A DNA stretch of 64,000 nt from assembly GCA_000002435.2 (NCBI GenBank), contig CM018790.1; one strand, 5' to 3'. Position numbers and translations under genes: made by a program. Under the pieces are notes generated by a model. That model saw only the letters and a program-made list of their open reading frames with translations. It searched no databases and was not told where the DNA came from. Positions 1 through 64,000 of the stretch are shown here, one piece after another. Source of the DNA: Giardia intestinalis. Its lineage: Eukaryota. The first letter of the stretch is position 1, and each line of letters begins with the position of its first letter.

Positions 1-35
1 GGACTCGTTGGGAAGAAGCTTACATCTCATCTGTG

Positions 36-3000
36 TCAAATGATGATCTCGTGCTCCTGCTCTACTAGGTCATTCAGCTTCCATAGGTTGCCTCGCACTC
101 TGCTGCATTCTGTAAACGCGACATGGTAGTCTAAGCATATGCTTAGTGCACGTAATCCATCAATGTCCAGGTAGCAGTACTTCACGAGAATCGAATGGTT
201 ACGGTGCATTATCCGCAAGAGAAGCTCATCCTGGTTTGTTTCATATGCTAGACGGAACTCCCGATTGGCCATTTTGCGCAGCAACCTGAGAGGATTGCCT
301 CCATAAATCTCGTTGGCTAGAATACGGTCAAACTTTTCCTCAGGCATCGCCACAAAGACGTAAGCCAAGAACGTCGACGAGAGGAAACCCATGTAGCGAA
401 GAGCACGGAGTCGCTCTGCAAACGTCAATTCTACATCAACCTCTCTAATGTGCTCCACTGCACGTTGAAAGTACCTGCAATAGTCGATAAACTTGTATCT
501 AAATGCCTGTATCTTGCTGGGGACAAATCCCAGGGGCACGATGCGCGTGTCTGCATGCTTCTCCATTCTATGCTCGTCCAGAAATGTGAGAAGTGTCGAC
601 AGGATGTCTTTGCTGATGCCGAAAAATCGCTCATAGCCGTGCATAATGAACAGCAACGAGAAGAGCTGTATGCCCGGCGTGTACCGCTCGGAGAAAAGAT
701 GAGAAATGGGGCCGCTTGGCCGAGCAGCATCTGCCCCTGTGACACGAAGGAGCAGCAAGGGGAGCAGAGGAAGGGTCGCATCGGTTATGCTCTGCGGCGT
801 CACTCCCGCTTCTACCAACTGCTTAACGGTGACTATGGCCCTTTCTGGCGCCAGATGTAGAGACCCAGGAGCCATGCGAAGAGCGAGATAAGTCAGGTTC
901 CTGTACGGGGCCGGCACGACAGTGCGCTGAATGTATCCATAAAGCCTGTTGGGCAACTTCTTCGAGAGGTTGGCTGTCTGGTATTGTAGATCATTATACT
1001 CTTTTTCAAAGTTAGTGTTTGGCTTGTAATCCACCTTTTCAGGCCTGACAAGCCGCTCCGGCTCTTCAAAGTTGAACATAGTTAGCTCTGCAAATGAGAC
1101 ATTCGCGTCAGATTTGGAGGGGGCGAAGGAATGAAGCTCGGCTTCATGTCCTTTGAAAATCACGGCCTCGTACGTGGCACATGGCTCCAATAACAGTTCT
1201 AGGAAGATGTCGCCAAACAGCACCGGGCAGATCTCTGCCTTGTCTATGGCGTAGCGGTTAATAGCATCAGTTACGTCACCTATATAATCCATTGCTTCCT
1301 TCTTTGTCTCACTCGTCCCTACTTTTGCGAGAATTTTGGTGCTAACCTTGGCGCAATCAATGGAGTTTAGCGTACAGAACAAAATGGGGTCTGAGACAGC
1401 CTTGTCCAGTGCAGCATGCAAAAATGGGTAGATTGAGCTGATAAGGCATAGAATATCTGGATTATCTGCTGCAGGCTCAAGTGTCTGTAATTGAGTGGCT
1501 ATTGCAGACGATATGTGGCCGCCAGAGAAGAGGCTGCTCGGAGAGTACCCATAGATATCACTGAGAGAAAAACCAGCTCTACAGAGATATGAAAAGAGTA
1601 GGATGGTATAGACATTTTGATGCGAATCCATGGTACCGTTGTGTAGAAACAACAACACATGAATGTAAGGGATGAATATGAGATGATCTAGAGAGCCTTC
1701 CGAGCCCAACAGAGCTGATGAATTGATAAGTATTGGATAACCGGCCACATTGATCACATCTTGAAGAGGAGCAGATCCATTGGACAGGGTCTGTGCAGTA
1801 ATATTTGTTACAAGGGTCAGTGCAGTGGAAAGAAAGTTTCTCGTATGCTGAACAAGCGGATGGGGCACGAGGTTCAGAACTGTCTCAACAAAGCATTGAT
1901 ACTCCGACAGGTTAATCGACCGTACTGTAGAGATCGAGTCTTCGCTTGGTATAGAAATATCTTTCCATGAATAAAGACTGTGAATGTGCGCATTGAGCTC
2001 ACCTGTAAACAAAAGTAAAGGCCTCACTGAGACTGGGGAACGAGACATCACCCTGCCGAGATATGTATTTATGTACTCCAACTGCAGGGGTATACTTGCA
2101 CCAATCCTGTCCATGTTCTGGCTGGGAATCATCCTCTGGACGGTGTCTGTGCTGACCTTGGAACTCAAGAGTTGAGAGGAGGAGAGGTCCATAGTTCGCA
2201 TAAGATCTATGCACCTATTCAAAAGCTTGGACTGGCACACTTGGTACTTTCCCAGAAAGATGCAGTTCTTGACGGTCGAATCTGTGTTGTTAGCTGCGGC
2301 CAATCCGTAGGTATTAAGAAGAATAAACGATAAAAGAACAGAAACCAGGTCTTCGATGACACTGGCTTTAGAGTCGTCGGCAAGTGCTGGTGCATTATCT
2401 GGCAGATTGGCCGTCAAAAAGTTTATGCAGAACAGAAGGACCTCTGTGAGAAGAGCGTCTTCCCAATAAAGCATATTTCTGATAGTAATGAAGAAATTGG
2501 ACAATCGCTTGTGTATTGGGCTGTCTTTCTTAATATGTGTGCGGCGTGTTATAAGCTGCCCATCGATGGCAATGGCATTTGAGGTTGCTATTGATGGCCC
2601 ACTGCCAGGAGAATTATTGATGAAATTGTCCATTGGGAAGGCCACAACTATGGAGGAGATAGAGAACTCGCCTGGTTGCGTGGGCAGCATCAAAAGATGT
2701 AGAAATGAAGTTGCGGCATGGATTGAGTCCACAGCTATTTGCCTTTGGAGAGCAAGGAGCACAAGAGCGAAGAGAATGGAGCATCCCCCCAAGGCATCAA
2801 CCAATGACTTCAAAGATTGGTGTAGTGCATCGCACAACCTTTCCTTTTCACCTGAGAAGGAAACGTACTCTGAAGCAAGCAATACTTTGGCAGCATCTTC
2901 ACATAGCGCCCTCGTATCGAGCTGAGCAGCTAATTCTTCTAGCTTTTGCTGACTAAATTTGTGCATCGAAGGGTGAAGTAAGACACTAGATTCTGCTAGT

Positions 3001-5645
3001 AGGTCGCAGACCATTTGCGCAAGATCCTGACTGAAGCGACAGCGCTCCCCGATCATCAAGGACATAGACCCCGAAAGAAGTACGGTAAGGGGCGACGGTT
3101 GATCTTCAGAAAGATCGATCTGCAGGAGATCTTGGAAGCGTCTAGTCAAGATGCCAAGATGGCAATTATCAAACCGCCTATAGAGCTTCCGCTGAGCGAT
3201 AAGGTCTGCCCTCAATATGCTGAGGTCGACGTAACCGTCAGTGGTCGCCATATCCTTCGGTATCCACTTTCCATCATTGAGGCTATAGAGACTTAGAGGT
3301 CCAAAAGTGCAGTTGTAAAGAAGCGCCATGTTACTGAAGCACGTGTAGAGATATAGGCCGATGACGCCCAGCCGTTCTGCAACCTCATCCGCATCCTTTC
3401 CCGCATCAAGGCACACCTTCTCGGTATAAGTAATAATCCTCTCCACTTGCCCCCGAATGCTCGAAATGGAAGGCAGCAGACGACGAACAGCGGAGAAGAG
3501 GGCCTGGTCCGGCCGGTGAAGCATGCATCTCTTTATCACAGCCGTATACGTCTCTAGAATTAATCCAAGGGAGAGAAACTGCATTGCTAGAGGTGAGTCG
3601 CATAACCCGTGGAACAACAAATCGAAGGAACTAGGAAAGTATTTTATCAGAAGCTTGGGGACATGCTCCCCTGGCACCGAAAGGCTTATGTACTTGCCAA
3701 AAGAATCATACTTGGTGCGTTCAGAGCCAGCAGAGAGAATCTTTTTGATCTTATCGAGTCCCTGGAGCATAAACGTGTAAAACCCGTCCGCAGCTGAATA
3801 CATCCGTGTTGGCCGCGTGGCAAAGAAGGTATACGAGAAGCTGAAGAAGCCACCACCCGTGCTAACGGCCAGGATGTGCTCTGGATAACGGTCGCTAGGA
3901 GACTGAAGCAATATCCGGTCGTTATCTGGCCGTAGAACAGCGGGGACAAGGACTTGAAGATCTTCAGAGAGCTTCCTCTGATACTCTGCTACCTCCTGCA
4001 TCTGCATCTGCGACGTGTTCAAGATATCCACTTCCTTGTGAACATTCGAGTTGTTGTCTATTCGTGCGTGTCTGAGGCAAAGGGAAAGATCAAACTTAGA
4101 ATTCTGTGGGAAGAAGTGGTTGCTGTGGACGCCACCGCCCGATAAGTCAAGCGTATTGCTAACTGAGTTGGAGTCTAAAGGGTCCCTTAGCGACGCTATA
4201 AGTATACGCAGAAGTTGAAGGTACGTACTAATCGTGGTGAAATCTTCAGAGCCAACAATGTCTCTGCTATTTTTAGCAAAGAATGGCAGCTTTGCGACAT
4301 GCTTGATGGAACTGGGATTGGTTTGTGAAATGAATTGAAATAGTTTGACGAGATGAGTCGCCTTAGCAAAATCGGTTGATGAGAAAATAGAGTTCAGTAT
4401 AGAGCACAGCATTTCGAGTATCTTAATCGCAGAAGATCGCGAGGTCCGATGAATCCAAGAGGAGAGCTCCACAGACGGACCCTCCGAGCTATATGTGCCT
4501 GAGCCGTCATCAAATGAGTATCCATTAACGACCAGCGCATCATACATAGTGGCTTTCCGAGGCTCTAAAATGAACTGCTCATTGGTGCCGCCACGAGTTT
4601 CGATTTGCAACTGTCGCTCTGTAGGTGACGCGTTAGCGATTATTGGTCGAACAAAATCAAAATACGTTTGGATGGCTCTGGCCATTAGAGGTGATTTGCA
4701 ATAAAACGAGTCAGTTCCCAACTTGAGTACCGATACGAGCTGTTGAACTGGAAGAGGCCCCAACTCCAGAACAACTCCCTTGTCCGCATTAGCTCCCTGA
4801 AGCATACTGTAGTAATCTAACACACTGATGAGCTTGACGCGCTTCATAATGGCCAGAAGCGCGTAGGCGAGTTCATTTTGCGCTTCAGTTGGCATGCAGT
4901 GGAGGGATTTCTGAACGAGCAAGACAACCGTTTTCAAGTTGTATACAGATATGACGCGTTGGATGAAGAGAGGATTACAATAGGAGAAGAGATTGCCAAT
5001 GAACGAAATCACTCTAAACTTGGGGCCCTTAAATATATCGTCCCTGGAATAAACGCGGACAACGTCATCCTTATGTCCTCTCAGGACCACGTGATCGGCA
5101 CTCTTGAACTGATTTAAGTTCCCAATGGAGACGCGGGTATACACAGGAGACGGACAGTCGGCCAGGCGTGGGAGAAGCATGCTGCCCGGTGGAACCAAGG
5201 ACACAAGCGCGTGAATACTCATGGACGGATATAGCTTGAACAGCTTGGTAATCATCTGAACAACAAGAGTGATGGGAGGAAAAATAACCTTGTAAGCCTC
5301 CATCTCTTTTTCTATTGGCTTCCAAAGAGGCCCTACCCACTGCATCTTTTCAATTTTGGCGATTATCAGCTTTGTCTGTGCAAAGTGCCTAATAGAGTCC
5401 AAAACCGCGTTACATAGTTCTAGCTGAGCAATCAGATGGGTGTAATCATCCAGCTCGAGCGTTTCGGGGAATGCGTAATCCAGCGCATCAGAGTTTCCCA
5501 ATAGAGCATCAACAAGAGACCAATCACTGGGGGGAGCCTTTTGCTCCTGTAAAAGCGCATCTCTGAACGCGTGCAGAGCTGAGATACGCCCGTGTGTTCC
5601 TGCAGACCACGTCGCGTGCTCTGAGAAGAACGCGACGCTTTGCAT
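36..5645 (-). CDS. Large hypothetical protein (1869 aa); no domain recognisable by eye
   Basis: Uninterrupted 5.6-kb ORF with an ATG start (rc of 5643-5645 = ATG). It is divergent from the LRR gene with only a 42-bp AT-rich spacer. Confidence 0.7.
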   Translation of the reverse strand: MQSVAFFSEHATWSAGTHGRISALHAFRDALLQEQKAPPSDWSLVDALLGNSDALDYAFPETLELDDYTHLIAQLELCNAVLDSIRHFAQTKLIIAKIEKMQWVGPLWKPIEKEMEAYKVIFPPITLVVQMITKLFKLYPSMSIHALVSLVPPGSMLLPRLADCPSPVYTRVSIGNLNQFKSADHVVLRGHKDDVVRVYSRDDIFKGPKFRVISFIGNLFSYCNPLFIQRVISVYNLKTVVLLVQKSLHCMPTEAQNELAYALLAIMKRVKLISVLDYYSMLQGANADKGVVLELGPLPVQQLVSVLKLGTDSFYCKSPLMARAIQTYFDFVRPIIANASPTERQLQIETRGGTNEQFILEPRKATMYDALVVNGYSFDDGSGTYSSEGPSVELSSWIHRTSRSSAIKILEMLCSILNSIFSSTDFAKATHLVKLFQFISQTNPSSIKHVAKLPFFAKNSRDIVGSEDFTTISTYLQLLRILIASLRDPLDSNSVSNTLDLSGGGVHSNHFFPQNSKFDLSLCLRHARIDNNSNVHKEVDILNTSQMQMQEVAEYQRKLSEDLQVLVPAVLRPDNDRILLQSPSDRYPEHILAVSTGGGFFSFSYTFFATRPTRMYSAADGFYTFMLQGLDKIKKILSAGSERTKYDSFGKYISLSVPGEHVPKLLIKYFPSSFDLLFHGLCDSPLAMQFLSLGLILETYTAVIKRCMLHRPDQALFSAVRRLLPSISSIRGQVERIITYTEKVCLDAGKDADEVAERLGVIGLYLYTCFSNMALLYNCTFGPLSLYSLNDGKWIPKDMATTDGYVDLSILRADLIAQRKLYRRFDNCHLGILTRRFQDLLQIDLSEDQPSPLTVLLSGSMSLMIGERCRFSQDLAQMVCDLLAESSVLLHPSMHKFSQQKLEELAAQLDTRALCEDAAKVLLASEYVSFSGEKERLCDALHQSLKSLVDALGGCSILFALVLLALQRQIAVDSIHAATSFLHLLMLPTQPGEFSISSIVVAFPMDNFINNSPGSGPSIATSNAIAIDGQLITRRTHIKKDSPIHKRLSNFFITIRNMLYWEDALLTEVLLFCINFLTANLPDNAPALADDSKASVIEDLVSVLLSFILLNTYGLAAANNTDSTVKNCIFLGKYQVCQSKLLNRCIDLMRTMDLSSSQLLSSKVSTDTVQRMIPSQNMDRIGASIPLQLEYINTYLGRVMSRSPVSVRPLLLFTGELNAHIHSLYSWKDISIPSEDSISTVRSINLSEYQCFVETVLNLVPHPLVQHTRNFLSTALTLVTNITAQTLSNGSAPLQDVINVAGYPILINSSALLGSEGSLDHLIFIPYIHVLLFLHNGTMDSHQNVYTILLFSYLCRAGFSLSDIYGYSPSSLFSGGHISSAIATQLQTLEPAADNPDILCLISSIYPFLHAALDKAVSDPILFCTLNSIDCAKVSTKILAKVGTSETKKEAMDYIGDVTDAINRYAIDKAEICPVLFGDIFLELLLEPCATYEAVIFKGHEAELHSFAPSKSDANVSFAELTMFNFEEPERLVRPEKVDYKPNTNFEKEYNDLQYQTANLSKKLPNRLYGYIQRTVVPAPYRNLTYLALRMAPGSLHLAPERAIVTVKQLVEAGVTPQSITDATLPLLPLLLLRVTGADAARPSGPISHLFSERYTPGIQLFSLLFIMHGYERFFGISKDILSTLLTFLDEHRMEKHADTRIVPLGFVPSKIQAFRYKFIDYCRYFQRAVEHIREVDVELTFAERLRALRYMGFLSSTFLAYVFVAMPEEKFDRILANEIYGGNPLRLLRKMANREFRLAYETNQDELLLRIMHRNHSILVKYCYLDIDGLRALSICLDYHVAFTECSRVRGNLWKLNDLVEQEHEIII

Positions 5646-5687
5646 TTATTAGTAGATTAAACGAAAAAAGGAAGAGACCAGCCAGAA

Positions 5688-7415
5688 ATGGCTCAAAGGT
5701 ACATCGAGGCATGCGAAAAGCTCGGGATACGCCCGCGAGAGTTAATCGTAAGCTTCCTGAAAAACTCCTCTACCCGATTGAATCTCTATGGGGCTCAGAA
5801 AGAACTTTATATGAATAGGCTTGTAGACAAAGATGTAGAGGCGTTGCAGCTAGGACTCGCGGATGCGCGTCTGTCAGAATTCGTTATAGATCTCAGCTGC
5901 AATGATTTGACAGATATTTCTCTTGTGTATTTGGGCTCCATTGTTTCCACCTGTCCTCTGATAGGCTTGTCCATCAGAGGAAACAAGTTCACGAGAAAAG
6001 GTGCCATTGAGCAACTAGCCTCTGAATCATTCCTGATGGCTACCACGTGTCAATTGCAGTATCTAGATTTGTCTGAAAACAGTTTCGAAAGCAGTGGAAC
6101 AGCCGCCATCATGCGAGCCATCCTCAATTCAGAGCCTCTGCATTACGGGGTGTACACCGAAACACCCTATATGGCTCCCAAAATCACACGTGTTCGTGCC
6201 TACGGGTATCTGCAGTATTTGGACTTATCTAGCACTGGATTTGGAGAGCAGGCAAATCTCTATCTTTGCGATTATATGCGTTCACGATTTTGTGGCTTAC
6301 GAGAACTGAAGCTGTCTGCCTGTCAATACTCTGCTGTAGCTAACTATAGCACCGACACAGATGAAGACTATAGTGGCTTCTTCAGGTTCGCTGATGCACT
6401 CAAAAGAAATACAAGCCTTGAGGCGCTGAGTCTACGCTCTAACAAGTGCCTCGACAATGAAGCAGCTGTGCGCATCATCCGGGCATTGGTGGCAGAAGTC
6501 CCGGAGCTGGATAAAAAGCAGGATAATGTTGACAACCCAGGATGCTTGCGCCGCATAGAAGAGTACAGGCATTTCTATAGACTAGGAACAGGACTAACGG
6601 AGCAGAACCTGGTTGCAGGTCCTAGAAATACGGAGTCGTGCTTGCCGGCAGCTCTTCCATCGAAGGCAGAGTATGACAAGCGAATATCAGAACTGGAAGC
6701 TCGAGCGAATGGAGGCAATGTAGCACAGGTGAAATTAGCAGATATGTCCATATATTGTCAGGAAGATAAAACGAGTCCAGTTAAGGTTGCGGTGACTCCT
6801 CTTCGCTATATAGATTTATCATGCAACAATCTGTGCTTTGATGTAGCAAATGCTATTGCAGACCATTTGCGTAGTCCAGATTCAGTCCTGTCTGTCCTGG
6901 TTCTAGATGGGGTTTCTCTAAGAAACAGGGGGATCAATGCCCTTGCCAAAGCACTGATTGCATACGCTCCTAGCGCGATTATTCTTGACGAGCTAGCTCA
7001 TAAGCATGTTGATGAGCAAGGCATTCCTGTCTTCAATTCCGAGATAGAATTCTTCGGTTGTCTTGGAAAGACCTCTGCCGGAATCTGTCTGAGCCTACGC
7101 AGATCTTCAATAAGGGGACAGGGACTGGCAACCCTTGCCCTCCTGTGCCGCCACAACCAACTGATCGACTACGTTGCTATTGAGGGGTGTACCCTGGCAC
7201 CAGAGGAGGGAGAAGCTGGCACGGTTAATGAGGGTAAGCGGTGGGCTCCAGACATCGAGTGGGAGGCGACGTTCATAGCACGCAACGAAGCCATGAGGCC
7301 CATACGGTGTGACTTTGGATTAAGGCGTAACAGTGATGGGGTTCTTCAGTTTTATAAGGAGGATGCATTGATTCTGTGCGGAATTTATGCTTTCCAGCCT
7401 AGGTACTTGTCCTGA
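5688..7415 (+). CDS. Leucine-rich repeat protein, ribonuclease-inhibitor (RNI)-like LRR type
   Basis: ATG at 5688. Repeated LxxLxLSxNxL/LDLSxN units (LSCNDLTDISL, LDLSENSFESSG, LDLSSTGF, LSLRSNKCLDNEAAVRII, IDLSCNNLCFDVANAIADHL). A GTGAAC poly(A)-like motif follows the stop. Confidence 0.75.
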   Translation: MAQRYIEACEKLGIRPRELIVSFLKNSSTRLNLYGAQKELYMNRLVDKDVEALQLGLADARLSEFVIDLSCNDLTDISLVYLGSIVSTCPLIGLSIRGNKFTRKGAIEQLASESFLMATTCQLQYLDLSENSFESSGTAAIMRAILNSEPLHYGVYTETPYMAPKITRVRAYGYLQYLDLSSTGFGEQANLYLCDYMRSRFCGLRELKLSACQYSAVANYSTDTDEDYSGFFRFADALKRNTSLEALSLRSNKCLDNEAAVRIIRALVAEVPELDKKQDNVDNPGCLRRIEEYRHFYRLGTGLTEQNLVAGPRNTESCLPAALPSKAEYDKRISELEARANGGNVAQVKLADMSIYCQEDKTSPVKVAVTPLRYIDLSCNNLCFDVANAIADHLRSPDSVLSVLVLDGVSLRNRGINALAKALIAYAPSAIILDELAHKHVDEQGIPVFNSEIEFFGCLGKTSAGICLSLRRSSIRGQGLATLALLCRHNQLIDYVAIEGCTLAPEEGEAGTVNEGKRWAPDIEWEATFIARNEAMRPIRCDFGLRRNSDGVLQFYKEDALILCGIYAFQPRYLS

Positions 7416-7688
7416 TTCGCTAGCTGAATGATGGTGAACATTTGCGTGTGCCACATCACTGACCACCAGCTGTCACCGATAATTTGATATAAGTCTTATG
7501 TCTATGAAAGAAGTGAATGTCGATTGAGTTTTGATTTCAAGGGACACCTTTGCGAAAATTCTACTCTCCAGAGAGTATGTCTTCCACAACAAAAGGGATA
7601 AATAGTAAAGTAAAGCTATGTTATCCACGCACATCAGATTGCAATTAATCTCAAAGTTCAAAAACTTCGGACGATCCGTTTTGGATCC

Positions 7689-8654
7689 ATGGGAGAAGAC
7701 GACGGCACCCCCTCGTGTAGCATTTTTCAGCTAATTGTTACTACTGGAGTGAACGGCTGCATGCTTCTCAGCTCCATTGTACTTCTGGGAATATTTCTTC
7801 GGTCTTGTAGGCACTACGATCACAAAGAGGGTAAGCGGTACATTCTTGCCCATACAGTTCTTGTCTTTCTCTATCTGATTCGCATTGTGTGGGCGATAAT
7901 AGGGCTAACTCTTGTAGCCTATCCATCTAGTGATGCATTGAAAGGGGTATCTAAGTTTTTGAATCGCGTTGCATGTCTCCTTTTTTACCTATCCCTCAGC
8001 TACTATGCCAGAAACTGGCTTTATGTGCTGCTTTACTTGAAGTGGCGACGGGCAGCAAGTTTATGCAGAATAGCGTTCATACTGATTGACTCTTTCTTGA
8101 GCTTGTTTGTGCTCATTGCAGCCATAATAAAGCTACTTCCCGTTGAGAAGGACTCATACCCCAACCTCTTAGCGTATAGCACCCAGATTATTGGGTATTC
8201 GTCGCTGGCCATTGTTTTGTTCTACACAATCATTGGCACCATCGTACTGTGTCTCTGGCGCGAACATATTGTTGGAAGAACAGTCGTTAAGCAGTTCTAT
8301 ATTGTAGCTATCATATTTATCCTAAGCTCTGTTTTGCGTATGGTGCTTTTCAATTGGCACCAATGGTTTGATGCTTATGTTCCTTGTGACGTTTTCAATA
8401 TCGCTTGCATCGCACTACCTGACTGCTGTGTTGGAGGATGCCTCATGAAAGTGTACTATGTCTCACTATGCACTAACCTTGATCCAATGACCAGCGAGTC
8501 ATCACAAACCAGGTCTTCTGCACTGAGATTTAAGAAGGTTTATTCTGCCAACTCTATTGAGCCTATTCAGCGTTTAGATTCTTCCACACCGAGAGACACT
8601 ACTCACAATCAGTTCAGTGAAGACTATTATTCTTATCATTCCCTGCTTAACTGA
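7689..8654 (+). CDS. Polytopic membrane protein (about 7 predicted TM helices), hypothetical
   Basis: ATG at 7689. Alternating long hydrophobic stretches (LLSSIVLLGIFL, VLVFLYLIRIVWAIIGLTLVAY, FILIDSFLSLFVLIAAIIKLL, IVLFYTIIGTIVLCLW, FYIVAIIFILSSVLRMVLF). Confidence 0.6.
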   Translation: MGEDDGTPSCSIFQLIVTTGVNGCMLLSSIVLLGIFLRSCRHYDHKEGKRYILAHTVLVFLYLIRIVWAIIGLTLVAYPSSDALKGVSKFLNRVACLLFYLSLSYYARNWLYVLLYLKWRRAASLCRIAFILIDSFLSLFVLIAAIIKLLPVEKDSYPNLLAYSTQIIGYSSLAIVLFYTIIGTIVLCLWREHIVGRTVVKQFYIVAIIFILSSVLRMVLFNWHQWFDAYVPCDVFNIACIALPDCCVGGCLMKVYYVSLCTNLDPMTSESSQTRSSALRFKKVYSANSIEPIQRLDSSTPRDTTHNQFSEDYYSYHSLLN

Positions 8655-8685
8655 TTCCCTGCGCGGTTGCGGATTTTAGAAAATT

Positions 8686-9477
8686 ATGATTAAGCGTGAC
8701 TCTGTTTCTAGACTGCTCTATATCTGTAATCTATCCTTCAGTTGTTGTCTCTTGGTAGTAGTTTGTGCTCTCTACGTTATGGAGTACTTTACTGGTAGGG
8801 AATCATCCACCTTTACTCTGTCTTATTATGCGCTATTTTTAATATTAGCTTTCATCGTTGGCGGAACGCTCTTCATGGGAATAATCCAACTAAGAAAAAC
8901 AGTATTGAACTGGTTTGTTTGCAGATATATATCATGTGGCCTTAACATATATGGGCTACTTGTGCATGCCATCTATCTAATCTTTGTAATTTGGTTCGTT
9001 CCTTTGGCTAGATTATTAGCAAGCGGGCTCTGCGTCTTTATAGAAACGTTACACACCATTCTGCTATTTAACTATGCTAGCAGCATACACTATACTGCAG
9101 CTTATGCTACACGACTTGCTCTTGTGGGTTGCCTGTTCATTGACCAGATGGTCCAGTTCATTGAGCTGTCAACTAACATATCTGGAAACGAAACCAATCA
9201 TAAATATATGCTTATAGAGGCATCTATCTTATATACCGTGATCGTTATAGGCTCATCTGCTGCCTTAAGGTCTCTTTCTATGTCATTTGTTAGCTCCATA
9301 GTGCTGCTCTCTTGGACACTTTCTTCATCAGTCGAAGGGACTCTTCACTTGGTCTTGATAATTGAGTCTATTATCTCTATAATATCGCTAGGAGCTATTA
9401 GCGCATATCATGGTCTCCAGTTTCGGAGACGAAAAAGAGCTATTCATTTAGAAGAGCCCAGCTATGCTACAGATTAG
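8686..9477 (+). CDS. Polytopic membrane protein (about 6-7 TM helices), hypothetical; second member of a tandem pair
   Basis: ATG at 8686. It lies 31 bp downstream of the previous membrane-protein gene. Hydrophobic helices include CCLLVVVCALYVM, YALFLILAFIVGGTLFMGII and YLIFVIWFVPLARLLASGLCVFI. Confidence 0.6.
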   Translation: MIKRDSVSRLLYICNLSFSCCLLVVVCALYVMEYFTGRESSTFTLSYYALFLILAFIVGGTLFMGIIQLRKTVLNWFVCRYISCGLNIYGLLVHAIYLIFVIWFVPLARLLASGLCVFIETLHTILLFNYASSIHYTAAYATRLALVGCLFIDQMVQFIELSTNISGNETNHKYMLIEASILYTVIVIGSSAALRSLSMSFVSSIVLLSWTLSSSVEGTLHLVLIIESIISIISLGAISAYHGLQFRRRKRAIHLEEPSYATD

Positions 9478-10123
9478 TAGACTCTACTATGGGTTTTCCT
9501 GAGGGCACTTTTGCTTTCGTAGTTGTGAAATTAGCAGTTGATGCATGAGAAAGAGGCTGAGAGGTTGAGAATTGAGAGGGTTCGTGCCAAATTTCATCCA
9601 GATTACTGGTGCTCATTTCTATCTTGGCCCTGAGAACTTGTGATGCCTGAGAACGACTCGCATCATTTGCCATTTTGGTCGCCATGTCATCAATGGTTAG
9701 CGCATACTGTAGATTTGGGGAGCGCAATTGATCTGCCCTTTCAGGTCCATTCTGTGCCGCAGGACTCTTGCCTTCTATCTCTCTAAAATGTTCACCGACT
9801 GAAGAAGGCTTACTGGCCCGTGAATACATGAGTCTTGAACTATTATAGCTATCATTTGTGCTCAACATATCTGCTGGGGCCTGTATATCTGCAACTCCGA
9901 GCTTCGAGAGGATAGCAGAGGCATCTCGAGCCGATTGACGGGTCCTTACAGTGGAATGACGCTTCATTTCTGTGGTCTGGACCTCGTGGAGGAAGTCTTT
10001 CTTTAGCGGGCCTTCCTGCCTTCCTACCTCCTTGTTTGTCTTTCCCTTAATCCTCTGAGGGGGTTTTTGTTCTGTTGAGCGTTTTACAAGCGCGTCAAGG
10101 CCTTTAAACAGATCCGCAGGCAT
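9467..10123 (-). CDS. Hypothetical low-complexity protein (218 aa from the first non-overlapping ATG)
   Basis: The ORF-track entry 9467..10378 overlaps the kinase start in antisense. The internal Met (MPADLF...) at 10123 gives an ORF that ends 33 bp before the divergent kinase ATG. There is no recognisable domain, so it may be spurious. Confidence 0.3.
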   Translation of the reverse strand: MPADLFKGLDALVKRSTEQKPPQRIKGKTNKEVGRQEGPLKKDFLHEVQTTEMKRHSTVRTRQSARDASAILSKLGVADIQAPADMLSTNDSYNSSRLMYSRASKPSSVGEHFREIEGKSPAAQNGPERADQLRSPNLQYALTIDDMATKMANDASRSQASQVLRAKIEMSTSNLDEIWHEPSQFSTSQPLSHASTANFTTTKAKVPSGKPIVESTNL

Positions 10124-10156
10124 AGCAACTTTTGTTAAAAAACCTGTCTCAGCTGC

Positions 10157-12409
10157 ATGGCGAAGCTCCCGGACAGATACTTTGAGATTGGGAAAATCGC
10201 AACAGGAGGATTCGCAACAATCTACCGAGCCGTAGATCTGGAGACAGGCTTGGTCGTAGCTCTCAAGGATACCATATATAATTGCTCGTCCAGGTCTGCG
10301 ACGAAAGCGATGCGTCGGGAAATCGCAATCTTGCGGAATATTCAACACTGCAATATTGTAAGGTGCTATGATATCCAAAGAGCCACTGAAGAGTCTAGAT
10401 ATTTCATTTCTATGGAGCTTTGTAATTGCGATTTACATGACTTCATTCGGGCCTTTCGTCATAAGAGGCGACGCATTCCCGAAGCTACAGTGCTCACGAT
10501 GATCAAGGATATTGCATCCGCATTAGCATTTCTCCATAATCCCATTAATTTTACGACTATCGATTCGCTCGACGCCGACGAAGACTCTATACGGGTCATA
10601 ATCCACAGGGACGTGAAGCCTGGGAATATAATGTTGGCAAATGACGGCTTCTTCAAGCTTTGTGACTTCAACTTGGCACGAGAAATCAACACGGTTACTG
10701 GGGCTATGTCTAACACCGGTACCATTGCGTACATGGCGCCTGAGCTTCTTGATGGCAAGAAATATGATGAGAAAGTTGACCTGTGGTCTCTTGGATGCAC
10801 AATTCACGAAATGTGCATGTATTACTCCCCATTTCACAATCAGTCTATAACTCAAGCTTTGAATAATATTATGATGGGCAGATACGACTCTATATGTAAT
10901 TTTTATTCTGAACGTTTACGAAAGCTGGTTCAGATGCTTCTCTCCATCAATCCACTAGACAGACCAAGCGCAGCAGAGCTCTTGGGGCATCCTCTCTTAG
11001 CAGATATCCGTAAAAACCTGGGAGAGCCTTCTCAAGCACGCTCAGATGACGACCGAATGGGAAGACTTGTAAAGAGGGCTGGGCCATCGAACAAATCCAC
11101 TGATTCTGAACACAGGCAGCCCTTCCCGCGGCAATCGGCCCCCGAACATGAGAAGCCTCTTACACCTACAAGGTCTCCGTACATGAAGCAGCTAACGCAA
11201 GTATCCAATGGAAAAGCAGCCCAGCTGCTGAACCTAGAGAAGAAGGTAGAACGTACCCAAACACCAGGACGAGTATTCAAGCAATTAAAGTATCCAATTA
11301 TAATACCTGATAAACATATAGATGAACCTAGGATTGAGGATACTCCGACTGTGCGCGCTAAGACACCAAGCGAGGGCAATCAGGAGCGGGAACAAGAGGA
11401 TACCAAGCAACCTCAACATATTCCTTATACACCTACATATAAGCTAGGATCTGAAACTCAGCATGTTCAAAGTTATCCTACGTTACAACACACATCCAAT
11501 TCTCCACGACGGCAAGGTGTGATAAGTGCAGGGTCAACTGGTGTCACCAAAGTATCGGCTCAACAATACGGTCAGGTAGGTGCACCCGATCTCCATCATC
11601 CTCAATTGCAGGTTGAGGACCGCGGCCAGCACCAACACACCCTTCTGGCGTCTTCTGCGGGACGGAGGTTGTCTGAACATGCCCTTAAGCGCTCCCAATC
11701 GAACCTCCAAACCAAACCGGAGGCACTGCAATCTCCAGTAGAGACAGCATTAATTGTAGCTGCTACCCAAAATAATAAAAAGGGTGTTACTTTGAATTTA
11801 AAGCAGGCGGGCTCGTATAATTCAGCTGGGATGACAGCACTTCATATTGCAGCCCACAACAACTACTACAGCATAATCCCGCTTCTCTTAGAGAAGGAAG
11901 GTAGAATGACCATGATTCGTGCATACAAATACAGGGGGGTTCGCTACCAGGGCTTGACAGCGCTCCATATTGCAGCAATCAATGGCTACGTTGAGTCAGT
12001 GTCAGTTTTGGCAACCACAGAAGCTAAGCAACAGGATGCACTGAACTCGCAAACCGCCCTGATGCTGTGCGCCATTCACAATCACATAGAGTGTGCGCGG
12101 ATTCTTATAGCTTACGAACGAGCCTGTCGCGATGCCAATGGAATGACGGCCCTGATTCACGCTATTGACTCTGAGAACATAGAACATGTGCGGCTACTAG
12201 CTCACTTGGAGAACACTGTCGAAGATACCAATGGTAGAACTCCTTTGACATATGCTGTAGCAAAGGGAAACACCGATATCATACGTGTTTTGCTTCCACT
12301 GCATAATAAGAGCGACGTCAGCAAATCCATTGACACGGTTCGCCAAGCAAAGCTCCTCTCGGACCGGAAACTCGATGAAATTGAGCGTTACATGAGGAAG
12401 TATGTGTAG
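10157..12409 (+). CDS. Ser/Thr protein kinase (NEK-like) with C-terminal ankyrin repeats
   Basis: ATG at 10157. Kinase motifs are a GKIATGGFATIY glycine loop, VVALKD, HRDVKPGNIML, DFNLAR (DFG changed to DFN) and TIAYMAPE. The C-terminus has at least five ankyrin repeats (GMTALHIAAHNN, GLTALHIAAINGYVESV, QTALMLCAIHNHIECARIL, GMTALIHAIDSENIEHVRLL, GRTPLTYAVAKGNTDIIRVLL). Confidence 0.85.
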   Translation: MAKLPDRYFEIGKIATGGFATIYRAVDLETGLVVALKDTIYNCSSRSATKAMRREIAILRNIQHCNIVRCYDIQRATEESRYFISMELCNCDLHDFIRAFRHKRRRIPEATVLTMIKDIASALAFLHNPINFTTIDSLDADEDSIRVIIHRDVKPGNIMLANDGFFKLCDFNLAREINTVTGAMSNTGTIAYMAPELLDGKKYDEKVDLWSLGCTIHEMCMYYSPFHNQSITQALNNIMMGRYDSICNFYSERLRKLVQMLLSINPLDRPSAAELLGHPLLADIRKNLGEPSQARSDDDRMGRLVKRAGPSNKSTDSEHRQPFPRQSAPEHEKPLTPTRSPYMKQLTQVSNGKAAQLLNLEKKVERTQTPGRVFKQLKYPIIIPDKHIDEPRIEDTPTVRAKTPSEGNQEREQEDTKQPQHIPYTPTYKLGSETQHVQSYPTLQHTSNSPRRQGVISAGSTGVTKVSAQQYGQVGAPDLHHPQLQVEDRGQHQHTLLASSAGRRLSEHALKRSQSNLQTKPEALQSPVETALIVAATQNNKKGVTLNLKQAGSYNSAGMTALHIAAHNNYYSIIPLLLEKEGRMTMIRAYKYRGVRYQGLTALHIAAINGYVESVSVLATTEAKQQDALNSQTALMLCAIHNHIECARILIAYERACRDANGMTALIHAIDSENIEHVRLLAHLENTVEDTNGRTPLTYAVAKGNTDIIRVLLPLHNKSDVSKSIDTVRQAKLLSDRKLDEIERYMRKYV

Positions 12410-12446
12410 ATCGCAGTTTACACGAACAACCAAGTGACAAATTACA

Positions 12447-15400
12447 TCATTGGATATTCAGGCTTGATAGTCTGGGATCACGTCTTAACCTATTTTCTAG
12501 CTCTGCAAAGCGCTTAATCGAGTCTTCCTCGTGCTTTCTGCTACGCATCTCTAGTATATCAATCCTAAAGACGCATTCTCGTATTTCGTTGAGGAGTGCA
12601 TCTCTATCTTCCTGGGATATCTGGTCTGACGATTTGTTGTAGACGGCTCGGCGACGCTTCAAGTGCTCTGCTTCTGCCTCCATTCGAGAAGAGATGATGC
12701 TGGCGCGTTCAACGAGGCGTGTTCTCAGTGCGTCTAGGGCGGCACCCCGGGTGATCATGGCGATATTCTGTGGCAGCGGTTCGGTAAGGCTCCAACCTTT
12801 ATACTCGTCTGGGAGATAGATGTACAAGTAGTCCGTATTGGTCGTCTCTTCTTCTTCGTGGGCTTTAATAGTGGTTTGAAACTCAAAGCGGTCCTGGGTT
12901 CCCTGAAGCTTTAGTGCGTGCCTAGCTATCTCCAAATCACGTGGAGAAAATTTCAGTCCAAGCCTGTTCCCTGACTTAAGGGTCTGACAAACAGTTATAT
13001 TGGCCGACTGGTCGACGCTGTTTCCGGCAGGCAGAAACTCACTCTCTGGTAACTTTGTTTCGGATTTGCATTCGATGGCGTGGAAGAGCTCCAACAGGAA
13101 TATATAGTCAAGCTTCATATTGGAAATGGTCCACTTCTCCCGCGACGATACCTGTGTGTATTCATCGCTGATATTTGCAACGGTCTTCTGCTGGTTCTTG
13201 GCAACTGCGGAAGAGTCAATGGTCCCGAGCTCCTTAGTTATCAAAGTGATACTCTTTCCTAAGTTAGCAATGTCCTGGCGTGCTACTGCTGTGCGTATAC
13301 TTTCTGCGGTGTAGGAGTCAGAGGCAGACAGATCTGCCATCATAAGAGATGCCTCTCCGGACTGCTTGTTAAATATCCTCTTCTCAGACATCAAATGTGG
13401 GCGCGTCATAGACTCCACAACCTCAATGTAATTATTCAACAGGTCGTATCGAATATGGTCATACGAAACAGCGCGCTTCATGACTACGCCGACGTTCCGT
13501 ACAGCAGAAGTCGTGGTATCGAAATGCGGTAGGATGGGTAGCTCTCTGGACTTAAGTAAATTGACATAGTTTAGGTAATTGAAGATCCCGGGGCTCGGGT
13601 CGTATAACTTGGGCATGTGCTTGATGTAGAAGGAGGGCGCTGTCTTCGAAAGCTCATTGTCAGTGATAAGAGCAAGATTATACGTGGGATAGAGAGCGGC
13701 AACCCCGGCAGGAACATTCGACGTGTTCTTTGTATTCATGAGAGCATAGACATCTCCAAGTAGCTCCTTGAGAGACCCAGATTTATTAGCCGATGGTGTA
13801 TCTGCTGCTGTTCGACTGAGAAGGCTCATATTCAATCCACGAGAACGGCCTGTCCTCTTTTCAGACCCTTGGAGCCAGAAGCCAGGCCCCCCTTCTCGGT
13901 GCTTATGAGTGTCAGCATCAGGAACACGCTCTGTATCTGCAGCGTTATCGTCTAAGTCATCGGGGTTATCGTCTGCGCTTTTCTTGGCGTCAGCCGCCTT
14001 TAGTATCTCGGGACTGAGGTGATAGGCCATCTCTAAGAGTGCCTCGTGGCGCGAAAGCAAGGAAGTCACTCCACAGTTCAAGTCATACTCAGAGGAATAA
14101 TAGGAACCAACGTCATGAGAAAAGAGAAGCCGCTGAGATTGGAATGATCTATATGCTGCACGTGATAAGTTTGCTTCAAACTCTTCAAATAAATCAAGAT
14201 TCGTAAGCGCATCCTCATTCTCAAGTACCGAGAGGCTTAAGGGATCTGATGGGCCCATGCTGGTCTGAGACTTTCCTGATTTTTCGCCCATTGAGGCCTG
14301 CGACGTACTGCGGTTTTGAGCCGTAGATTGATCGTCTACTACTTCGGTTGTTTCTAATGTCGTGTTATCGCCAGAACGAATAACAGTTGAGTCACGCTCT
14401 TGGTTGCTTACTGTCATAGAGGTACCATCATTGATTGTTGCATCACTAATGCTCGGAGCACTTGCCTGGGTCTTGTAGTCCGTCAGCAGCTGCTTGGTTT
14501 CGGCTTCTAGAATCTTGTCCTTACTGAAAATAAGCTTTCTTCGACGTCTACGCATATATCTATCGATAGAAGCTAGATTGGCAAACCTTTCAACAACCTT
14601 GCAACCTGAAACAGAGCACCTTTGGAACGTGTTAGTGTTAGGCAGGATTTCGAAAGAATCAAAAAGGATGGTATTGATGCTAAGAACCTTACTTTGTGGT
14701 GCAGATCTCTGGCCTCCTGCTACATTCTTGGCTGATGCCTGGCGCGAGGATACAGACGCTAGAGATGGGTCTGTGGATGTTGACGCAGATACTAACTCAT
14801 ATGCAATAACCTTGGTGCTCAGTCCATCTTCACGCAAGCAATCGTAGTAGCGTAGCTCGATGCTTCTGCCAATTAGGTGCTCTATAAACCCGCAGCTATC
14901 TTCTCTCCCAGGATAGAACCACAGCTTACGGGTCCGTACCTCCCCACTGATGTTTAGCACATGCTGCTTTAGGTAATCAGACCTTCCATAGTTAAAGAAC
15001 TGCTTTTGGAATGTCAACAGAAGAGGCAATTCGAAGGTAAATTCCTCTGGCATTTGGGTATCTCCGTCTTGCATGCTCTGGAATCCATGCGAGTCTGCCT
15101 CATCGAAGCCCTCAATGACCTCATTTGCATCTTCTACTGTGCCGCTGTCTGTGTCCCCCTTGCTGTGTCTAGTTCCGTGGACTGCACTCACTTTTCTCGA
15201 TGCCAAGCGACTGCCGACAGACACAGACGTTCGTCCATCACCTGAGTCGTGCTCTCTCATGGAAAGGTTACTGTCAATGACAGTCTTCTTTAACAGCGAG
15301 TCATCTACATCCAACGCCTCCCCTTGATCGATCTCTATAGGAGAAATCTCCTTCTTAACACGCCTGGTGAAGCAGGTAAACGAGGACTTAAAGGCCGTGT

Positions 15401-18038
15401 GGGCTGTCTTCTCATCAAGATCAGGATCACCCATTTCGTCTAACTCTTCTCCCAAATAGCACCAGATGGGAAACTCCTTGACGCCATCTATGTACGTTCT
15501 ATAGTATGTATCTAAGAGGGTTAGTGTCTCTCCTCCGTCATTGAAGCGGGTAAAGTAATCATAAACCTCAGGATTTGATAGATCAATCTTCACGTCGTCA
15601 TGATTGATTTCATATTGGCACGTTCGTAAAGAAAGCTTGTCGTGCCTGTCACTAAAGAGCTGAATGCGAAGAAGACGCCACGCTACAACCCGTTTGTCTA
15701 TAACGTCCATGTCTTCATCGGCAGAAATCATATACACTGGCCTGGGACGACAAACAATTGAGGCTATGCACCCACTACGCAGATTGAATCTAGGATACAA
15801 CCGGAGGAAGCAATCTGAATAGAGCGTGGCTCTTTCTGCTATGACCTTGTCACATGTCCCCAGGGCAACCAACTCCCTGGGACTGGCAACTCGCCGAGGA
15901 TATTGCCAAGCAAGACGCAGTTCGGAAAGACTAGTGGCCACACTCCACGGAGCAGGCAAGGACGACAAGAGGATCTCTATTGGTTCTACGGAATCCCACC
16001 TCTTTAAATACTTTTTAGCCTGCTCTCCTATCCCGAACATAGCATACTGCGCCTTGAGAGCCTCTAATCTGTTGTTTTCCTTTTCCACATTGGCCTCCTT
16101 GGCCCACCGCGTTGTATCAAAGCCCTGTTCTACCACCTTCTGCTGATGAATCTCTGCTTCACGCTCACGTTTGAGCTGATTTTGCCTGTCTTGAATAGCT
16201 CTTGGTAACTTGATCCCTGCCTCAAGCCTTTGGCGTGCGCCCTTGACGCCAAGCTGAGAGAGAAAGCGCTGGTTTCCACCTGCCTGCTTCACAATTTGAT
16301 CTGTGACCCCATTTTTGTTTAAATAGGCAAGTTGGCGGGCGCGCAGGTCAACCAACTCTTGGGTCATTAAGCAGATGCACCAGTTATCAATGTTATAAAA
16401 GTCAAAAGAGCAGTAATCGTTGGAGAGCTCACGCTTGTCCACTTGTAGATTAACGAAATAATTGTTCTGGTTAAAGACTGCTTCGATGAACCGAAATAGC
16501 GGGCAGTTCATGGTGTAGAACGAACCCGATGCAGGGTCAATGAAAAAGCCTGACTTCGTGGTCGAAGGGGTTTTGGCTTGGGCTATGATACTATTTATGT
16601 CTTCCTCCACATAATGCTTTTCTGTGACACCGGCATTGGTGCTACCCATCTGTAAGTCTTCAGTCGGGGCGACGTACACCCACGAATACACGCGTTGTCC
16701 ATGAAGCGGATCCGCTGTTAGCTCTTGTATTCGGAGCTTATTTTCTTGCCTAATAGAGTTGAGAGCACGGTCCTGTTCTTGCTTCTGCTGTATTCCCGCT
16801 TTTCCTGGGACAAGTACATCTTTTAGAAGATCGGCCGAACGCAGGCTGTCTATGATAAGAGATTCTATCTCTTTTTCTGAGGCACCAATGAGAGCAAGCT
16901 TATTTCGGAATCGTGTACGTTCATCAAACGCTGACGGTCGAATAAGATTTTTCGGTTTTAGATACTTATTTTTGAACAATCCGCCAATCAGCACATTCTC
17001 ATGTGGTATCTCCCTGTTGAATTCCTTCTCCTTTTTCCTATCGGCCCCTCTACCCTCCAGGACATTTGTCAGGGTATCTTCGAACGGCTCTTTGTCTGTT
17101 TCCGTTTCGGGGGCCACGATGAGAGAGCAGCCATTTGTGGTGGGATTCATAGAGATATTCTCTGCACCACCGGACATAACATAACGGCATCCACTGATAG
17201 ATTTAGTTTCTATGTCCGCAGGTGTTGAGAGTAACTTGTATGCACCGGATAAACCCCAGGGGTTCTTGACAGTGGCCCCTCCACTGATATCAACAGTGAT
17301 TGCTGCCCGCTCATTTTGACACTCCTGAACACCGCACCTAAGGAATACATTTTCGATGTCTTTCGAGGGGGAGTGAAGGCGCTTCAGAAGACCTCCCTCT
17401 GACGTGAAGTCCTGCTTATCTATGTGCGTATCATTAACCTCTCTACAGTAGCGTGCATCCACCTTATAAATTCCCAGTGGACGCTTTGAAAAGGCGGCTT
17501 CAGATGAAAATGACTGGACAGTATAGGTCGCATAGAGATTCAAGGGCTCACAACTTTCTGCCACTTGAAGATGAGTCTGCTGTTCTGTTAGCATTTTGTC
17601 TGCGTAGCCAATACAAACATAGGCATTGTATCCCGCCCCAATAAGAAGAGAGGCTAACAATATGGATAGATCGAAGCAGTCTCCTGTTTGCCATTCCAGG
17701 GTTGTTTGAGGAGATACTATGTAATCTGGGGGAAGATGAGGGTGCTCCAAAGGTTCGTAATTGATAGAATTTGCGACAAATTTGGCCAAGAAACCGGCAT
17801 CGCAAAGAGCAGGATCGGCCAAAATTGCCGGCCTGAGAGTAGTTGGAAGAAACTTCCGCACCCCACACTCATTGTGTGGCGCCAAGAGCAGCTGTTTTCT
17901 TGAAGGATTAAGAGTTAAAAATGTCGTTTCAAAATTGGCTATATAGTTCAGTAAGAGTTCTTCTCTGGCTGACACAGACGTGTATGATGAGGGAAGATCT
18001 GCTTTATTGACAGAAAAGATGCGATCAAGCTTATTCAT
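12447..18038 (-). CDS. Very large protein (about 1863 aa) with an N-terminal transglutaminase-like (TGc) domain; possibly axonemal DRC7/CCDC135-like
   Basis: The track start at 18110 is TTG. The first in-frame ATG is at 18038 (HLWMNKLD). The motif GDCFDLSILLASLLIGAGYNAYVCIGY matches the transglutaminase-like core pattern G-C...(R)-G-(PA)-V-GY. The rest is coiled-coil and low complexity. Confidence 0.65.
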   Translation of the reverse strand: MNKLDRIFSVNKADLPSSYTSVSAREELLLNYIANFETTFLTLNPSRKQLLLAPHNECGVRKFLPTTLRPAILADPALCDAGFLAKFVANSINYEPLEHPHLPPDYIVSPQTTLEWQTGDCFDLSILLASLLIGAGYNAYVCIGYADKMLTEQQTHLQVAESCEPLNLYATYTVQSFSSEAAFSKRPLGIYKVDARYCREVNDTHIDKQDFTSEGGLLKRLHSPSKDIENVFLRCGVQECQNERAAITVDISGGATVKNPWGLSGAYKLLSTPADIETKSISGCRYVMSGGAENISMNPTTNGCSLIVAPETETDKEPFEDTLTNVLEGRGADRKKEKEFNREIPHENVLIGGLFKNKYLKPKNLIRPSAFDERTRFRNKLALIGASEKEIESLIIDSLRSADLLKDVLVPGKAGIQQKQEQDRALNSIRQENKLRIQELTADPLHGQRVYSWVYVAPTEDLQMGSTNAGVTEKHYVEEDINSIIAQAKTPSTTKSGFFIDPASGSFYTMNCPLFRFIEAVFNQNNYFVNLQVDKRELSNDYCSFDFYNIDNWCICLMTQELVDLRARQLAYLNKNGVTDQIVKQAGGNQRFLSQLGVKGARQRLEAGIKLPRAIQDRQNQLKREREAEIHQQKVVEQGFDTTRWAKEANVEKENNRLEALKAQYAMFGIGEQAKKYLKRWDSVEPIEILLSSLPAPWSVATSLSELRLAWQYPRRVASPRELVALGTCDKVIAERATLYSDCFLRLYPRFNLRSGCIASIVCRPRPVYMISADEDMDVIDKRVVAWRLLRIQLFSDRHDKLSLRTCQYEINHDDVKIDLSNPEVYDYFTRFNDGGETLTLLDTYYRTYIDGVKEFPIWCYLGEELDEMGDPDLDEKTAHTAFKSSFTCFTRRVKKEISPIEIDQGEALDVDDSLLKKTVIDSNLSMREHDSGDGRTSVSVGSRLASRKVSAVHGTRHSKGDTDSGTVEDANEVIEGFDEADSHGFQSMQDGDTQMPEEFTFELPLLLTFQKQFFNYGRSDYLKQHVLNISGEVRTRKLWFYPGREDSCGFIEHLIGRSIELRYYDCLREDGLSTKVIAYELVSASTSTDPSLASVSSRQASAKNVAGGQRSAPQSKVLSINTILFDSFEILPNTNTFQRCSVSGCKVVERFANLASIDRYMRRRRRKLIFSKDKILEAETKQLLTDYKTQASAPSISDATINDGTSMTVSNQERDSTVIRSGDNTTLETTEVVDDQSTAQNRSTSQASMGEKSGKSQTSMGPSDPLSLSVLENEDALTNLDLFEEFEANLSRAAYRSFQSQRLLFSHDVGSYYSSEYDLNCGVTSLLSRHEALLEMAYHLSPEILKAADAKKSADDNPDDLDDNAADTERVPDADTHKHREGGPGFWLQGSEKRTGRSRGLNMSLLSRTAADTPSANKSGSLKELLGDVYALMNTKNTSNVPAGVAALYPTYNLALITDNELSKTAPSFYIKHMPKLYDPSPGIFNYLNYVNLLKSRELPILPHFDTTTSAVRNVGVVMKRAVSYDHIRYDLLNNYIEVVESMTRPHLMSEKRIFNKQSGEASLMMADLSASDSYTAESIRTAVARQDIANLGKSITLITKELGTIDSSAVAKNQQKTVANISDEYTQVSSREKWTISNMKLDYIFLLELFHAIECKSETKLPESEFLPAGNSVDQSANITVCQTLKSGNRLGLKFSPRDLEIARHALKLQGTQDRFEFQTTIKAHEEEETTNTDYLYIYLPDEYKGWSLTEPLPQNIAMITRGAALDALRTRLVERASIISSRMEAEAEHLKRRRAVYNKSSDQISQEDRDALLNEIRECVFRIDILEMRSRKHEEDSIKRFAELENRLRRDPRLSSLNIQ

Positions 18039-18528
18039 CCACAAATGGGAGCCGGAGTTTTTTACTTGGAAGGATTTGCTTTGTTTTGGTGAGGGGCCAT
18101 CTTTTCTCAACGGGATAATCTATCATGTGTGAAGCAGTCGTATTCAGTGGTAGGACCTGATGCTGAGTATAGGCCAATTTTATCGGGGAGTCAATCCCCT
18201 GCTATCACTTGCATCCATAAGACAACTTAGCCTCATTAGCTTTACAGCACTCAATACCAGACGCTATCTTGCAGATGGAACAATTATCAACAGAGTTATG
18301 TTCTGTTTTGGAGTTATAAGCAGGAGTGCAATCCTCGTAATACTAGTAGTGAACTGGTGTAAGAGAGGATTATTAGTTCAGACTGCATCAGGTCTAGCTT
18401 GTTGATAGAGCACCGTGGCTGACCTCTTGGATCTTCTAGGCGCCAATGATTTCGCTGCAATCCAAAAAGACTCGACTCCCAAGCCCCGCCTTCCGGCCAC
18501 TGAAACAGTGGGCGTGGCACGTAAGCGC

Positions 18529-18535
18529 GTTTACT
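18529..18535 (-). promoter_or_regulatory. Putative poly(A) signal AGTAAAC downstream of the VSP stop
   Basis: AGTRAAY-type motif 20 nt 3' of the VSP stop codon on the minus strand (established Giardia polyadenylation consensus). Confidence 0.45.
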
Positions 18536-18554
18536 ACCTAAGTCATATTTAAAT

Positions 18555-19814
18555 CTATGCCTTTCCGCGGCAGAGGAACCACCAGCAGAGGAAGCCGACA
18601 AGCCCTCCGACGACAACGATCACGGCGACGGAGATACCCGCGATGGCGCCAGTGGAGAGCCCGCTCCTGTTCGTGCTTCCGCCGGTACTGTCACCGTTCT
18701 TGAGGTAGCAGAGGACGGAGCCTTGATTATTAGATGGAGGAGCGCAGCTCATGCAGCCAGCAACTCCCTTGACACTTCCACTGTCACTTTCACATGATGT
18801 GCATGTCCCAGGATCTAATCCAACCATGTAGTACCCAGTTGCACACGTTGTACAAGCATTTGCAGAATTAGCATCACGACATGTCTTGCAGGTCGAATGA
18901 CACGAGGGGCATGCTCCATTATTAGGCTGAAGACTATTGGCGCACGTCTGACATCCACCATTGCTATCAGCTAGTGTGCATATCTGCTCACCGGGCTGTC
19001 TGCCGAGTTTATAGCAGCCTCCATCTTGAAGGAAATGATCTGCAGCACACTGAGTGCATACGCCACCTGCTGCGTTCGTGCAGAATGAATTCCTTGTTAC
19101 TGAATTAGCGCACACGCCATTCTGAGGTGCCCACTTATCTTCCTTGCATTTTGAACAGTACTTCGTACCGCCGATTACCGCTCCACACTCTGCACACCCG
19201 TCCACCTCTGCTTTGCACTCATCTACACAAGATCCACCTTGATTAGGATCATCATTGGTGTATTTTAGCATTTTCCCGGGAGGACAAGCTGTGCACTTCG
19301 CTGGTCCCTTTGTGGTGCACCCAGCACAGCTAGGATCACAAGGCTCGCACTCTTTGTCTCCGTTGTAGTAGCTTCCTATTGCTCCGCAGCTCTGCGTGCA
19401 CTGCTTTGTCGGGGTGAGGTAGTTGCCATCATTACATTCGGTGCAGATTTCGTTGTCTGTTTTGGGGTTGTCACATGCCTTGCAGTTGGGAGTATTGCAC
19501 TGCGTGTTAGAGGCCTTCTCGCACGCGGTCTTCCCATTGTTCAGGCTGAATCCCGGGTTGCACACGCAGACGTTCTGGTCGTTGGCTGCAGAGTTCTGGG
19601 GGCAAGTGGCGTCGCAGCTTACTCCATTGAGCTGCACCTTCTTTCCGCCGCCGCAGGTGAGGCACGTCTGGTCCTGGCCCACACCAGTGCAGGTCTCGCA
19701 GCCCGCCTGGGTCAGTCTTTCTTCGCATGCCGTGTTAGAGGCCTTCTCGCAGCCGTTCTTTCCGTTGTGCTTTGCCAGCACGGTTGCACAAACTAGGAGA
19801 AATCCTACCAACAT
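18555..19814 (-). CDS. Variant-specific surface protein (VSP), 419 aa
   Basis: ATG start. N-terminal signal MLVGFLLVCATVLA. Many CXXC motifs. GGCY motif (FLQDGGCYKLG). C-terminal TM GAIAGISVAVIVVVGGLVGFLCWWFL followed by the invariant CRGKA* tail. Confidence 0.92.
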   Translation of the reverse strand: MLVGFLLVCATVLAKHNGKNGCEKASNTACEERLTQAGCETCTGVGQDQTCLTCGGGKKVQLNGVSCDATCPQNSAANDQNVCVCNPGFSLNNGKTACEKASNTQCNTPNCKACDNPKTDNEICTECNDGNYLTPTKQCTQSCGAIGSYYNGDKECEPCDPSCAGCTTKGPAKCTACPPGKMLKYTNDDPNQGGSCVDECKAEVDGCAECGAVIGGTKYCSKCKEDKWAPQNGVCANSVTRNSFCTNAAGGVCTQCAADHFLQDGGCYKLGRQPGEQICTLADSNGGCQTCANSLQPNNGACPSCHSTCKTCRDANSANACTTCATGYYMVGLDPGTCTSCESDSGSVKGVAGCMSCAPPSNNQGSVLCYLKNGDSTGGSTNRSGLSTGAIAGISVAVIVVVGGLVGFLCWWFLCRGKA

Positions 19815-20484
19815 TAGCCGGGTTCGTGTGCCACTGCTCTTCCATCAGGCTGGTGTGTTGCCGCGAGCAGTGAGAGACAGCCGCTCTTGCTCTCTTGATC
19901 AGTTGGACCGGAGAAGGACGAGATAGGAGCACACCAACCAGAGGCCAGCTGATAGTGTAGTTCTCTCTGACTTCCATAGGAACAGGACCAGTGAGGGCCA
20001 GACTCAGACCGCACCTCTCTTGTGGAGTGATTGCTCGGGGCGCACTCCTGTACATTGCTGTCACTGTATCACTGACCCCGCCTGCAGGTGCGCTCAGAGG
20101 TCTCATGGGTAAGCTGCGCCCACTTCTCGACCGTCCGGAGACGATGGCTGGTTGTGGATAACATGACGAGAGTTCTCCCTAGTGATGCATCCAGAGCTCA
20201 GTGTGGTCCCTGATCGGCATACTCTGTCTGGGGCACTCCGCGTCGGCCTCCAGGATCCGGCCTGCTTAAGGCCATACAAGCCGTTAGTATGCCTCTCCTT
20301 GGCCTGCCATCGACAGCTCACACTGGGCGCCTTGCTCGGGTAGTAGCCAAGGCCACTCCAAAGGATGGCTCCGGATTGCAGTTAAAATCAGCTGCGGCTG
20401 TTGACTCCACTCCCTGTCCCAGCCACCGCAGAGGGCGCCCTAGGAGTTGCTAGTAACAGTGCAGTTAGCGGCTTTGCAGAGCCG

Positions 20485-22567
20485 ATGGGCGCTGGTGGCA
20501 TCCCCGTGCTCAGCGGGGGCCTTCAGTGTTATCTACTCTCCCAAGGGATGCCCCCACCTCACTGTGAAGGAGATCCGGCTCGACGGTCTGGATCAGCACG
20601 GTGTGGATGCTATTAAGCGTAGGCTGGCCGCCCTTCTTAACATCTTTCACCCGGGTCCTCAAGTATCATCAAGTAGTCGAGGACGAGGGCCTCATCTACG
20701 TCGTCACGGACCGGCACGACAAGACCCTCGAGCACCTCCTCGCCGAGCACAAACGAAGGAAGACCCCCGTCCCCATTACTATGATCCTCTCCGTCATGAA
20801 GCAGGTCGCCGCCGCCCTCGCCTACCTCCACGGCCTCAGCGAGGTAAGTGCTAACAGGCTTGTCCACCGCGACCTCAGGCCTACCAATATCCTCATCAGC
20901 GCAGATGGTGAACACTTCGTCATCGCCGACTTCGGCCTCTGCAAGGACGCCCTGTGGAGTGGGAGTACTCTCATGGGAGTGGCGTACATGGCCCCCGAGA
21001 TTCTCCTCCGTAATGAGACCAGCCATGCTTCCGACATGTGGAGCCTCGGGGCCATCATTTATGAATTAGTAACTCTGAGGAGACCGGACTTCTTGGGGGG
21101 CAAGGAGCCGGCAGAGGTCTTCGTCGATGGGTGGAGACCAGACCTGAGCGGTCTCACTGATGGCTTCATGCAGAATGTTCTGGAGGGGATATTCGTATTG
21201 GAGCCAGAGAGGAGGCCGACGGCCAGGGAGCTGCACGAGACGCTCGCTACATTCGACATCCCAGTTGGTGAGTTGGGAGGTCAGTGCGTGATGCTGAAGT
21301 ATAAGTGCGGATCCTTGGAGGCTGCGCTGAATGGCGCTAACGCCAGGATCGCGTTGCTGGAAGAGGATGTTAAGATTAAATCTACTAAGATCGACGCACT
21401 TGAAGACCAAAGTAAGGAACATCTAGCTATGATTAAGGCACTGGAGAATAAGCTTGCACAGTTCGATGACAGGATGAACACGACTGACCCTCAGTCCAGC
21501 CTCTTTTTGTTGCCCGGGCTGATGCGTGCCGCGCATACGAATAGCACGGAGACCGTCTGGATGCTGCTTGAAGAAAGACTCGGTGTTGGTCAGCGCGACG
21601 AGCAGGGGCGCATCAGTCCCGTCGAGTTGCTTGTTGGGGAGGAGAACGGTCTCCAGGACAAGAATGGCTGGACTACCTGATGATCGCCACAGAGGAGGAC
21701 TATGCAAGAGCTGCCTCCCTTCTGGTCCCATATGAGAAGGACCGGATCGGCAGCGAAGGCAAGACGGCCTTGGTGATGCGGCAGAGGCAGGACATGGAAC
21801 CGTGGTGGAGGCCATCGACCCAACCGATGAGAATGGCATCACAGCACTCATGCGAGCTGTTAATAGAAACGACGCGGGGGCTGTGAAGGCAGTCATACTT
21901 AGCCAGAGAAGGAGGAAAACATACAAAGAGGTCACAAGAAGCGGATGGTACATGCGCAAAGGAACAGCTCTGATGATGGCTGCGGCAATGGATACGCAGA
22001 AATAGTAGAACTGCTAGCAGAGCACGAAAAGGGAGAGAAAGTAGGCGGTTGGGCCGCTCTCGTATTCGCGGCACTGTGCAATCGTTCCAATGACCCCCTG
22101 GTGGACTATATTGGGCACGTTGAGCTTTTGATGGAGTATGAGAGCAGTATCTCAGGGTGGACGGAGCTCATGTATGCAGCAGCACGAGGGCACGAAGGAA
22201 TCGTAGAGCTACTCGAGCAGGAGACTGGCATAAGGAACAACGAGCATCAGACTGTCCTCACATGGACGGTGTGCAATGGCCATCCAGAGTGTGTCAGACC
22301 CCTGCTGAAGGACGAAGGCGGCATGCAAACGACCAAGGGGGGATCGCCCTTATGAACGCAGCATATAGCAACGCCGTGGAGTGTGTAAGGCTTCCTAAAG
22401 AAAACGAGAAGGATCTGAAGACAACCTGCAGTTGCTATGATCACTCGCCCGGTACCACTGCTTTCGACATCGCTAAGAAGAAGGATCACAAAGAGATGGT
22501 AGGCATCCTCTCAAACGAGATCTACTCTGTTTCAACAATGTCGGCTTGCCAGCTCCTGTCCGAGTAA
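20485..22567 (+). pseudogene. NEK-type kinase + ankyrin-repeat gene disrupted by at least five frameshifts (pseudogene)
   Basis: The ATG at 20485 is immediately out of frame with the N-lobe (GAFSVIYSPKG...VKEIRLD). The kinase core (HRDLRPTNIL, DFGLCK, YMAPE) continues in another frame (track ORF 20601..21680, GTG-initiated). A coiled-coil follows. Ankyrin repeats (GKTALVMR, GITALMRAVNRNDAGAVKAV, GWAALVFAALCN, GWTELMYAAARGHEGIVELL, GGIALMNAAYSNAVECV) are then spread over frames 2, 1, 0 and 2 between 21680 and 22567. Other long ORFs in the window are intact, so sequencing error is an unlikely cause. Confidence 0.7.
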
Positions 22568-22569
22568 AC

Positions 22570-23597
22570 CCGTCCAGAGTCCGAAGCTCGGATGCCGTCC
22601 ACTCTGGAGAAGAGCCTTGTGCATCCCGCCTGGGAGCCGTTGGGTGCCCCACTATGCGCTTCGGGGCGTCCCTTCTCTCTGGTCCGTCGGGGTCAGCCAT
22701 CGTCTGACATCTATTGAGCTCCTGCTGTCCCGGGCCTGCCGTCGGTCACAGCAGCCTGGCCTCCACGTGGCCCTGGTGCTCTACGACGAGGATCGCACGC
22801 CACGACCTCGGGTGTCTACCCCGTTCCTCGGGTGCCTCTTTGTCTCCCCATGACGTGGATCATCGACCCTATTGTCGGAGGTGCGCTCCCCATACGCCTC
22901 CATCTTGGAGTCATAGTACGCGTTCGTGGATGCCGATGGAGTACTCCCATGCGTTGTGTCGGGGAGAGGTCCGGCCCTCTGCTCACGGATCGCAGGGCGC
23001 TTTTGCAGGTGGTCCGTCACCCAGCACGAGATCATGTCAGCGCTCACCCTGTGCAGTGCGTCTGGCTCAGTGACGTGTGGGCTGGTCCATCTGCACCGCA
23101 CAGCACGCTTGGGGGAATGATTCGGTCTGTCGAGGCGTCATCCGAGGCATCAGAAGCGATCAGGACCGGTTCGCCGCTTGGTTGTCCCGCTCGGCAGCCG
23201 GCACCCGTCTACTCGAGGGTGTCAGGCACTGCCAGCTGCTGCGGCAGACGCCTGGCGGGTGGCCCAGGTCACCGCTCTCCGGTGTGGGCAGGATCAGTCC
23301 GCCTCTGCCAACCAGACACCCCAGGGGCCCCATCTCTTGTCGAGGGATTCACATGGGTCACGTGTGGGTCCATCCCGGCCAGTGGGCAGTGATTGGTGCC
23401 ATCACTGGCTCCAGGCCCTCCGTTGCCTTCTCTATCGCCTCGGGGAAGGAGGCATAAATCTTCCCCGTCAGAAGCAGACGGCATCCGACTTCGGACTTCG
23501 GATTCTGGGTCTCGGCTGGTGAACAAACGAGAGACTGCCAGCCTAGTGCGGCGGTGGCTCGCACGAGGGGGTTTATCCGGGTAGCAGTCGGCAAACC
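22570..23597. mobile_element. Short (~1 kb) copy of a GC-rich non-coding repeat with inverted terminal segments (copy 1)
   Basis: About 99% identical to 53700-54450 over roughly 750 bp, as shown by near-identical spurious ORFs in all frames. The right ~130 bp (23465-23597, ...GCGGCGGTGGCTCGCACGAGGGGGTTTATCCGGGTAGCAGTCGGCAAAC) recurs at 36850-36981 and, reverse-complemented, at 35936-36060 and 53487-53620. The left end keeps a ~30-bp rc remnant (TCCGAAGCTCGGATGCC). Confidence 0.7.
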
Positions 23598-23655
23598 GAC
23601 CTTTTTGAACAGAGTAAATGGGAGACAAGTCTCAAAAAAGCAAATTGCCAAGGTC

Positions 23656-26448
23656 ATGCCAGTTTCCCTTTCTTGGGTTCAGGTTACTACTCCAGGAGCA
23701 CCAACTCCGCGCTACGGATGTTCCATGGTCCCAACGGCTGATGGGATTCAAATCTTTGGCGGCTATTCAACGCATTATCTCAACGAGTCTTTATCTTTTC
23801 AGTCACAATCAGAGCCTAAAAAGTGGCGTCTGCGGCGGCGATCCCGGCCATACCCTGCAGGGAGACGAGGACATATCATGGTAGGACTTGATGAATGCCA
23901 GCTTTTATTTGGAGGAGACTTAGGCTCCGCATGCGTCAATGATCTGTGGATATGCACTGGCAGCGAATGGCGTCAGATCTTTGGGCATTCAGATACAGGA
24001 TCTTCGCCTTCTGGTCGCTATGGCCACGCCGGCTGCGTTCAAAATTCGTGTCTGTATGTGTTCGGCGGAGCCGATCGCTATCAGCAAACGTCTATGTTTG
24101 GTGACCTTTGGGTATTGGATCTTACTACCTTACGTTGGAACAGAGGGCCAGAAGGCCCATCTCCAAGATATGGGCACTCAATGGTCACAGTGGGCAAAGA
24201 TATTTTCGTAATTGGTGGAATGACCCAGAGCGGACTTGCTGGGGATGTCTGGCGCTTGTGTGTCAATGAGAGTCATGCGCTGTCGTGGGTACAGCTAGAC
24301 CCTGTTTCCAAGACTCAGATTTTTCCGCCACGAACAGAGTTTTTCGCTACCGAGCTTTCTCCTTCCTCAGTGTTGCTATTCGGTGGTTCATCAGCACAAG
24401 CACCGCTTAATGACATGTGGATTCTCAATCTTAATACTCAGCAACATCTATACACTCCAGTCTGTCTTCAGATACCCTCTACGCTTCCCGTCCCCAGACA
24501 CGCCTTTGGTGCCATAACCACATCAACCGGTACCATCTCCTCTGCGCATGGGTCTGAAATAGCTGCAGAATTTGGAGGACGTGATCAGTCGTTAATCTGG
24601 CTGACAGACTTGGGATCAGTGTACACTCCTGACCATACCAGCAGCAGCTCCTACACATTATTTAATGGCTCATTTATAAAGCTATATATATTCGGAGGCA
24701 GAGGAGCAGATTCTTCCTTGAATGATCTCTGGGAATGTACGGTATGCTTGCTTGAAGAAACGGCAATGACTTACGGTATCCAGGAGACCAAGCTTACAGA
24801 CCGGAACAGACTTGCAAACCTTGGTACTAGCTTTAGTAATATCAACTATCCCCCCAACTCCGACATCGATCTTTATCGCAGCGGAGATTCGTTTGGAGAA
24901 TACAATAGCCGCACTCTTGGGGCACCAAGTACAGACATTTATATATCTCATTTGACTGAAGAAAGGTCTTTTCTATATGATAAGCCAAGCATTCAATTGC
25001 CCACTGATTCCTTCAAGCCTAACGTTCCACGGTTTCCTGAAGCACAAGAAGAGAAAGAGAAATCCTCTATTACTAAGCGTATGTCCTCTGCTAAAGACAA
25101 TGATGTACATAAGGCAAGCTTCATGGAGCACGCTAGTATCAATGACCCGTCTTTATTAAGCAACAATATATCTAGAGAGGATCACGATGCTAATGAGTCT
25201 ATAACTCCGTTTATTCACAAACCACAGCAGGCTCTAGTACGCGAAACTCTGAAGCAGCAGAGCCGCCCGTCATCTGGGGGGACCGGATCTCCTTACCGTA
25301 TGACCACATCCAATCCAGATCAGCCCGTTCAGCCCACAGATGAGGTGCAGAAGTACTTGCTAACTCAGATGGTAACCATCAATGAAAACCTTCTGAAGAT
25401 GGAGGCGGCATTCGAGGCGGCCGAACTGGCACGAAAATTCTCGGAGGATCTGGCGGAGCAATCCTCAGCTGTGGACGATCTTGCTCTAGCAGTTTCAGAG
25501 TTTAAAAATGATGTTATGCATGCCATTGAAGGCCTCTCTCAAAAGTTATCAGGATATGCAATTACCCAACAAGGACACGAAGAGGACATAGTTGAATTGA
25601 ATGGAAAATTAAATGAACTAGATAATCTAATTATTGAGCGGGCTAGTGACACTACGAGAGATGAGCTTTTTATGGAAATGCAAGTGCGAATTGCTAGTTT
25701 AACTAAGGAGAATAAAGCACTGACAGCCAGACTTACTAACGTAGAATCTTTGCTGATCGCCACAACACTTGCAAACAACCCCACTGACGAGATATTGGCT
25801 TTACTAAATGCAGTGGTCAATCAATCTGCAACTCTTCCTCTAGACATAACGACACAGCCGGTTACGGGTGTATCCAAGGAGAGCCTCAAGCCTGACACGG
25901 CTACTACCTCAGCATCGTCACAGGTCACTGGAGCAACACTGCAAGGTGTATTCGATGAGCTTCAAGAAATGGGAAAGAAACTCAATGCGCTAAGCAATAG
26001 TATTGGAACAAAATCACAACTCTCTATGCTGCCTAGCGATATTGGGGATGAGAAGGTTACAATTCAATTTGATCAACCCAGACAACGGGGCCAGCCACAA
26101 CAAGCTCGACAATTCCAAACACCGTATCGAAACGAACAGATGGCGCCACATTTTGACAGTCAACAGCGTATGCAACAAAGAGTAGAACCCAGGACACGTC
26201 AAGGTGCAGTAATCTCCCCCCGTTCAGCGGTGACGCGCACTTCAGCCATGTCACGAAGTTCCGGATCACTTTCTACATATGTAGCTGGGGAAGATCAGCG
26301 TGACACTGGTAGGCCAACGTCTGCATTTCTGTCAGCCCAGGGACGGCCGCGGTCTTTCTCTGCCTCTACTTCTCGAAAACCAAGTAATGAGTCACTTGCC
26401 ATGATAGCAAAGGTGCTTAATGCACCAGATGAACTTTCGGATGATTGA
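23656..26448 (+). CDS. Kelch-repeat (beta-propeller) protein with C-terminal coiled-coil
   Basis: The track start at 23554 is GTG inside the repeat terminus. The first ATG is 23656 (MPVSLSWVQ). Kelch signatures include PTPRYGCSMV...IFGGY, PSGRYGHAGC...YVFGG, DLWVLDLTTLRWN and PSPRYGHSMVTVGKDIFVIGG. Residues 600-760 are heptad-rich. Confidence 0.75.
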   Translation: MPVSLSWVQVTTPGAPTPRYGCSMVPTADGIQIFGGYSTHYLNESLSFQSQSEPKKWRLRRRSRPYPAGRRGHIMVGLDECQLLFGGDLGSACVNDLWICTGSEWRQIFGHSDTGSSPSGRYGHAGCVQNSCLYVFGGADRYQQTSMFGDLWVLDLTTLRWNRGPEGPSPRYGHSMVTVGKDIFVIGGMTQSGLAGDVWRLCVNESHALSWVQLDPVSKTQIFPPRTEFFATELSPSSVLLFGGSSAQAPLNDMWILNLNTQQHLYTPVCLQIPSTLPVPRHAFGAITTSTGTISSAHGSEIAAEFGGRDQSLIWLTDLGSVYTPDHTSSSSYTLFNGSFIKLYIFGGRGADSSLNDLWECTVCLLEETAMTYGIQETKLTDRNRLANLGTSFSNINYPPNSDIDLYRSGDSFGEYNSRTLGAPSTDIYISHLTEERSFLYDKPSIQLPTDSFKPNVPRFPEAQEEKEKSSITKRMSSAKDNDVHKASFMEHASINDPSLLSNNISREDHDANESITPFIHKPQQALVRETLKQQSRPSSGGTGSPYRMTTSNPDQPVQPTDEVQKYLLTQMVTINENLLKMEAAFEAAELARKFSEDLAEQSSAVDDLALAVSEFKNDVMHAIEGLSQKLSGYAITQQGHEEDIVELNGKLNELDNLIIERASDTTRDELFMEMQVRIASLTKENKALTARLTNVESLLIATTLANNPTDEILALLNAVVNQSATLPLDITTQPVTGVSKESLKPDTATTSASSQVTGATLQGVFDELQEMGKKLNALSNSIGTKSQLSMLPSDIGDEKVTIQFDQPRQRGQPQQARQFQTPYRNEQMAPHFDSQQRMQQRVEPRTRQGAVISPRSAVTRTSAMSRSSGSLSTYVAGEDQRDTGRPTSAFLSAQGRPRSFSASTSRKPSNESLAMIAKVLNAPDELSDD

Positions 26449-26514
26449 TCTCCGGTGATATACGCCGTTTGGACATGATGTAAATTTTCGAGACTTCAAC
26501 AAGCAAAAACTTAA

Positions 26515-28029
26515 ATGCGTTTTCTTTTCTGTGGAGATATCCATGGGAACGAGCAGCAACTGAGCGCAATTGTACGCTATACGTGGAAGCACAAGATTGA
26601 TGTTTTTGTTTTTCTCGGAGATTTTTCTCCCAATAGGTTTATGTACGAAAGCCCTCCAAAAGCAGATGCATTCAATAGGGACACGATTTTCCCCCTTTTT
26701 AGAGCTATCAATGCTAGATATAAGTTTGTTATGCCAGGTAATACAGACTTTGCCACTAACTCCACTATCTATGAGAACGAATTTACTGATCCTAGATTTG
26801 GCCTTTTTGAATACATTAGGCACGGAGTTCGGTACATAGACGGTAAAATTGGTGTGCTCTTTTCATCATACACTAATATATCTCCACACTCTCTCAAGGA
26901 CTCTGAGTGCGTGGATGTGGAGCGAGACAAAGTAATCCCACCAGGAAACTCCTCTCACGCACGCATGGGCACGCGCCAAACAACCCGTGTTATTGTTGAC
27001 TATGAAGAGTGTCCACGTTGTGGGCCGAACTGCATCTGCAAGGTAAAGGAAGACATCATTACTACACACAGAGATATAGAGCGGCACGCAAAGATCAAGT
27101 ATGTAGTCGCAGAGAGTCTTGCGGTTAAGGGTGTAATTAGCAAAGAACCAGATCCTAATGAGCTCTCTGATGACCCTTCCGTCGAGCCTATTATGCTCTC
27201 CGACGCCCTGGCATACAGCAAGAAGTACTTTGAGGTGGTAGATGTTATGGACCCTAGAACCCAACCGGAATGGTATCGAATTCAGCAGCAGACAACCATA
27301 TGCACCAAGATGAAAGCAACTCTTCTCAGCCTCTGTGGACTGTATGATAAGGCAGGCTATATGCAAGGTCTCAACCTGCCTCTAGAGCAGATACCAGAGG
27401 CAAATAATGTGAAGTTTGTGACTAATGAGCGAATAAAGAAGTTCGATGTTGTGGAGTGGCATAATGAGTGTTGCACTGAGTTAGTAGGTCGCTCTTTTGG
27501 AGAAGAGGAAACTTTTAAGTGGACAGACTCCAAGGACGCTTCAGGCACAGAGGTGTACATGCCACTACATTTGCGGCGTCGCATGCCGCCTCCTGTTGTG
27601 CTCTGGGCAACTCACGGCCCCACATTCAATACCACCGCTGATCGACTACGATCTGGAGACCATTGTGGAAGTAAGGGATATAGAAATATTCTCAATCTCT
27701 TGCCTTTTGAGTACATGCCAGACATCCAAATCAGCGGTCATATCCATGAGGCAGCTCGCGACGGAACATTCAGTTCATCAGAGGCGTTCACCAAAGACTG
27801 CGGAGACAAGCTGGTTGAGTTCACTAGTATTGGTAATGAAGGGCTTGTTGTCCCTTTCTGTCTCAATGTAGCATTCATTCTAATGGACTTCGATGATACC
27901 GGGAAGCTTCTTGATTACCAGCGCGTCGTTATCCCTGTTCAGCCGTACAGAGACAGTGAGGAAGCAGTGAAGCGTTTTCGGGCTAGTCTTTCTAGGGTAA
28001 CAAACATCAAAAGAGGCGACAGGGGCTGA
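26515..28029 (+). CDS. Calcineurin-like metallophosphoesterase domain protein
   Basis: ATG at 26515. Motifs are CGDIHGN (GDxHG), FLGDFSPNR (GDxxxR), MPGNTDF (GN[HT][DE]) and SGHIHEA (GHxH). Confidence 0.65.
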   Translation: MRFLFCGDIHGNEQQLSAIVRYTWKHKIDVFVFLGDFSPNRFMYESPPKADAFNRDTIFPLFRAINARYKFVMPGNTDFATNSTIYENEFTDPRFGLFEYIRHGVRYIDGKIGVLFSSYTNISPHSLKDSECVDVERDKVIPPGNSSHARMGTRQTTRVIVDYEECPRCGPNCICKVKEDIITTHRDIERHAKIKYVVAESLAVKGVISKEPDPNELSDDPSVEPIMLSDALAYSKKYFEVVDVMDPRTQPEWYRIQQQTTICTKMKATLLSLCGLYDKAGYMQGLNLPLEQIPEANNVKFVTNERIKKFDVVEWHNECCTELVGRSFGEEETFKWTDSKDASGTEVYMPLHLRRRMPPPVVLWATHGPTFNTTADRLRSGDHCGSKGYRNILNLLPFEYMPDIQISGHIHEAARDGTFSSSEAFTKDCGDKLVEFTSIGNEGLVVPFCLNVAFILMDFDDTGKLLDYQRVVIPVQPYRDSEEAVKRFRASLSRVTNIKRGDRG

Positions 28030-28210
28030 ACTGAATAGTTGAGCAGCAGAAGAGAGCAAAGTGAACAGGGCAATGAATTTGAGAGAAGACCGATACTCTG
28101 TCGACGACAGAGCGAAATCAAAAGCTGTGGTGTTTACTTAAGTGCCAACGCGTTGCGCAAAAGCACTCTTCAACCACCTTCTAGCCCAGCTGGAAAATCA
28201 CGGGCAGATG

Positions 28211-29503
28211 CTAGGAATTCCTTGGACGGATGGCGTCGGACAAATGCGGGATGATGTCCGAATCCACGACGCTGGCGTCGTAGAGATCAAGGGGTATTTC
28301 TGAGGGATCTTTAGGAAGGATATGAATCATAGAGTTGGCCTGCCCCTGTATGTAGCTATCTATAGTGAGGAAGCGTCTCTTTTCGTTGTCCCCAGCCACC
28401 ATTGTAATTGCAATACCCAGGTGTCCATAGCGGCCCGAACGACCTATCCTGTGCAGGTAAGCATCGGCAGACAGAGGTGTATCGAAGTTCACCACCACGT
28501 TAACCATCCTAATATCTATTCCGCGCGTAAATAGCTCGGTAGCTATCAAGAGGCGAGCTTGGCCATGAATAAAGTTGTCGTAGATACGAGAACGCTCTTC
28601 GGGGCTCATCCTGCTGTGCGTGTATAAACACGGAACACGGAACTCATCACAAATACTCCTGTAGAGCGCCTCGCAGCGCTGTACCGAATTGACAAAAACT
28701 ATACATTGATTGATCTTAAGGTGCTTCATCAGGAGAGAAAGGAGCTTGAGTTTATACCTATCTTCCTTAAGCATGCAAACGTATTGCGTAACACCTCTGA
28801 GCAGCAACGAGTCTTGCATGGCATTGACGTACTCAGGGTCCCTAAGGTGCTTGTCACAAAATTCCTTAAGAGAATTGGAAAACGTGGCACTGAAGAAGAG
28901 AGTCTGGCGTCTCTTATTCGAGCAGGCAGCGAGACAATTCTCTATTGAGCGGATGAAATTCTGTGAAAGAAGCATGTCGGCTTCATCGAGCACCACGATT
29001 GAACAGTCACGAAAATTGAGAATTTCTTCATCTATGAGCTGCTGCAGGCGTCCAGGAGTTGCCAGGACGACAAGTGGCTTCTCCCTGGCACGCTCGCGAT
29101 CTTCGGCTATCGAAACGCCTCCAATTGCACACATGATTCTGCCGGTGACATCTGGCATATTCTTCGAAAGAGTCTTAGCCACCTTTGCTGTCTGCATAGC
29201 CAATTCGCGCGTATGCAGAAGGACAAGAGCTTGGATGTGATCTTTCGCTGGATTGACCATCTGCAGGATGGGGATCAGAAAGGACCCCGTCTTTCCTGTC
29301 CCGTTCTTGGCACGGGCAACGACGTCCCTTCTTGCAAGGATATGGGGTATCGCCAATTCCTGCACTGGCGTGAGCTGCTGGAAGCCCTCTTGCGTTAGGC
29401 CCATGAGAAGCTCCTGCTTGAGGCCGAGGCTACTAAACAGGACCCCGGACCCCTTAACATCGTCGGTTGTGATGCGAGTATCTCTAGCACTTGTAAAAGC
29501 CAT
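28211..29503 (-). CDS. DEAD-box ATP-dependent RNA helicase, DDX6/Dhh1-like
   Basis: ATG start. Motifs are the Q motif GFQQLTPVQ, motif I ARAKNGTGKTGSF (DDX6-type), PGRL, VLDEADMLLS (DEAD), SAT, ARGIDI and HRIGRSGRYG. Confidence 0.85.
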   Translation of the reverse strand: MAFTSARDTRITTDDVKGSGVLFSSLGLKQELLMGLTQEGFQQLTPVQELAIPHILARRDVVARAKNGTGKTGSFLIPILQMVNPAKDHIQALVLLHTRELAMQTAKVAKTLSKNMPDVTGRIMCAIGGVSIAEDRERAREKPLVVLATPGRLQQLIDEEILNFRDCSIVVLDEADMLLSQNFIRSIENCLAACSNKRRQTLFFSATFSNSLKEFCDKHLRDPEYVNAMQDSLLLRGVTQYVCMLKEDRYKLKLLSLLMKHLKINQCIVFVNSVQRCEALYRSICDEFRVPCLYTHSRMSPEERSRIYDNFIHGQARLLIATELFTRGIDIRMVNVVVNFDTPLSADAYLHRIGRSGRYGHLGIAITMVAGDNEKRRFLTIDSYIQGQANSMIHILPKDPSEIPLDLYDASVVDSDIIPHLSDAIRPRNS

Positions 29504-29538
29504 TAAGCAATTTTCTTTTTAATTTTATTCACACTGAG

Positions 29539-32500
29539 TTAATCTGTTATTACACGACGGTCGCTAGAGGGCGCGTTAGGCATGGTTATAGCACCAAAAG
29601 CTACAGATATGCGTGGCCTTCTCCTTTCTGCGTCATGGTTTGCCTTGAACGTGCTGCTTTCGGAGGAGTGGCCGGAGCTGTCTCTTCGTAGAGGTATAGA
29701 AGTAGCCGTTTTGGGGCGGACCATCTTCGAATACTTTTCAGATGTGAGTCGCCGCCCTCCACGTGCGTTGGGAATAGAATGAATACCGGTGTCTAATACT
29801 TCCAATAAATCAGGTGTTTGTTCCGATTGTAACCGCTTAATTTGCGCCTCCGGCCCAAATTCCGACAGTACAGAATCTGGATTAGGCATCCATTTCTCAG
29901 GAGGGTCAACGATTTTTCGAGAAGCAGCCTTGTTAAAAGAATAGAGCGGAGGCTTGTTTTGGCTTAACCGCTCCAAATATTTTGCCATCGTGGCTCCTTT
30001 GAAAGCCGTTCTATGTAATGGAAGCTCCACTTGCTCAACTACCCGTTGTTCGTTGTTGTATTCAACGTATACAGGTTGAAAATGCTCCTGAGGCTGTGTC
30101 TTTAATGAACATACTTGGGGAGGGATATGCCTTATTTTGTCAAGGAGGTTCTTAGCAAATGGGTGTTCCAAGAGGTGTGGTGCAATAACGTCTGTGGAGT
30201 CTTCGGGTACATGTGTGGCTGAATAGGGGGGGCGCCGCCTTAGGTACTCACGTTGATGTAACGCTTCGAGATCTATATGAAGGGGATGTTTCAAGGAAGG
30301 TATTGTCTTACACCCGCGTTCATAGATCACATCGTCGTGAGTAAGAGTTGCAGTGGCTCCATAGTCACTAGCATGAGTCAGTATAGCTCTGAGGCTAGAC
30401 TCATGGATATCTTCGGCACTGGGTCGCAGATCGGGGGGACCAAGCATCCGTAAAACAAGTGTGCGAATGTCTCGACTATAAATTGCAGAAAGCTGCTTTT
30501 GGACCCGTTCCATGTCAATCTGCTGATAATCTTCGAGACACATGAGCTCTAACACAGAGACTCCAAGTGCATAGATGTCCATTGCTGTGATATTATTTCC
30601 TTCTGCCATCTCCTTGGGCATATAGTTGGGTGTTCCAAGAATAGTTATTGTGCCCGAACCGTCGGGCAACAAAACTTTCTGTGATCTTGCTTTAAAGGTA
30701 GAATATGTATTCTGCGGAGGTTCGAGGTAGTATGGCAAAGTGTCACGTGCGCGCGGATTACACTGATCAAGCGTCGTTGTTAGCTTGGTAGGATAATTTG
30801 GATTGTTTGGATTGCACGAAATCTCCTCCCTTCTCCAAAGCTCCTCTAAGTCACGAAGCTGTTGTTCTTCGTCGTTAATCTTTGGCATAGCTGATTTTCC
30901 TCTATCTATTTGAAACGGGTTCTTCTTTGGAGAAGATTCTAGTCGAGCTTGGCTAACCTTTCCCAGTGAGCTAGTTGTTGCAGGCCGAAGGGCAACAGTT
31001 TGTGATATACTCCGTGTTCCAAACTTACCAAGAGTTGGCTTGATAAGCTTAAATTCAATATCGTCTTCAGATTCTACAGTTGCATACATATTGGTGCCCT
31101 CTGGAAATATGTTGCGTCTCTTTTCCAGCTCCTTTCTAATTTTATGATTACGAAGGGCTTTTTCAAAGGGATCCAATCTGGTGAATCGCGCCATGTTCTG
31201 AACATAATCAAACTTGCCATGGTCGATAGAATTTTGGCTTCTAGTGCTGACAGATGTGCGAGAAGAGTGAATGTAGTGTCGCCCAGGGCTATCCGATAGC
31301 ATCGGGGGAACAGACATATCCGGTCTGTTAATATTTGAGAGATCTGTCAAGCCACGCCGAAATGTTGGTGAGGCTGATTGCACATAGCTACCTACTAGAA
31401 GTGTATCTGGTCTGCTATCCGTAGGGATATTGATAGGTCGGTCGACTGTAATACTAATAGCCCGCGGGATTGGAAGGGACGGTGACGCGCTTCTAGAGAT
31501 ACTCCTTGAAGCAGTTCTAGATATACTTGGAGACGCACTCCGTGATGCACTGCGAGAGGTGTTCATGGACTGAGAGCCATAATTCGATCCACACAACGAC
31601 CCACTTCTGGAAGCAGCGCGGAGCTCCTCGCGAATTTCAGGATTGAGAATCGTACTATCACTCATGTGGCCTGTGACATTCTCGTATTCCTTTTGGATCG
31701 CCATCTGCTTATTAGGCGACCGAGCTGAGTAAGGAAGATTGTGATCCTCGTTATAGATCTTCTGGGCTGCAGTAGACATAACTTTCTTTCTGCCATCTAT
31801 ATGTGTATCCTCTGTTATATCATAGTAGATCCTGTTCTGAAGGGCTTGAAGAAAGGAAATTGTCGGTTGTTGACTAGGAGTAGTGACATCTACTCCAGGA
31901 GTGCATTCATAATCAGTATCTGGTAGCGAAGCGGTGTCTGTTGCATAATCACTAGGTATAAACTGGTTCGACATGAGTTTAGAATTGCTACGACTTGGCG
32001 GGGGAAGCTTGCGACACGATTCGAAGTTTGATAGAACAAATTGGAGGTTTGCTATCCTTACTTGCTTGTTTGGCTCCACGAGATCTAGCTTCACTGATGA
32101 GTTGTTTGTGTAATCAACCTCACGGAGGTAGATATTTGCAAGCTTGATGTCACGAAACACGTATCCTTTGTCATGGATGTGTTGCAAGGCAGAAGAAATA
32201 TCAAGGAGAATTGCCCACAAAAAGGGCTCCGAAAAGGTTTTCGATAACTTTTTATAGCGCTGCATTTGCCTCTGCATGTCTTTGTGCTGTAAGTGTTCAA
32301 GAGCAATTAAGCCAGTTGTACCCTCCTGTGCATATCCACGTATGGTGAGTATGTTGCGATGTGGCCCAAGATCCAAAAGTGTTTCAGCCTCCTTCAGTGT
32401 GTTTTCCAGTACATCCATCTCGTTTGAATAGCGCTCCTTTAGAAGAACTAATTCTCCTGTACGAATATATGCTGCAACCATTTCTCGTCCACGACGAGAA

Positions 32501-32592
32501 CGCGCTACTATATTTGCAATCTTAAAGTCGTCGAGAGATGCAAAGCACAGCGTCTGGAACCGCTGCCCACAAGAGTGAACTTGTGTACTCAT
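29539..32592 (-). CDS. Divergent protein kinase-like protein (1017 aa) with a very large low-complexity insertion; possibly a pseudokinase
   Basis: ATG start. The N-lobe has LGPHRNILTIRGY, the catalytic loop is GYVFRDIKLANIYL (HRD changed to FRD) and no clear DFG is present. About 450 aa of S/R/T-rich sequence precedes GTPNYMPKEMAEG...MDIYALGVSVLELM (subdomains VIII-IX). Confidence 0.65.
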   Translation of the reverse strand: MSTQVHSCGQRFQTLCFASLDDFKIANIVARSRRGREMVAAYIRTGELVLLKERYSNEMDVLENTLKEAETLLDLGPHRNILTIRGYAQEGTTGLIALEHLQHKDMQRQMQRYKKLSKTFSEPFLWAILLDISSALQHIHDKGYVFRDIKLANIYLREVDYTNNSSVKLDLVEPNKQVRIANLQFVLSNFESCRKLPPPSRSNSKLMSNQFIPSDYATDTASLPDTDYECTPGVDVTTPSQQPTISFLQALQNRIYYDITEDTHIDGRKKVMSTAAQKIYNEDHNLPYSARSPNKQMAIQKEYENVTGHMSDSTILNPEIREELRAASRSGSLCGSNYGSQSMNTSRSASRSASPSISRTASRSISRSASPSLPIPRAISITVDRPINIPTDSRPDTLLVGSYVQSASPTFRRGLTDLSNINRPDMSVPPMLSDSPGRHYIHSSRTSVSTRSQNSIDHGKFDYVQNMARFTRLDPFEKALRNHKIRKELEKRRNIFPEGTNMYATVESEDDIEFKLIKPTLGKFGTRSISQTVALRPATTSSLGKVSQARLESSPKKNPFQIDRGKSAMPKINDEEQQLRDLEELWRREEISCNPNNPNYPTKLTTTLDQCNPRARDTLPYYLEPPQNTYSTFKARSQKVLLPDGSGTITILGTPNYMPKEMAEGNNITAMDIYALGVSVLELMCLEDYQQIDMERVQKQLSAIYSRDIRTLVLRMLGPPDLRPSAEDIHESSLRAILTHASDYGATATLTHDDVIYERGCKTIPSLKHPLHIDLEALHQREYLRRRPPYSATHVPEDSTDVIAPHLLEHPFAKNLLDKIRHIPPQVCSLKTQPQEHFQPVYVEYNNEQRVVEQVELPLHRTAFKGATMAKYLERLSQNKPPLYSFNKAASRKIVDPPEKWMPNPDSVLSEFGPEAQIKRLQSEQTPDLLEVLDTGIHSIPNARGGRRLTSEKYSKMVRPKTATSIPLRRDSSGHSSESSTFKANHDAERRRPRISVAFGAITMPNAPSSDRRVITD

Positions 32593-32737
32593 TGGTTAGT
32601 CACTAGGAGGTTTGAGAAGCTCGTGAATGCTGCCTGAAACAAAGACTTGAGTTTAATTTAAAATTTCAGCATGCCGAAAATACATGCAGGGAACAGAGCA
32701 GGGAGCGGAGCAGGGGATTCAGAAAATAATAATAAAG

Positions 32738-33085
32738 CTAGGCAAACTTCATAAAACCTATCATGGCCCCAATAGAGTAAAGGAATAATAGCCATGCAAG
32801 GATTATACTAGGGCGTAATTCCACCAGGTCATAGATGTAGAAACCAGAATAAAGAAAATAAAGAACAACCCCGAAGATGGACGAAACAAGGCTTCCCATT
32901 ATTATGCTGGCGAGGAGATAAGTTATAGGAACGCTTATGTACGCGAAAAACCGTTTATTATCTTTTGGAAGTTTAGCGGCGAATATTAACCCTGTAAGTA
33001 GATATGCCGGCACCAGAAACGTTAAGGAGAGATAGATAGATGACGTTATCGTCTTTGTTAACGTTCCATCGGCACTATTAGCCAT
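32738..33085 (-). CDS. Small membrane protein (115 aa, 3-4 TM helices), hypothetical
   Basis: ATG start. Hydrophobic helices include [55 protein letters not shown] and [17 protein letters not shown]. The gene is head-to-head with the ArfGAP gene. Confidence 0.5.
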
Positions 33086-33095
33086 TTATTTTAAA
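33086..33095. promoter_or_regulatory. 10-bp AT-rich spacer (TTATTTTAAA) between divergent start codons; putative bidirectional initiator
   Basis: The minus-strand gene's ATG ends at 33085 and the plus-strand gene's ATG starts at 33096. Giardia promoters are short AT-rich initiators directly upstream of the ATG (established knowledge). Confidence 0.4.
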
Positions 33096-33587
33096 ATGGA
33101 GTCAGATCTTCTGCGAGATAGACTCCTCGCGGCACAGAAAGCACTGGGGCCCACGTGCTTCGATTGCGGCGCAAAGAACCCCACATGGGCCTCTATCAAG
33201 CTGGGAATCTTTCTCTGCATGAATTGCGCAGGTCGTCACAGGAGCTACGGTACACATATCTCCTTCATACGATCTTTAACACTCGACAAGTGGACAGAAG
33301 ATCAGGTGAGGCTTGTCGAGGTGGGCGGCAATAATGCGTTTCGCCAGTATCTTCAGCAAGAGGGGATATCACATCCGCTTCAGTATCAGCAAACAGATCT
33401 GGGTCCCTATAGGGAGCTTCTTCAGGAAAGGGCCTCTGCATCATATAGAAACACTGACCCGGAAAAGCAGCCGTGGTCGGGATCTTCAGGCTTAAAAACA
33501 AAAGCGCAGCCGCAAGCCGTTGTGAACACGATGGTTGAGGATTCGCCGTACCGGCGTACGCTGGGTAGAATTGTGCGTCTTGAGTAA
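33096..33587 (+). CDS. ArfGAP domain protein (ADP-ribosylation factor GTPase-activating protein)
   Basis: ATG at 33096. The ArfGAP zinc finger [32 protein letters not shown]...[12 protein letters not shown] is classic, with the catalytic arginine in context. Confidence 0.85.
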
Positions 33588-33673
33588 ACGATTCTGGACT
33601 GGATGGTGGAAATCACTCAGGGCGTTTTGAGCACTGATGTTGGAGTTTGTCTTAGGTTGGAAAAAATAGACAC

Positions 33674-35515
33674 ATGCTGCCCAACGATTTTTCTCTTCCA
33701 AAGGAGCTTCAATGGCTAGAGACGATCGGTACCTCTGCTACGTTAACGGGCGATGTACTGGCAGATAAGATCGTCGACATTCACAGCACAACTTACTCAT
33801 CTGAAGCGATAAATAGCGCCCGACGGCTTTGGGCTCGGGTTGGAGCCCGCGCAACTCATATGGGAGATAAGTATAAGGACTTGCTGGACGCCATTTATGC
33901 GAAGCATACGATTGTCACCATCTCTCTGGTATGCTACTATTGTAAAAGGAGCAATCCGCGGGACTTAGTATGTCAGGATCTTGAGCGGTTCTTTCAAACA
34001 GTCAGTGACGTTCTTTCGCTATCTATCACCGATGAGATGCTACCGATTTCCGACTCCCATGTTAGGCTTCTACTTCAGCATTTGTTGAGCAACGACGAGA
34101 CCAAGTTGGCGTTTTTCGATTTTATATTTGACTGTAATACCTGTGAGGAGGGAACCACGCAAGTCACATTTGAAAATGCTTGCAGGGTGCTTTTGGTATT
34201 CTTTTCTAGACACAAACTTTTGTCCAGCCTTTTAGAGTACTTTAGAAACAGTGGCACAATGATGGTGAGTAAGTATCTATGGCCAATGATCTTCAACTTT
34301 CTATCAACGTATTCCAGTGTAGAGGCTATTTCTGACAATTATAATTTCAGTTCGTCAATCTACCCCTTAATTATAGATAAGTTCTGCAAGTACATTACTG
34401 GCATCTCTGGAGTAGATGGAGCAGCAAGTAGAGTAGGCCAAAGATCAGAACTATCTGATATGCCAACCAGAACTGGTTCTACTCGGCAATGCTTGGAAGA
34501 CATAGACTCGGTGTTGTTTCAGCAACATGATAGTGCCAGGACAGACCTGACTCCGCAACCGGAGTCGTTGATAAGAACCCCCACCGCTACCAAACGAGTG
34601 CAGTTTGCAGGACTCAGGGATGACTCTCTTCTAGAGCATCCATCGCCTCCAAAGATTAACATTACTCCATCTTCTACTAAGGTTGACGCTCCTGTCCATG
34701 TTATAACCCCACTCACACAGCCGAAAAAGGATCGGCCTCCATCAGCGCTTTCTCAAAAGCAAATGGAGCTAGCTGCCCGTTTAGCTGCATTTAAGGCATC
34801 AAGCCAGCGGCGCTCATTGGGCTCTACGATACACGAGTCATCTCATAAGACAGATAACGCTAGCAGCGGTACATCCAATGACGCAGACGGCTCTAAAGCT
34901 ATTGTAAAGGCAAGCGGAAGTGTCTCTCGGGATAGATTGGCTCGAATCCATTCACTAGTTACAAATCCATATAAGTACCTCTCTCCTGTTGCAGAAATAA
35001 TACTGGAAGCGAGACAAAAACTTGCAGCACGTCAATCGACTCGGGAGCAAGAGTATCCCAGACAGCTCCATAGGAATTCTGTGACAGAGACAATGCAGTC
35101 GTCCACTGTGCCGTGCGCTGCAACACCTTCTATTTCGTTGCAAGGTTGTAGTGCAGACAGCTTCAATCAAACGTCAAAGCTAGCCACCTCAGCTATAACA
35201 ACGCCATTGGTGACCGATCACTCTGCTAGCAGCATTGTGCCTACTCCACTACAGCACCAGAGACAGTCTCACCCAACGGTTTCTGATATCGCTACCAAGT
35301 ATACTGCACGGAGGAGCTCATTCAGACCGGATTGTATTACTTTACAACCAGCACAGAGCGTCGCTGCACCTAGTATATCTCTCACTCCATCTGTGGGAGC
35401 TTCATCTACACATAGCGGTGGACCTATTACTGGTATGCGTCAACTATCTGCCACTGCTGCTAAGTACATTACTACTCAGATAAGTCAAACAAGCAAAGTT
35501 GATCAGGATAAATAA
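33674..35515 (+). CDS. Hypothetical protein (613 aa); S/T-rich C-terminal half
   Basis: Long ORF with an ATG at 33674. No domain recognised. Confidence 0.55.
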   Translation: MLPNDFSLPKELQWLETIGTSATLTGDVLADKIVDIHSTTYSSEAINSARRLWARVGARATHMGDKYKDLLDAIYAKHTIVTISLVCYYCKRSNPRDLVCQDLERFFQTVSDVLSLSITDEMLPISDSHVRLLLQHLLSNDETKLAFFDFIFDCNTCEEGTTQVTFENACRVLLVFFSRHKLLSSLLEYFRNSGTMMVSKYLWPMIFNFLSTYSSVEAISDNYNFSSSIYPLIIDKFCKYITGISGVDGAASRVGQRSELSDMPTRTGSTRQCLEDIDSVLFQQHDSARTDLTPQPESLIRTPTATKRVQFAGLRDDSLLEHPSPPKINITPSSTKVDAPVHVITPLTQPKKDRPPSALSQKQMELAARLAAFKASSQRRSLGSTIHESSHKTDNASSGTSNDADGSKAIVKASGSVSRDRLARIHSLVTNPYKYLSPVAEIILEARQKLAARQSTREQEYPRQLHRNSVTETMQSSTVPCAATPSISLQGCSADSFNQTSKLATSAITTPLVTDHSASSIVPTPLQHQRQSHPTVSDIATKYTARRSSFRPDCITLQPAQSVAAPSISLTPSVGASSTHSGGPITGMRQLSATAAKYITTQISQTSKVDQDK

Positions 35516-35935
35516 GCACACAAACTTGCACCATTGAATTTCTTTAACCACTGATGGAGTAAACTGACTTTGGTAAACCAACTGTGCAGGCACAGACTAG
35601 GATTTGCCAGGCTGCAGATGTACACTGTATCCATTAACAGTGTGGGCGCGTATTTGGTCAGGCTTTAGGTCCTTACTAATAGATGATTTTGCACATTTCC
35701 TAAGGGATATCCATGCAAGGATCAATCAATTAAACTTTGGACAGCCTTCGATACTTTTGTAGTTATAAGATGAGATCGGTATCTGCCAGGAACACCGTAT
35801 ATCACAAATTAACCTCATGAAATAAAAGGCAGATGAAACCATATTGCCATGCAAGAAAGCATATCTTCTAATTTTGATAGACTGCAGAGTATAGTGCAAG
35901 TCATAAAGTGGTTAGCATAGGTTTACTCTATCCAC

Positions 35936-36981
35936 CGGGATCGGTTTGCTAGCCGCGACCCGAGCCAGTCCCGCGGAAGAAGAGCTTTGTGCTTCCTCCG
36001 AGGCAATAGCGGATGCACCGGAGACCCTGAGGCTGGCAGTGGATGCGCCAGTCACTCACCACCCGAGCCGAGCTGGTCTGGACAGACTCACCACGCGACC
36101 CCTACGGATCCCTCGGAGGGCAGGCCTGCCCTCTGGACGCCCGGCTCGAACAACAGTGGACCGAGCTCCTGGCTACGCAGGACAGCGGCGGTCGGGAGTC
36201 CACCACAAGCAGCTGCGCGGTGCCTGACACCTCGACGTGAGACGTGGCATCACAGCAGGCTGCCGAGCGGGACAACCAAGCGGCGAACCGGTCCTGATCG
36301 CTTCTGATGCTTTGGACGATGCCTCGACAGACCGAATCATTCCCCCAAGCGTGCTGTGCGGTGCAGATGGACCAGCCCACACGTCACTGAGCCAGACGCA
36401 CTGCACAGGGTGAGCGCTGACATGATCTCGTGCTGGGTGACGGACCACCTGCAAAAGCGCCCTGCGATCCGTGAGCAGAGGGCCGGACCTCTCCCCGACA
36501 CAACGCATGGGAGTACTCCATCGGCATCCACGAACGCGTACTATGACTCCAAGATGGAGGCGTATGGGGAGCGCACCTCCGACAATAGGGTCGATGATCC
36601 ACGTCATGGGGAGACAAAGAGGCACCCGAGGAACGGGGTAGACACCCGAGGTCGTGGCGTGCGATCCTCGTCGTAGAGCACCAGGGCCACGTGGAGGCCA
36701 GGCTGCTGTGACCGACGGCAGGCCCGGGACAGCAGGTGCTCAATAGCTATCAGGCGATGGTTGACCCCGACGAGCCAGAGGAAGGGGGAACCCTGGAGGC
36801 ACCGCGAGGAGCGGCAGCTTCCAGGGGAGGGGGGCATAGAAGTTCTTCCGCCGGGATCCGAGGACATCCGACTCCCGAACTCTGGATTTGGATTCCAGCC
36901 GATGCAAGGGCGAGAGAGACCCGCTTGCCCAGAGCGGCGGTGGCTCGCACGAGGGGGTTTACTCGGGTAGCAGCCGGCAAA
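35936..36981. mobile_element. Short (~1 kb) inverted copy of the same repeat, with both terminal inverted segments (copy 2)
   Basis: The body is the reverse complement of copy 1 and copy 3. Mirror-image ORFs (MPLCLPMTWIIDPIVGG..., MSTCCPGPAVGH..., MRCRWTSPHV...) are identical in sequence. The left end is rc of the terminal segment (GGCTCG...GCTAGCAAACCGATCC) and the right end is the direct terminal segment (GCGGCGGTGGCTCGCACGAGGGGGTTTACTCGGGTAGCAGCCGGCAAAC). Confidence 0.7.
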
Positions 36982-37047
36982 CAAATTTCGGTAGTGCCTT
37001 CTTACATGTGAATTTACAGTTACTGTAGAGTATAGCCTCTAAGAAAA

Positions 37048-38415
37048 ATGAGCCAAAGAGGGCGAGCTAAGCTCAACCAATACAGTAAAGGAGTCTCTCA
37101 CTCCTCAAGGCTAAGTAGGACGGTTAACGACTTCTCCCAAGCTAGTACCCTCAACGATACTCTTCACATTCAGCAAACTCACTCAATGGATAATTACATG
37201 TACCCAAAGAAACCACCAGAGGTCTCACAATATATCGCAGAGCGCTATGGAATGTCGTGGGCTGACAGCGAAGGCAAGATGCGTAGATCGCTGACTACAC
37301 TAATAGCACGCTCTCAATCATCTCATGAGGGACTTCTGGAACTTGACGCCGAACTGAAGACGCTTGCTAATAAGGTGAATAGCTACGCTTCATCTTCCTT
37401 AGATCAGCCCGATACCAGCAAACGAGCATGCCTTCTATTAGAACAGGTTATAGAAATGAAAGCAGAGTTCTATGAAAGACTTGACAGCGCGCTCAATCAA
37501 CTTAGCAAGTTATCTACTGCTCATAGCAACACCCTTCAAGTGCTAGACGCAGAAAAACAACGCGTAGAAGCTCTCACTAAAGAGGTGGACCAGCTTCGTG
37601 TAGACTACAGTATGTGCAGAGATGCCAATGCAGCTCAAGCAGCAAGTCTCACTGATACTCAAATGAAATTGCTCGAGACGTCCTCATTTCTGGAAACCGC
37701 GAAGAAGAATATCACAGTCCTTAATGATGAGAATTCCCAGCTCAGAGACTCCCTTCAATTCACAAATCATGAACTGGCAGACATCAAAACTGTACACCGT
37801 AGCCAAACTGAATCCTTCGAAGCGCTTCTTGAGCGATCCTCTGCCCGCGAGCAAACCCTTCTAAAAGAACTAGATGAACTTCAACGTGCCTACACAGAAG
37901 AAAAGGATCTATATGCAACGAGAGTTGAGCGTATACATTACTTGTCTTCTGAGATAAGTTCTCTTCAGAAACAAGTTTCTAAGCAACGGGGACATGCTAA
38001 AATATACAAAATCAAGACAGGACAGCTCCGCAGAATAGCAAGGGAATTAAAGGTAATGATACGGAACAACACAGCTATGAGTGCACAGGATACTGATCTT
38101 CTAACACAAAAGGATGCACAAATAGCAGCAATGATGAAAAAGCTAGAAGAGTATAGAGCACGAGCCAAAAGAGCTTCCAGCCATGAGTGTAAGCTCGCTA
38201 GTCAAAGAAGTGAAATAGAGAGATTATCTACGTATGTGGCTACCTTAGAACAGGATTTAGATCGCTATAAAGCCAGAAGACTCAAGTTTAGTGCACCCAC
38301 AAAGGTTATGACAGCATCGAAAGATGGGAAATCAATGCATTTGAGCATATCAGATGATGGGCCTCGGTCTGAGGGGTTCTTTGCCAGTACACGAAGCTAC
38401 TGTGCGGTACTTTAG
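37048..38415 (+). CDS. Coiled-coil protein (455 aa), hypothetical
   Basis: ATG at 37048, which is 67 bp after the repeat terminus. Heptad-rich sequence runs throughout (LQVLDAEKQRVEALTKEVDQLRVDY, LEEYRARAKRAS...). AGTAAAC lies 26 nt after the stop. Confidence 0.65.
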   Translation: MSQRGRAKLNQYSKGVSHSSRLSRTVNDFSQASTLNDTLHIQQTHSMDNYMYPKKPPEVSQYIAERYGMSWADSEGKMRRSLTTLIARSQSSHEGLLELDAELKTLANKVNSYASSSLDQPDTSKRACLLLEQVIEMKAEFYERLDSALNQLSKLSTAHSNTLQVLDAEKQRVEALTKEVDQLRVDYSMCRDANAAQAASLTDTQMKLLETSSFLETAKKNITVLNDENSQLRDSLQFTNHELADIKTVHRSQTESFEALLERSSAREQTLLKELDELQRAYTEEKDLYATRVERIHYLSSEISSLQKQVSKQRGHAKIYKIKTGQLRRIARELKVMIRNNTAMSAQDTDLLTQKDAQIAAMMKKLEEYRARAKRASSHECKLASQRSEIERLSTYVATLEQDLDRYKARRLKFSAPTKVMTASKDGKSMHLSISDDGPRSEGFFASTRSYCAVL

Positions 38416-38440
38416 CATTATGCAATTATTAATCTGACCC

Positions 38441-38447
38441 AGTAAAC
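38441..38447 (+). promoter_or_regulatory. Putative poly(A) signal AGTAAAC
   Basis: AGTRAAY motif 26 nt downstream of the stop of the 37048..38415 gene. Confidence 0.4.
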
Positions 38448-38469
38448 CTAGAAATCGTCTAAGATAAAT

Positions 38470-39372
38470 ATGAATGTACCGACAACCGCAAAGGACTTAC
38501 TTTTGCTATATGCAAAGGAGCCCTGTGCATCCAGTTCGCTGAAAGAGGATGAGTCTGTACCTCAAAATTACCTTTCCAAACGGCACCTGCTCTTCTCTCG
38601 CTTTGACGAAGGAATACAGTTGACCCCTGAAATGTGGTATTCCGTGTGTGCTGAGTGCTTCGCACATACAATAGCAAAAGTGCTTAGCAACCATATTCAA
38701 CGCAGAGGATATGTTCTGGACTTATTTGGGGGTGCTGGAGGGCAGGCCATTGGGTTTGCTTTAGAAGGCCACAGTGTTCATTCCATAGAATACAGCGAAC
38801 AGCATTGCGCACTTATCCACAACAATGCTCGAGTTTACGGGGTCTCACATCTAGTTTTTCCAGTTTGTTGTGATGTATTTACTCAAGCTCTACGCTTTTG
38901 CACTTCTGGGGCAACTCCACAAAAGTATGACTGTGTGGTTCTATCTCCACCGTGGGGAGGTCCTGGATATTGGCGGAACGGTGATTTGGACTTCTGCAAA
39001 TTGAGAATAAATAAGTACAAGGGATCGCAACTTGTCAGCCTTATGTGCAGACTGGTAGATTCAGGAATCAGTAAGAGATTTATTCTCCACCTTCCACGAA
39101 ATACTACTACCCGTTCTATCTATTCTGTTGGTGCACGAGTTGCGCGACATATTTCCAGGGTTGCAATACAGGAGCTGGGTAGTACCAAAGCCGATTTCTT
39201 AACAAGCTCAGTGATAGTATCCGAAATGCAATTAAACGGTCGTGTTAGCTTCCTTGCCGTTTACATTGGTTGTTGGAATAAGAAATTGATCAGGGACATT
39301 GACAACCAAGCAGTCTTGTTCACACCGTCGGACGGCCATAGTAGCAGAGTTCCCTGTGGCCATCTCGTGTGA
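38470..39372 (+). CDS. Trimethylguanosine synthase (Tgs1-like RNA cap guanine-N2 methyltransferase)
   Basis: ATG at 38470. The SAM-binding motif is VLDLFGGAGGQAIGFA and the Tgs1 signature is VVLSPPWGGPGY. Confidence 0.8.
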   Translation: MNVPTTAKDLLLLYAKEPCASSSLKEDESVPQNYLSKRHLLFSRFDEGIQLTPEMWYSVCAECFAHTIAKVLSNHIQRRGYVLDLFGGAGGQAIGFALEGHSVHSIEYSEQHCALIHNNARVYGVSHLVFPVCCDVFTQALRFCTSGATPQKYDCVVLSPPWGGPGYWRNGDLDFCKLRINKYKGSQLVSLMCRLVDSGISKRFILHLPRNTTTRSIYSVGARVARHISRVAIQELGSTKADFLTSSVIVSEMQLNGRVSFLAVYIGCWNKKLIRDIDNQAVLFTPSDGHSSRVPCGHLV

Positions 39373-40501
39373 AGTTCACAAGCGCATAGTCTTCTAGATC
39401 ATTGTAGCCCTCCTTTTTCAAGCAAAGATCCAATATTTTGTCGAGCTCATAGTAATTGACCATCACCAGGCCACATGCAGATATCTCTTCATCCCAATCG
39501 ATGGTGAGACGAGGGCACGCCAATTGGGCAAAGAAGAGCACATCTTTATGGGGCAACAAATAATGTGGGAGGACTTCACTAAGAGATAGCACCTTTATCG
39601 GTACACAGAGACTGCGTAGCTTATTCAGGAGTGTCTCAAAAACAATTGGAGAGCCTTGCCGGCCCAGTGTCCCGAATACCACGCCAACTCTTTTTCCTGA
39701 GAAGCCTCCTGCAAAAGCTTGCACAGGCCTGTTTAGTAACTCGGTTAATGCCTCTGCACACTCTCTGATAGTTTTCAACCTGCTATTAATCTTACTATGC
39801 GTGTCATACCTAATGCTTTCATACACACCTGTCACAGGAGAGAGCCGGTATGCAGGGAGGTGAGAATTGCTTAGACAAGCTGCCTCGTAGTGAAAGTCGC
39901 CGTCTACAACGCTAACAACAGCGTCTGTTCCAGGCGGAAACTTCTTACAAGTACATCCAAGGATCTCATACTTCGGAAGAGGGCTCTGCTCTTCCCCAAC
40001 AATGTTGATCTTTGACCCTCTGTCGTCCAGAATCGGTTGCACGTGAAGTAAGCATGCAGCAAATTGTGCGGTGGTCACCAAACCAACTGTTTTGTAACTA
40101 TGTGTCCTACACATGTCCATGAGCCCGTCTGCAATCACAGTGGCACTTCCTCTGGTATCAATAACTGGGACATAGATGACATCTACTAGACTGGTTGGAA
40201 CAATCTTTGAATGACCAAAGTGAACAAGTACATCTACTCCCATAAGCATGGAGCCAATATCGTCAATATTGCATGCGCCATAAAGGACATCAGCGAAGAT
40301 AACATACTCTATCGCTACCCCGTTGGCTGCCTTAAGCATTCCTTCAAGGGCATTACAAACTTCTATGGCCTGCTCCATTAAGCCCTCAGGGAACTGTAGC
40401 CCTACTGCATAAAAGCCTCGAGACGTGGTACGACCCTGCAGAACTGACTTTACTTCATCTACTATGCACTCTAAACTAAAGTTCATTTTTAGACAATTCA
40501 T
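39320..40501 (-). CDS. Diphthamide biosynthesis protein, Dph1/Dph2 family (2-(3-amino-3-carboxypropyl)histidine synthase)
   Basis: ATG start. Family signatures are YVIFADVLYGACNIDDI (YGACC[VI]D-like) and VHFGHSKIV (FGHSC-like). The 3' end overlaps the Tgs1 3' end by 53 bp on the opposite strand. Confidence 0.75.
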   Translation of the reverse strand: MNCLKMNFSLECIVDEVKSVLQGRTTSRGFYAVGLQFPEGLMEQAIEVCNALEGMLKAANGVAIEYVIFADVLYGACNIDDIGSMLMGVDVLVHFGHSKIVPTSLVDVIYVPVIDTRGSATVIADGLMDMCRTHSYKTVGLVTTAQFAACLLHVQPILDDRGSKINIVGEEQSPLPKYEILGCTCKKFPPGTDAVVSVVDGDFHYEAACLSNSHLPAYRLSPVTGVYESIRYDTHSKINSRLKTIRECAEALTELLNRPVQAFAGGFSGKRVGVVFGTLGRQGSPIVFETLLNKLRSLCVPIKVLSLSEVLPHYLLPHKDVLFFAQLACPRLTIDWDEEISACGLVMVNYYELDKILDLCLKKEGYNDLEDYALVNFTRDGHRELCYYGRPTV

Positions 40502-40697
40502 CCGGATATTGAGATACTACTGAGATACAAATAGACCTTTCCTCTAGACAGTGGATAATAAGAGAAGAACGCTGAGAAAAAACGAACAAAAAAGTAAAGC
40601 AAACCTGCTCTATCGGCTAGGACTTATGAGCCTTTCAGAGGATAAGAGTTAGCATCCTCGATATCTCCTAATGTTAAGGGATCGCAGGTAGAGGTAT

Positions 40698-41147
40698 CTA
40701 AGACAGATGGCCAGGGACGGTTGAAATAAGAGTGAAAAATGTGGTCTCATATTGATTCTGATCGCTTTCCTCCTTAATGGGGAGCTTAAGTGCAATAGCT
40801 ATCTGCACAGCGAGCAAATGCCTGCAAAAAGTGCACATGATACTGAACCGTGAACATAGGTTCTCCTTTGGCAATTTTGTTTGCAGCCGGAGAGGATGGC
40901 AGCAGCTACAGTACCCTTCATCTGGGAGGACAAGGCATATCTGAGCGTGATCCACGACGGTATAGAATACGCTGCCAAACAATCCGCGAGCAGGACGATA
41001 TACAGTTATGTGTTGTGTGGAGTCTAAGAGCATGGCTACATGCTCTAATTCTTCCGGATAAAAGCACTGCAGGTCGGAAAAATCCTGCTCTACTAGATGC
41101 CCGCGGGTAGCAATCCGTTGAAAAATTGCGTCAAGAATCCGATCCAT
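40698..41147 (-). CDS. SWIM-type zinc-finger protein (ZSWIM7/Sws1-like), 149 aa
   Basis: The track start at 41174 is TTG. The first ATG is 41147 (MDRILDAI). The SWIM motif is YCSCCHP...x17...CTFCRHLLAVQIAIAL, i.e. CxC...CxH with the characteristic C[KR]H[IL]LAV. Confidence 0.5.
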   Translation of the reverse strand: MDRILDAIFQRIATRGHLVEQDFSDLQCFYPEELEHVAMLLDSTQHITVYRPARGLFGSVFYTVVDHAQICLVLPDEGYCSCCHPLRLQTKLPKENLCSRFSIMCTFCRHLLAVQIAIALKLPIKEESDQNQYETTFFTLISTVPGHLS

Positions 41148-41281
41148 CAAATTAAATGCGTTTGCGCAAATCAATTTATAAGTTACCCAATTACATTAAT
41201 TGTAGAAGGCTAGCTCTGCGTTAGGATGCTTTACCTATGCATCATGACGTAGTACAGTAGCTCGCAGCGCAGATAGCATTA

Positions 41282-44200
41282 TCACTCTTGCTCATTCTTC
41301 ATTGTTTGAAAGTAGAGTCTGCATATGTCCAAATAGCTTTCGACACACCTCGTTGCTTGAGAATTGCACTCCCCGCACAATCGCATTATGGTCAGATGCT
41401 CCTCACTAAACACGATCAATTTTTGCTTTTTACTGAGGTTGAAAGTGCTTACTACGAAGGAGAGTTGAACACTGGGGTCACAGGTGGGGATGGATAGAAT
41501 AATCGCAAGAAATAGGCGTGCAAACCAGTCGTATTTATAAACACGCCTACTAATGTGATGAAGCAGCCTTACTCCCAGCTTCTGGTGTCGAAGAGTTGGC
41601 AATAAGAAAGAATGACACAATCTAGCATATAGGGCACGGCTATACTCCCTATCAGATACTCCTGATACAGGATACTTGACTCCATAGTCTCGGTAAGTGT
41701 ATCCAAAGAGTGCACAGGCTAAGATCCCCAAAGGAATAGAAGCCTCTCTATCTGCCTTCTGTAAAAGAGGGGTAAGCTCGAGACCCAGGAGCCGAACAAG
41801 GCAATCACTTACCGTTTGGCAATCGTCTTTTATACAATGCAAGATCACAGAGCTGAACAGATAAAATCCTGTCTGTGTGTCAAAGACGGCACAAAACTGG
41901 GCCACTATCTTCACTAGAGTTTCAACGACGTCACAGCGGTAACGCCAATCCGAGTTGATAAAGAATGTGTAGCCGGTATCGGGGGAATCCACACACCGAT
42001 ACTGATAGAATGGACCTGCAATTTCAAATCCTCGTTGCCTTGTGTCTACCTCAGTATATGTTAGTTCTGGAAGAGCACAGTGTGATCTGCTGTCCTCTGA
42101 GGCATCCACAAAACCATATAGACCCGTACCTTTTAGAGCCACATGGGAGGAGAATGATACCGGGGTGATAGAAACATATAAGTCTGGTGTGCATTGAAGA
42201 CAGAACGTTCCAGGCATCTGGTCAGCTCTGTTCTCCGCACTTACTTGCCCATGATGAAAGTGCACTTCTTCAGGCAATTGCAGAATATCGTAGTAAATTT
42301 TAATCAATAGCTTAGCAACCCTCAATAAGAAGCTCTGCGTGTCTGCTTGCACCCTACCATATTTAGTAAATGAGTAAAGAAAAACGATTTTGGCATCTCT
42401 AGTGCATTGAGAGGACATTAGAAGAGATTCCAAGCATTGTAGTAGAATCTCCTTGTTCTCCTGCGTGGTATTACGATTGGAGTATATGTCAGGGAGGGCT
42501 GAGATAAGTGAGTGGAGAGTTGACTGGTTGGAGGCTTTGTTTCGTAATGTACTTGTTATAATATTAATAATTCTGTTCTGATAGTCGCGTGAACACGCCA
42601 CAGTTTCGTACACACCCGGAAGCGTGCGTAGAAGGGAAAGCTCGATGTCTTTATATATCGGCTGAGAAATACATAATGTTGAGGGCTTGAGTAACTTCTT
42701 CAAATGGAATACATGATTCTCGGTGAAGTAACTGAACATTTCAAGTGGTGTCCGCGACTGAACTACGCAGTTTCCTGTTTTACTGCCGTGTAGCTCTAGT
42801 ATGGATGTACAGGGCATGCAATCAGAGAAAGGTGAAGTGAAATCGTTTGCAGACGCAGTATTCTCTAAAACTTGTTTGGTGGTCATCCCTTTAGTCAAGT
42901 TTCTTGCAGATGTGACAGCACACGATGGCTTAGTATAAAAGTTCTCCACTATTGGTTCTTCGGGTATATTAGAGAGGTTTCCGTCCAGTGCATTATTCGA
43001 TGGAGAGCTATTTTGGCTTACCGGATCTGTGTCAGTTGTATCTGATCTGCTAGTTGACGACTGCTTGTGTATATCTTTGTCATCTCCCCGTATGAGTATA
43101 GTAAGCATGCTCTTGGATGACTTGATGTGATTGTGTGGTGAAGGAGGTTGTAAGAGAAGCGGATTCCTCCCCACATACCTATCGGTGCTAATCAATCCAT
43201 CCTTAGATGACGCTTTTGAGCCCTCATAATATTCTAACAAGTTTTTATCTATAGACGACTTATCTAAATTTAACGGCAAAGTAATGGTGCTAGACAATGG
43301 ATCTAGTGTCAGGAGATTGCAAAAAAGATTAAATAACAATCGCAGTAAATAGTTTTCCCTTATGATGATACACTCCTCTTCTGAGATAGAGCACCCATTT
43401 GAGATGCCAGCCAACATGAAGCCTAGGTTCCTGCAGGCATTTTGCTGTACTGCAGGCACAAAACTGGTCACAAGCTTTACAAAAGTAAAGACCAGAGACT
43501 TTACCCTTTTTCGGAAAGTAAATGCCCTGCAAAACAATGGCAAGGCTTCTGCACAGAACACTAAGTTGGGTATATTATCCTTTGAATAAAGCCTATTCCT
43601 CACAAATGCAATGACGTCGTTTTGCATACCCTTAGTTGCCACCACAAATGCTTGTCTCGAGCTTCCAGGTTGGCCGGTTTGCGAGTATCGTTTCATCTCT
43701 GTATTCTTTAAGCAAAACGGCTTAGACTTTCTAGCCTGTAAATGTACCACATTAGTTGATAACGAGTGTGGGGGCAGTCCCAAAATGGTGACTTCTGTGG
43801 CATGAGTGTCCAACGACGGATGATTATTGCAAAGATAGGAGCGAAGAGAAAAGCCTTTATTAGTAGTATTATCAGTAGTATTATCAGTAGTGGATACTGA
43901 CATGCAGGGAGCCACGCCAAGTGACTGGCTAGATGGATTATTTCCAGGATAGTCTAAATACTCATGATACTCGGTCTCTGTCTCTGTCTCACCGCTGTGC
44001 TGAGTGGTTGACGAAATAACACGTTGAGAGGGCAAGGAGATAGAGGGACAGTTTGCGGAGCAAACAGTGTACAAAGCTCCAATTTGCTGAGAATGTTGGG
44101 TGAGTTGAGGGGACACGTCCTGTGTCACATCCTGCATCGTACCTTGTTCTTGCTCAGCAAAAGTTACGTAGGAGCTCTGCCTATATGCTATTTCATTGTT

Positions 44201-45916
44201 TTTCTCTAAACTCTCTGAGCGACTATGCCCCGATTTGGCCGTGTATACATAGAGTATTCGCGCCATATTCAAGATTGCCGCACGCTGGATTCTAGGAGAC
44301 ACTATCGTTGATTCTATGTTTTGATAGCTATATTCTGTTACCGGCTTAATTAGGTTACTAAGTTGGGATTGAGAGTAGATAAACTCAGAAGATATCTGTG
44401 TGTCAACAGACGGATCCAGGAAGCGATGCATATCACAGCAAGTTGTGTCTATTATAGCATCATGCTTCATATTGCTCTGCTGGCAATGCTGACACCTTAT
44501 AGGCTTTTGAAACTCCCACAGCCTCTCGGGTGTAAGGTCAAGACGCTGATAAAATGTCTTAGTTAATTCTAAATTGAGAATGTCCCCAAATTCCTTCAGG
44601 AAGGCGCTGTGCAAGGTGCGGTCAGTAGCGATTCTTCCCATGAGGATGAATAGGGCGTTGCACAGAGCAGGGCTAATACAGTATGAAATAGAGTAATGCA
44701 CCATAACGTCAATCAAATTCAAAAGCACATCTTCTAGCTCTGGAAGAGAGCTTAAGATTTTTTTTTCTTGATGGAAAATTTGGCTTTGGGCCTTAACAAC
44801 TCTTGATGTCTCCACACCATACTTTTCAGACCAATTACTATGAAATGACAATGTGTAACAATCGTTCCAGCTGGCATTGTGTGCTATACTTTGTTCGAGC
44901 TGTTCCATGTGCTCATCATCGTCCTGGAGGCAAGCGCACTCGTAGCGACACCTACATCTCAGGGTTGGTGGGTAATTTTCAGTATGGACACCTTTGGAGA
45001 CAACTCCCCCGAAGAGGGAGTGTATGCAACAATAGATATTGGCCTCACTATCGTATTTAAATGTTAAGTTGCAGAAGATTGCCAAGCAACGACAAAACTG
45101 GAAGAAGATCACCTCACGGAACAGCAGTAAGCCCCAGAGCTTTTGGTCAACTGGTGTATCAGCGATAGATGGGAGTGTGTATAGAACTCTAATTATATTG
45201 ATCATAGTATCATAGCAAGGAGTGCTACGAACTATACACTTTAACAGCGGAAATAGGATATTTCGAACTACATAGTCACGCTGCCCAGCTGACAGCTCTG
45301 GGTTTCGCATGAGTGCCTTCGCCATGTCCTCAAAGTGGAAACAAAGTAGATATTTTAAGAGGGAAAGACGTTCATTCGGTAGCAGCTCTCTAGCTTGTAC
45401 CTTACCGAGTGTCAGTGACCGAAAAATACCATCCATAAAGGGGTCTGCCGGCCCAAGAAAGTCCACTGCTCGAGCATCTCTAGCAGAGTCGTCATAAAAG
45501 TCCTCGTCAATTGGAAATACATTGGAACTAACGGGTGACCCGTTGAGCAAAGTTAATGGAACCACATCCTTCTCAGGAAAAAGTCCCTTAAGAAGTAATC
45601 CACAGCGGGTCTCACCTGTCCGAGTACAAGCCATGAGCCGCAACTGCCCCAGAAGGTGGTTAGATATTTCGTTCATGGTCCCAGCTTGCAAAAAAGAGGG
45701 CAGCCAATATATAGAAAGGATGTTGTGGAGAAACGAACTGGAGTGATAAAGAGAACTGAAGTGACTGAGAGGAGAGCTGATCGCTGGGTGGGGGAGTTCG
45801 TAAGTGCGTTGAAGAAGCTGAGCAGTTTCTTGGGTCATTTCCCCGTAGTCCTGTGTGTCTGGTTCGAGATCCAGAAGCTCACTCTCAGGGCTCAAATCGT
45901 CATCAAAGAAATCCAT
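41282..45916 (-). CDS. Large hypothetical protein (1544 aa)
   Basis: Uninterrupted 4.6-kb ORF with an ATG start (MDFFDDDLSPESELLDLEP). There is an internal TTDNTTDNTTN microrepeat (43862-43890). No domain recognised. Confidence 0.7.
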   Translation of the reverse strand: MDFFDDDLSPESELLDLEPDTQDYGEMTQETAQLLQRTYELPHPAISSPLSHFSSLYHSSSFLHNILSIYWLPSFLQAGTMNEISNHLLGQLRLMACTRTGETRCGLLLKGLFPEKDVVPLTLLNGSPVSSNVFPIDEDFYDDSARDARAVDFLGPADPFMDGIFRSLTLGKVQARELLPNERLSLLKYLLCFHFEDMAKALMRNPELSAGQRDYVVRNILFPLLKCIVRSTPCYDTMINIIRVLYTLPSIADTPVDQKLWGLLLFREVIFFQFCRCLAIFCNLTFKYDSEANIYCCIHSLFGGVVSKGVHTENYPPTLRCRCRYECACLQDDDEHMEQLEQSIAHNASWNDCYTLSFHSNWSEKYGVETSRVVKAQSQIFHQEKKILSSLPELEDVLLNLIDVMVHYSISYCISPALCNALFILMGRIATDRTLHSAFLKEFGDILNLELTKTFYQRLDLTPERLWEFQKPIRCQHCQQSNMKHDAIIDTTCCDMHRFLDPSVDTQISSEFIYSQSQLSNLIKPVTEYSYQNIESTIVSPRIQRAAILNMARILYVYTAKSGHSRSESLEKNNEIAYRQSSYVTFAEQEQGTMQDVTQDVSPQLTQHSQQIGALYTVCSANCPSISLPSQRVISSTTQHSGETETETEYHEYLDYPGNNPSSQSLGVAPCMSVSTTDNTTDNTTNKGFSLRSYLCNNHPSLDTHATEVTILGLPPHSLSTNVVHLQARKSKPFCLKNTEMKRYSQTGQPGSSRQAFVVATKGMQNDVIAFVRNRLYSKDNIPNLVFCAEALPLFCRAFTFRKRVKSLVFTFVKLVTSFVPAVQQNACRNLGFMLAGISNGCSISEEECIIIRENYLLRLLFNLFCNLLTLDPLSSTITLPLNLDKSSIDKNLLEYYEGSKASSKDGLISTDRYVGRNPLLLQPPSPHNHIKSSKSMLTILIRGDDKDIHKQSSTSRSDTTDTDPVSQNSSPSNNALDGNLSNIPEEPIVENFYTKPSCAVTSARNLTKGMTTKQVLENTASANDFTSPFSDCMPCTSILELHGSKTGNCVVQSRTPLEMFSYFTENHVFHLKKLLKPSTLCISQPIYKDIELSLLRTLPGVYETVACSRDYQNRIINIITSTLRNKASNQSTLHSLISALPDIYSNRNTTQENKEILLQCLESLLMSSQCTRDAKIVFLYSFTKYGRVQADTQSFLLRVAKLLIKIYYDILQLPEEVHFHHGQVSAENRADQMPGTFCLQCTPDLYVSITPVSFSSHVALKGTGLYGFVDASEDSRSHCALPELTYTEVDTRQRGFEIAGPFYQYRCVDSPDTGYTFFINSDWRYRCDVVETLVKIVAQFCAVFDTQTGFYLFSSVILHCIKDDCQTVSDCLVRLLGLELTPLLQKADREASIPLGILACALFGYTYRDYGVKYPVSGVSDREYSRALYARLCHSFLLPTLRHQKLGVRLLHHISRRVYKYDWFARLFLAIILSIPTCDPSVQLSFVVSTFNLSKKQKLIVFSEEHLTIMRLCGECNSQATRCVESYLDICRLYFQTMKNEQE

Positions 45917-46109
45917 TTAGAGCTTTAAAGATTGATATTTTTGACTCAGAGTATTTTTTAAATGGACACTATTAGTAAGTTGATCTGGCACCCTTGTTTC
46001 TATAATGATAAGAATCTAAGTAGATATATACGTAAATTGTAATTAGCAGCATATCGTTTGCATTCGCTAAATATAGTATACGCCCTTAAAGCCGAAAATT
46101 AAAATTCCC

Positions 46110-47105
46110 ATGACGAAGCCCGTTCTCCGTGTTTGCATTTCCGGTGCTGCAGGCCAGATTTGTTACTCTGTTCTGTTCCGCATCGCAGCTGGAGACATGC
46201 TGGGCTACGATCAGCCCGTCCACATTGTTATGCTTGAGGTTCCTGCCGCCCTAAAGGCAGCCGAGGGTGTGGCCATGGAACTAGTGGACTGCGCGTTCCC
46301 GCTGCTCTCTGGATTCACTCTTACATCAGACAATGCAGAAGCATTTAAGGACGTTGACTACTGTCTTCTCTTCGGTGCATTTCCGAGGAAGGCGGGGATG
46401 GAGCGTGCAGAGCTTCTTTCTAAGAACAAGGGTATCTTCCAGATCCAGGGCGCCGCTATCAATGAGCACGCGAAGCCAACGTGCCGAATCTTGGTTATCG
46501 GTAACCCTGCAAACACAAATGCCCTTGTTCTCTCTACACAACTTACCAAGATCCCTAAGACAAATGTCACGGCCATGTCTCGCCTTGACCACAACAGGGC
46601 AGTGGGCCAGGTGGCTGGAAAGCTGGGTGTCAGGACCAACCGTATCAGCAACGTTTGGGTTGCTGGGAACCACTCCAATACTATGGTTCCGATTGTGGAT
46701 TGTGGAGTGATCTATGATGAGGGCCTTAAGGACAAGCAACCTGTGAAGCCTATGCTTCCAGCGGATTGGATAAAAGGAGAGTTCGTTCCTTGTGTTCGTG
46801 GTCGTGGAACAGCTGTAATAGAGGCTCGTGGACACAGCTCAAGTGCATCGGCTGCTAATGCCGCAATCGATCATGTTAGGGACTGGCACATGGGGACTAA
46901 GCCAGGTGCTTTTGTTTCCTGTTCTCTCCTCATAGAGGAGGGCAACCCCTATGGAATTGCTCCCGGAATATTTTATAGCATGCCGTGCAGCTGTGTTGGC
47001 GGCAAATGGCAGATAGTTAAGCTTGACCTTCCAAAGGATGTTCTGGACGAGATGAAACTCAGTGAAGCAGAGCTGATGAAAGAAGCTGCGGATGCTCTCA
47101 AGTGA
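46110..47105 (+). CDS. MDH: Malate dehydrogenase (cytosolic NAD-MDH, LDH/MDH superfamily)
   Basis: ATG at 46110. The Rossmann motif is ISGAAGQICYSVLFRI. IGNPANTNALV and the catalytic-His region GNHSNTMVP are present. Length is 331 aa. AGTGAAT lies 34 nt after the stop. Confidence 0.9.
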   Translation: MTKPVLRVCISGAAGQICYSVLFRIAAGDMLGYDQPVHIVMLEVPAALKAAEGVAMELVDCAFPLLSGFTLTSDNAEAFKDVDYCLLFGAFPRKAGMERAELLSKNKGIFQIQGAAINEHAKPTCRILVIGNPANTNALVLSTQLTKIPKTNVTAMSRLDHNRAVGQVAGKLGVRTNRISNVWVAGNHSNTMVPIVDCGVIYDEGLKDKQPVKPMLPADWIKGEFVPCVRGRGTAVIEARGHSSSASAANAAIDHVRDWHMGTKPGAFVSCSLLIEEGNPYGIAPGIFYSMPCSCVGGKWQIVKLDLPKDVLDEMKLSEAELMKEAADALK

Positions 47106-47164
47106 CCTGGTTGACCTGCCCACTTGGAGCGTGGTAAAGTGAATGGATGATCTAAAAGGTACAT

Positions 47165-48589
47165 TTACATGAAGTCTCTGACAGCCACTGTGCGTGACTT
47201 CTGAATTCCGCTGATGGGTTCGAGGGTAGATGCTGCAGTAAGCGGATTTTCTAAGTCAACGCCGGCAAAAACTAGCAGATTGGCAGACGAAGAGGGGCCA
47301 AAGAGGCCTCGGAGAGTATCGCCAAAAGCTGCGTAGAGGGGATCATCCACTGATTCTGGAGAAGTATATGCTTTTACTGCCTCAGGACTATAAGTCTGAC
47401 ACAATCCTACTGTTGAAACACAAGTTGGTCCAGAGTAGATCTCGAAGACAAGCATTAAGGTGTCCAGTTCAAGACATACATCTGCTAAAATCGATGAGAT
47501 CAAACTCCGTGCATGAGTGTCTCCAGAAAAAATTAGCTTTGTGGCTCCGACAAGCAAGGGTATTCCAACCCCACCAGCAGCTAAGGCGGGCTGTGGAGAC
47601 GAAGGCTGAGCAGATGAGGATCTGTCAACCAGGTGGAAAGACTCCAAATTTTGGACAGAAATAACAGATACAGAATCATTTGCAGAATCGAGGAGATCAA
47701 TGATACCATTCCCCTGAAAAGATACCGCAGCTAGCTTAGCTGCTAATCTAGAAGTCGTCGTCCCGCCTGTTTGGTCCACCCCACGGGCTCGAAGCTCAGC
47801 CTCTATACTTATCAGCTGCACATTACGTTTCTGGTTGTCACTAATAAACTTTAGGTAGTAGTCTTCTGTGTCAATGCTTCTGTAATAAATTTGACTCAAT
47901 AGTAGGTCCAGTACGGATCCCTGTGTGTTGTCTGCAGTACCAAAAAGTGCCTGGGACCCCAAGACGGTGCCCAAGCCCAGAAATAGAACATTGGTGCCGG
48001 AGTAGATATGAGACCGAAGAGGAAAATTGGCCAATGAATCGTGGATTCTATCAATTGTATAAACATCCGTGATGTCGAAACTCATTGTATTGCTGGAAAA
48101 GAGCCCTTTGAACGGAGCCTTTGAAGATGGTAGAGTGACGGTAACGCTTGAATTCTCTATTTTGACGGGCAACCCATTCGGGGTCTTAAGCTGTGCGTAT
48201 TGCTCCACTGAGACGACAACATTAAGCTTTGCTGGCCCAATTAAGCCATCGAAGGTGTTGGTAAGCACAATGCGCCGCGCCGCTTCCTGAATGAGGCGCT
48301 CTCTTAGAAGTCCGAGTTCTGTTAATAGCTCCTTCATCTCCGTCTTGCTAACAGACGGCGGTAATTTATGGGATTCTACTATCCCAAGAAGATCATTTAG
48401 CCGCCGCTTTATGGCAGCATTTCCCTCGACCCGCTGAGACATTCCCATTATTGCCATGTGAAGTCTGTTAAGAAGCTTGTGTTTTCGGCTTAGCTCTGCT
48501 GTGGAGTGCTCTATTTGGGAAAGTGCTGTCCGCTTCTCCTCTTTTAAGAGCTTGAGTTCTGCTTGAAGCCCCTCAATATCCTGATTCAT
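47165..48589 (-). CDS. Hypothetical protein with N-terminal coiled-coil (474 aa)
   Basis: ATG start (MNQDIEGLQAELKLLKEEK). It is convergent with the MDH gene, with a 60-bp spacer. Confidence 0.6.
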   Translation of the reverse strand: MNQDIEGLQAELKLLKEEKRTALSQIEHSTAELSRKHKLLNRLHMAIMGMSQRVEGNAAIKRRLNDLLGIVESHKLPPSVSKTEMKELLTELGLLRERLIQEAARRIVLTNTFDGLIGPAKLNVVVSVEQYAQLKTPNGLPVKIENSSVTVTLPSSKAPFKGLFSSNTMSFDITDVYTIDRIHDSLANFPLRSHIYSGTNVLFLGLGTVLGSQALFGTADNTQGSVLDLLLSQIYYRSIDTEDYYLKFISDNQKRNVQLISIEAELRARGVDQTGGTTTSRLAAKLAAVSFQGNGIIDLLDSANDSVSVISVQNLESFHLVDRSSSAQPSSPQPALAAGGVGIPLLVGATKLIFSGDTHARSLISSILADVCLELDTLMLVFEIYSGPTCVSTVGLCQTYSPEAVKAYTSPESVDDPLYAAFGDTLRGLFGPSSSANLLVFAGVDLENPLTAASTLEPISGIQKSRTVAVRDFM

Positions 48590-48699
48590 GCACTGCAGAT
48601 TTTTTGGGGAGAGTTTGTCTTCAGGCTATCTAACAGTGCCCAATGTAAGAGCATTTTCTGTCTAGAGAACTCAGTGAGACCTTCAAATGTATTAACAAT

Positions 48700-49017
48700 C
48701 TAGTCTTCTCTCCATTGATGGGCACATTGGCAGCAGCGATAGAAACGTGACATTGGTTCGTCACTAGATCTTATTTGCATTTGTATCCAAAAGGCATCTG
48801 GAAATGCGCAAACTGGACATGGATTCTGTGTCTTATCGGCTCCTTGCCAAGCTGTTTCGCCTCCCAGGACAGGATCCACAGATTTACGGGTCAGGGTCAA
48901 ACTGCGAGAAATTTGACCACTAAGCGTGTATCGATAAGCACACGTCTTACAGTAAAACTGGACGTCTCCAGAAAGCTCAATAAGGAGTAGGTTTCCGCAA
49001 CAGGGACAGAAGAGCAT
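48700..49017 (-). CDS. RNA polymerase small subunit with N-terminal zinc ribbon and C-terminal TFIIS-type zinc ribbon (Rpb9/A12.2/C11 family)
   Basis: The track start is TTG and the adjacent ATG is at 49017. The N-terminal ribbon is CPCCGNLL...CKTCAY. The C-terminal ribbon is CPVC...QIRSSDEPMSRFYRCCQCAHQWRED (RSADEP-type acidic hairpin). Confidence 0.75.
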   Translation of the reverse strand: MLFCPCCGNLLLIELSGDVQFYCKTCAYRYTLSGQISRSLTLTRKSVDPVLGGETAWQGADKTQNPCPVCAFPDAFWIQMQIRSSDEPMSRFYRCCQCAHQWRED

Positions 49018-49093
49018 CAATGAAATAAAAGCTTTAGGAGCGGTTCAACCCTTTCGAAAGTCGGCCCTTATTGAGCTCGTATACTTCTTTAAT

Positions 49094-52000
49094 ATGAGTG
49101 ATTCATATATTCCCGTCCTGTACACGTTGCAAAAGACCCAGAAAAGGAAGAAGTACTTAGATGGATTCATTTGTATAACAGGCCGAACACTTCGAGTCTT
49201 CGATGAAAAAAAGCGTTTCTTAGACTCTTACACCATAACTACACGGACTACTGTTGATGAAGACTTCCTTGAGCTTTCAAAGTGCCTTTTACAACTTGAA
49301 GATGAGCATCGAGAGCTTTTACACTCTGCTGCTTCTGCTTCGACGCCCGCCCATTCGCATCGTTCACCTCATCCAGTTCAATCTATATCAAAGCCGTCAA
49401 CAGCAACACGTGTCTCCCATAAGACTCGCCCCACTTGCGCTGCACCCCCTGATATGAAGACTAGTTCATCGCAAATGAACAATTCTTTATCGGTGAAACC
49501 AAAGTTTGATGAAGCAAGTATGTCCATTGAGATACCTCCTAAACCTTCCAAGACTGTCCTGACTGACCAATCTGCTCATCTCCATACTTTTCTTTCTGCA
49601 ATCAAGTCACTTATCTTCTGTTCTGGAAAGGTTACCTTCACACCAGTACGTGAGCTTTTGTCATCATTGATTTTTCAGCCCATCTCCTGCGATCTAGCCG
49701 CTCAATACATATCAACAGATAACTCGTGTGCACGCATACTTTATTATTCATTGGTGGCCACGTGGGCTGAGCTTTTGCTTCCTTTGCTGCAGAGCCTTGG
49801 ACAGGGTGGAGACACTCAACCAAAGAGCAACTCTTACAACATCTCCACTTACAAGAATGCAGTAGTTATGCGACGTGCTAATACTGCCAAAGCTCGACGT
49901 TTACAACTCTCTGAGGCAGAGCGCTTGGTCAAGATGAGGCAACTTGATTCCGTCACCCTTAAGCAGCTCCGAGCAGATGCCTCCTCAAATGTTGAGCGAT
50001 CGGACACATGGAAGTTATCTGCTGGTGAAGCCATTGCATACGCAAAAGCAGATCTTTTTGTGCTCGTGCCCCAATCTTGTTTTGTAAAGTTAAAGGATGG
50101 TAGCCGTGCTTCTTCTGGGTCAAGCTATACATGTTATTTTTTCACCGCTGACACTTATCAACCTACAGCTGAGGAGTGTCAAAATGAGCTTTTCATGGTA
50201 CCGTTAAGTGATGTGGGACATTGGCTTTCTAAACCAGACTCACGGGGAAGCAATTTCGCTAAGGACTATGATAGCTTCGGTGCTGTCCTCGAGAAAGTTG
50301 TGGTATTCCACTATGAAGGTTTTCAAATATCTTACACACTTTTAGATACTCTTAATACTGCATTTAGGACTATAAATGAAAACATTGAATTGTCACCTTA
50401 TTCTAGATGGATGCGTGACTCATTTCTTCGCTTTCTACACGCTTCCCACGGTCCCAATTGGAAAGAACTTCGACTCCTTCACGCCCATCTTTCATTTAAT
50501 AATTACTTTAAGTCTGAATTAGACAGTGACGTGATTAGTATAACCGATACTCCGTCTAAGGATTTATTTGCGGAGATAGTAGGTCACAGTAACTATAAGC
50601 AAAAGCCATACTTTACAAGTCTAAATCAGTTTCAACGTGAGGCTTTTGATCTTGTTATTTCTAGATTAACGGGGAAAGATGTTACTGGAGCGTTTATTGA
50701 CGATACAGGGTATTGTAGTTCTCACCTTTATTTGCTTCGTGGGGTATTTGGTAGTGGAAAATCTCGAGTCCTAACGGCGCTTCTCCTGCTGCTCCTAGAG
50801 GCCCTTCCGGAGGCCACGGACTCTTGGGTCTTCAGGCCGCGCATCCTCGTCGTTGCGAACACAAACGTGGCGGTCGACAACCTCCTCCGGCGCCTCGCCT
50901 CTGCAGCTGCAGGGCTTTCTATTGGAGAGCTTCTTCCAAAGGTCGTCTCCCGGGTTGGGTCGGGGATCACGGCCCCCGAGCTCCACGTTTTCGGCGAGCC
51001 TCTGATCGCCTTCGGCGAGCGCCTCGTCATCTTCACGACCTTTGCGTCTCTCAACCGCCTAACAGAGCTGGTCTCCGACTGCGACTACTTCCCCCTCGTG
51101 ATCGTTGACGAAGCCAGCCAGGTAACGGAGCCCCTCCTCCTTTGCGGGCTTGCAGCCCTGCGTTATCAGGTCGATCTGATGCTCTTGGCGGGAGACAACA
51201 TGCAGCTTCCCCCGGTCGCCGCCACAGCCACCCTAGGAGCATCGACCTTCGAGCGCCTTATCGGCCTAACAGAGGGCAAACATTCTCCGCGGCTTTGTCC
51301 GGCGACGACGCTGTGGGCGCAGTACCGCTGCTGCCGCCCCGTGGCAGATCTAGCAGGCGCCCTATTCTACGGCAGACGCGTTTGCACTATGGGCACAGAA
51401 CATCCGCCTGTCGTCAAGGGCCTCCCGCTCTTATCCTCTGTTCACCTTGGAAGCTCTTTTGACCGAACGGTCCGCGGGAGCAGAGAGAATAGTACAGAAG
51501 CCAAGGCAATTGTTCGCCTGGTCACAGCCCTGGTGCTGGACCACAAGGTACCTCCCTCCGAGATCGGAATTATTACTCCATTCCGGGCACAATCAAGTTA
51601 TCTCGAGGGGCTGTTGCGGCGGGCCCTCTCTGTCTTTAAGACAGTGCATGATGAGAAGAGCCTATTAGATGCAGACGGCGCGGAGCCTTCTGAGCTGACA
51701 GGGGTTGGCAGGGCAGCTGAGGAAGTTCAAAGACAAAATTCCCTAACAGACAATACCATCTTTCGATCATGCAGGACTGGCGCTGTATCCCCCCAAGCTA
51801 TACCTAAACTCTCAACTGTATCTGCAGCCACCGTCGATTCTTTCCAAGGAAGCGAGAAATTGGTGATCATCGTGAGCCTAGTGCAAGCGACGGATGGACA
51901 CTTTATTCGTGAGCCAGAAAGATCCGAGCATATCAATTTCCCTAATAGAGTCAACGTGGCCATCACACGTGCGGTTAGCCATCTAATTGTCTTTCAGAGC

Positions 52001-52420
52001 TATCAATTTAGCGGCGATAATCTATCATCCTATTTGAAGAAACTGACATTGAAAGACCTGTCTCTTAGTAGCACTGTGAGCCCCTGGACTAAACTGCTCG
52101 CATATACAACTGATATCGGCCAGTGCTTCATAGGCATAGCTTCTCTCCTTGAACAACTTGGGGTTAAAGAAGTAGAACAGGGTTTACCATTGTTCTCTGA
52201 ACTGACTAGCGCTCAAAAGGAGGATCCACCCACTGTCAACGAGCCACTCAGAAAGACGGCTGCAGTTACCAGTCCGATTAAGTTTGCATCTTCTCTTTCT
52301 GATCAGCTGCTGATAGACATGATTATAGAATGTGCAAGGGACAGGTTTATAGAAGACAAATGTGTTCTTTCCCAGGCAAAAAGCACAGAGCTGCTGCAAA
52401 TTTTAGGGGGCGAATGGTAA
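49094..52420 (+). CDS. Superfamily-1 helicase, Upf1/DNA2-like (1108 aa), with a long N-terminal extension
   Basis: ATG at 49094. Walker A is GVFGSGKSRVLTALL. Motif II is VIVDEASQVTEP, and motifs V/VI are VDSFQGSEKLVIIVSLV...VAITRAVSHLIVF. The helicase core (50760-51480) is markedly more GC-rich than its flanks. Confidence 0.8.
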   Translation: MSDSYIPVLYTLQKTQKRKKYLDGFICITGRTLRVFDEKKRFLDSYTITTRTTVDEDFLELSKCLLQLEDEHRELLHSAASASTPAHSHRSPHPVQSISKPSTATRVSHKTRPTCAAPPDMKTSSSQMNNSLSVKPKFDEASMSIEIPPKPSKTVLTDQSAHLHTFLSAIKSLIFCSGKVTFTPVRELLSSLIFQPISCDLAAQYISTDNSCARILYYSLVATWAELLLPLLQSLGQGGDTQPKSNSYNISTYKNAVVMRRANTAKARRLQLSEAERLVKMRQLDSVTLKQLRADASSNVERSDTWKLSAGEAIAYAKADLFVLVPQSCFVKLKDGSRASSGSSYTCYFFTADTYQPTAEECQNELFMVPLSDVGHWLSKPDSRGSNFAKDYDSFGAVLEKVVVFHYEGFQISYTLLDTLNTAFRTINENIELSPYSRWMRDSFLRFLHASHGPNWKELRLLHAHLSFNNYFKSELDSDVISITDTPSKDLFAEIVGHSNYKQKPYFTSLNQFQREAFDLVISRLTGKDVTGAFIDDTGYCSSHLYLLRGVFGSGKSRVLTALLLLLLEALPEATDSWVFRPRILVVANTNVAVDNLLRRLASAAAGLSIGELLPKVVSRVGSGITAPELHVFGEPLIAFGERLVIFTTFASLNRLTELVSDCDYFPLVIVDEASQVTEPLLLCGLAALRYQVDLMLLAGDNMQLPPVAATATLGASTFERLIGLTEGKHSPRLCPATTLWAQYRCCRPVADLAGALFYGRRVCTMGTEHPPVVKGLPLLSSVHLGSSFDRTVRGSRENSTEAKAIVRLVTALVLDHKVPPSEIGIITPFRAQSSYLEGLLRRALSVFKTVHDEKSLLDADGAEPSELTGVGRAAEEVQRQNSLTDNTIFRSCRTGAVSPQAIPKLSTVSAATVDSFQGSEKLVIIVSLVQATDGHFIREPERSEHINFPNRVNVAITRAVSHLIVFQSYQFSGDNLSSYLKKLTLKDLSLSSTVSPWTKLLAYTTDIGQCFIGIASLLEQLGVKEVEQGLPLFSELTSAQKEDPPTVNEPLRKTAAVTSPIKFASSLSDQLLIDMIIECARDRFIEDKCVLSQAKSTELLQILGGEW

Positions 52421-52970
52421 TCAGGAATGGACACACGAACAACTCGTTCTATTAGAGGTTTATTATATTGGTTCTTCCACTACATGTGGTTGTTTCAAGC
52501 TGTGTGATATACTCCGTACAATGGCTACCCGTCGTGTTACCTGTGTATTGCAAATAGGTTGTATAAAAATTCTGCGCTTGCACATAATGCATAAACCATG
52601 TTAGTAGTTGTTTCCTTGCTTCACAATGACACTATCGGAAATCGTCTATCTATCCTTAGCCCCAGTACATGGTCTAACTTGCTTCTCTGTATCTTGTTTA
52701 GTAATACCAAGAGCTTCTACGATGATTGGTAGCGTGAGTCCTTATGTCGATATAAGTATATATGCTTGAGAAACCGTCATCAGCTCACCAAGAGGCTAGG
52801 AAAGCTCCAGCGCTTCAACCTAAGCGGTCATCGCCTAATGGAGCCGTCCTACCTGCAAGATAAGGGTTGGAGCAGACGTTACAAATTATGTATAGCGGAA
52901 AACAAGAGCTGTGACCTACTGCTCCTTATGACTAATATTTAATATGATTTTCATATGTCTGCACCGCCGT

Positions 52971-53042
52971 GCGGTCATAGTACAGTGGCTAGTATGCGTG
53001 ACTGTCACTCACGTGACCCGGGTTCGATTCCCGGTGACCGCG
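52971..53042 (+). tRNA. tRNA-Asp: tRNA-Asp (anticodon GTC)
   Basis: Hand-folded cloverleaf. Acceptor GCGGTCA/TGACCGC. D-arm GTAC-AGTGGCTA-GTAT. Anticodon stem CGTGA/TCACG with loop CTGTCAC (U33, A37). Variable loop TGAC. T-arm CCGGG-TTCGATT-CCCGG. Discriminator G. CCA is not encoded. Confidence 0.85.
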
Positions 53043-53486
53043 GCTTTGCTTGGTGCCGGCGCAGACGTCTTCACCGGGTCTTTGGGACCGAGGCTGGTTG
53101 CTCCAGGCTGACGCGGAGCCGTCACTTCTTCCTGGTGTACAAGCGTGTCAATCGATGATTATCCTCTCGCTTGAGCACCCATTTGTCATTCTGGTTTGCC
53201 ATCCAGCACTTGAAGTGATGGGTTAATGAGTTTTCAAACAACATACTTCATTGATCATTGCTAAGAATAGCATATCTTTTTGTATGAAGATAACCGTTCC
53301 TCTGTAGATCTTCAATCTAACAGTTAAAGATGTACTATAAAGACGAGCCTACAAGGTTTCTCATAAGAACATATCTAACAGTCCTTGTTCCTTGCAATAT
53401 GTTGTCTTATGATGTAGTTCACTGATAGTAGATACATTTCACCATCCGATCTTGTCACTTGATAAGTTTAGTACGAATGATTCCCC

Positions 53487-56400
53487 CTATTTACTCTCCA
53501 CTTCACCGGGGTAGGGCTGTCGCCTACTACCTGAGTGATCTCCCATGCGAGCCGCCATCCTGGGCAAGCTTCTCACCCATGCATTAGCTGAGATCCGGAA
53601 TCCGAGAGTCGGATGTCCTCGGATCCCGGCGGAAGAACTTCTATGCCCCCCTCCCCTGGAAGCTGCCGCTCCTCGCGGTGCCTCCAGGGTTCCCCCTTCC
53701 TCTGGCTCGTCGGGGTCAACCATCGCCTGATAGCTATTGAGCACCTGCTGTCCCGGGCCTGCCGTCGGTCACAGCAGCCTGGCCTCCACGTGGCCCTGGT
53801 GCTCTACGACGAGGATCGCACGCCACGACCTCGGGTGTCTACCCCGTTCCTCGGGTGCCTCTTTGTCTCCCCATGACGTGGATCATCGACCCTATTGTCG
53901 GAGGTGCGCTCCCCATACGCCTCCATCTTGGAGTCATAGTACGCGTTCGTGGATGCCGATGGAGTACTCCCATGCGTTGTGTCGGGGAGAGGTCCGGCCC
54001 TCTGCTCACGGATCGCAGGGCGCTTTTGCAGGTGGTCCGTCACCCAGCACGAGATCATGTCAGCGCTCACCCTGTGCAGTGCGTCTGGCTCAGTGACGTG
54101 TGGGCTGGTCCATCTGCACCGCACAGCACACTTGGGGGAATGATTCGGTCTGTCGAGGCATCGTCCAAAGCATCAGAAGCGATCAGGACCGGTTCGCCGC
54201 TTGGTTGTCCCGCTCGGCAGCCGGCACCCGTCTACTCGAGGGTGTCAGGCACTGCCAGCTGCTGCGGCAGACGCCTGGCGGGTGGCCCAGGTCACCGCTC
54301 TTCGGTGTGGGCAGGATCAGTCTGCCTCTGCCAACCAGACACCCCAGGGGCCCCATCTCTTGTCGAGGGATTCACATGGGTCACGTGTGGGTCCATCCCG
54401 GCCAGTGGGCAGTGATTGGTGCCATCACTAGTTTCGGCCCTCGATTGCCCTGGGAGCTCCTTCGAGACTAGTTAGAAAGGAGGCCTCCTGTCCCTCTGTG
54501 CTCCTATACCCAGTGCTGACCGTCGAGCTATAGCGTTTCGCCAGGCCTGTCGCCTCTGTGACTATCCCCGTCGTGTCACTGTCGTCACTATGGAAGCTGA
54601 GTGTGTCGTCGACATGGGCAGTGAGCGGGGCATCTCCTTCAGCTCCTGGTGAGCAGGTTCTGTCTCCCGCAGCACAGAAGAATGCTCAGGACCCCGAGGG
54701 ACCGAGCCCAGGGGTGCAGCGTGGCGCAGCCGGAGGAAGGCCTCGACGCAGCTCCTCGGGACTACCTTGTGGAGCGAATCATGATCGTCCATTGATTGTG
54801 GTCGCCCTGTCTCATTCTTGAGGAAGGACCAGACGGAACCGTACAGAGCACGCGTCCCATCCTATGGGTCGCGCTGATAATCTCGCTGAAGGCCTGTTTA
54901 GGGGCCCCGGAACGCCTGCACCCGGATGGGGGCTTGCCAGCGCAGGTCCAGGCCAGAGGGCCCGGGGACTTCAAGCCCCGTGGACTAGTCGCCCTGGCCG
55001 TCTCTTCGTCGGTGATCTGGTAGGGCCGTCCGTGCTCTCCGATGGCTGAGAGGGTCCGTATCCCTCAGGAGCCAGGCCGTCCTGATCCGGCCCTCTGGAT
55101 AGCAAGGTGCTGGTCGTCGGTGGCGCTGTCAGGGTGCAGCTCCCCCTCGAGGCGAGGCAGAGGCTGCAGGCCGGGCAGTAGGATGGTGAATGCCGCTCCT
55201 CCGCTTCCCCGCTGTGTGAGCGAGGCACGTCTCCTCGGCTCTCACCTGGGGCTCTGCGGGGTGCTAGGTACCTTCCCGTGAGCACGTTCGCACGATGGGT
55301 GCTGAAGGGGATGTCCTTCTCTATTCCTATTACTCCACTCAGTGGCGCCCTGCATCCGGTGTCTGTGCTGCATACGTCTGGACGGCCTCACCGCGGAGGG
55401 TCTTCGCTCAGGACAGGCATGTGCTCTTCCGCTCCTACTAGTTCAACGTTCGCCTGGTGCCACTCCAGCGTAGGGCGCTCCTCTCCATCAGGTTCCTAAG
55501 GTCCTCGTTCTTGGTGTGATACCTGATCTCTCCCCCGTGAGGGGTAGGGTTCACGGTGCACTGGTGTGTGTTCGGAGCGACGCCTCCCTTTTAGAGTTCT
55601 GCAGGTTACACGACCCTCTGGGGACAACCAGCGACTGGGACCCCTGTTTGAGGCAAGGGCTGACCTGGCTCCACCGGGCTGCGAGCAACTCAAGGGCGCT
55701 CTGGTGTTGCTGGTCTCTCAACCGCACAGACTTGGCCTGTCCTGGCAGATAGTTGGGGTCGTCCCTGAGCGCCTCCGAGGAATCTGGGAAGCGCTCCGGT
55801 CCGATGCTTTCTGTCCAGAGCATCGCGACGGGCAACGGTGAGGGCCCGCGTGGGACACCGCACTTGGGCGACAAGGCTCGGTGTGCGTGTGCTGGCACCG
55901 TCTGTCGGTCGCAAAGCTGCAGAAGGAGCAGCAAGAGGAGCCCAAAGCGGGAGAGGGTTCTCCAGACGTGCTGCTCGAGACCCTTTAGAAGTCGAAAGAG
56001 ACATGGCAGGAGACGCAGAAGTGGTCGAGTGGCTCTTCGTGCTGTGGATCGCGTAGGAGGTCCCCAAGGGTGCAGTCTCTTAGTGAACCCGGCGTTCTTG
56101 AGCCAGTTCATGTAGTCAGCGAGTGACCCCTTCAGGGCTAGGTGGTCTCCTAGAGAAACGGTCATTGAGAGCCCTGCCACCATGCAACCGTTCTCTGGCA
56201 CAGGGATGTTCGTTGGGGGGAGGAGAATGTGAGAGCTTCCCTGCTCTCATCTCCTTGCTCTTTCGTTCATCCTACTGGGCGCTTTCTTGGCGCTTCGCTC
56301 CAGAGTCCTATGGACCTTCCTCGGTGGCACCTTCATGGGAGCAGTCGCGGGTCTGTTATTTGTTAAAGGCTGGACGTCGGGGCTATCGGCTCCTTCGTCT

Positions 56401-56590
56401 GGGCTTCTTCTTCCGCCGGAGCTGGACGGCGCCCGATTCTCGGACTCTGGGTTCAGACATCGAACAGGTAAATGATCGAAGACCCCCCTGGTGTAGAAAC
56501 TCGCATAGAATTTGCTCGGACGGCAGCTAACAAACCAATCTCGGTGGACAGAGGTATGTTCATAGGGCGTTTGCCTTATAGTCATTATCT
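53487..56590. mobile_element. Long (~3.1 kb) GC-rich non-coding copy of the repeat (copy 3); probable full-length form of the element
   Basis: The left end is rc of the terminal segment (53487-53620, homologous to 36850-36981 in reverse). The 53700-54450 interval is ~99% identical to copy 1. About 2 kb of 60-65% GC sequence follows, with ORFs open in all six frames and no credible CDS. Near 56500-56590 (AACAAACCAATCTCGGTGG...) there is a degenerate match to the terminal segment. The right boundary is approximate. Confidence 0.5.
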
Positions 56591-59500
56591 GGTCATGTTA
56601 CTTAATAAGGTGCTAGCCCTTCATTTTCAGCTGTGTCATTTGTGCTCAACGCTCTTGCTAACCAACTGACTATGTTGGTAGTTTCACTTAAGGTTAGCCA
56701 GATCGCATAAGCATTAACAAAGAAATGCGTACCAGGAAAAGCAAGCTTAGATAAATGCTAAGCATGTGCCAGTGTTATAGACACAGACTTACGCTACGTG
56801 AGTATAATCGAGTGGTAACAGTCTTGTTAATACGGCATCCACCAGCTCCAAAATTATACTTGTAAGAATGAGATATCTATTCAGTGAGTAATATTTATTT
56901 TTCATACGGAAGAGAATGCAATAACTTTACTAGGACAATGAAAATATGTCTGAAGATGCAAGGGCGCGATTGGCAGAATAGAAGAAGTATATCTATATAA
57001 GACTGCCAACACACCCTTAAACATCCATGCCCTATAGAGATCAAGCAATCCTTTGCTGCTTGCAATGAAGTGGCTGGAACTGCGGTCAGTGACACCAGAC
57101 ATAAAAACGTACCTAGTTGTAGAGGACATAATCAGCTTATTAATAAGGTCATCGTGAACGTAAGTAAAATAGATAAAGCAGCTGTACACAAGTTCTATAA
57201 ATAAATGATGCAGATTAGAAGCGGCTACATATCGATGAAAGAGATAGTTGTCTGAATATGTCAGCAAGCCAAATGTACAGGGCAGTAATAAGTGTCATGA
57301 ATGTAAGAATGCAAATGATGGAGTGGGGAGCATCTGGATGTATAACCCCTAATTAACTCATTAATAAGCGCATAAATAAGATACAACAGGCTTTAATCTA
57401 CAAGCAGTGAAACATCTAGTATGGCAGATAAACTGAAGCTTATAGCGAGACCTAACTCCGTGAAAGTAGTGCACATGGTAAGAAGCAGTGCAGTCTATAG
57501 AATAATGTAACCAGAAACAGCACAATTGATGACATAGAATGTACCTTTCTAGTAATCTATTAAAAGCAGAGTCCCTAAAGGTTCCGTTTATATAGCTAGA
57601 ACAAGACCCAATGATGATTATCGTGTACATTGATATTATAACACCATCTGGCTCATCTGAGTGTTAGTTAGTTGATAGTAAAATGCTCTATCAGCAAATA
57701 CACATGCGAAGTGTAACGTATATCATATCATCGGTGAGTATCGATAGGATAGCAGTCCTAATTATAGAACTAAGGAGTGGCTGATATGGAATACTAGCAA
57801 GTGCGTCACAGGATTGTAATTTGTTACTAGATCAGATAAAGATTGATAGGCCAGCGTATGCAGAAGGGCGCTCTGCATGATGATAGGATGATATGAGAAG
57901 TTCTATGCGAATAATAACCACTCCCTTTTATGTTTGCCATTAGAACCTAGTCAAGGAGTGACAGGCTTCTGGAGTAATTGGCCCTTGCACTCTCTGCAGG
58001 GCATGCTGGGTGATAAGGAGCTTTTTGTGACGTTCAAAGAACTCATCCGGTTATACCTACTTTTCCAGAACCACAACTACTAACTAATAAAAAGGGCCTT
58101 GCGTTTAGTCTTACAATAGGGGATCTTATGCATATAAATTCAGTCTTAGATAGCTAGCTTGATGAATTGATATATGGCAAAACAGTACAAAATTAGCCTG
58201 TTTTTAGATTACTCCACTTCTTGTGAAAAGGCTGATCGATGGTCTGGACAAAGTAATACAAACGTCCCTAAGTTTAAGCCATCATTTGTCCATTATCTCC
58301 TAACGCTCCCATTGTAACTAGGTGACTAAAAGCAGAATCTTCATTATATTGCTATAGATTCATCGCAAGGGATTCGCTAACTTTCTTGCTGGACAAGAGC
58401 AGACTCACGCCTCTCCACTGACTCTTTTCCACCATGAACTGATAATAACGTCCTCTCTCTGAGACGTGTGAAGCAGATACTATAGACGCTCAGCCAAGAT
58501 ACTAATCACTATAGTTGTAGATGCATCAAAACTTATGGTAGAGACGGGAATATTATTCACATAGACCCTAAACGCTATACGAATGCCTTGTAAGTTAGTA
58601 TTTTGCGGAAACAGATAAGCGTAGCTTCCAGATCCAAAGTTACGCGCGGACAAGTTATGCTCCCAACACCTGAACTCTAGCATCCATTCCTATGAGTTTT
58701 TCTTCCCAATAACGTCTACCTTATGGGCTCAAAGCTGCAAGTAGTGTCCTTGTCATTGAAAGAAAGATGAACCGGGATAATATAGAAGATCGTGCCATAG
58801 AATACAGCCTCCGAGGATTCGTGTGCCGACGCTCTATAATGCTTGCAGATAACGACAACATCCTTAATGACGGGATACTCCATTGTAAACCTAAAACTAA
58901 AACATAAGATAATATTAGAACAGCAACTTCAAGAAAGACAGTTCAATATGTTCATCTGACTATAAGAAGCTTGGTGATCACCTGCAAGACTGATATGCGG
59001 AATGAGTATGGACACTCAATTCTACTCTTGCAGCTAAATATAACCACCAATCTACTGCCGAGTTCATGCTTCTCAATGAGGTTGTAATTCGATGCATGAC
59101 CGCCATATACCTTCGTTGTCAATGCAGAATAAAACTGTAGGGCTGGCATAGAAATTTATTATGTGTTGTAGAACAGCAAAGTTGGGAGGCGCAGCAGCGA
59201 TACTATATACTGTTAGATAACGTTACAGTAAAACTTCAAAGCAGCTTCTTCTAAGGAAAGAAGACACACAGAATACCGCTGAGAGCATTACTATACCACT
59301 TGGGTTAAGTTTAGTTAGATAGATACAGTCACGTTGTTGGCTCCACTTAGGAAGAGGATAGAGAATTCTGCTAGCAAGCTTGCGAAGCCTATGCTGCTGA
59401 AGGGAGCTTCCAACAACTTGCAGAGCCGCCCCAAGAACGGCCGGAAGGAGATTGGAAGCGACTAGCCACAGTGATCTTGGCGGGCCAAATTTACTTCAGT

Positions 59501-59591
59501 TGGGTAGGATGTGGAGGATTCTTTTAGCAGTGCAGATGTCCATAAGAGGTAGCTACAAAGCTGAGGATAAAGCAAGAACCCCAAATAGTAT

Positions 59592-59900
59592 TCAATTCAA
59601 CGGTGTAGTGATAGATGCAGTAGTGGGAATACGCTTCCGGCTAAGAGCAACGTGCTTCGCCCCATAGGGCTGCGTGCGTCTATACAGGAACCACCACAGG
59701 AGAAAGCCGACCACCGACCCAACGAGGAGAACCGCAGCCACGGACACTCCGGCTATCATGGCTGTCTTCCTTGTCGAGCTCGGGGCTGGAGCTGGAGCTG
59801 GAGTCGGGATGATGCTCGGGAGCGCATCAAAGGAGTAGATATGAGTGGCCCTATCTGCTAGAGTTGGATGTCCATGAATATCTTGTAATTTATAAAGCAT
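59592..59900 (-). CDS. Small ORF (102 aa) encoding a VSP/HCMP-like transmembrane anchor without a CRGKA tail; possible remnant or small membrane protein
   Basis: ATG start. It has a PAPAPAP linker, then the TM AMIAGVSVAAVLLVGSVVGFLLWWFLYRR that resembles the VSP/HCMP anchor. There is no Cys-rich ectodomain or signal peptide. It lies about 1.7 kb upstream of an HCMP gene. Confidence 0.3.
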   Translation of the reverse strand: MLYKLQDIHGHPTLADRATHIYSFDALPSIIPTPAPAPAPSSTRKTAMIAGVSVAAVLLVGSVVGFLLWWFLYRRTQPYGAKHVALSRKRIPTTASITTPLN

Positions 59901-60212
59901 CCCACCATTTTCATATGCTGAATCTTACCCGTTGCATATATGTATGTACTAACATACAGTAAGAAGGCCGAATATGAGTGTTTCTGAAAGAATTACTTGA
60001 TATCAAAACATTTCCTCTGGACGCAGAGATGTATAGCAGACCATTTTGATCTTCCATCTCACTACAGTTTCTATAAGACGGATGGTCTGAATACAGTGCG
60101 GGGAAAGTGCTGAGTGTTCTAAAACCCATCCGAAGTGGCTAGGTGTGACAATGAGCAAATCTCTATTCTAGATAAAGTAACCAAGTCGTGCTATCAGCAC
60201 TTGGCTTATGCC

Positions 60213-61301
60213 TCATCCCCTTCGACCGCAGATGACACCCCTACCTACAGTATTATGAATGGAGCCGCGGGCATTAGCCTCCCGTGCGAGGGTGAAAGCC
60301 ATTCGGTCAAGTTGTCGTTGACGCTGAATCATGTCCTCTTGAGATACTGAGTCTTTTGAATGGTTAAGCGATGTCTGTATTTCGGAAGGCACAATGAGAG
60401 ATTTGGCTCCGTAGTGGTCACGCATGTACTGCTCAAAGCTGGGACCTGCTCCTTCTATACGCTTGTTCATGTACGCGGCTGCCACGGACTGGGGCTGATC
60501 CGGGAGGGAAGGGGTCCTGCTTGCTGTGGGCAGAACAACAGAGCGCTTGGACAGGAGTTCATCTGCCGTCAAGGCGCGAGCTGGCGCATCCTCTGATTGA
60601 GTGGTTTTAGTTTGGGGAATGACGGCTGTTGACTTCCTGATGAGCGTCCTCTTGGTAAGCTCCGCCTCGCCCAGATACTCGCTTTCCCGGGTCTCTGGAA
60701 GTAGGTATGCATCTGGAATATAGTGCTTTTTGCTGCGCCTGTACTGCTTGAACTCAGCCCCCCAAAGACGAATGGATGCATCCAGCATGAGGAAGTTGTT
60801 GGGTTGGGCCTTGAAGTCATGCATGTCGTACACCTTCGAGAGGAAGGCCAGCAACTTCGGAGAGGGTCGATCGAAAGCCCAGCCCTGAGCGGAGATATGC
60901 GTGTGAAGCTCCATGGCGCGGAAGAGCCGTGTTCCGATCCCTCGGCGCTGCACCGTCTCATGGGTGTAGAAGTCCAGGCAACACATCGCGTCCATCTCGT
61001 GGGTCTCGTTCTGGCTGTCGAGCATAAAGAGATGCTTGATGCCTCCCTTCAGGATCCCGAGGCACTGGTCCTCATCGACAGCTAAGAACAGGAAGTGGTG
61101 GGAATCGCGAATGAATGCCAGGCTAGTTATGGGGCTCGGGAGACCTTGTGCTGCCTGAGACCCGCGCCCCATGCCGTCCAAGATGATCTCGACCTTCTTC
61201 TGCTGGCTGAGAGGCATACTTCTTAGTGATTGATCTGTAAGGAGGACCACCCCGGACCGCCGGAGTCCGAAGGCCTCTGCAACGTTACATCCAAACTGCA
61301 T
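60213..61301 (-). CDS. Alpha-tubulin N-acetyltransferase (MEC-17/alphaTAT1 family)
   Basis: The track start is GTG and the first ATG is 61301 (MQFGCNV). The family core is FLFLAVDEDQCLGILKGGIKHLFMLD...CCLDFYTHETVQRRGIGTRLF...AFDRPSPKLLAFLSKVYDM (acetyl-CoA-binding Q-R-x-G-x-G and DRPS-KLL motifs). Confidence 0.75.
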   Translation of the reverse strand: MQFGCNVAEAFGLRRSGVVLLTDQSLRSMPLSQQKKVEIILDGMGRGSQAAQGLPSPITSLAFIRDSHHFLFLAVDEDQCLGILKGGIKHLFMLDSQNETHEMDAMCCLDFYTHETVQRRGIGTRLFRAMELHTHISAQGWAFDRPSPKLLAFLSKVYDMHDFKAQPNNFLMLDASIRLWGAEFKQYRRSKKHYIPDAYLLPETRESEYLGEAELTKRTLIRKSTAVIPQTKTTQSEDAPARALTADELLSKRSVVLPTASRTPSLPDQPQSVAAAYMNKRIEGAGPSFEQYMRDHYGAKSLIVPSEIQTSLNHSKDSVSQEDMIQRQRQLDRMAFTLAREANARGSIHNTVGRGVICGRRG

Positions 61302-61659
61302 GCTCGAGGCTCGACACACAAATCTGGACTACCTACTTCCTTTGCAAAAATCGATAAAAACGTCATAAACGCTGTAAAATTGAAATGTAGTGTAAGCAAA
61401 GGTATAAGGGTTGATGGCTATAAATCGAGCAATTCTATGCAGCATACCGTAGGGAGAATAACATGATGGCCTGGGCGATGTAAATCATGGGTTTGATTAT
61501 AACGGTTTACAATTTTGAAGAAAGCTTCGGAATCGTTTCTTGCAGGTAAGTGGTTCTGATTAGAATAGGTATGATTGTTGTGTATAGCCTGTAAACAAAA
61601 CCTCTACGCCTGTATTTTGTTAATTTTTATCCTATTATTTCGCAGGTTCATATATTTAA

Positions 61660-64000
61660 ATGATCATTCTTTTAGGTATACTTTTTGCCTCTCAAGCAGC
61701 GAAGTGTACGCACTCCTACCAGGTCAACGATTGCGCAGAGGACCATTGTGAGGAGATCAACGGCCATGAGCTGTGCACAGAGTGCAAGAACGATGGCTAC
61801 ATACCCTTCAATGGTTACTGCCTTAAATATGATAGTGGCCGATACTCCTCGTGCAAGAATGCAGATGGTTCAGCCATTACAAACCAAAAGAAATGTGGCA
61901 TGTGCACAGGCTCCATGCATCTATATAAAGGAGGCTGTTACTCGTGCGGCAACTTTTACCCCGGGAATCTTATTTGCAAGGAATGTGATAGAGGGGTTTG
62001 CACGTCTTGCACGTCTAACTTCTTCAAAAACCCTGCTGCGTCGCAAACGGTTGACTCGTGTGTTCGGTGCGATGACACAACGGGGGTGTCGGGCTATGTG
62101 GGTGTTACTGATTGTTTACGATGTTCGCTGCCGTCTAATTCTAAAGTAGCTAAGTGCCGCACATGCAAGCTCTCGACACACAAGCCCAATCTGGAAGGTA
62201 ACGCCTGCTATAAGTGCAGAACACCTGATTGCTATAGATGTAAGGCTGATAACGCTTGCGAGGTTTGCGGTAACTTTAAGTATCTTCAAGGGACAACTAA
62301 GCCCTATTGCGTTTCTGCATGTGGAGTAGGTTTCTACAGTGTATCAGTTCCTTCTCTCCAATGCAAGAAGTGCTCTGCTACATGCCGCGCCTGCGAAGGA
62401 CCTAATGAGAGAGATTGCACAGCCTGCCGTGAATCAGAGAATTATTTTTTGGCAGCAACAAATGGGGTAGGCAAATGCATTTCCTGTGGCGACGAACGTG
62501 GATACTCTGGCTGGATGGGTGTGGCAAACTGCAAGACTTGCTATCCTCCGAATGGCCCCGGAGTAGCTACGTGCAACAAGTGCGAGCGAGGCTATTCTCT
62601 TGTTGACGGAAAATGCAAAGCAGATTGTGATGACACCAGTGGTCAGTGTGCGGCAAAGGGGTGTCACGTTACTATAGGCGATAAAAGCTTCTGTTCTCTT
62701 TGTAATACGGGATATGCACCTGTCGACGGAATATGCACAACTGTTCAACCTGATAATCCGTCTGGCTGTGTTGCCAATAATGGACAATGTAACAAATGTG
62801 GCGCAGGCTATTTCCTTTATTATGGCGGATGTTACAGTGGCTCAACTGAAGTTCATAAGACCATCTGTTTGGAAGTTGGAACTGAGTCTGATCGTGTTGG
62901 GTTGTGTAAGACGTGCGCAGACGGATTTCAAAACAAAGATGGTGTATGTATACTCTGCTGGGACCCTGATTGTAAAGTGTGCAGCAAAGATACAACAAAG
63001 TGTGAAGTTTGCCGCGATGGATATTATGATCCTGAATTTTGCAAACGTTGTCATAGTAGCTGTAAGACATGTATGGGGGAAAGTTCAAAACAGTGCCTTA
63101 CGTGTCCTTCTAACCAATATCTGCGACCTATATACGATAATGCTGGAATGTGCGTAGAGAGTACAAACTGTGGCTATGGGATGTACGGGGACAGCTCTTC
63201 TTATAAGTGTGTCTCATGCAGCGCGGGATGTTTGACTTGTAAGGCGGCAGGGGACGACAAGTGCACATCTTGCCCTATTCGGACGCACTTTCTTGACGGA
63301 TCTGAAAGTGGTGCTGGACGCTGCATAGAATGCGGGAACACTACTAATGCCAAAGGGATTGATGGTTGTAGAGAATGTACCATGGAAAGTGACTCGGTTA
63401 AATGCCTTGTTTGCAAAGCTGGCTATACATTAGTTAATGGCAAATGCCAGTCCCACTGTCAGGATTCCAATTGCGCGGCGGGTTCGTGCGTGGTGGGAAT
63501 AGGCGAGAATCTGTACTGTAGCTTGTGCAAGACGGATGGACACGCGCCTGTGGACGGCATTTGCACTGATGTAACAAGCGCACACCCCAGCGGTTGCGTG
63601 ACTGGCGTAGGCTCTGACTCAGCGCGGAGCTGTCTTCAGTGTGGTGCGGGGTACTTCCTGTACATGGGTGGCTGCTACCAGGAGAACAAGGAGCCCGGAA
63701 AAAGCGTCTGTACTTGGGTCGGTATAGTTGGTTCTGTCAACAAAAACAACTACGGTCTCGGTCTTTGCAATGCATGTGCCGCCGGTTACGAGAACCAAGA
63801 CGGAATCTGCCGCCCCTGTACCACGGTGAATTGTGAGCGGTGCCGGATGGATGACCAGAGGGATGTGTGCACACACTGCATGGTCGGGTACGTTCTGGAT
63901 CAAGCAGGCACATGCACCACCAAGACCACAGGTTCATGTACGGTCCCAGATTGCGCCGAGTGTGCTGATGGCAGGAAGTGTCGGCGTTGTGGGCCCGGGT
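61660..64000 (+). CDS. High-cysteine membrane protein (HCMP), 5' portion; continues beyond the window end
   Basis: Not in the ORF track, because there is no stop within the window. The ATG at 61660 follows an in-frame TAA. The signal peptide is MIILLGILFASQAA. More than 700 codons follow without a stop, with dense CxxC/CxC spacing and repeated GGCY motifs (HLYKGGCYSCG, YFLYYGGCYSG, FLYMGGCYQEN). Confidence 0.85.
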   Translation, partial: MIILLGILFASQAAKCTHSYQVNDCAEDHCEEINGHELCTECKNDGYIPFNGYCLKYDSGRYSSCKNADGSAITNQKKCGMCTGSMHLYKGGCYSCGNFYPGNLICKECDRGVCTSCTSNFFKNPAASQTVDSCVRCDDTTGVSGYVGVTDCLRCSLPSNSKVAKCRTCKLSTHKPNLEGNACYKCRTPDCYRCKADNACEVCGNFKYLQGTTKPYCVSACGVGFYSVSVPSLQCKKCSATCRACEGPNERDCTACRESENYFLAATNGVGKCISCGDERGYSGWMGVANCKTCYPPNGPGVATCNKCERGYSLVDGKCKADCDDTSGQCAAKGCHVTIGDKSFCSLCNTGYAPVDGICTTVQPDNPSGCVANNGQCNKCGAGYFLYYGGCYSGSTEVHKTICLEVGTESDRVGLCKTCADGFQNKDGVCILCWDPDCKVCSKDTTKCEVCRDGYYDPEFCKRCHSSCKTCMGESSKQCLTCPSNQYLRPIYDNAGMCVESTNCGYGMYGDSSSYKCVSCSAGCLTCKAAGDDKCTSCPIRTHFLDGSESGAGRCIECGNTTNAKGIDGCRECTMESDSVKCLVCKAGYTLVNGKCQSHCQDSNCAAGSCVVGIGENLYCSLCKTDGHAPVDGICTDVTSAHPSGCVTGVGSDSARSCLQCGAGYFLYMGGCYQENKEPGKSVCTWVGIVGSVNKNNYGLGLCNACAAGYENQDGICRPCTTVNCERCRMDDQRDVCTHCMVGYVLDQAGTCTTKTTGSCTVPDCAECADGRKCRRCGPG

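Follow-up and report, generated by a model that had tools for sequence, protein, structure and literature searches.

A probable Nek-GL4 kinase–ankyrin pseudogene of Giardia intestinalis WB, apparently disabled before its duplication and mosaic in sequence

Results

A full-length but broken Nek gene

The window analysed is a stretch of 64,000 nucleotides from contig CM018790.1 of the Giardia intestinalis WB assembly GCA_000002435.2. Positions 20485-22567 of the window hold a Nek kinase gene with ankyrin repeats that is full-length but broken: kinase, linker and ankyrin array can be read in that order provided that the frame is changed six times. Three-frame translation, Pfam and tblastn with intact relatives all recover this arrangement, as the original prediction had it. 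The features of the locus and its immediate surroundings are as follows.

18555-19814, minus strand: intact VSP gene ("VSP with INR", KAE8302221.1 / XP_001707134.1), the divergent upstream neighbour; Pfam VSP E=4e-91, exact match to a WB protein
19815-20484, plus strand: spacer between VSP and Nek, with the 5′ region; conserved at the DH locus (blastn against L001, 86-87%)
20485-20514, plus strand: ATG (ancestral start) and first 10 codons, MGAGGIPVLS; frame 1; aligns with the ATG of P0050, an intact gene of P15, and with P0057
20513-20656, plus strand: kinase N-lobe, AGAFSVIYS...LTVKEI...AIKRRLAAL...FHPG; frame 2; nearest to the P0057/P0061/P0063/P0068 Nek subfamily
20655-21680, plus strand: kinase hinge, C-lobe, heptad-like linker and what is left of the first ankyrin unit; frame 0 (20655-21677), ending at TGA 21678-21680
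20865-20888, 20928-20936 and 20991-20999, plus strand: kinase motifs HRDLRPTN, DFG and APE, in that order
21677-21778, plus strand: ankyrin segment LMIATEED...GKTALVM; frame 2
21778-21987, plus strand: ankyrin segment AAEAGHG...ITALMRAV...GTALMMAAA (Pfam); frame 1
21990-22340, plus strand: ankyrin segment GYAEIVELL...GWTELMYAA...GGMQTTKG; frame 0; Pfam Ank_2 E=1.6e-14
22343-22567, plus strand: last ankyrin units and conserved C-terminus ...CQLLSE, as in the intact P15 gene P0002; frame 2 (22343-22564), stop TAA 22565-22567
22670-23427, no strand assigned: repeat of about 760 nt outside the gene, beginning some 100 nt after the gene's stop

Pfam detects Pkinase on 20568-21677 (E=3e-28) and, further downstream, Ank_2 on three pieces. 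Some nine ankyrin units of TALM type can be made out (ITALMRAV, GTALMMAAA and IALMNAAY are among the motifs); at least five had been predicted originally. The template thus still runs from start codon through kinase, linker and ankyrin units to the conserved tail.

A homology search returned 90 relatives, with a best full-length E=1e-250. The top matches are all Giardia Neks; kinase and linker are 73-80% identical to GL4-type proteins. The kinase domain clusters with Nek-GL4, and the architecture, with the kinase at the N-terminus and ankyrin repeats of TALM type behind it, is that of Nek-GL4. The same order of kinase, linker and TALM-ankyrin array is found in the intact Nek-GL4 genes of P15 ("Kinase, NEK", P0002, 769 aa) and DH (P0001, 865 aa). 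Both are read in one uninterrupted frame and carry the canonical GL4 N-terminus, M..ASSGSAT...FT.RELHE.., whereas that of the window is of MGAGG type; P0002 also shares the C-terminal tail and has an HxDLRPTN loop.

In WB the locus is flanked by a DRC7-like gene and the VSP gene on one side and a Kelch gene on the other. The adjacency of VSP and Nek recurs in L001 (the DH copy), in L007 (ENA) and in L009, which suggests that the VSP gene belongs to a VSP plus dead-Nek cassette. Positions 20422-20484 can be read as an upstream extension of relatives such as P0057 (tblastn, P0057 residues 15-45, 84% identical). The Nek gene had been described as lying next to an intact paralog-type gene, which holds only loosely: a Nek at 10157-12409 (750 aa) is the only other Nek-ankyrin gene in the window, and it lies two genes away and is about 26% identical.

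The downstream repeat is a retroelement remnant. Further copies lie at 53694-54449 (97%) and, on the minus strand, at 36208-36786 (95%), and the repeat is tied to a decayed non-LTR retroelement at 54690-56420 (minus strand). Pfam found no match in ORFs within the repeat, Tandem Repeats Finder found no tandem repeats in 15-28 kb, and the only Rfam hit in the window was a tRNA (52971-53042).

Six frame-breaking deletions

Lesions were mapped by a three-way DNA alignment of the window, the DH copy and the intact P15 gene P0002, together with a four-way alignment of the 5′ end. Relative to intact relatives, the frame is broken by six deletions (−41 at 20514, −2 at 20655, −94 at 21675, −1 at 21776, −1 at 21988 and −1 at 22340); two further deletions, of 3 nt and 33 nt, are in frame. 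The lesions listed here are all on the plus strand.

20508-20520: lesion 1, net 41-nt deletion, about 12-13 codons lost; common to the WB window, DH L001 and ENA L007 (DNA alignment)
20653-20658: lesion 2, 2-nt deletion, frameshift; not in the DH copy, present in the WB siblings GK101 and GK102
21606-21611: 33 nt deleted in frame, with loss of the TALM core from the first ankyrin repeat; also in the DH copy and WB sibling pseudogenes
21672-21680: lesion 3, 94-nt deletion, equal to one 31-codon ankyrin unit plus 1 nt, yielding GWTT-TGA; also in the DH copy
21774-21779: lesion 4, 1-nt deletion that leaves T from TT; confined to the window copy, compared with the DH copy
21985-21990: lesion 5, 1-nt deletion, GCACATGG to GCAATGG, outside any homopolymer; in the window copy only, compared with the DH copy
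22336-22343: lesion 6, 1-nt deletion; also in the DH copy

Five of the six frame changes that had been proposed fall within about 45 nt of a mapped lesion: that after the ATG, those near 20640 (in fact 20655), 21680, 21800 (21776) and 21945 (21988). The sixth, near 22157, is merely a GTG inside another frame, and the actual shift is at 22340.

The alignments identify the ATG at 20485 as the ancestral start, cut off from the N-lobe by the 41-nt deletion. We had considered that the N-terminus was simply missing, GL4-type N-termini not being alignable, and dropped this when the MGAGG-type subfamily was found. The larger deletions may have arisen by slippage, or by unequal recombination between short direct repeats or adjacent ankyrin units.

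The conceptual protein retains K72 (the Lys of LTVKEI), D166 (HRD) and D184 (DFG), the three residues on which Manning et al. base their rule. The alpha-C Glu is replaced (AIKRRLAAL, with RRL instead of LEL), a loss that came with the N-lobe from another Nek subfamily. The catalytic-loop Lys is Arg, and HRDLRPTN had been taken as a hint of an earlier pseudokinase state. This reading is not supported: Arg occupies the position in at least 30 of 59 loops of relatives, mostly in uninterrupted ORFs, and across GL4 in the alignment of Manning et al.; many intact members of the family have HRDLRP(A/T)N.

The lesions recur in independent data

If the frameshifts were sequencing or assembly errors, the gene would be intact in the organism. 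PacBio homopolymer errors did truncate some genes in the draft of the 2020 WB assembly before polishing, and the lesions at 21776 and 22340 lie within or beside short runs. Against this, the assembly was indel-polished with 100x Illumina data, the 21988 deletion lies outside a homopolymer, and deletions of 41 and 94 nt are the error type of no platform. The neighbouring ORFs of 4.6-5.7 kb are intact; the three long uninterrupted frames that had been reported in the window were recovered at 36-5645, 12447-18110 and 41282-45916. Independent data repeat the lesions. The 357-aa ORF at 20607-21677 (ATG 20607) and XP_001707132.1 of the 2007 annotation are identical; the frameshifted sequence was rebuilt by Manning et al. 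from GiardiaDB 2.3; and the −41, −33, −94 and −1 (22340) deletions recur in the independently sequenced DH and ENA assemblies. An artefact is accordingly highly improbable, and the earlier judgement that this is a true pseudogene holds.

Ten alternative ORF calls for the gene fragments, looked up by exact sequence in independent short-read (Logan) contigs, returned no match, and no contig records encoding the VSP or the WB Nek P0063 were found. Short-read contigs of WB-like samples end just upstream of the Kelch gene, beside the repeat.

Programmed ribosomal frameshifting, or other recoding, might in principle restore a single protein, and an ortholog alignment had been named as the means of detecting it. 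The ordered arrangement of the pieces speaks for recoding, and nothing more does. Six shifts of differing size and direction would be required, two of them owing to deletions of 41 and 94 nt when compared with relatives read in a single frame; the intact relatives need no recoding; and the lesions vary among copies, the DH copy lacking three and having a 46-nt deletion of its own. Under programmed frameshifting every copy should have the same single recoding site and keep both frames, a pattern that these copies do not display. We regard recoding as effectively refuted, with a probability close to nil.

Lesions are shared with diverged copies

The DH copy (AHGT01000023.1; P0010 plus downstream fragments) is about 87% identical to the window at the DNA level, that is, about 13% diverged, and has different flanking genes. 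Orthologs of assemblages A1 and A2 are nearly identical; because the flanks differ and identity is only 87%, we rejected the DH locus as an ortholog and treat it as a paralogous copy. P0010 and P0068 were likewise rejected as intact genes, since their "M" starts are TTG and GTG, artefacts of the ORF caller.

Window and DH copy have in common the −41 and −1 (22340) deletions, the −94 deletion with the GWTT-stop that it creates, and the 33-nt in-frame deletion. The −41 deletion is present in a third assembly (ENA) as well. The sibling pseudogenes GK101 (GL50803_137735), GK102 (137737) and GK140 (104063), like the DH copy, have the same broken 5′ end as the window, ELLVTVQLAALQ...ALVASPCSAGAFSVIYS, and lack the same 11 codons (GQRDEQGR/H.SPVELL); GK101 and GK102 also share its frameshift at FHPxVLKYHQV.

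These data bear on the proposal of a recent gene death in the WB lineage, possibly caused by the adjacent repeat insertion. In its favour, the deletions at 20655 (−2), 21776 (−1) and 21988 (−1) are not in the DH copy, in-frame stop codons have not accumulated, and the repeat is just downstream. However, three frame-breaking lesions, including the loss of frame 10 codons after the ATG, are found in copies from other isolates that are at least 13% diverged, and the 20655 lesion is also in the WB paralogs GK101 and GK102. None of the lesions coincides with the repeat, whose first base, 22670, is about 100 nt away from the stop, and the DH copy has the same gene–repeat junction; the repeat therefore did not kill the gene. 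Recent death is thus very unlikely. The lesions shared with the diverged DH copy, the ENA assembly, GK101 and GK102 argue that the gene died long ago and was disabled before it was duplicated. An already disabled gene would then have been copied along with the adjoining VSP gene and the downstream retroelement remnant.

Mosaic similarity to intact genes

Between the window and the sibling and DH pseudogene copies, the kinase cores differ patchwise (74-99% nucleotide identity). Positions 20755-20935 are 90-92% identical to the intact ENA gene P0009 and 74-80% to the DH pseudogene copy; positions 21025-21160 are 93-96% identical to the intact DH gene P0001 as against 77-81%. Beyond about 21160, identity to the DH pseudogene copy is mostly 90-99%, dropping to 80-89% at 21835-21925 and 22060-22240. 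Different patches thus best match different intact GL4 genes, a patchwork that points to gene conversion. Start and N-lobe are not of GL4 type and are closer to the P0057/P0061/P0063/P0068 subfamily (31-34 of 40 residues); the locus is therefore a chimera, with a GL4 body and an N-lobe from another Nek subfamily.

Between the window and the DH copy, dN/dS is 0.3-0.45 in the ancestral frame and about 1 (0.6-1.2) in the shifted frames, which served as control, and neither dead copy has an in-frame stop over some 660 ancestral codons. A neutrally decaying pseudogene would have dN/dS near 1 and accumulating stops; neither was seen here, and both observations are unexpected for a long-dead sequence.

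One explanation is that the fragments are still useful, either as a protein of kinase lacking the N-lobe plus linker (the 357-aa ORF) or as a donor for gene conversion. The dN/dS contrast (0.31-0.45 against 0.6-1.2), the mosaic similarity to intact genes and the former annotation of the 357-aa ORF as a gene would all fit, as would SAGE tags that indicate constitutive expression, although much non-coding DNA is transcribed in Giardia. Neither the Gly-loop nor the beta3 Lys is encoded by the 357-aa ORF. Look-ups in the accession series of the 2020 annotation found no protein from the locus: the VSP gene is ...221, a phosphoesterase is ...223, and the single number between them presumably belongs to the Kelch gene. 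In the ankyrin part dN/dS is low as well, although that part is split over four frames and cannot give a single translation product, and this favours imported variation over selection on the window copy. Continued usefulness of the fragments is therefore very improbable.

We suggest instead that gene conversion with intact members of the family continued once the copy had been duplicated, and that the seemingly selected differences between the two dead copies arose in this way. The low dN/dS might alternatively be explained by the lateral spread of lesion-bearing patches.

Discussion

Taken together, the data make it very probable that 20485-22567 is a non-functional duplicated (non-processed) Nek-GL4 kinase–ankyrin pseudogene; it is the locus already catalogued as GL50803_119989 / GK119. 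The frame is disrupted relative to intact homologs by six deletions, and lesions are reproduced in the 2007 ORF, GiardiaDB 2.3 and the DH and ENA assemblies.

The locus is real, ordinary and already known. Manning et al. (2011, Genome Biol 12:R66, Additional file 1, row G089) list GL50803_119989, GK119, as Nek-GL4, "Pseudogene", "N - multiple GiardiaDB", with seven ankyrin repeats, no significant coil and SAGE values of R=1.67, "Constitutive", 13.7; it is one of 30 kinase pseudogenes in WB, 29 of which are GL4. Over the part of the supplement compared, our conceptual translation is identical to theirs, with x (frameshift) after FHPG and an upstream stop (*ELLVTVQ...). Low constitutive transcription, predicted to yield no full-length protein, would agree with the published SAGE data.

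Their reading of GK119 begins at a stop-bounded frame and does not remark on the ATG at 20485 as ancestral start; the entry gives no lesion map, isolate comparison or comment on a mosaic, and their pseudogene search did not extend to GS and P15. What is added here is a base-level lesion map, the demonstration that the ancestral start is the ATG at 20485, the evidence for death before duplication, and the chimeric, mosaic structure with its coding-frame signature.

Trypanosome VSGs and Giardia VSPs likewise have many dead copies interspersed with live ones, lying in gene-poor regions without synteny and patchwork in sequence; the VSP family has 208 pseudo-VSPs. The likeness is one of behaviour, not of membership, and, unlike VSG and VSP, there is no evidence that Nek diversity serves antigenic or other programmed variation.

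By itself the locus is of little importance; the coding-frame signature relative to its sister pseudogene is a possible small worked example of gene conversion in Giardia's variable gene neighbourhoods. We raise, tentatively and as something that may well prove wrong, the idea that VSP gene, broken Nek and retroelement remnant form a cassette that was copied to several loci, whose dead Nek still exchanges sequence with live GL4 Neks. If so, that exchange would have left its footprint in the low dN/dS of the two dead copies, and such pseudogenes would be active in GL4 turnover and diversification as donors, acceptors or homology arms, rather than inert debris.

A kinase-ankyrin gene read across successive frames

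That the locus at 20485-22567 is one kinase-ankyrin gene, legible only by moving between frames, was borne out by three-frame translation, Pfam and tblastn with intact relatives. Its landmarks are as follows.

20485: start ATG, aligned with the start codon of P0050, an intact P15 gene
20558-20575: N-lobe motif LTVKEI
20865-20888: catalytic loop HRDLRPTN
20928-20936: DFG
20991-20999: APE
22565-22567: stop codon TAA, directly after the conserved tail ...CQLLSE

The kinase is followed by a heptad-like linker and then by approximately nine TALM-type ankyrin units. Searched against the database, the conceptual protein returned 90 relatives; the strong matches are all Giardia Neks, and full-length matches have E-values near 1e-250. 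A 357-aa ORF (20607-21677) is identical to XP_001707132.1 ('Kinase, NEK'), a match that exact-sequence look-ups confined to the 2007 annotation set. The conceptual protein retains K72, D166 and D184 and has no alpha-C Glu (AIKRRLAAL), as in the subfamily that donated the N-lobe.

The arginine of HRDLRPTN had been read as a hint of an earlier pseudokinase state. Among the 59 recognisable loops of relatives at least 30 carry Arg at this position (HRDLRPAN in 11, HCDLRPAN in seven, RCDLRPAN in six, plus others) and approximately 24 carry Lys. The same spread runs across GL4 in the alignment of Manning et al. 2011 (PMC3218828), where 101534, the one localised 'active' GL4 Nek, has the loop HRDLKPAN. 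Arg being so widespread, it is a family trait, uninformative as to the history of the window copy, and a prior pseudokinase state is not supported.

Lesions and their distribution among copies

The region was aligned with the DH copy (L001, AHGT01000023.1) and the intact P15 gene P0002 (769 aa, in locus L006), and the 5' end with P0050 and the ENA assembly locus L007. Relative to intact genes the window copy carries eight lesions, six of which break the frame.

Lesions in the window copy (position: change; distribution)
20514: net -41 nt, ten codons past the ATG; common to DH and ENA copies
20655: -2 nt; not in the DH copy, present in WB siblings GK101 and GK102
~20978: -3 nt, in frame; common to the DH copy
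21608: -33 nt, in frame, with loss of the first ankyrin unit's TALM core; DH copy and WB siblings
21675: -94 nt, one base more than a 31-codon ankyrin unit, creating GWTT-TGA; DH copy
21776: -1 nt; window copy only
21988: -1 nt, outside any homopolymer; window copy only
22340: -1 nt; common to the DH copy

The alignments upheld five of the six frame changes in the original prediction, including that right after the ATG, and moved the sixth from 22157 to 22340. In the ATG frame, 20422-20514 matches residues 15-45 of P0057, a member of another Nek subfamily, at 84% identity.

Assembly error had been thought unlikely on the strength of three long uninterrupted ORFs, which are indeed present in the ORF listing. 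Several observations argue that the frameshifts are genuine and the pseudogene call right: the 2007 protein set contains the ORF between lesions 2 and 3 unchanged; the reconstruction by Manning et al. was drawn from GiardiaDB 2.3; four lesions are seen again in genomes sequenced independently; and platform errors do not take the form of 41-, 33- and 94-nt deletions. WB-like short-read contigs end just upstream of the Kelch gene, beside the ~760-nt repeat described below.

The DH copy is 87% identical to the window across 2.8 kb, and its left flank (a HECT gene, a 754-aa gene and a repeat) differs from that of the window (a DRC7-like gene); on both grounds it is a paralogous copy rather than the A2 ortholog. 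Lesions -41, -33, -94 and 22340 are nonetheless common to both. The ENA copy has the -41 lesion with a different kinase body, and the broken 5' end recurs in WB siblings GK101, GK102 and GK140. In the DH and ENA gene calls the initial 'M' is a TTG or GTG codon, and these starts were rejected as caller artefacts. The lesions common to these copies indicate that death preceded duplication, with only the -2, -1 and -1 lesions arising after the DH-type copy had split off. The proposed recent gene death is thus not supported.

Flanking repeat and neighboring genes

Death had also been tentatively linked to the adjacent repeat, of approximately 760 nt.

22670-23427: repeat copy beside the Nek
36208-36786, minus: third copy, 95% identity
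53694-54449: second copy, 97% identity
~54690-56420, minus: decayed non-LTR retroelement, broken by stops and frameshifts, resembling a P15 reverse-transcriptase ORF

The Nek-side copy begins approximately 100 nt beyond the stop codon and its junction is also found in DH; the repeat did not disrupt the gene. It occurs three times within 64 kb at 95-97% identity, and pieces also lie beside genes in P15 (L006) and DH (L001). The copy at ~54 kb abuts the retroelement, which has 35-56% protein identity to a P15 zinc-finger and reverse-transcriptase ORF (L006 3771-5744) and occupies the window's GC-richest stretch (62.6%). Directly upstream of this block is a tRNA gene.

18558-19814, minus: VSP, exact match to KAE8302221.1 / XP_001707134.1 (WB C6)
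26515-28026: calcineurin-like phosphoesterase, exact match to KAE8302223.1
28214-29503, minus: p54 helicase, exact-sequence match
52971-53042, plus: tRNA gene (67.7 bits), the window's sole Rfam hit
61756-64000, plus: cysteine-rich VSP/HCMP-like coding region continuing past the window end, 29-35% identical to the window VSP

The upstream gene has a Giardia VSP domain (Pfam) and a CRGKA tail, and is divergent from the dead Nek. The pairing recurs at L001, L007 and L009, in agreement with the 2020 WB genome paper, which has VSP, NEK and ankyrin genes clustered in gene-poor, non-syntenic regions. In the ENA assembly the broken Nek and a homologous VSP share a strand (L007 1-2376 against window 18517-21232), whereas the two diverge in WB, an arrangement implying that the VSP segment has been inverted between cassette copies. 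The window contains just one further Nek-ankyrin gene (10157-12409), two genes distant and ~26% identical. The ~3.6 kb at 56600-60200 (~43% GC) hold just two short mechanical ORFs, of 135 and 121 aa, with nothing longer than 140 aa, unusual in a genome that is 81% coding.

Published record

The locus is already in the literature. For WB, Manning et al. 2011 (PMC3218828) gave 30 kinase pseudogenes, 29 of them in Nek-GL4; Additional file 1 lists this one as G089, GL50803_119989, GK119, Nek-GL4, 'Pseudogene', 'N - multiple GiardiaDB', with seven ankyrin repeats and SAGE values of R = 1.67, cluster 'Constitutive' and max %×1000 = 13.7. Over the part compared, the GK119 conceptual sequence is that of the window locus, with the frameshift after FHPG shown as 'x'. 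As a published member of a published class the locus is of low interest. The 2020 WB genome paper gives 184 NEKs and many pseudo-VSPs, with PacBio indels polished by Illumina. Exact-sequence look-ups found no protein from the dead Nek in the 2020 accession series, where a single number, presumably the Kelch gene, separates the VSP (KAE ...221) from the phosphoesterase (KAE ...223). Overall, the original observation is real and largely accurate; its inferences of recent, repeat-linked death and a prior pseudokinase are unsupported.

Mosaic structure and substitution pattern

When the conceptual protein was tiled against relatives, the best match shifted along the gene.

N-lobe: P0068, P0061
Catalytic-loop region: P0009
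C-lobe: P0007, P0026
Linker: P0001, P0073 (40/40 residues)
First ankyrins: P0009
Tail: P0002

In DNA identity, the intact ENA gene P0009 is closer than the DH pseudogene copy at 20755-20935 (90-92% against 74-80%), and so is the intact DH gene P0001 at 21025-21160 (93-96% against 77-81%). From ~21160 on, identity to the DH pseudogene copy lies mostly at 90-99%, falling to 80-89% at 21835-21925 and 22060-22240.

Comparison of window and DH pseudogene copy in the ancestral frame gives dN/dS values of 0.33 (kinase), 0.31 (linker) and 0.45 (ankyrins), against 0.6-1.24 when the two shifted frames are used for the same alignment. Differences over 20444-22567 fall 65/61/101 at codon positions 1/2/3, and neither copy has an in-frame stop in the ancestral frame. 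A dN/dS of 0.31-0.45 without stops is unexpected for long-dead sequence. Given the mosaic structure, the most economical account may be gene conversion that continues between this copy and intact paralogs, or patches that spread laterally and carry the lesions with them.

Follow-up and report, generated by a model that had tools for sequence, protein, structure and literature searches.

Organization of the window and its repeat copies

The window, by which we mean the whole 64-kb stretch of Giardia duodenalis WB nuclear DNA analysed here, encodes VSP, NEK-type kinase/ankyrin proteins, a kelch protein and DRC7 as identified with Pfam, and Rfam reports just a tRNA-Asp over its length. Self-comparison of the window shows three copies of a GC-rich repeat, c1, c2 and c3, all of which lie within 31 kb on one chromosome (Table 1). 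Their GC content is 61-63%, compared with 48% for the window overall. The copies differ in form: c3 is a long version with both inverted termini, and c1 and c2 are short versions of which c2 is inverted relative to the other two.

Table 1. Positions of the repeat copies, their termini, the shared tracts and the neighbouring features.
Feature	Position	Strand	Description
VSP gene beside c1	18555-19814	-	Pfam
GC-rich frameshifted kinase pseudogene beside c1	20447-21680	+	Pfam
Ankyrin pseudogene beside c1	21945-22567	+	Pfam
Copy c1	22518-23622	+	short form, 1,105 bp, 62.4% GC
c1 left inverted terminus	22518-22640	+	~50-65 bp deletion relative to c3 and c2
c1 right inverted terminus	23442-23622	+	alignment of termini
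Copy c2	35919-37017	-	short form, 1,099 bp, 63% GC, inverted relative to c1 and c3
c2 left terminus	36830-37017	-	alignment of termini
GL50803_004245, beside c2	37048-38415		protein exactly that of WB
Copy c3	53483-56575	+	long form, ~3.09 kb, 61.4% GC, both inverted termini
c3 right inverted terminus	56406-56575	+	aligns with c1 right terminus
VSP C-terminus remnant near c3	59592-59900	-	membrane span, then degenerate tail
Putative c1/c3 conversion tract	c1 22721-23406 = c3 53744-54429	+	686 bp, 7 mismatches, 99.0%
Putative c2/c3 conversion tract	c2 36874-36258 (-) = c3 53606-54222		617 bp, 1 mismatch
Union of both tracts in c3	53606-54429	+	53606-54222 with c2, 53744-54429 with c1
Three-way segment	c1 22721-23106 = c2 36736-36351 = c3 53744-54129		386 bp, 100% identical
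DH orthologues	c1 = L006; c2 = L018 8827-9963; c3 = L015		same structural forms

Relative to c3, c1 lacks about 1.9 kb of the interior (c3 ~54485-56405), and c2 lacks a different segment (c3 ~54430-56513). The two junctions differ, and the deletions are independent events. Microhomology at the c1 and c2 junctions amounts to at most 'GGC' and is not clean. The 3.1-kb form of c3 is not an accident of one locus: loci L013 and L014 from another Giardia lineage match c3 from ~53800 to 56456 (everything except its left end) and the isolate DH carries an orthologous long form. Over its right third, c2 matches the other copies at only about 50%.

The six termini of the three copies align with each other as imperfect inverted repeats of about 170 bp that begin near 'CCATTTACTCT', although between copies they are only 50-75% alike. 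Within c1, positions 22520-22571 match 23569-23619 in inverted orientation at 77%; the c1 right terminus matches the c2 left terminus, read on the same strand (36824-36982), at 74% over 160 bp, and the c3 right terminus matches c2 35926-35965 at 80% over 40 bp. Copies c1 and c2 abut genes closely. The last 16 codons and the stop codon of the ankyrin pseudogene ORF (22157-22567) are the first 50 bp of the c1 left terminus, the start codon of the kelch gene (23656) lies 34 bp past the end of the c1 right terminus, and the c2 left terminus is 30 bp from the start codon of GL50803_004245 (37048). No direct duplication that might represent a target site is visible in the flanks of c1, c2 or c3; the copies are old, and such duplications could have been lost.

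The VSP, kinase and ankyrin sequences beside c1 are in the order of the Giardia 'telomere gene unit' (PMC10999387). This context (18555-22567) differs between WB and DH by 11.5%, as against 1.0% in adjacent genes. Near c3, the VSP remnant ends a 3.6-kb stretch (56600-60200) of 41% GC without an ORF of 150 or more amino acids, and DH carries a full VSP at the place of the remnant. VSPs are also found near the related loci L007, L008 and L015. At Giardia telomeres the VSP-kinase-ankyrin unit is followed by rDNA, and a ribosomal RNA origin of the GC-rich repeat was considered for this reason; it was rejected, as no Rfam rRNA match was found at either threshold used.

Extent and edges of the shared tracts

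A previous sequence-only reading of this DNA had described three repeat copies with a near-identical interior and diverged flanks. That description holds, but the accompanying numbers required correction by the site-by-site comparison from which the tract limits in Table 1 are taken. The identity of ~99% that had been given for 22680-23430 is 97.6% over 743 bp when compared with c3 53708-54449, and the supposed 750-bp core common to all copies resolves into two tracts of 0.6-0.7 kb that are offset from each other, with the c2/c3 tract lying to the left of the c1/c3 tract. The shared part of c2 had been put at ~360 bp; its match to c3 is longer, contains a single mismatch and is in the inverted orientation.

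The region common to the two tracts includes the 386-bp segment in which c1, c2 and c3 are identical, and three-way similarity extends to 23199 (22721-23199, 479 bp, with five variable sites). Outside the tracts identity drops to about 50% within a few bases and most of the edges are sharp, the exception being a graded edge at c1 22660-22720. Uniform divergence along properly aligned elements, which the earlier reading had named as evidence against a mosaic, is not seen: the tracts are 99-100% identical compared with ~50% outside, and beyond the tracts the WB copies have mutual identities of 25-60%. Four of the seven mismatches in the c1/c3 tract are clustered at 23137-23146, and these four differences, private to c1 among the three copies, match the states of other family members. 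This patch of c1 looks either unconverted or separately converted. Given that the corresponding DH cores are 71-84% alike, the probability of an identical run of 386 bp arising by chance is less than 1e-29, which excludes a chance origin.

Comparison with orthologous loci in DH

Orthologous loci for all three copies were taken from isolate DH, which belongs to assemblage A2; WB belongs to assemblage A1. DH is a draft assembly, in which the c2 sequence is corroborated by metagenome contig L019 and the c1 and c3 sequences are those of the draft alone. WB and DH differ by 1.0% in genes and by 2.7% in the non-coding DNA that flanks the copies, and the difference rises to 8.7% for c1 and 10.8% for c3. 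It varies from patch to patch within both copies, as expected from repeated import of paralogous sequence, and WB-DH identity of c1 is lower inside 22721-23406. Transitions between the WB and DH versions of c3 are symmetric (119 versus 123), and there is thus no signal of GC-biased conversion as a cause of the high GC content.

The comparison of core and flanking segments that had been proposed earlier was run as identity matrices, in which the segments conflict and the tracts are detected. For the left terminus, orthologues are similar (WBc1-DHc1 92.5%, WBc2-DHc2 96.7%, WBc3-DHc3 99.2%) and paralogues are only 25-50% identical. For the core segment S2, which corresponds to the 386-bp segment, the three WB copies are 100% identical in all pairs, the DH copies match one another at 71-84%, and the WB sequence is 86% identical to DHc1, 82% to DHc2 and 74% to DHc3. 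In segment S4, WBc1 and WBc3 are 99% identical with DHc1 as the nearest DH copy (92%), and WBc2 is 92% identical to DHc2 and 50% identical to the other copies. The termini group by orthology and the core by genome, the latter in WB only. A comparison that included fewer copies had given this result as well.

The c2 locus shows the same relationship along its length. Identity between WB and DH reaches 99-100% for the flanks and the right part of c2 and 95-99% for the left terminus, and is only 70-91% over 36100-36880, the interval that contains the tract; the profile obtained with the independent contig L019 is near-identical to that with DH. Insertions tell a similar story. A 36-nt insert after c3 53785 is present in DHc3 and absent from WBc3, and a similar insert is found at this place in the c3-like copies L009 and L013; DHc2 has a further insert, of 20 nt, within a diverged patch that corresponds to about c3 54160-54176, and WBc2 does not have it. 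WBc3 and WBc2 have lost insertions kept by their DH orthologues.

Probable gene conversion among old copies

The explanation that we strongly favour, with a probability of roughly 0.88, is that non-crossover ectopic gene conversion took place among old, dead copies of the repeat in the WB lineage after the A1/A2 split. Because DH contains orthologues with the same deletions and termini, the copies were already in place and diverged before the split. The homogenisation of the core is specific to the WB lineage, with the direction of conversion judged from this one outgroup isolate. Gene conversion or concerted evolution had been one of two explanations offered initially, and it is strongly supported by the grouping of termini by orthology and of the core by genome, and by the loss of insertions.

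The substrates are old, immobile, non-coding copies of one GC-rich family, one in a 3.1-kb form and two in deleted 1.1-kb forms. Several ectopic (non-allelic) conversion events would have overwritten 0.6-0.7 kb of the interior of each copy with sequence from a paralogue, presumably through homologous-recombination repair of a break in one copy with another copy as template, for which the pattern suggests synthesis-dependent strand annealing as the route. Overlapping but offset tracts of this kind could then produce the 386-bp three-way identity and leave the termini and the remainder diverged. Contig AHGT01000008.1 of DH runs collinear with the window between about 17000 and 48400, a span that takes in c1 and the inverted c2; over the c1-c2 interval covered by this check, collinearity implies a non-crossover outcome with no crossover-driven inversion.

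The donors appear to have differed along the tracts. In the right half (segments S3 and S4) the WB sequence is nearest to DHc1, at 92-97%, which points to the c1 lineage as the donor. In segments S1 and S2 the WB sequence is 14-26% different from every DH orthologue, implying either that at least one donor lay outside the window or that the DH copies have been converted also; for this left half the donor may have been a fourth copy elsewhere in the genome, or there may have been several successive events. No single donor would account for all of the tracts.

Sequence homology is all that ectopic conversion requires; the element need not be active, and the process is an established one among the dispersed repeats of other eukaryotes. 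The sequence-only reading had considered such a mosaic unusual for a presumed dead element; this was overstated, as conversion depends on homology and not on activity.

Alternative explanations for the shared core

The second explanation offered initially was purifying selection on the core as a structured non-coding RNA or a sequence-specific non-coding element. The core is indeed the best-matching part of the three copies, a short stretch at about c1 22895-22950 is well conserved over all of the diverged family members, and the consensus structure computed with RNAalifold pairs 95.7% of cells. We nonetheless consider selection very improbable, since few parts differ more between the isolates than the orthologous cores do: those of DH differ by 14-26% from the WB core and by 16-29% from each other, compared with 1% in neighbouring genes. 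Nor do the structural checks favour an RNA. Shuffled sequences fold about as well as the 386-nt core does on either strand (z = -0.23 and +0.33), the covariation term contributes just -4 of -114 kcal/mol, and double changes occur in 8 of 130 pairs with 5.2 expected, a count that 38 of 500 shuffles also reach. Rfam finds nothing relevant in c3 even at E <= 1, and there are indels of 1, 2, 20 and 36 nt between copies inside the core. A search of JGI metagenome contigs with a conserved 25-mer of the core gave no match.

An artefact of assembly or polishing, in which reads from several copies were merged into a false common core, seems to us equally hard to credit. Repeats are the usual site of such errors and short-read contigs do break at this element. 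However, an independent short-read run produced contig L001, which matches the window at 100% for 11.6 kb; this contig passes from the c2-specific terminus into the shared tract and continues there for 74 bp. Contig L002 ends at 36845, which is 30 nt inside the last c2-specific base (36875), and such an end would be expected where an assembly graph, if it was built on 31-mers, breaks at a true exact repeat. Moreover, copies as far apart as the ancestral ones (16-29%, judged from DH) are too distant for reads to be confused, the limits of the tracts differ from pair to pair, and private differences have been kept.

Recent transposition of one master element to yield three young insertions is more improbable still. 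Although the termini are inverted and the element is present at many loci, all three loci are already filled in DH with the same copy-specific deletions and termini, and assemblage E retains remnants of the element at the c2 locus. The low identity of the WB copies outside the tracts, the absence of a detectable transposase or reverse transcriptase in any frame and the lack of a visible target-site duplication likewise argue against recent movement.

That the core is conserved as a protein is no more credible than recent transposition: ORFs of 106-186 amino acids are open in all three copies, a 106-aa minus-strand ORF is identical in all three, and some are annotated publicly as hypothetical proteins (e.g. 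GL50803_30984 and DHA2_150205), but long open frames, including the 186-aa plus-strand ORF, arise by chance at 62-64% GC, no Pfam domain is found in six frames, substitutions among copies lack codon periodicity, indels between copies shift the frame, and the homologues are the same repeat in Giardia together with unrelated tandem-repeat junk. In particular, a phmmer search with the 106-aa ORF against 1.84 billion proteins recovered only ORFs of the family and unrelated tandem-repeat proteins, and the homologues of a 231-aa minus-strand ORF inside c3 are just three Giardia hypothetical proteins. The 186-codon ORFs of the core had been regarded as spurious from the outset, and we agree.

Implications

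The identical core is in all likelihood a recombination footprint and not a functional RNA or a hidden gene, and gene conversion is a process of a familiar kind, here at work on an element that is itself probably known. The core ORFs annotated in public Giardia proteomes are spurious entries. Recombination in Giardia is a debated subject, and the locus offers a clean and datable example of non-allelic conversion in this organism. Between sub-assemblages, blocks of repeats and pseudogenes in the neighbourhood of VSP genes differ by 9-11% compared with 1% for genes, which matters for genotyping and read mapping, and true exact identity between copies explains why short-read Giardia assemblies break at these repeats.

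Relationship to known elements and recombination systems

With little better than even confidence, we assign the family to the dead non-LTR retrotransposon GilD/Genie 2, a match made to published descriptions. We take GilD and Genie 2 to be one family. Copies of GilD were reportedly found to be exclusively dead by Arkhipova and Morrison in 2001, and Burke et al. in 2002 are said to have described inverted repeats of up to 172 bp in Genie 2; the termini of the present element are inverted repeats of about 170 bp. The part of PMC2861651 that concerns GilD describes it as disrupted by internal deletions and located in gene-poor regions beside VSP genes. Compared with c3, c1 and c2 have each independently lost about 2 kb, and a VSP gene or the remnant of one lies next to c1 and c3, although c2 sits between two ordinary genes.

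The main difference from GilD/Genie 2 is that no reverse-transcriptase or endonuclease remnant was detected in c3, in a five-copy consensus (the ORFs of which were inspected by eye only) or in the related loci. Six frames of c3 gave no Pfam match at E <= 10, hence none to a reverse transcriptase or REL-endonuclease, and Pfam searches of shorter fragments and of a hand-made family consensus of one fragment revealed no reverse-transcriptase remnant. In the majority consensus of long copies, ORFs reach lengths of up to 286 amino acids; these are unremarkable because the GC content exceeds 60% and substitutions show no codon phase. The minus strand of c3 contains a 'PQGSP ... 50 aa ... HVDD' pattern, which was dismissed as chance, as L015, L009, L013 and L007 do not share it.

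It is rather unlikely, though less so than any of the alternatives for the core considered above, that this is an undescribed GC-rich, non-coding element, bounded by inverted repeats and tied to VSP/kinase/ankyrin blocks, that marks a hot spot of ectopic recombination. The copies and the adjoining pseudogene blocks diverge 3-4 times faster between sub-assemblages than neighbouring non-coding DNA. On this reading the reason could be that VSP-associated regions are hot spots of ectopic recombination, a process that would also reshuffle the surface-antigen repertoire, and the homogenised core would be a by-product marking the hot spot.

The element resembles MITEs and other TIR transposons in its inverted termini, its non-coding nature, its short internally deleted forms and the position of its ends near gene starts. 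It differs in its long termini (~170 bp), which match at only 50-75%, and in the lack of a visible target-site duplication. A partner carrying a transposase was not found either: there is no transposase domain in c3 and none in the gene lists of L006-L016, L018 and L019. Arkhipova and Morrison are likewise said to have reported in 2001 that the Giardia genome has no transposase-related sequence. Girep RNAs are also non-coding Giardia repeats in VSP-rich surroundings. Gireps, however, are transcribed head-to-tail tandem arrays of 222-228-nt units homologous to VSP coding repeats, whereas the copies described here are scattered, measure 1.1-3.1 kb, end in inverted repeats and have no relationship to VSP sequence. 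We therefore reject an identity with Girep RNA, which is a different kind of repeat.

Ectopic conversion and concerted evolution have been described for yeast Ty elements, human Alu and L1 sequences and multigene families. Giardia has two tetraploid-equivalent nuclei and no observed meiosis. The case described here differs from those systems in that its substrates are dead non-coding Giardia copies and at least one donor apparently lies outside the three copies. It resembles them in its sharp-edged tracts of near-identity, a few hundred bp long, inside otherwise diverged paralogues, in the grouping by genome inside the tract, in the lack of accompanying rearrangement and in the closeness of the copies on one chromosome.

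Element ends at gene starts and assembly breaks

The short copies c1 and c2 of the GC-rich element end very close to the genes beside them (see table). Promoters in Giardia are very short and these termini lie only 30-34 bp from start codons, so that for both genes, kelch and GL50803_004245, the putative promoter must be located at or inside the element end. Contigs end 47-247 bp upstream of GL50803_004245 in all five of the independent Logan short-read assemblies of WB-like isolates (L001-L005), which makes the c1/c2/c3 repeat family a place where Giardia assemblies systematically break.

Features adjoining the element copies
Feature	Window coordinates	Strand	Relationship
c1 right end to kelch gene start codon	23622-23656		gap of 34 bp
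c2 left terminus to GL50803_004245 start codon	37017-37048		gap of 30 bp
tRNA-Asp (GTC) gene	52970-53044		~440 bp upstream of c3 left end
VSP C-terminal remnant, degenerate tail	59592-59900	minus	closes the 3.6 kb stretch in WB

The long copy c3 and its surroundings

The DH contig with the c3 orthologue starts between the position of the tRNA-Asp gene and the c3 left end. A 3.6 kb stretch at 56600-60200 is AT-richer (41% GC) and contains no ORF of 150 aa or longer, and DH is ~97% identical to it (the DH c3 locus is L015, region 3200-8976). In DH this position holds a VSP gene exceeding 1,165 aa, whereas WB has just the C-terminal remnant; the VSP at this locus is a surface-antigen gene presence/absence difference between the WB and DH sub-assemblages.

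A duplication of ~21 nt at 54590-54620 (minus-strand reading 'HVDDTLSFHSDDSD') is private to c3. It is missing from the other long copies, and the reverse-transcriptase 'xxDD' motif within it is a chance imitation. One further long form, near-complete, is present at 5312-8268 of L013 (1-9360; ENA ERZ19219916 NODE_2996), a 9.4 kb Giardia contig of metagenome origin in which none of the called genes exceeds 197 aa and Pfam gives no match.

The gene block beside c1

The left inverted terminus of c1 contributes, at 22518-22567, the final 16 codons and the stop of the ankyrin ORF at 22157-22567. At loci L010-L012 the same ankyrin end and short element adjoin a different gene, encoding a 2057-aa CPSF_A-like protein, so the two have been duplicated or relocated as a single unit.

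A frameshifted kinase and ankyrin pseudogene of 56% GC follows the VSP gene (window 19900-22567; 3000-5670 in L006, the DH c1 locus). WB and DH differ by 11.5% in this block but by 1.0% in the adjoining genes. The VSP-kinase-ankyrin order is common to the Giardia 'telomere gene unit' (PMC10999387), although the block in the window occupies a chromosome-internal site.
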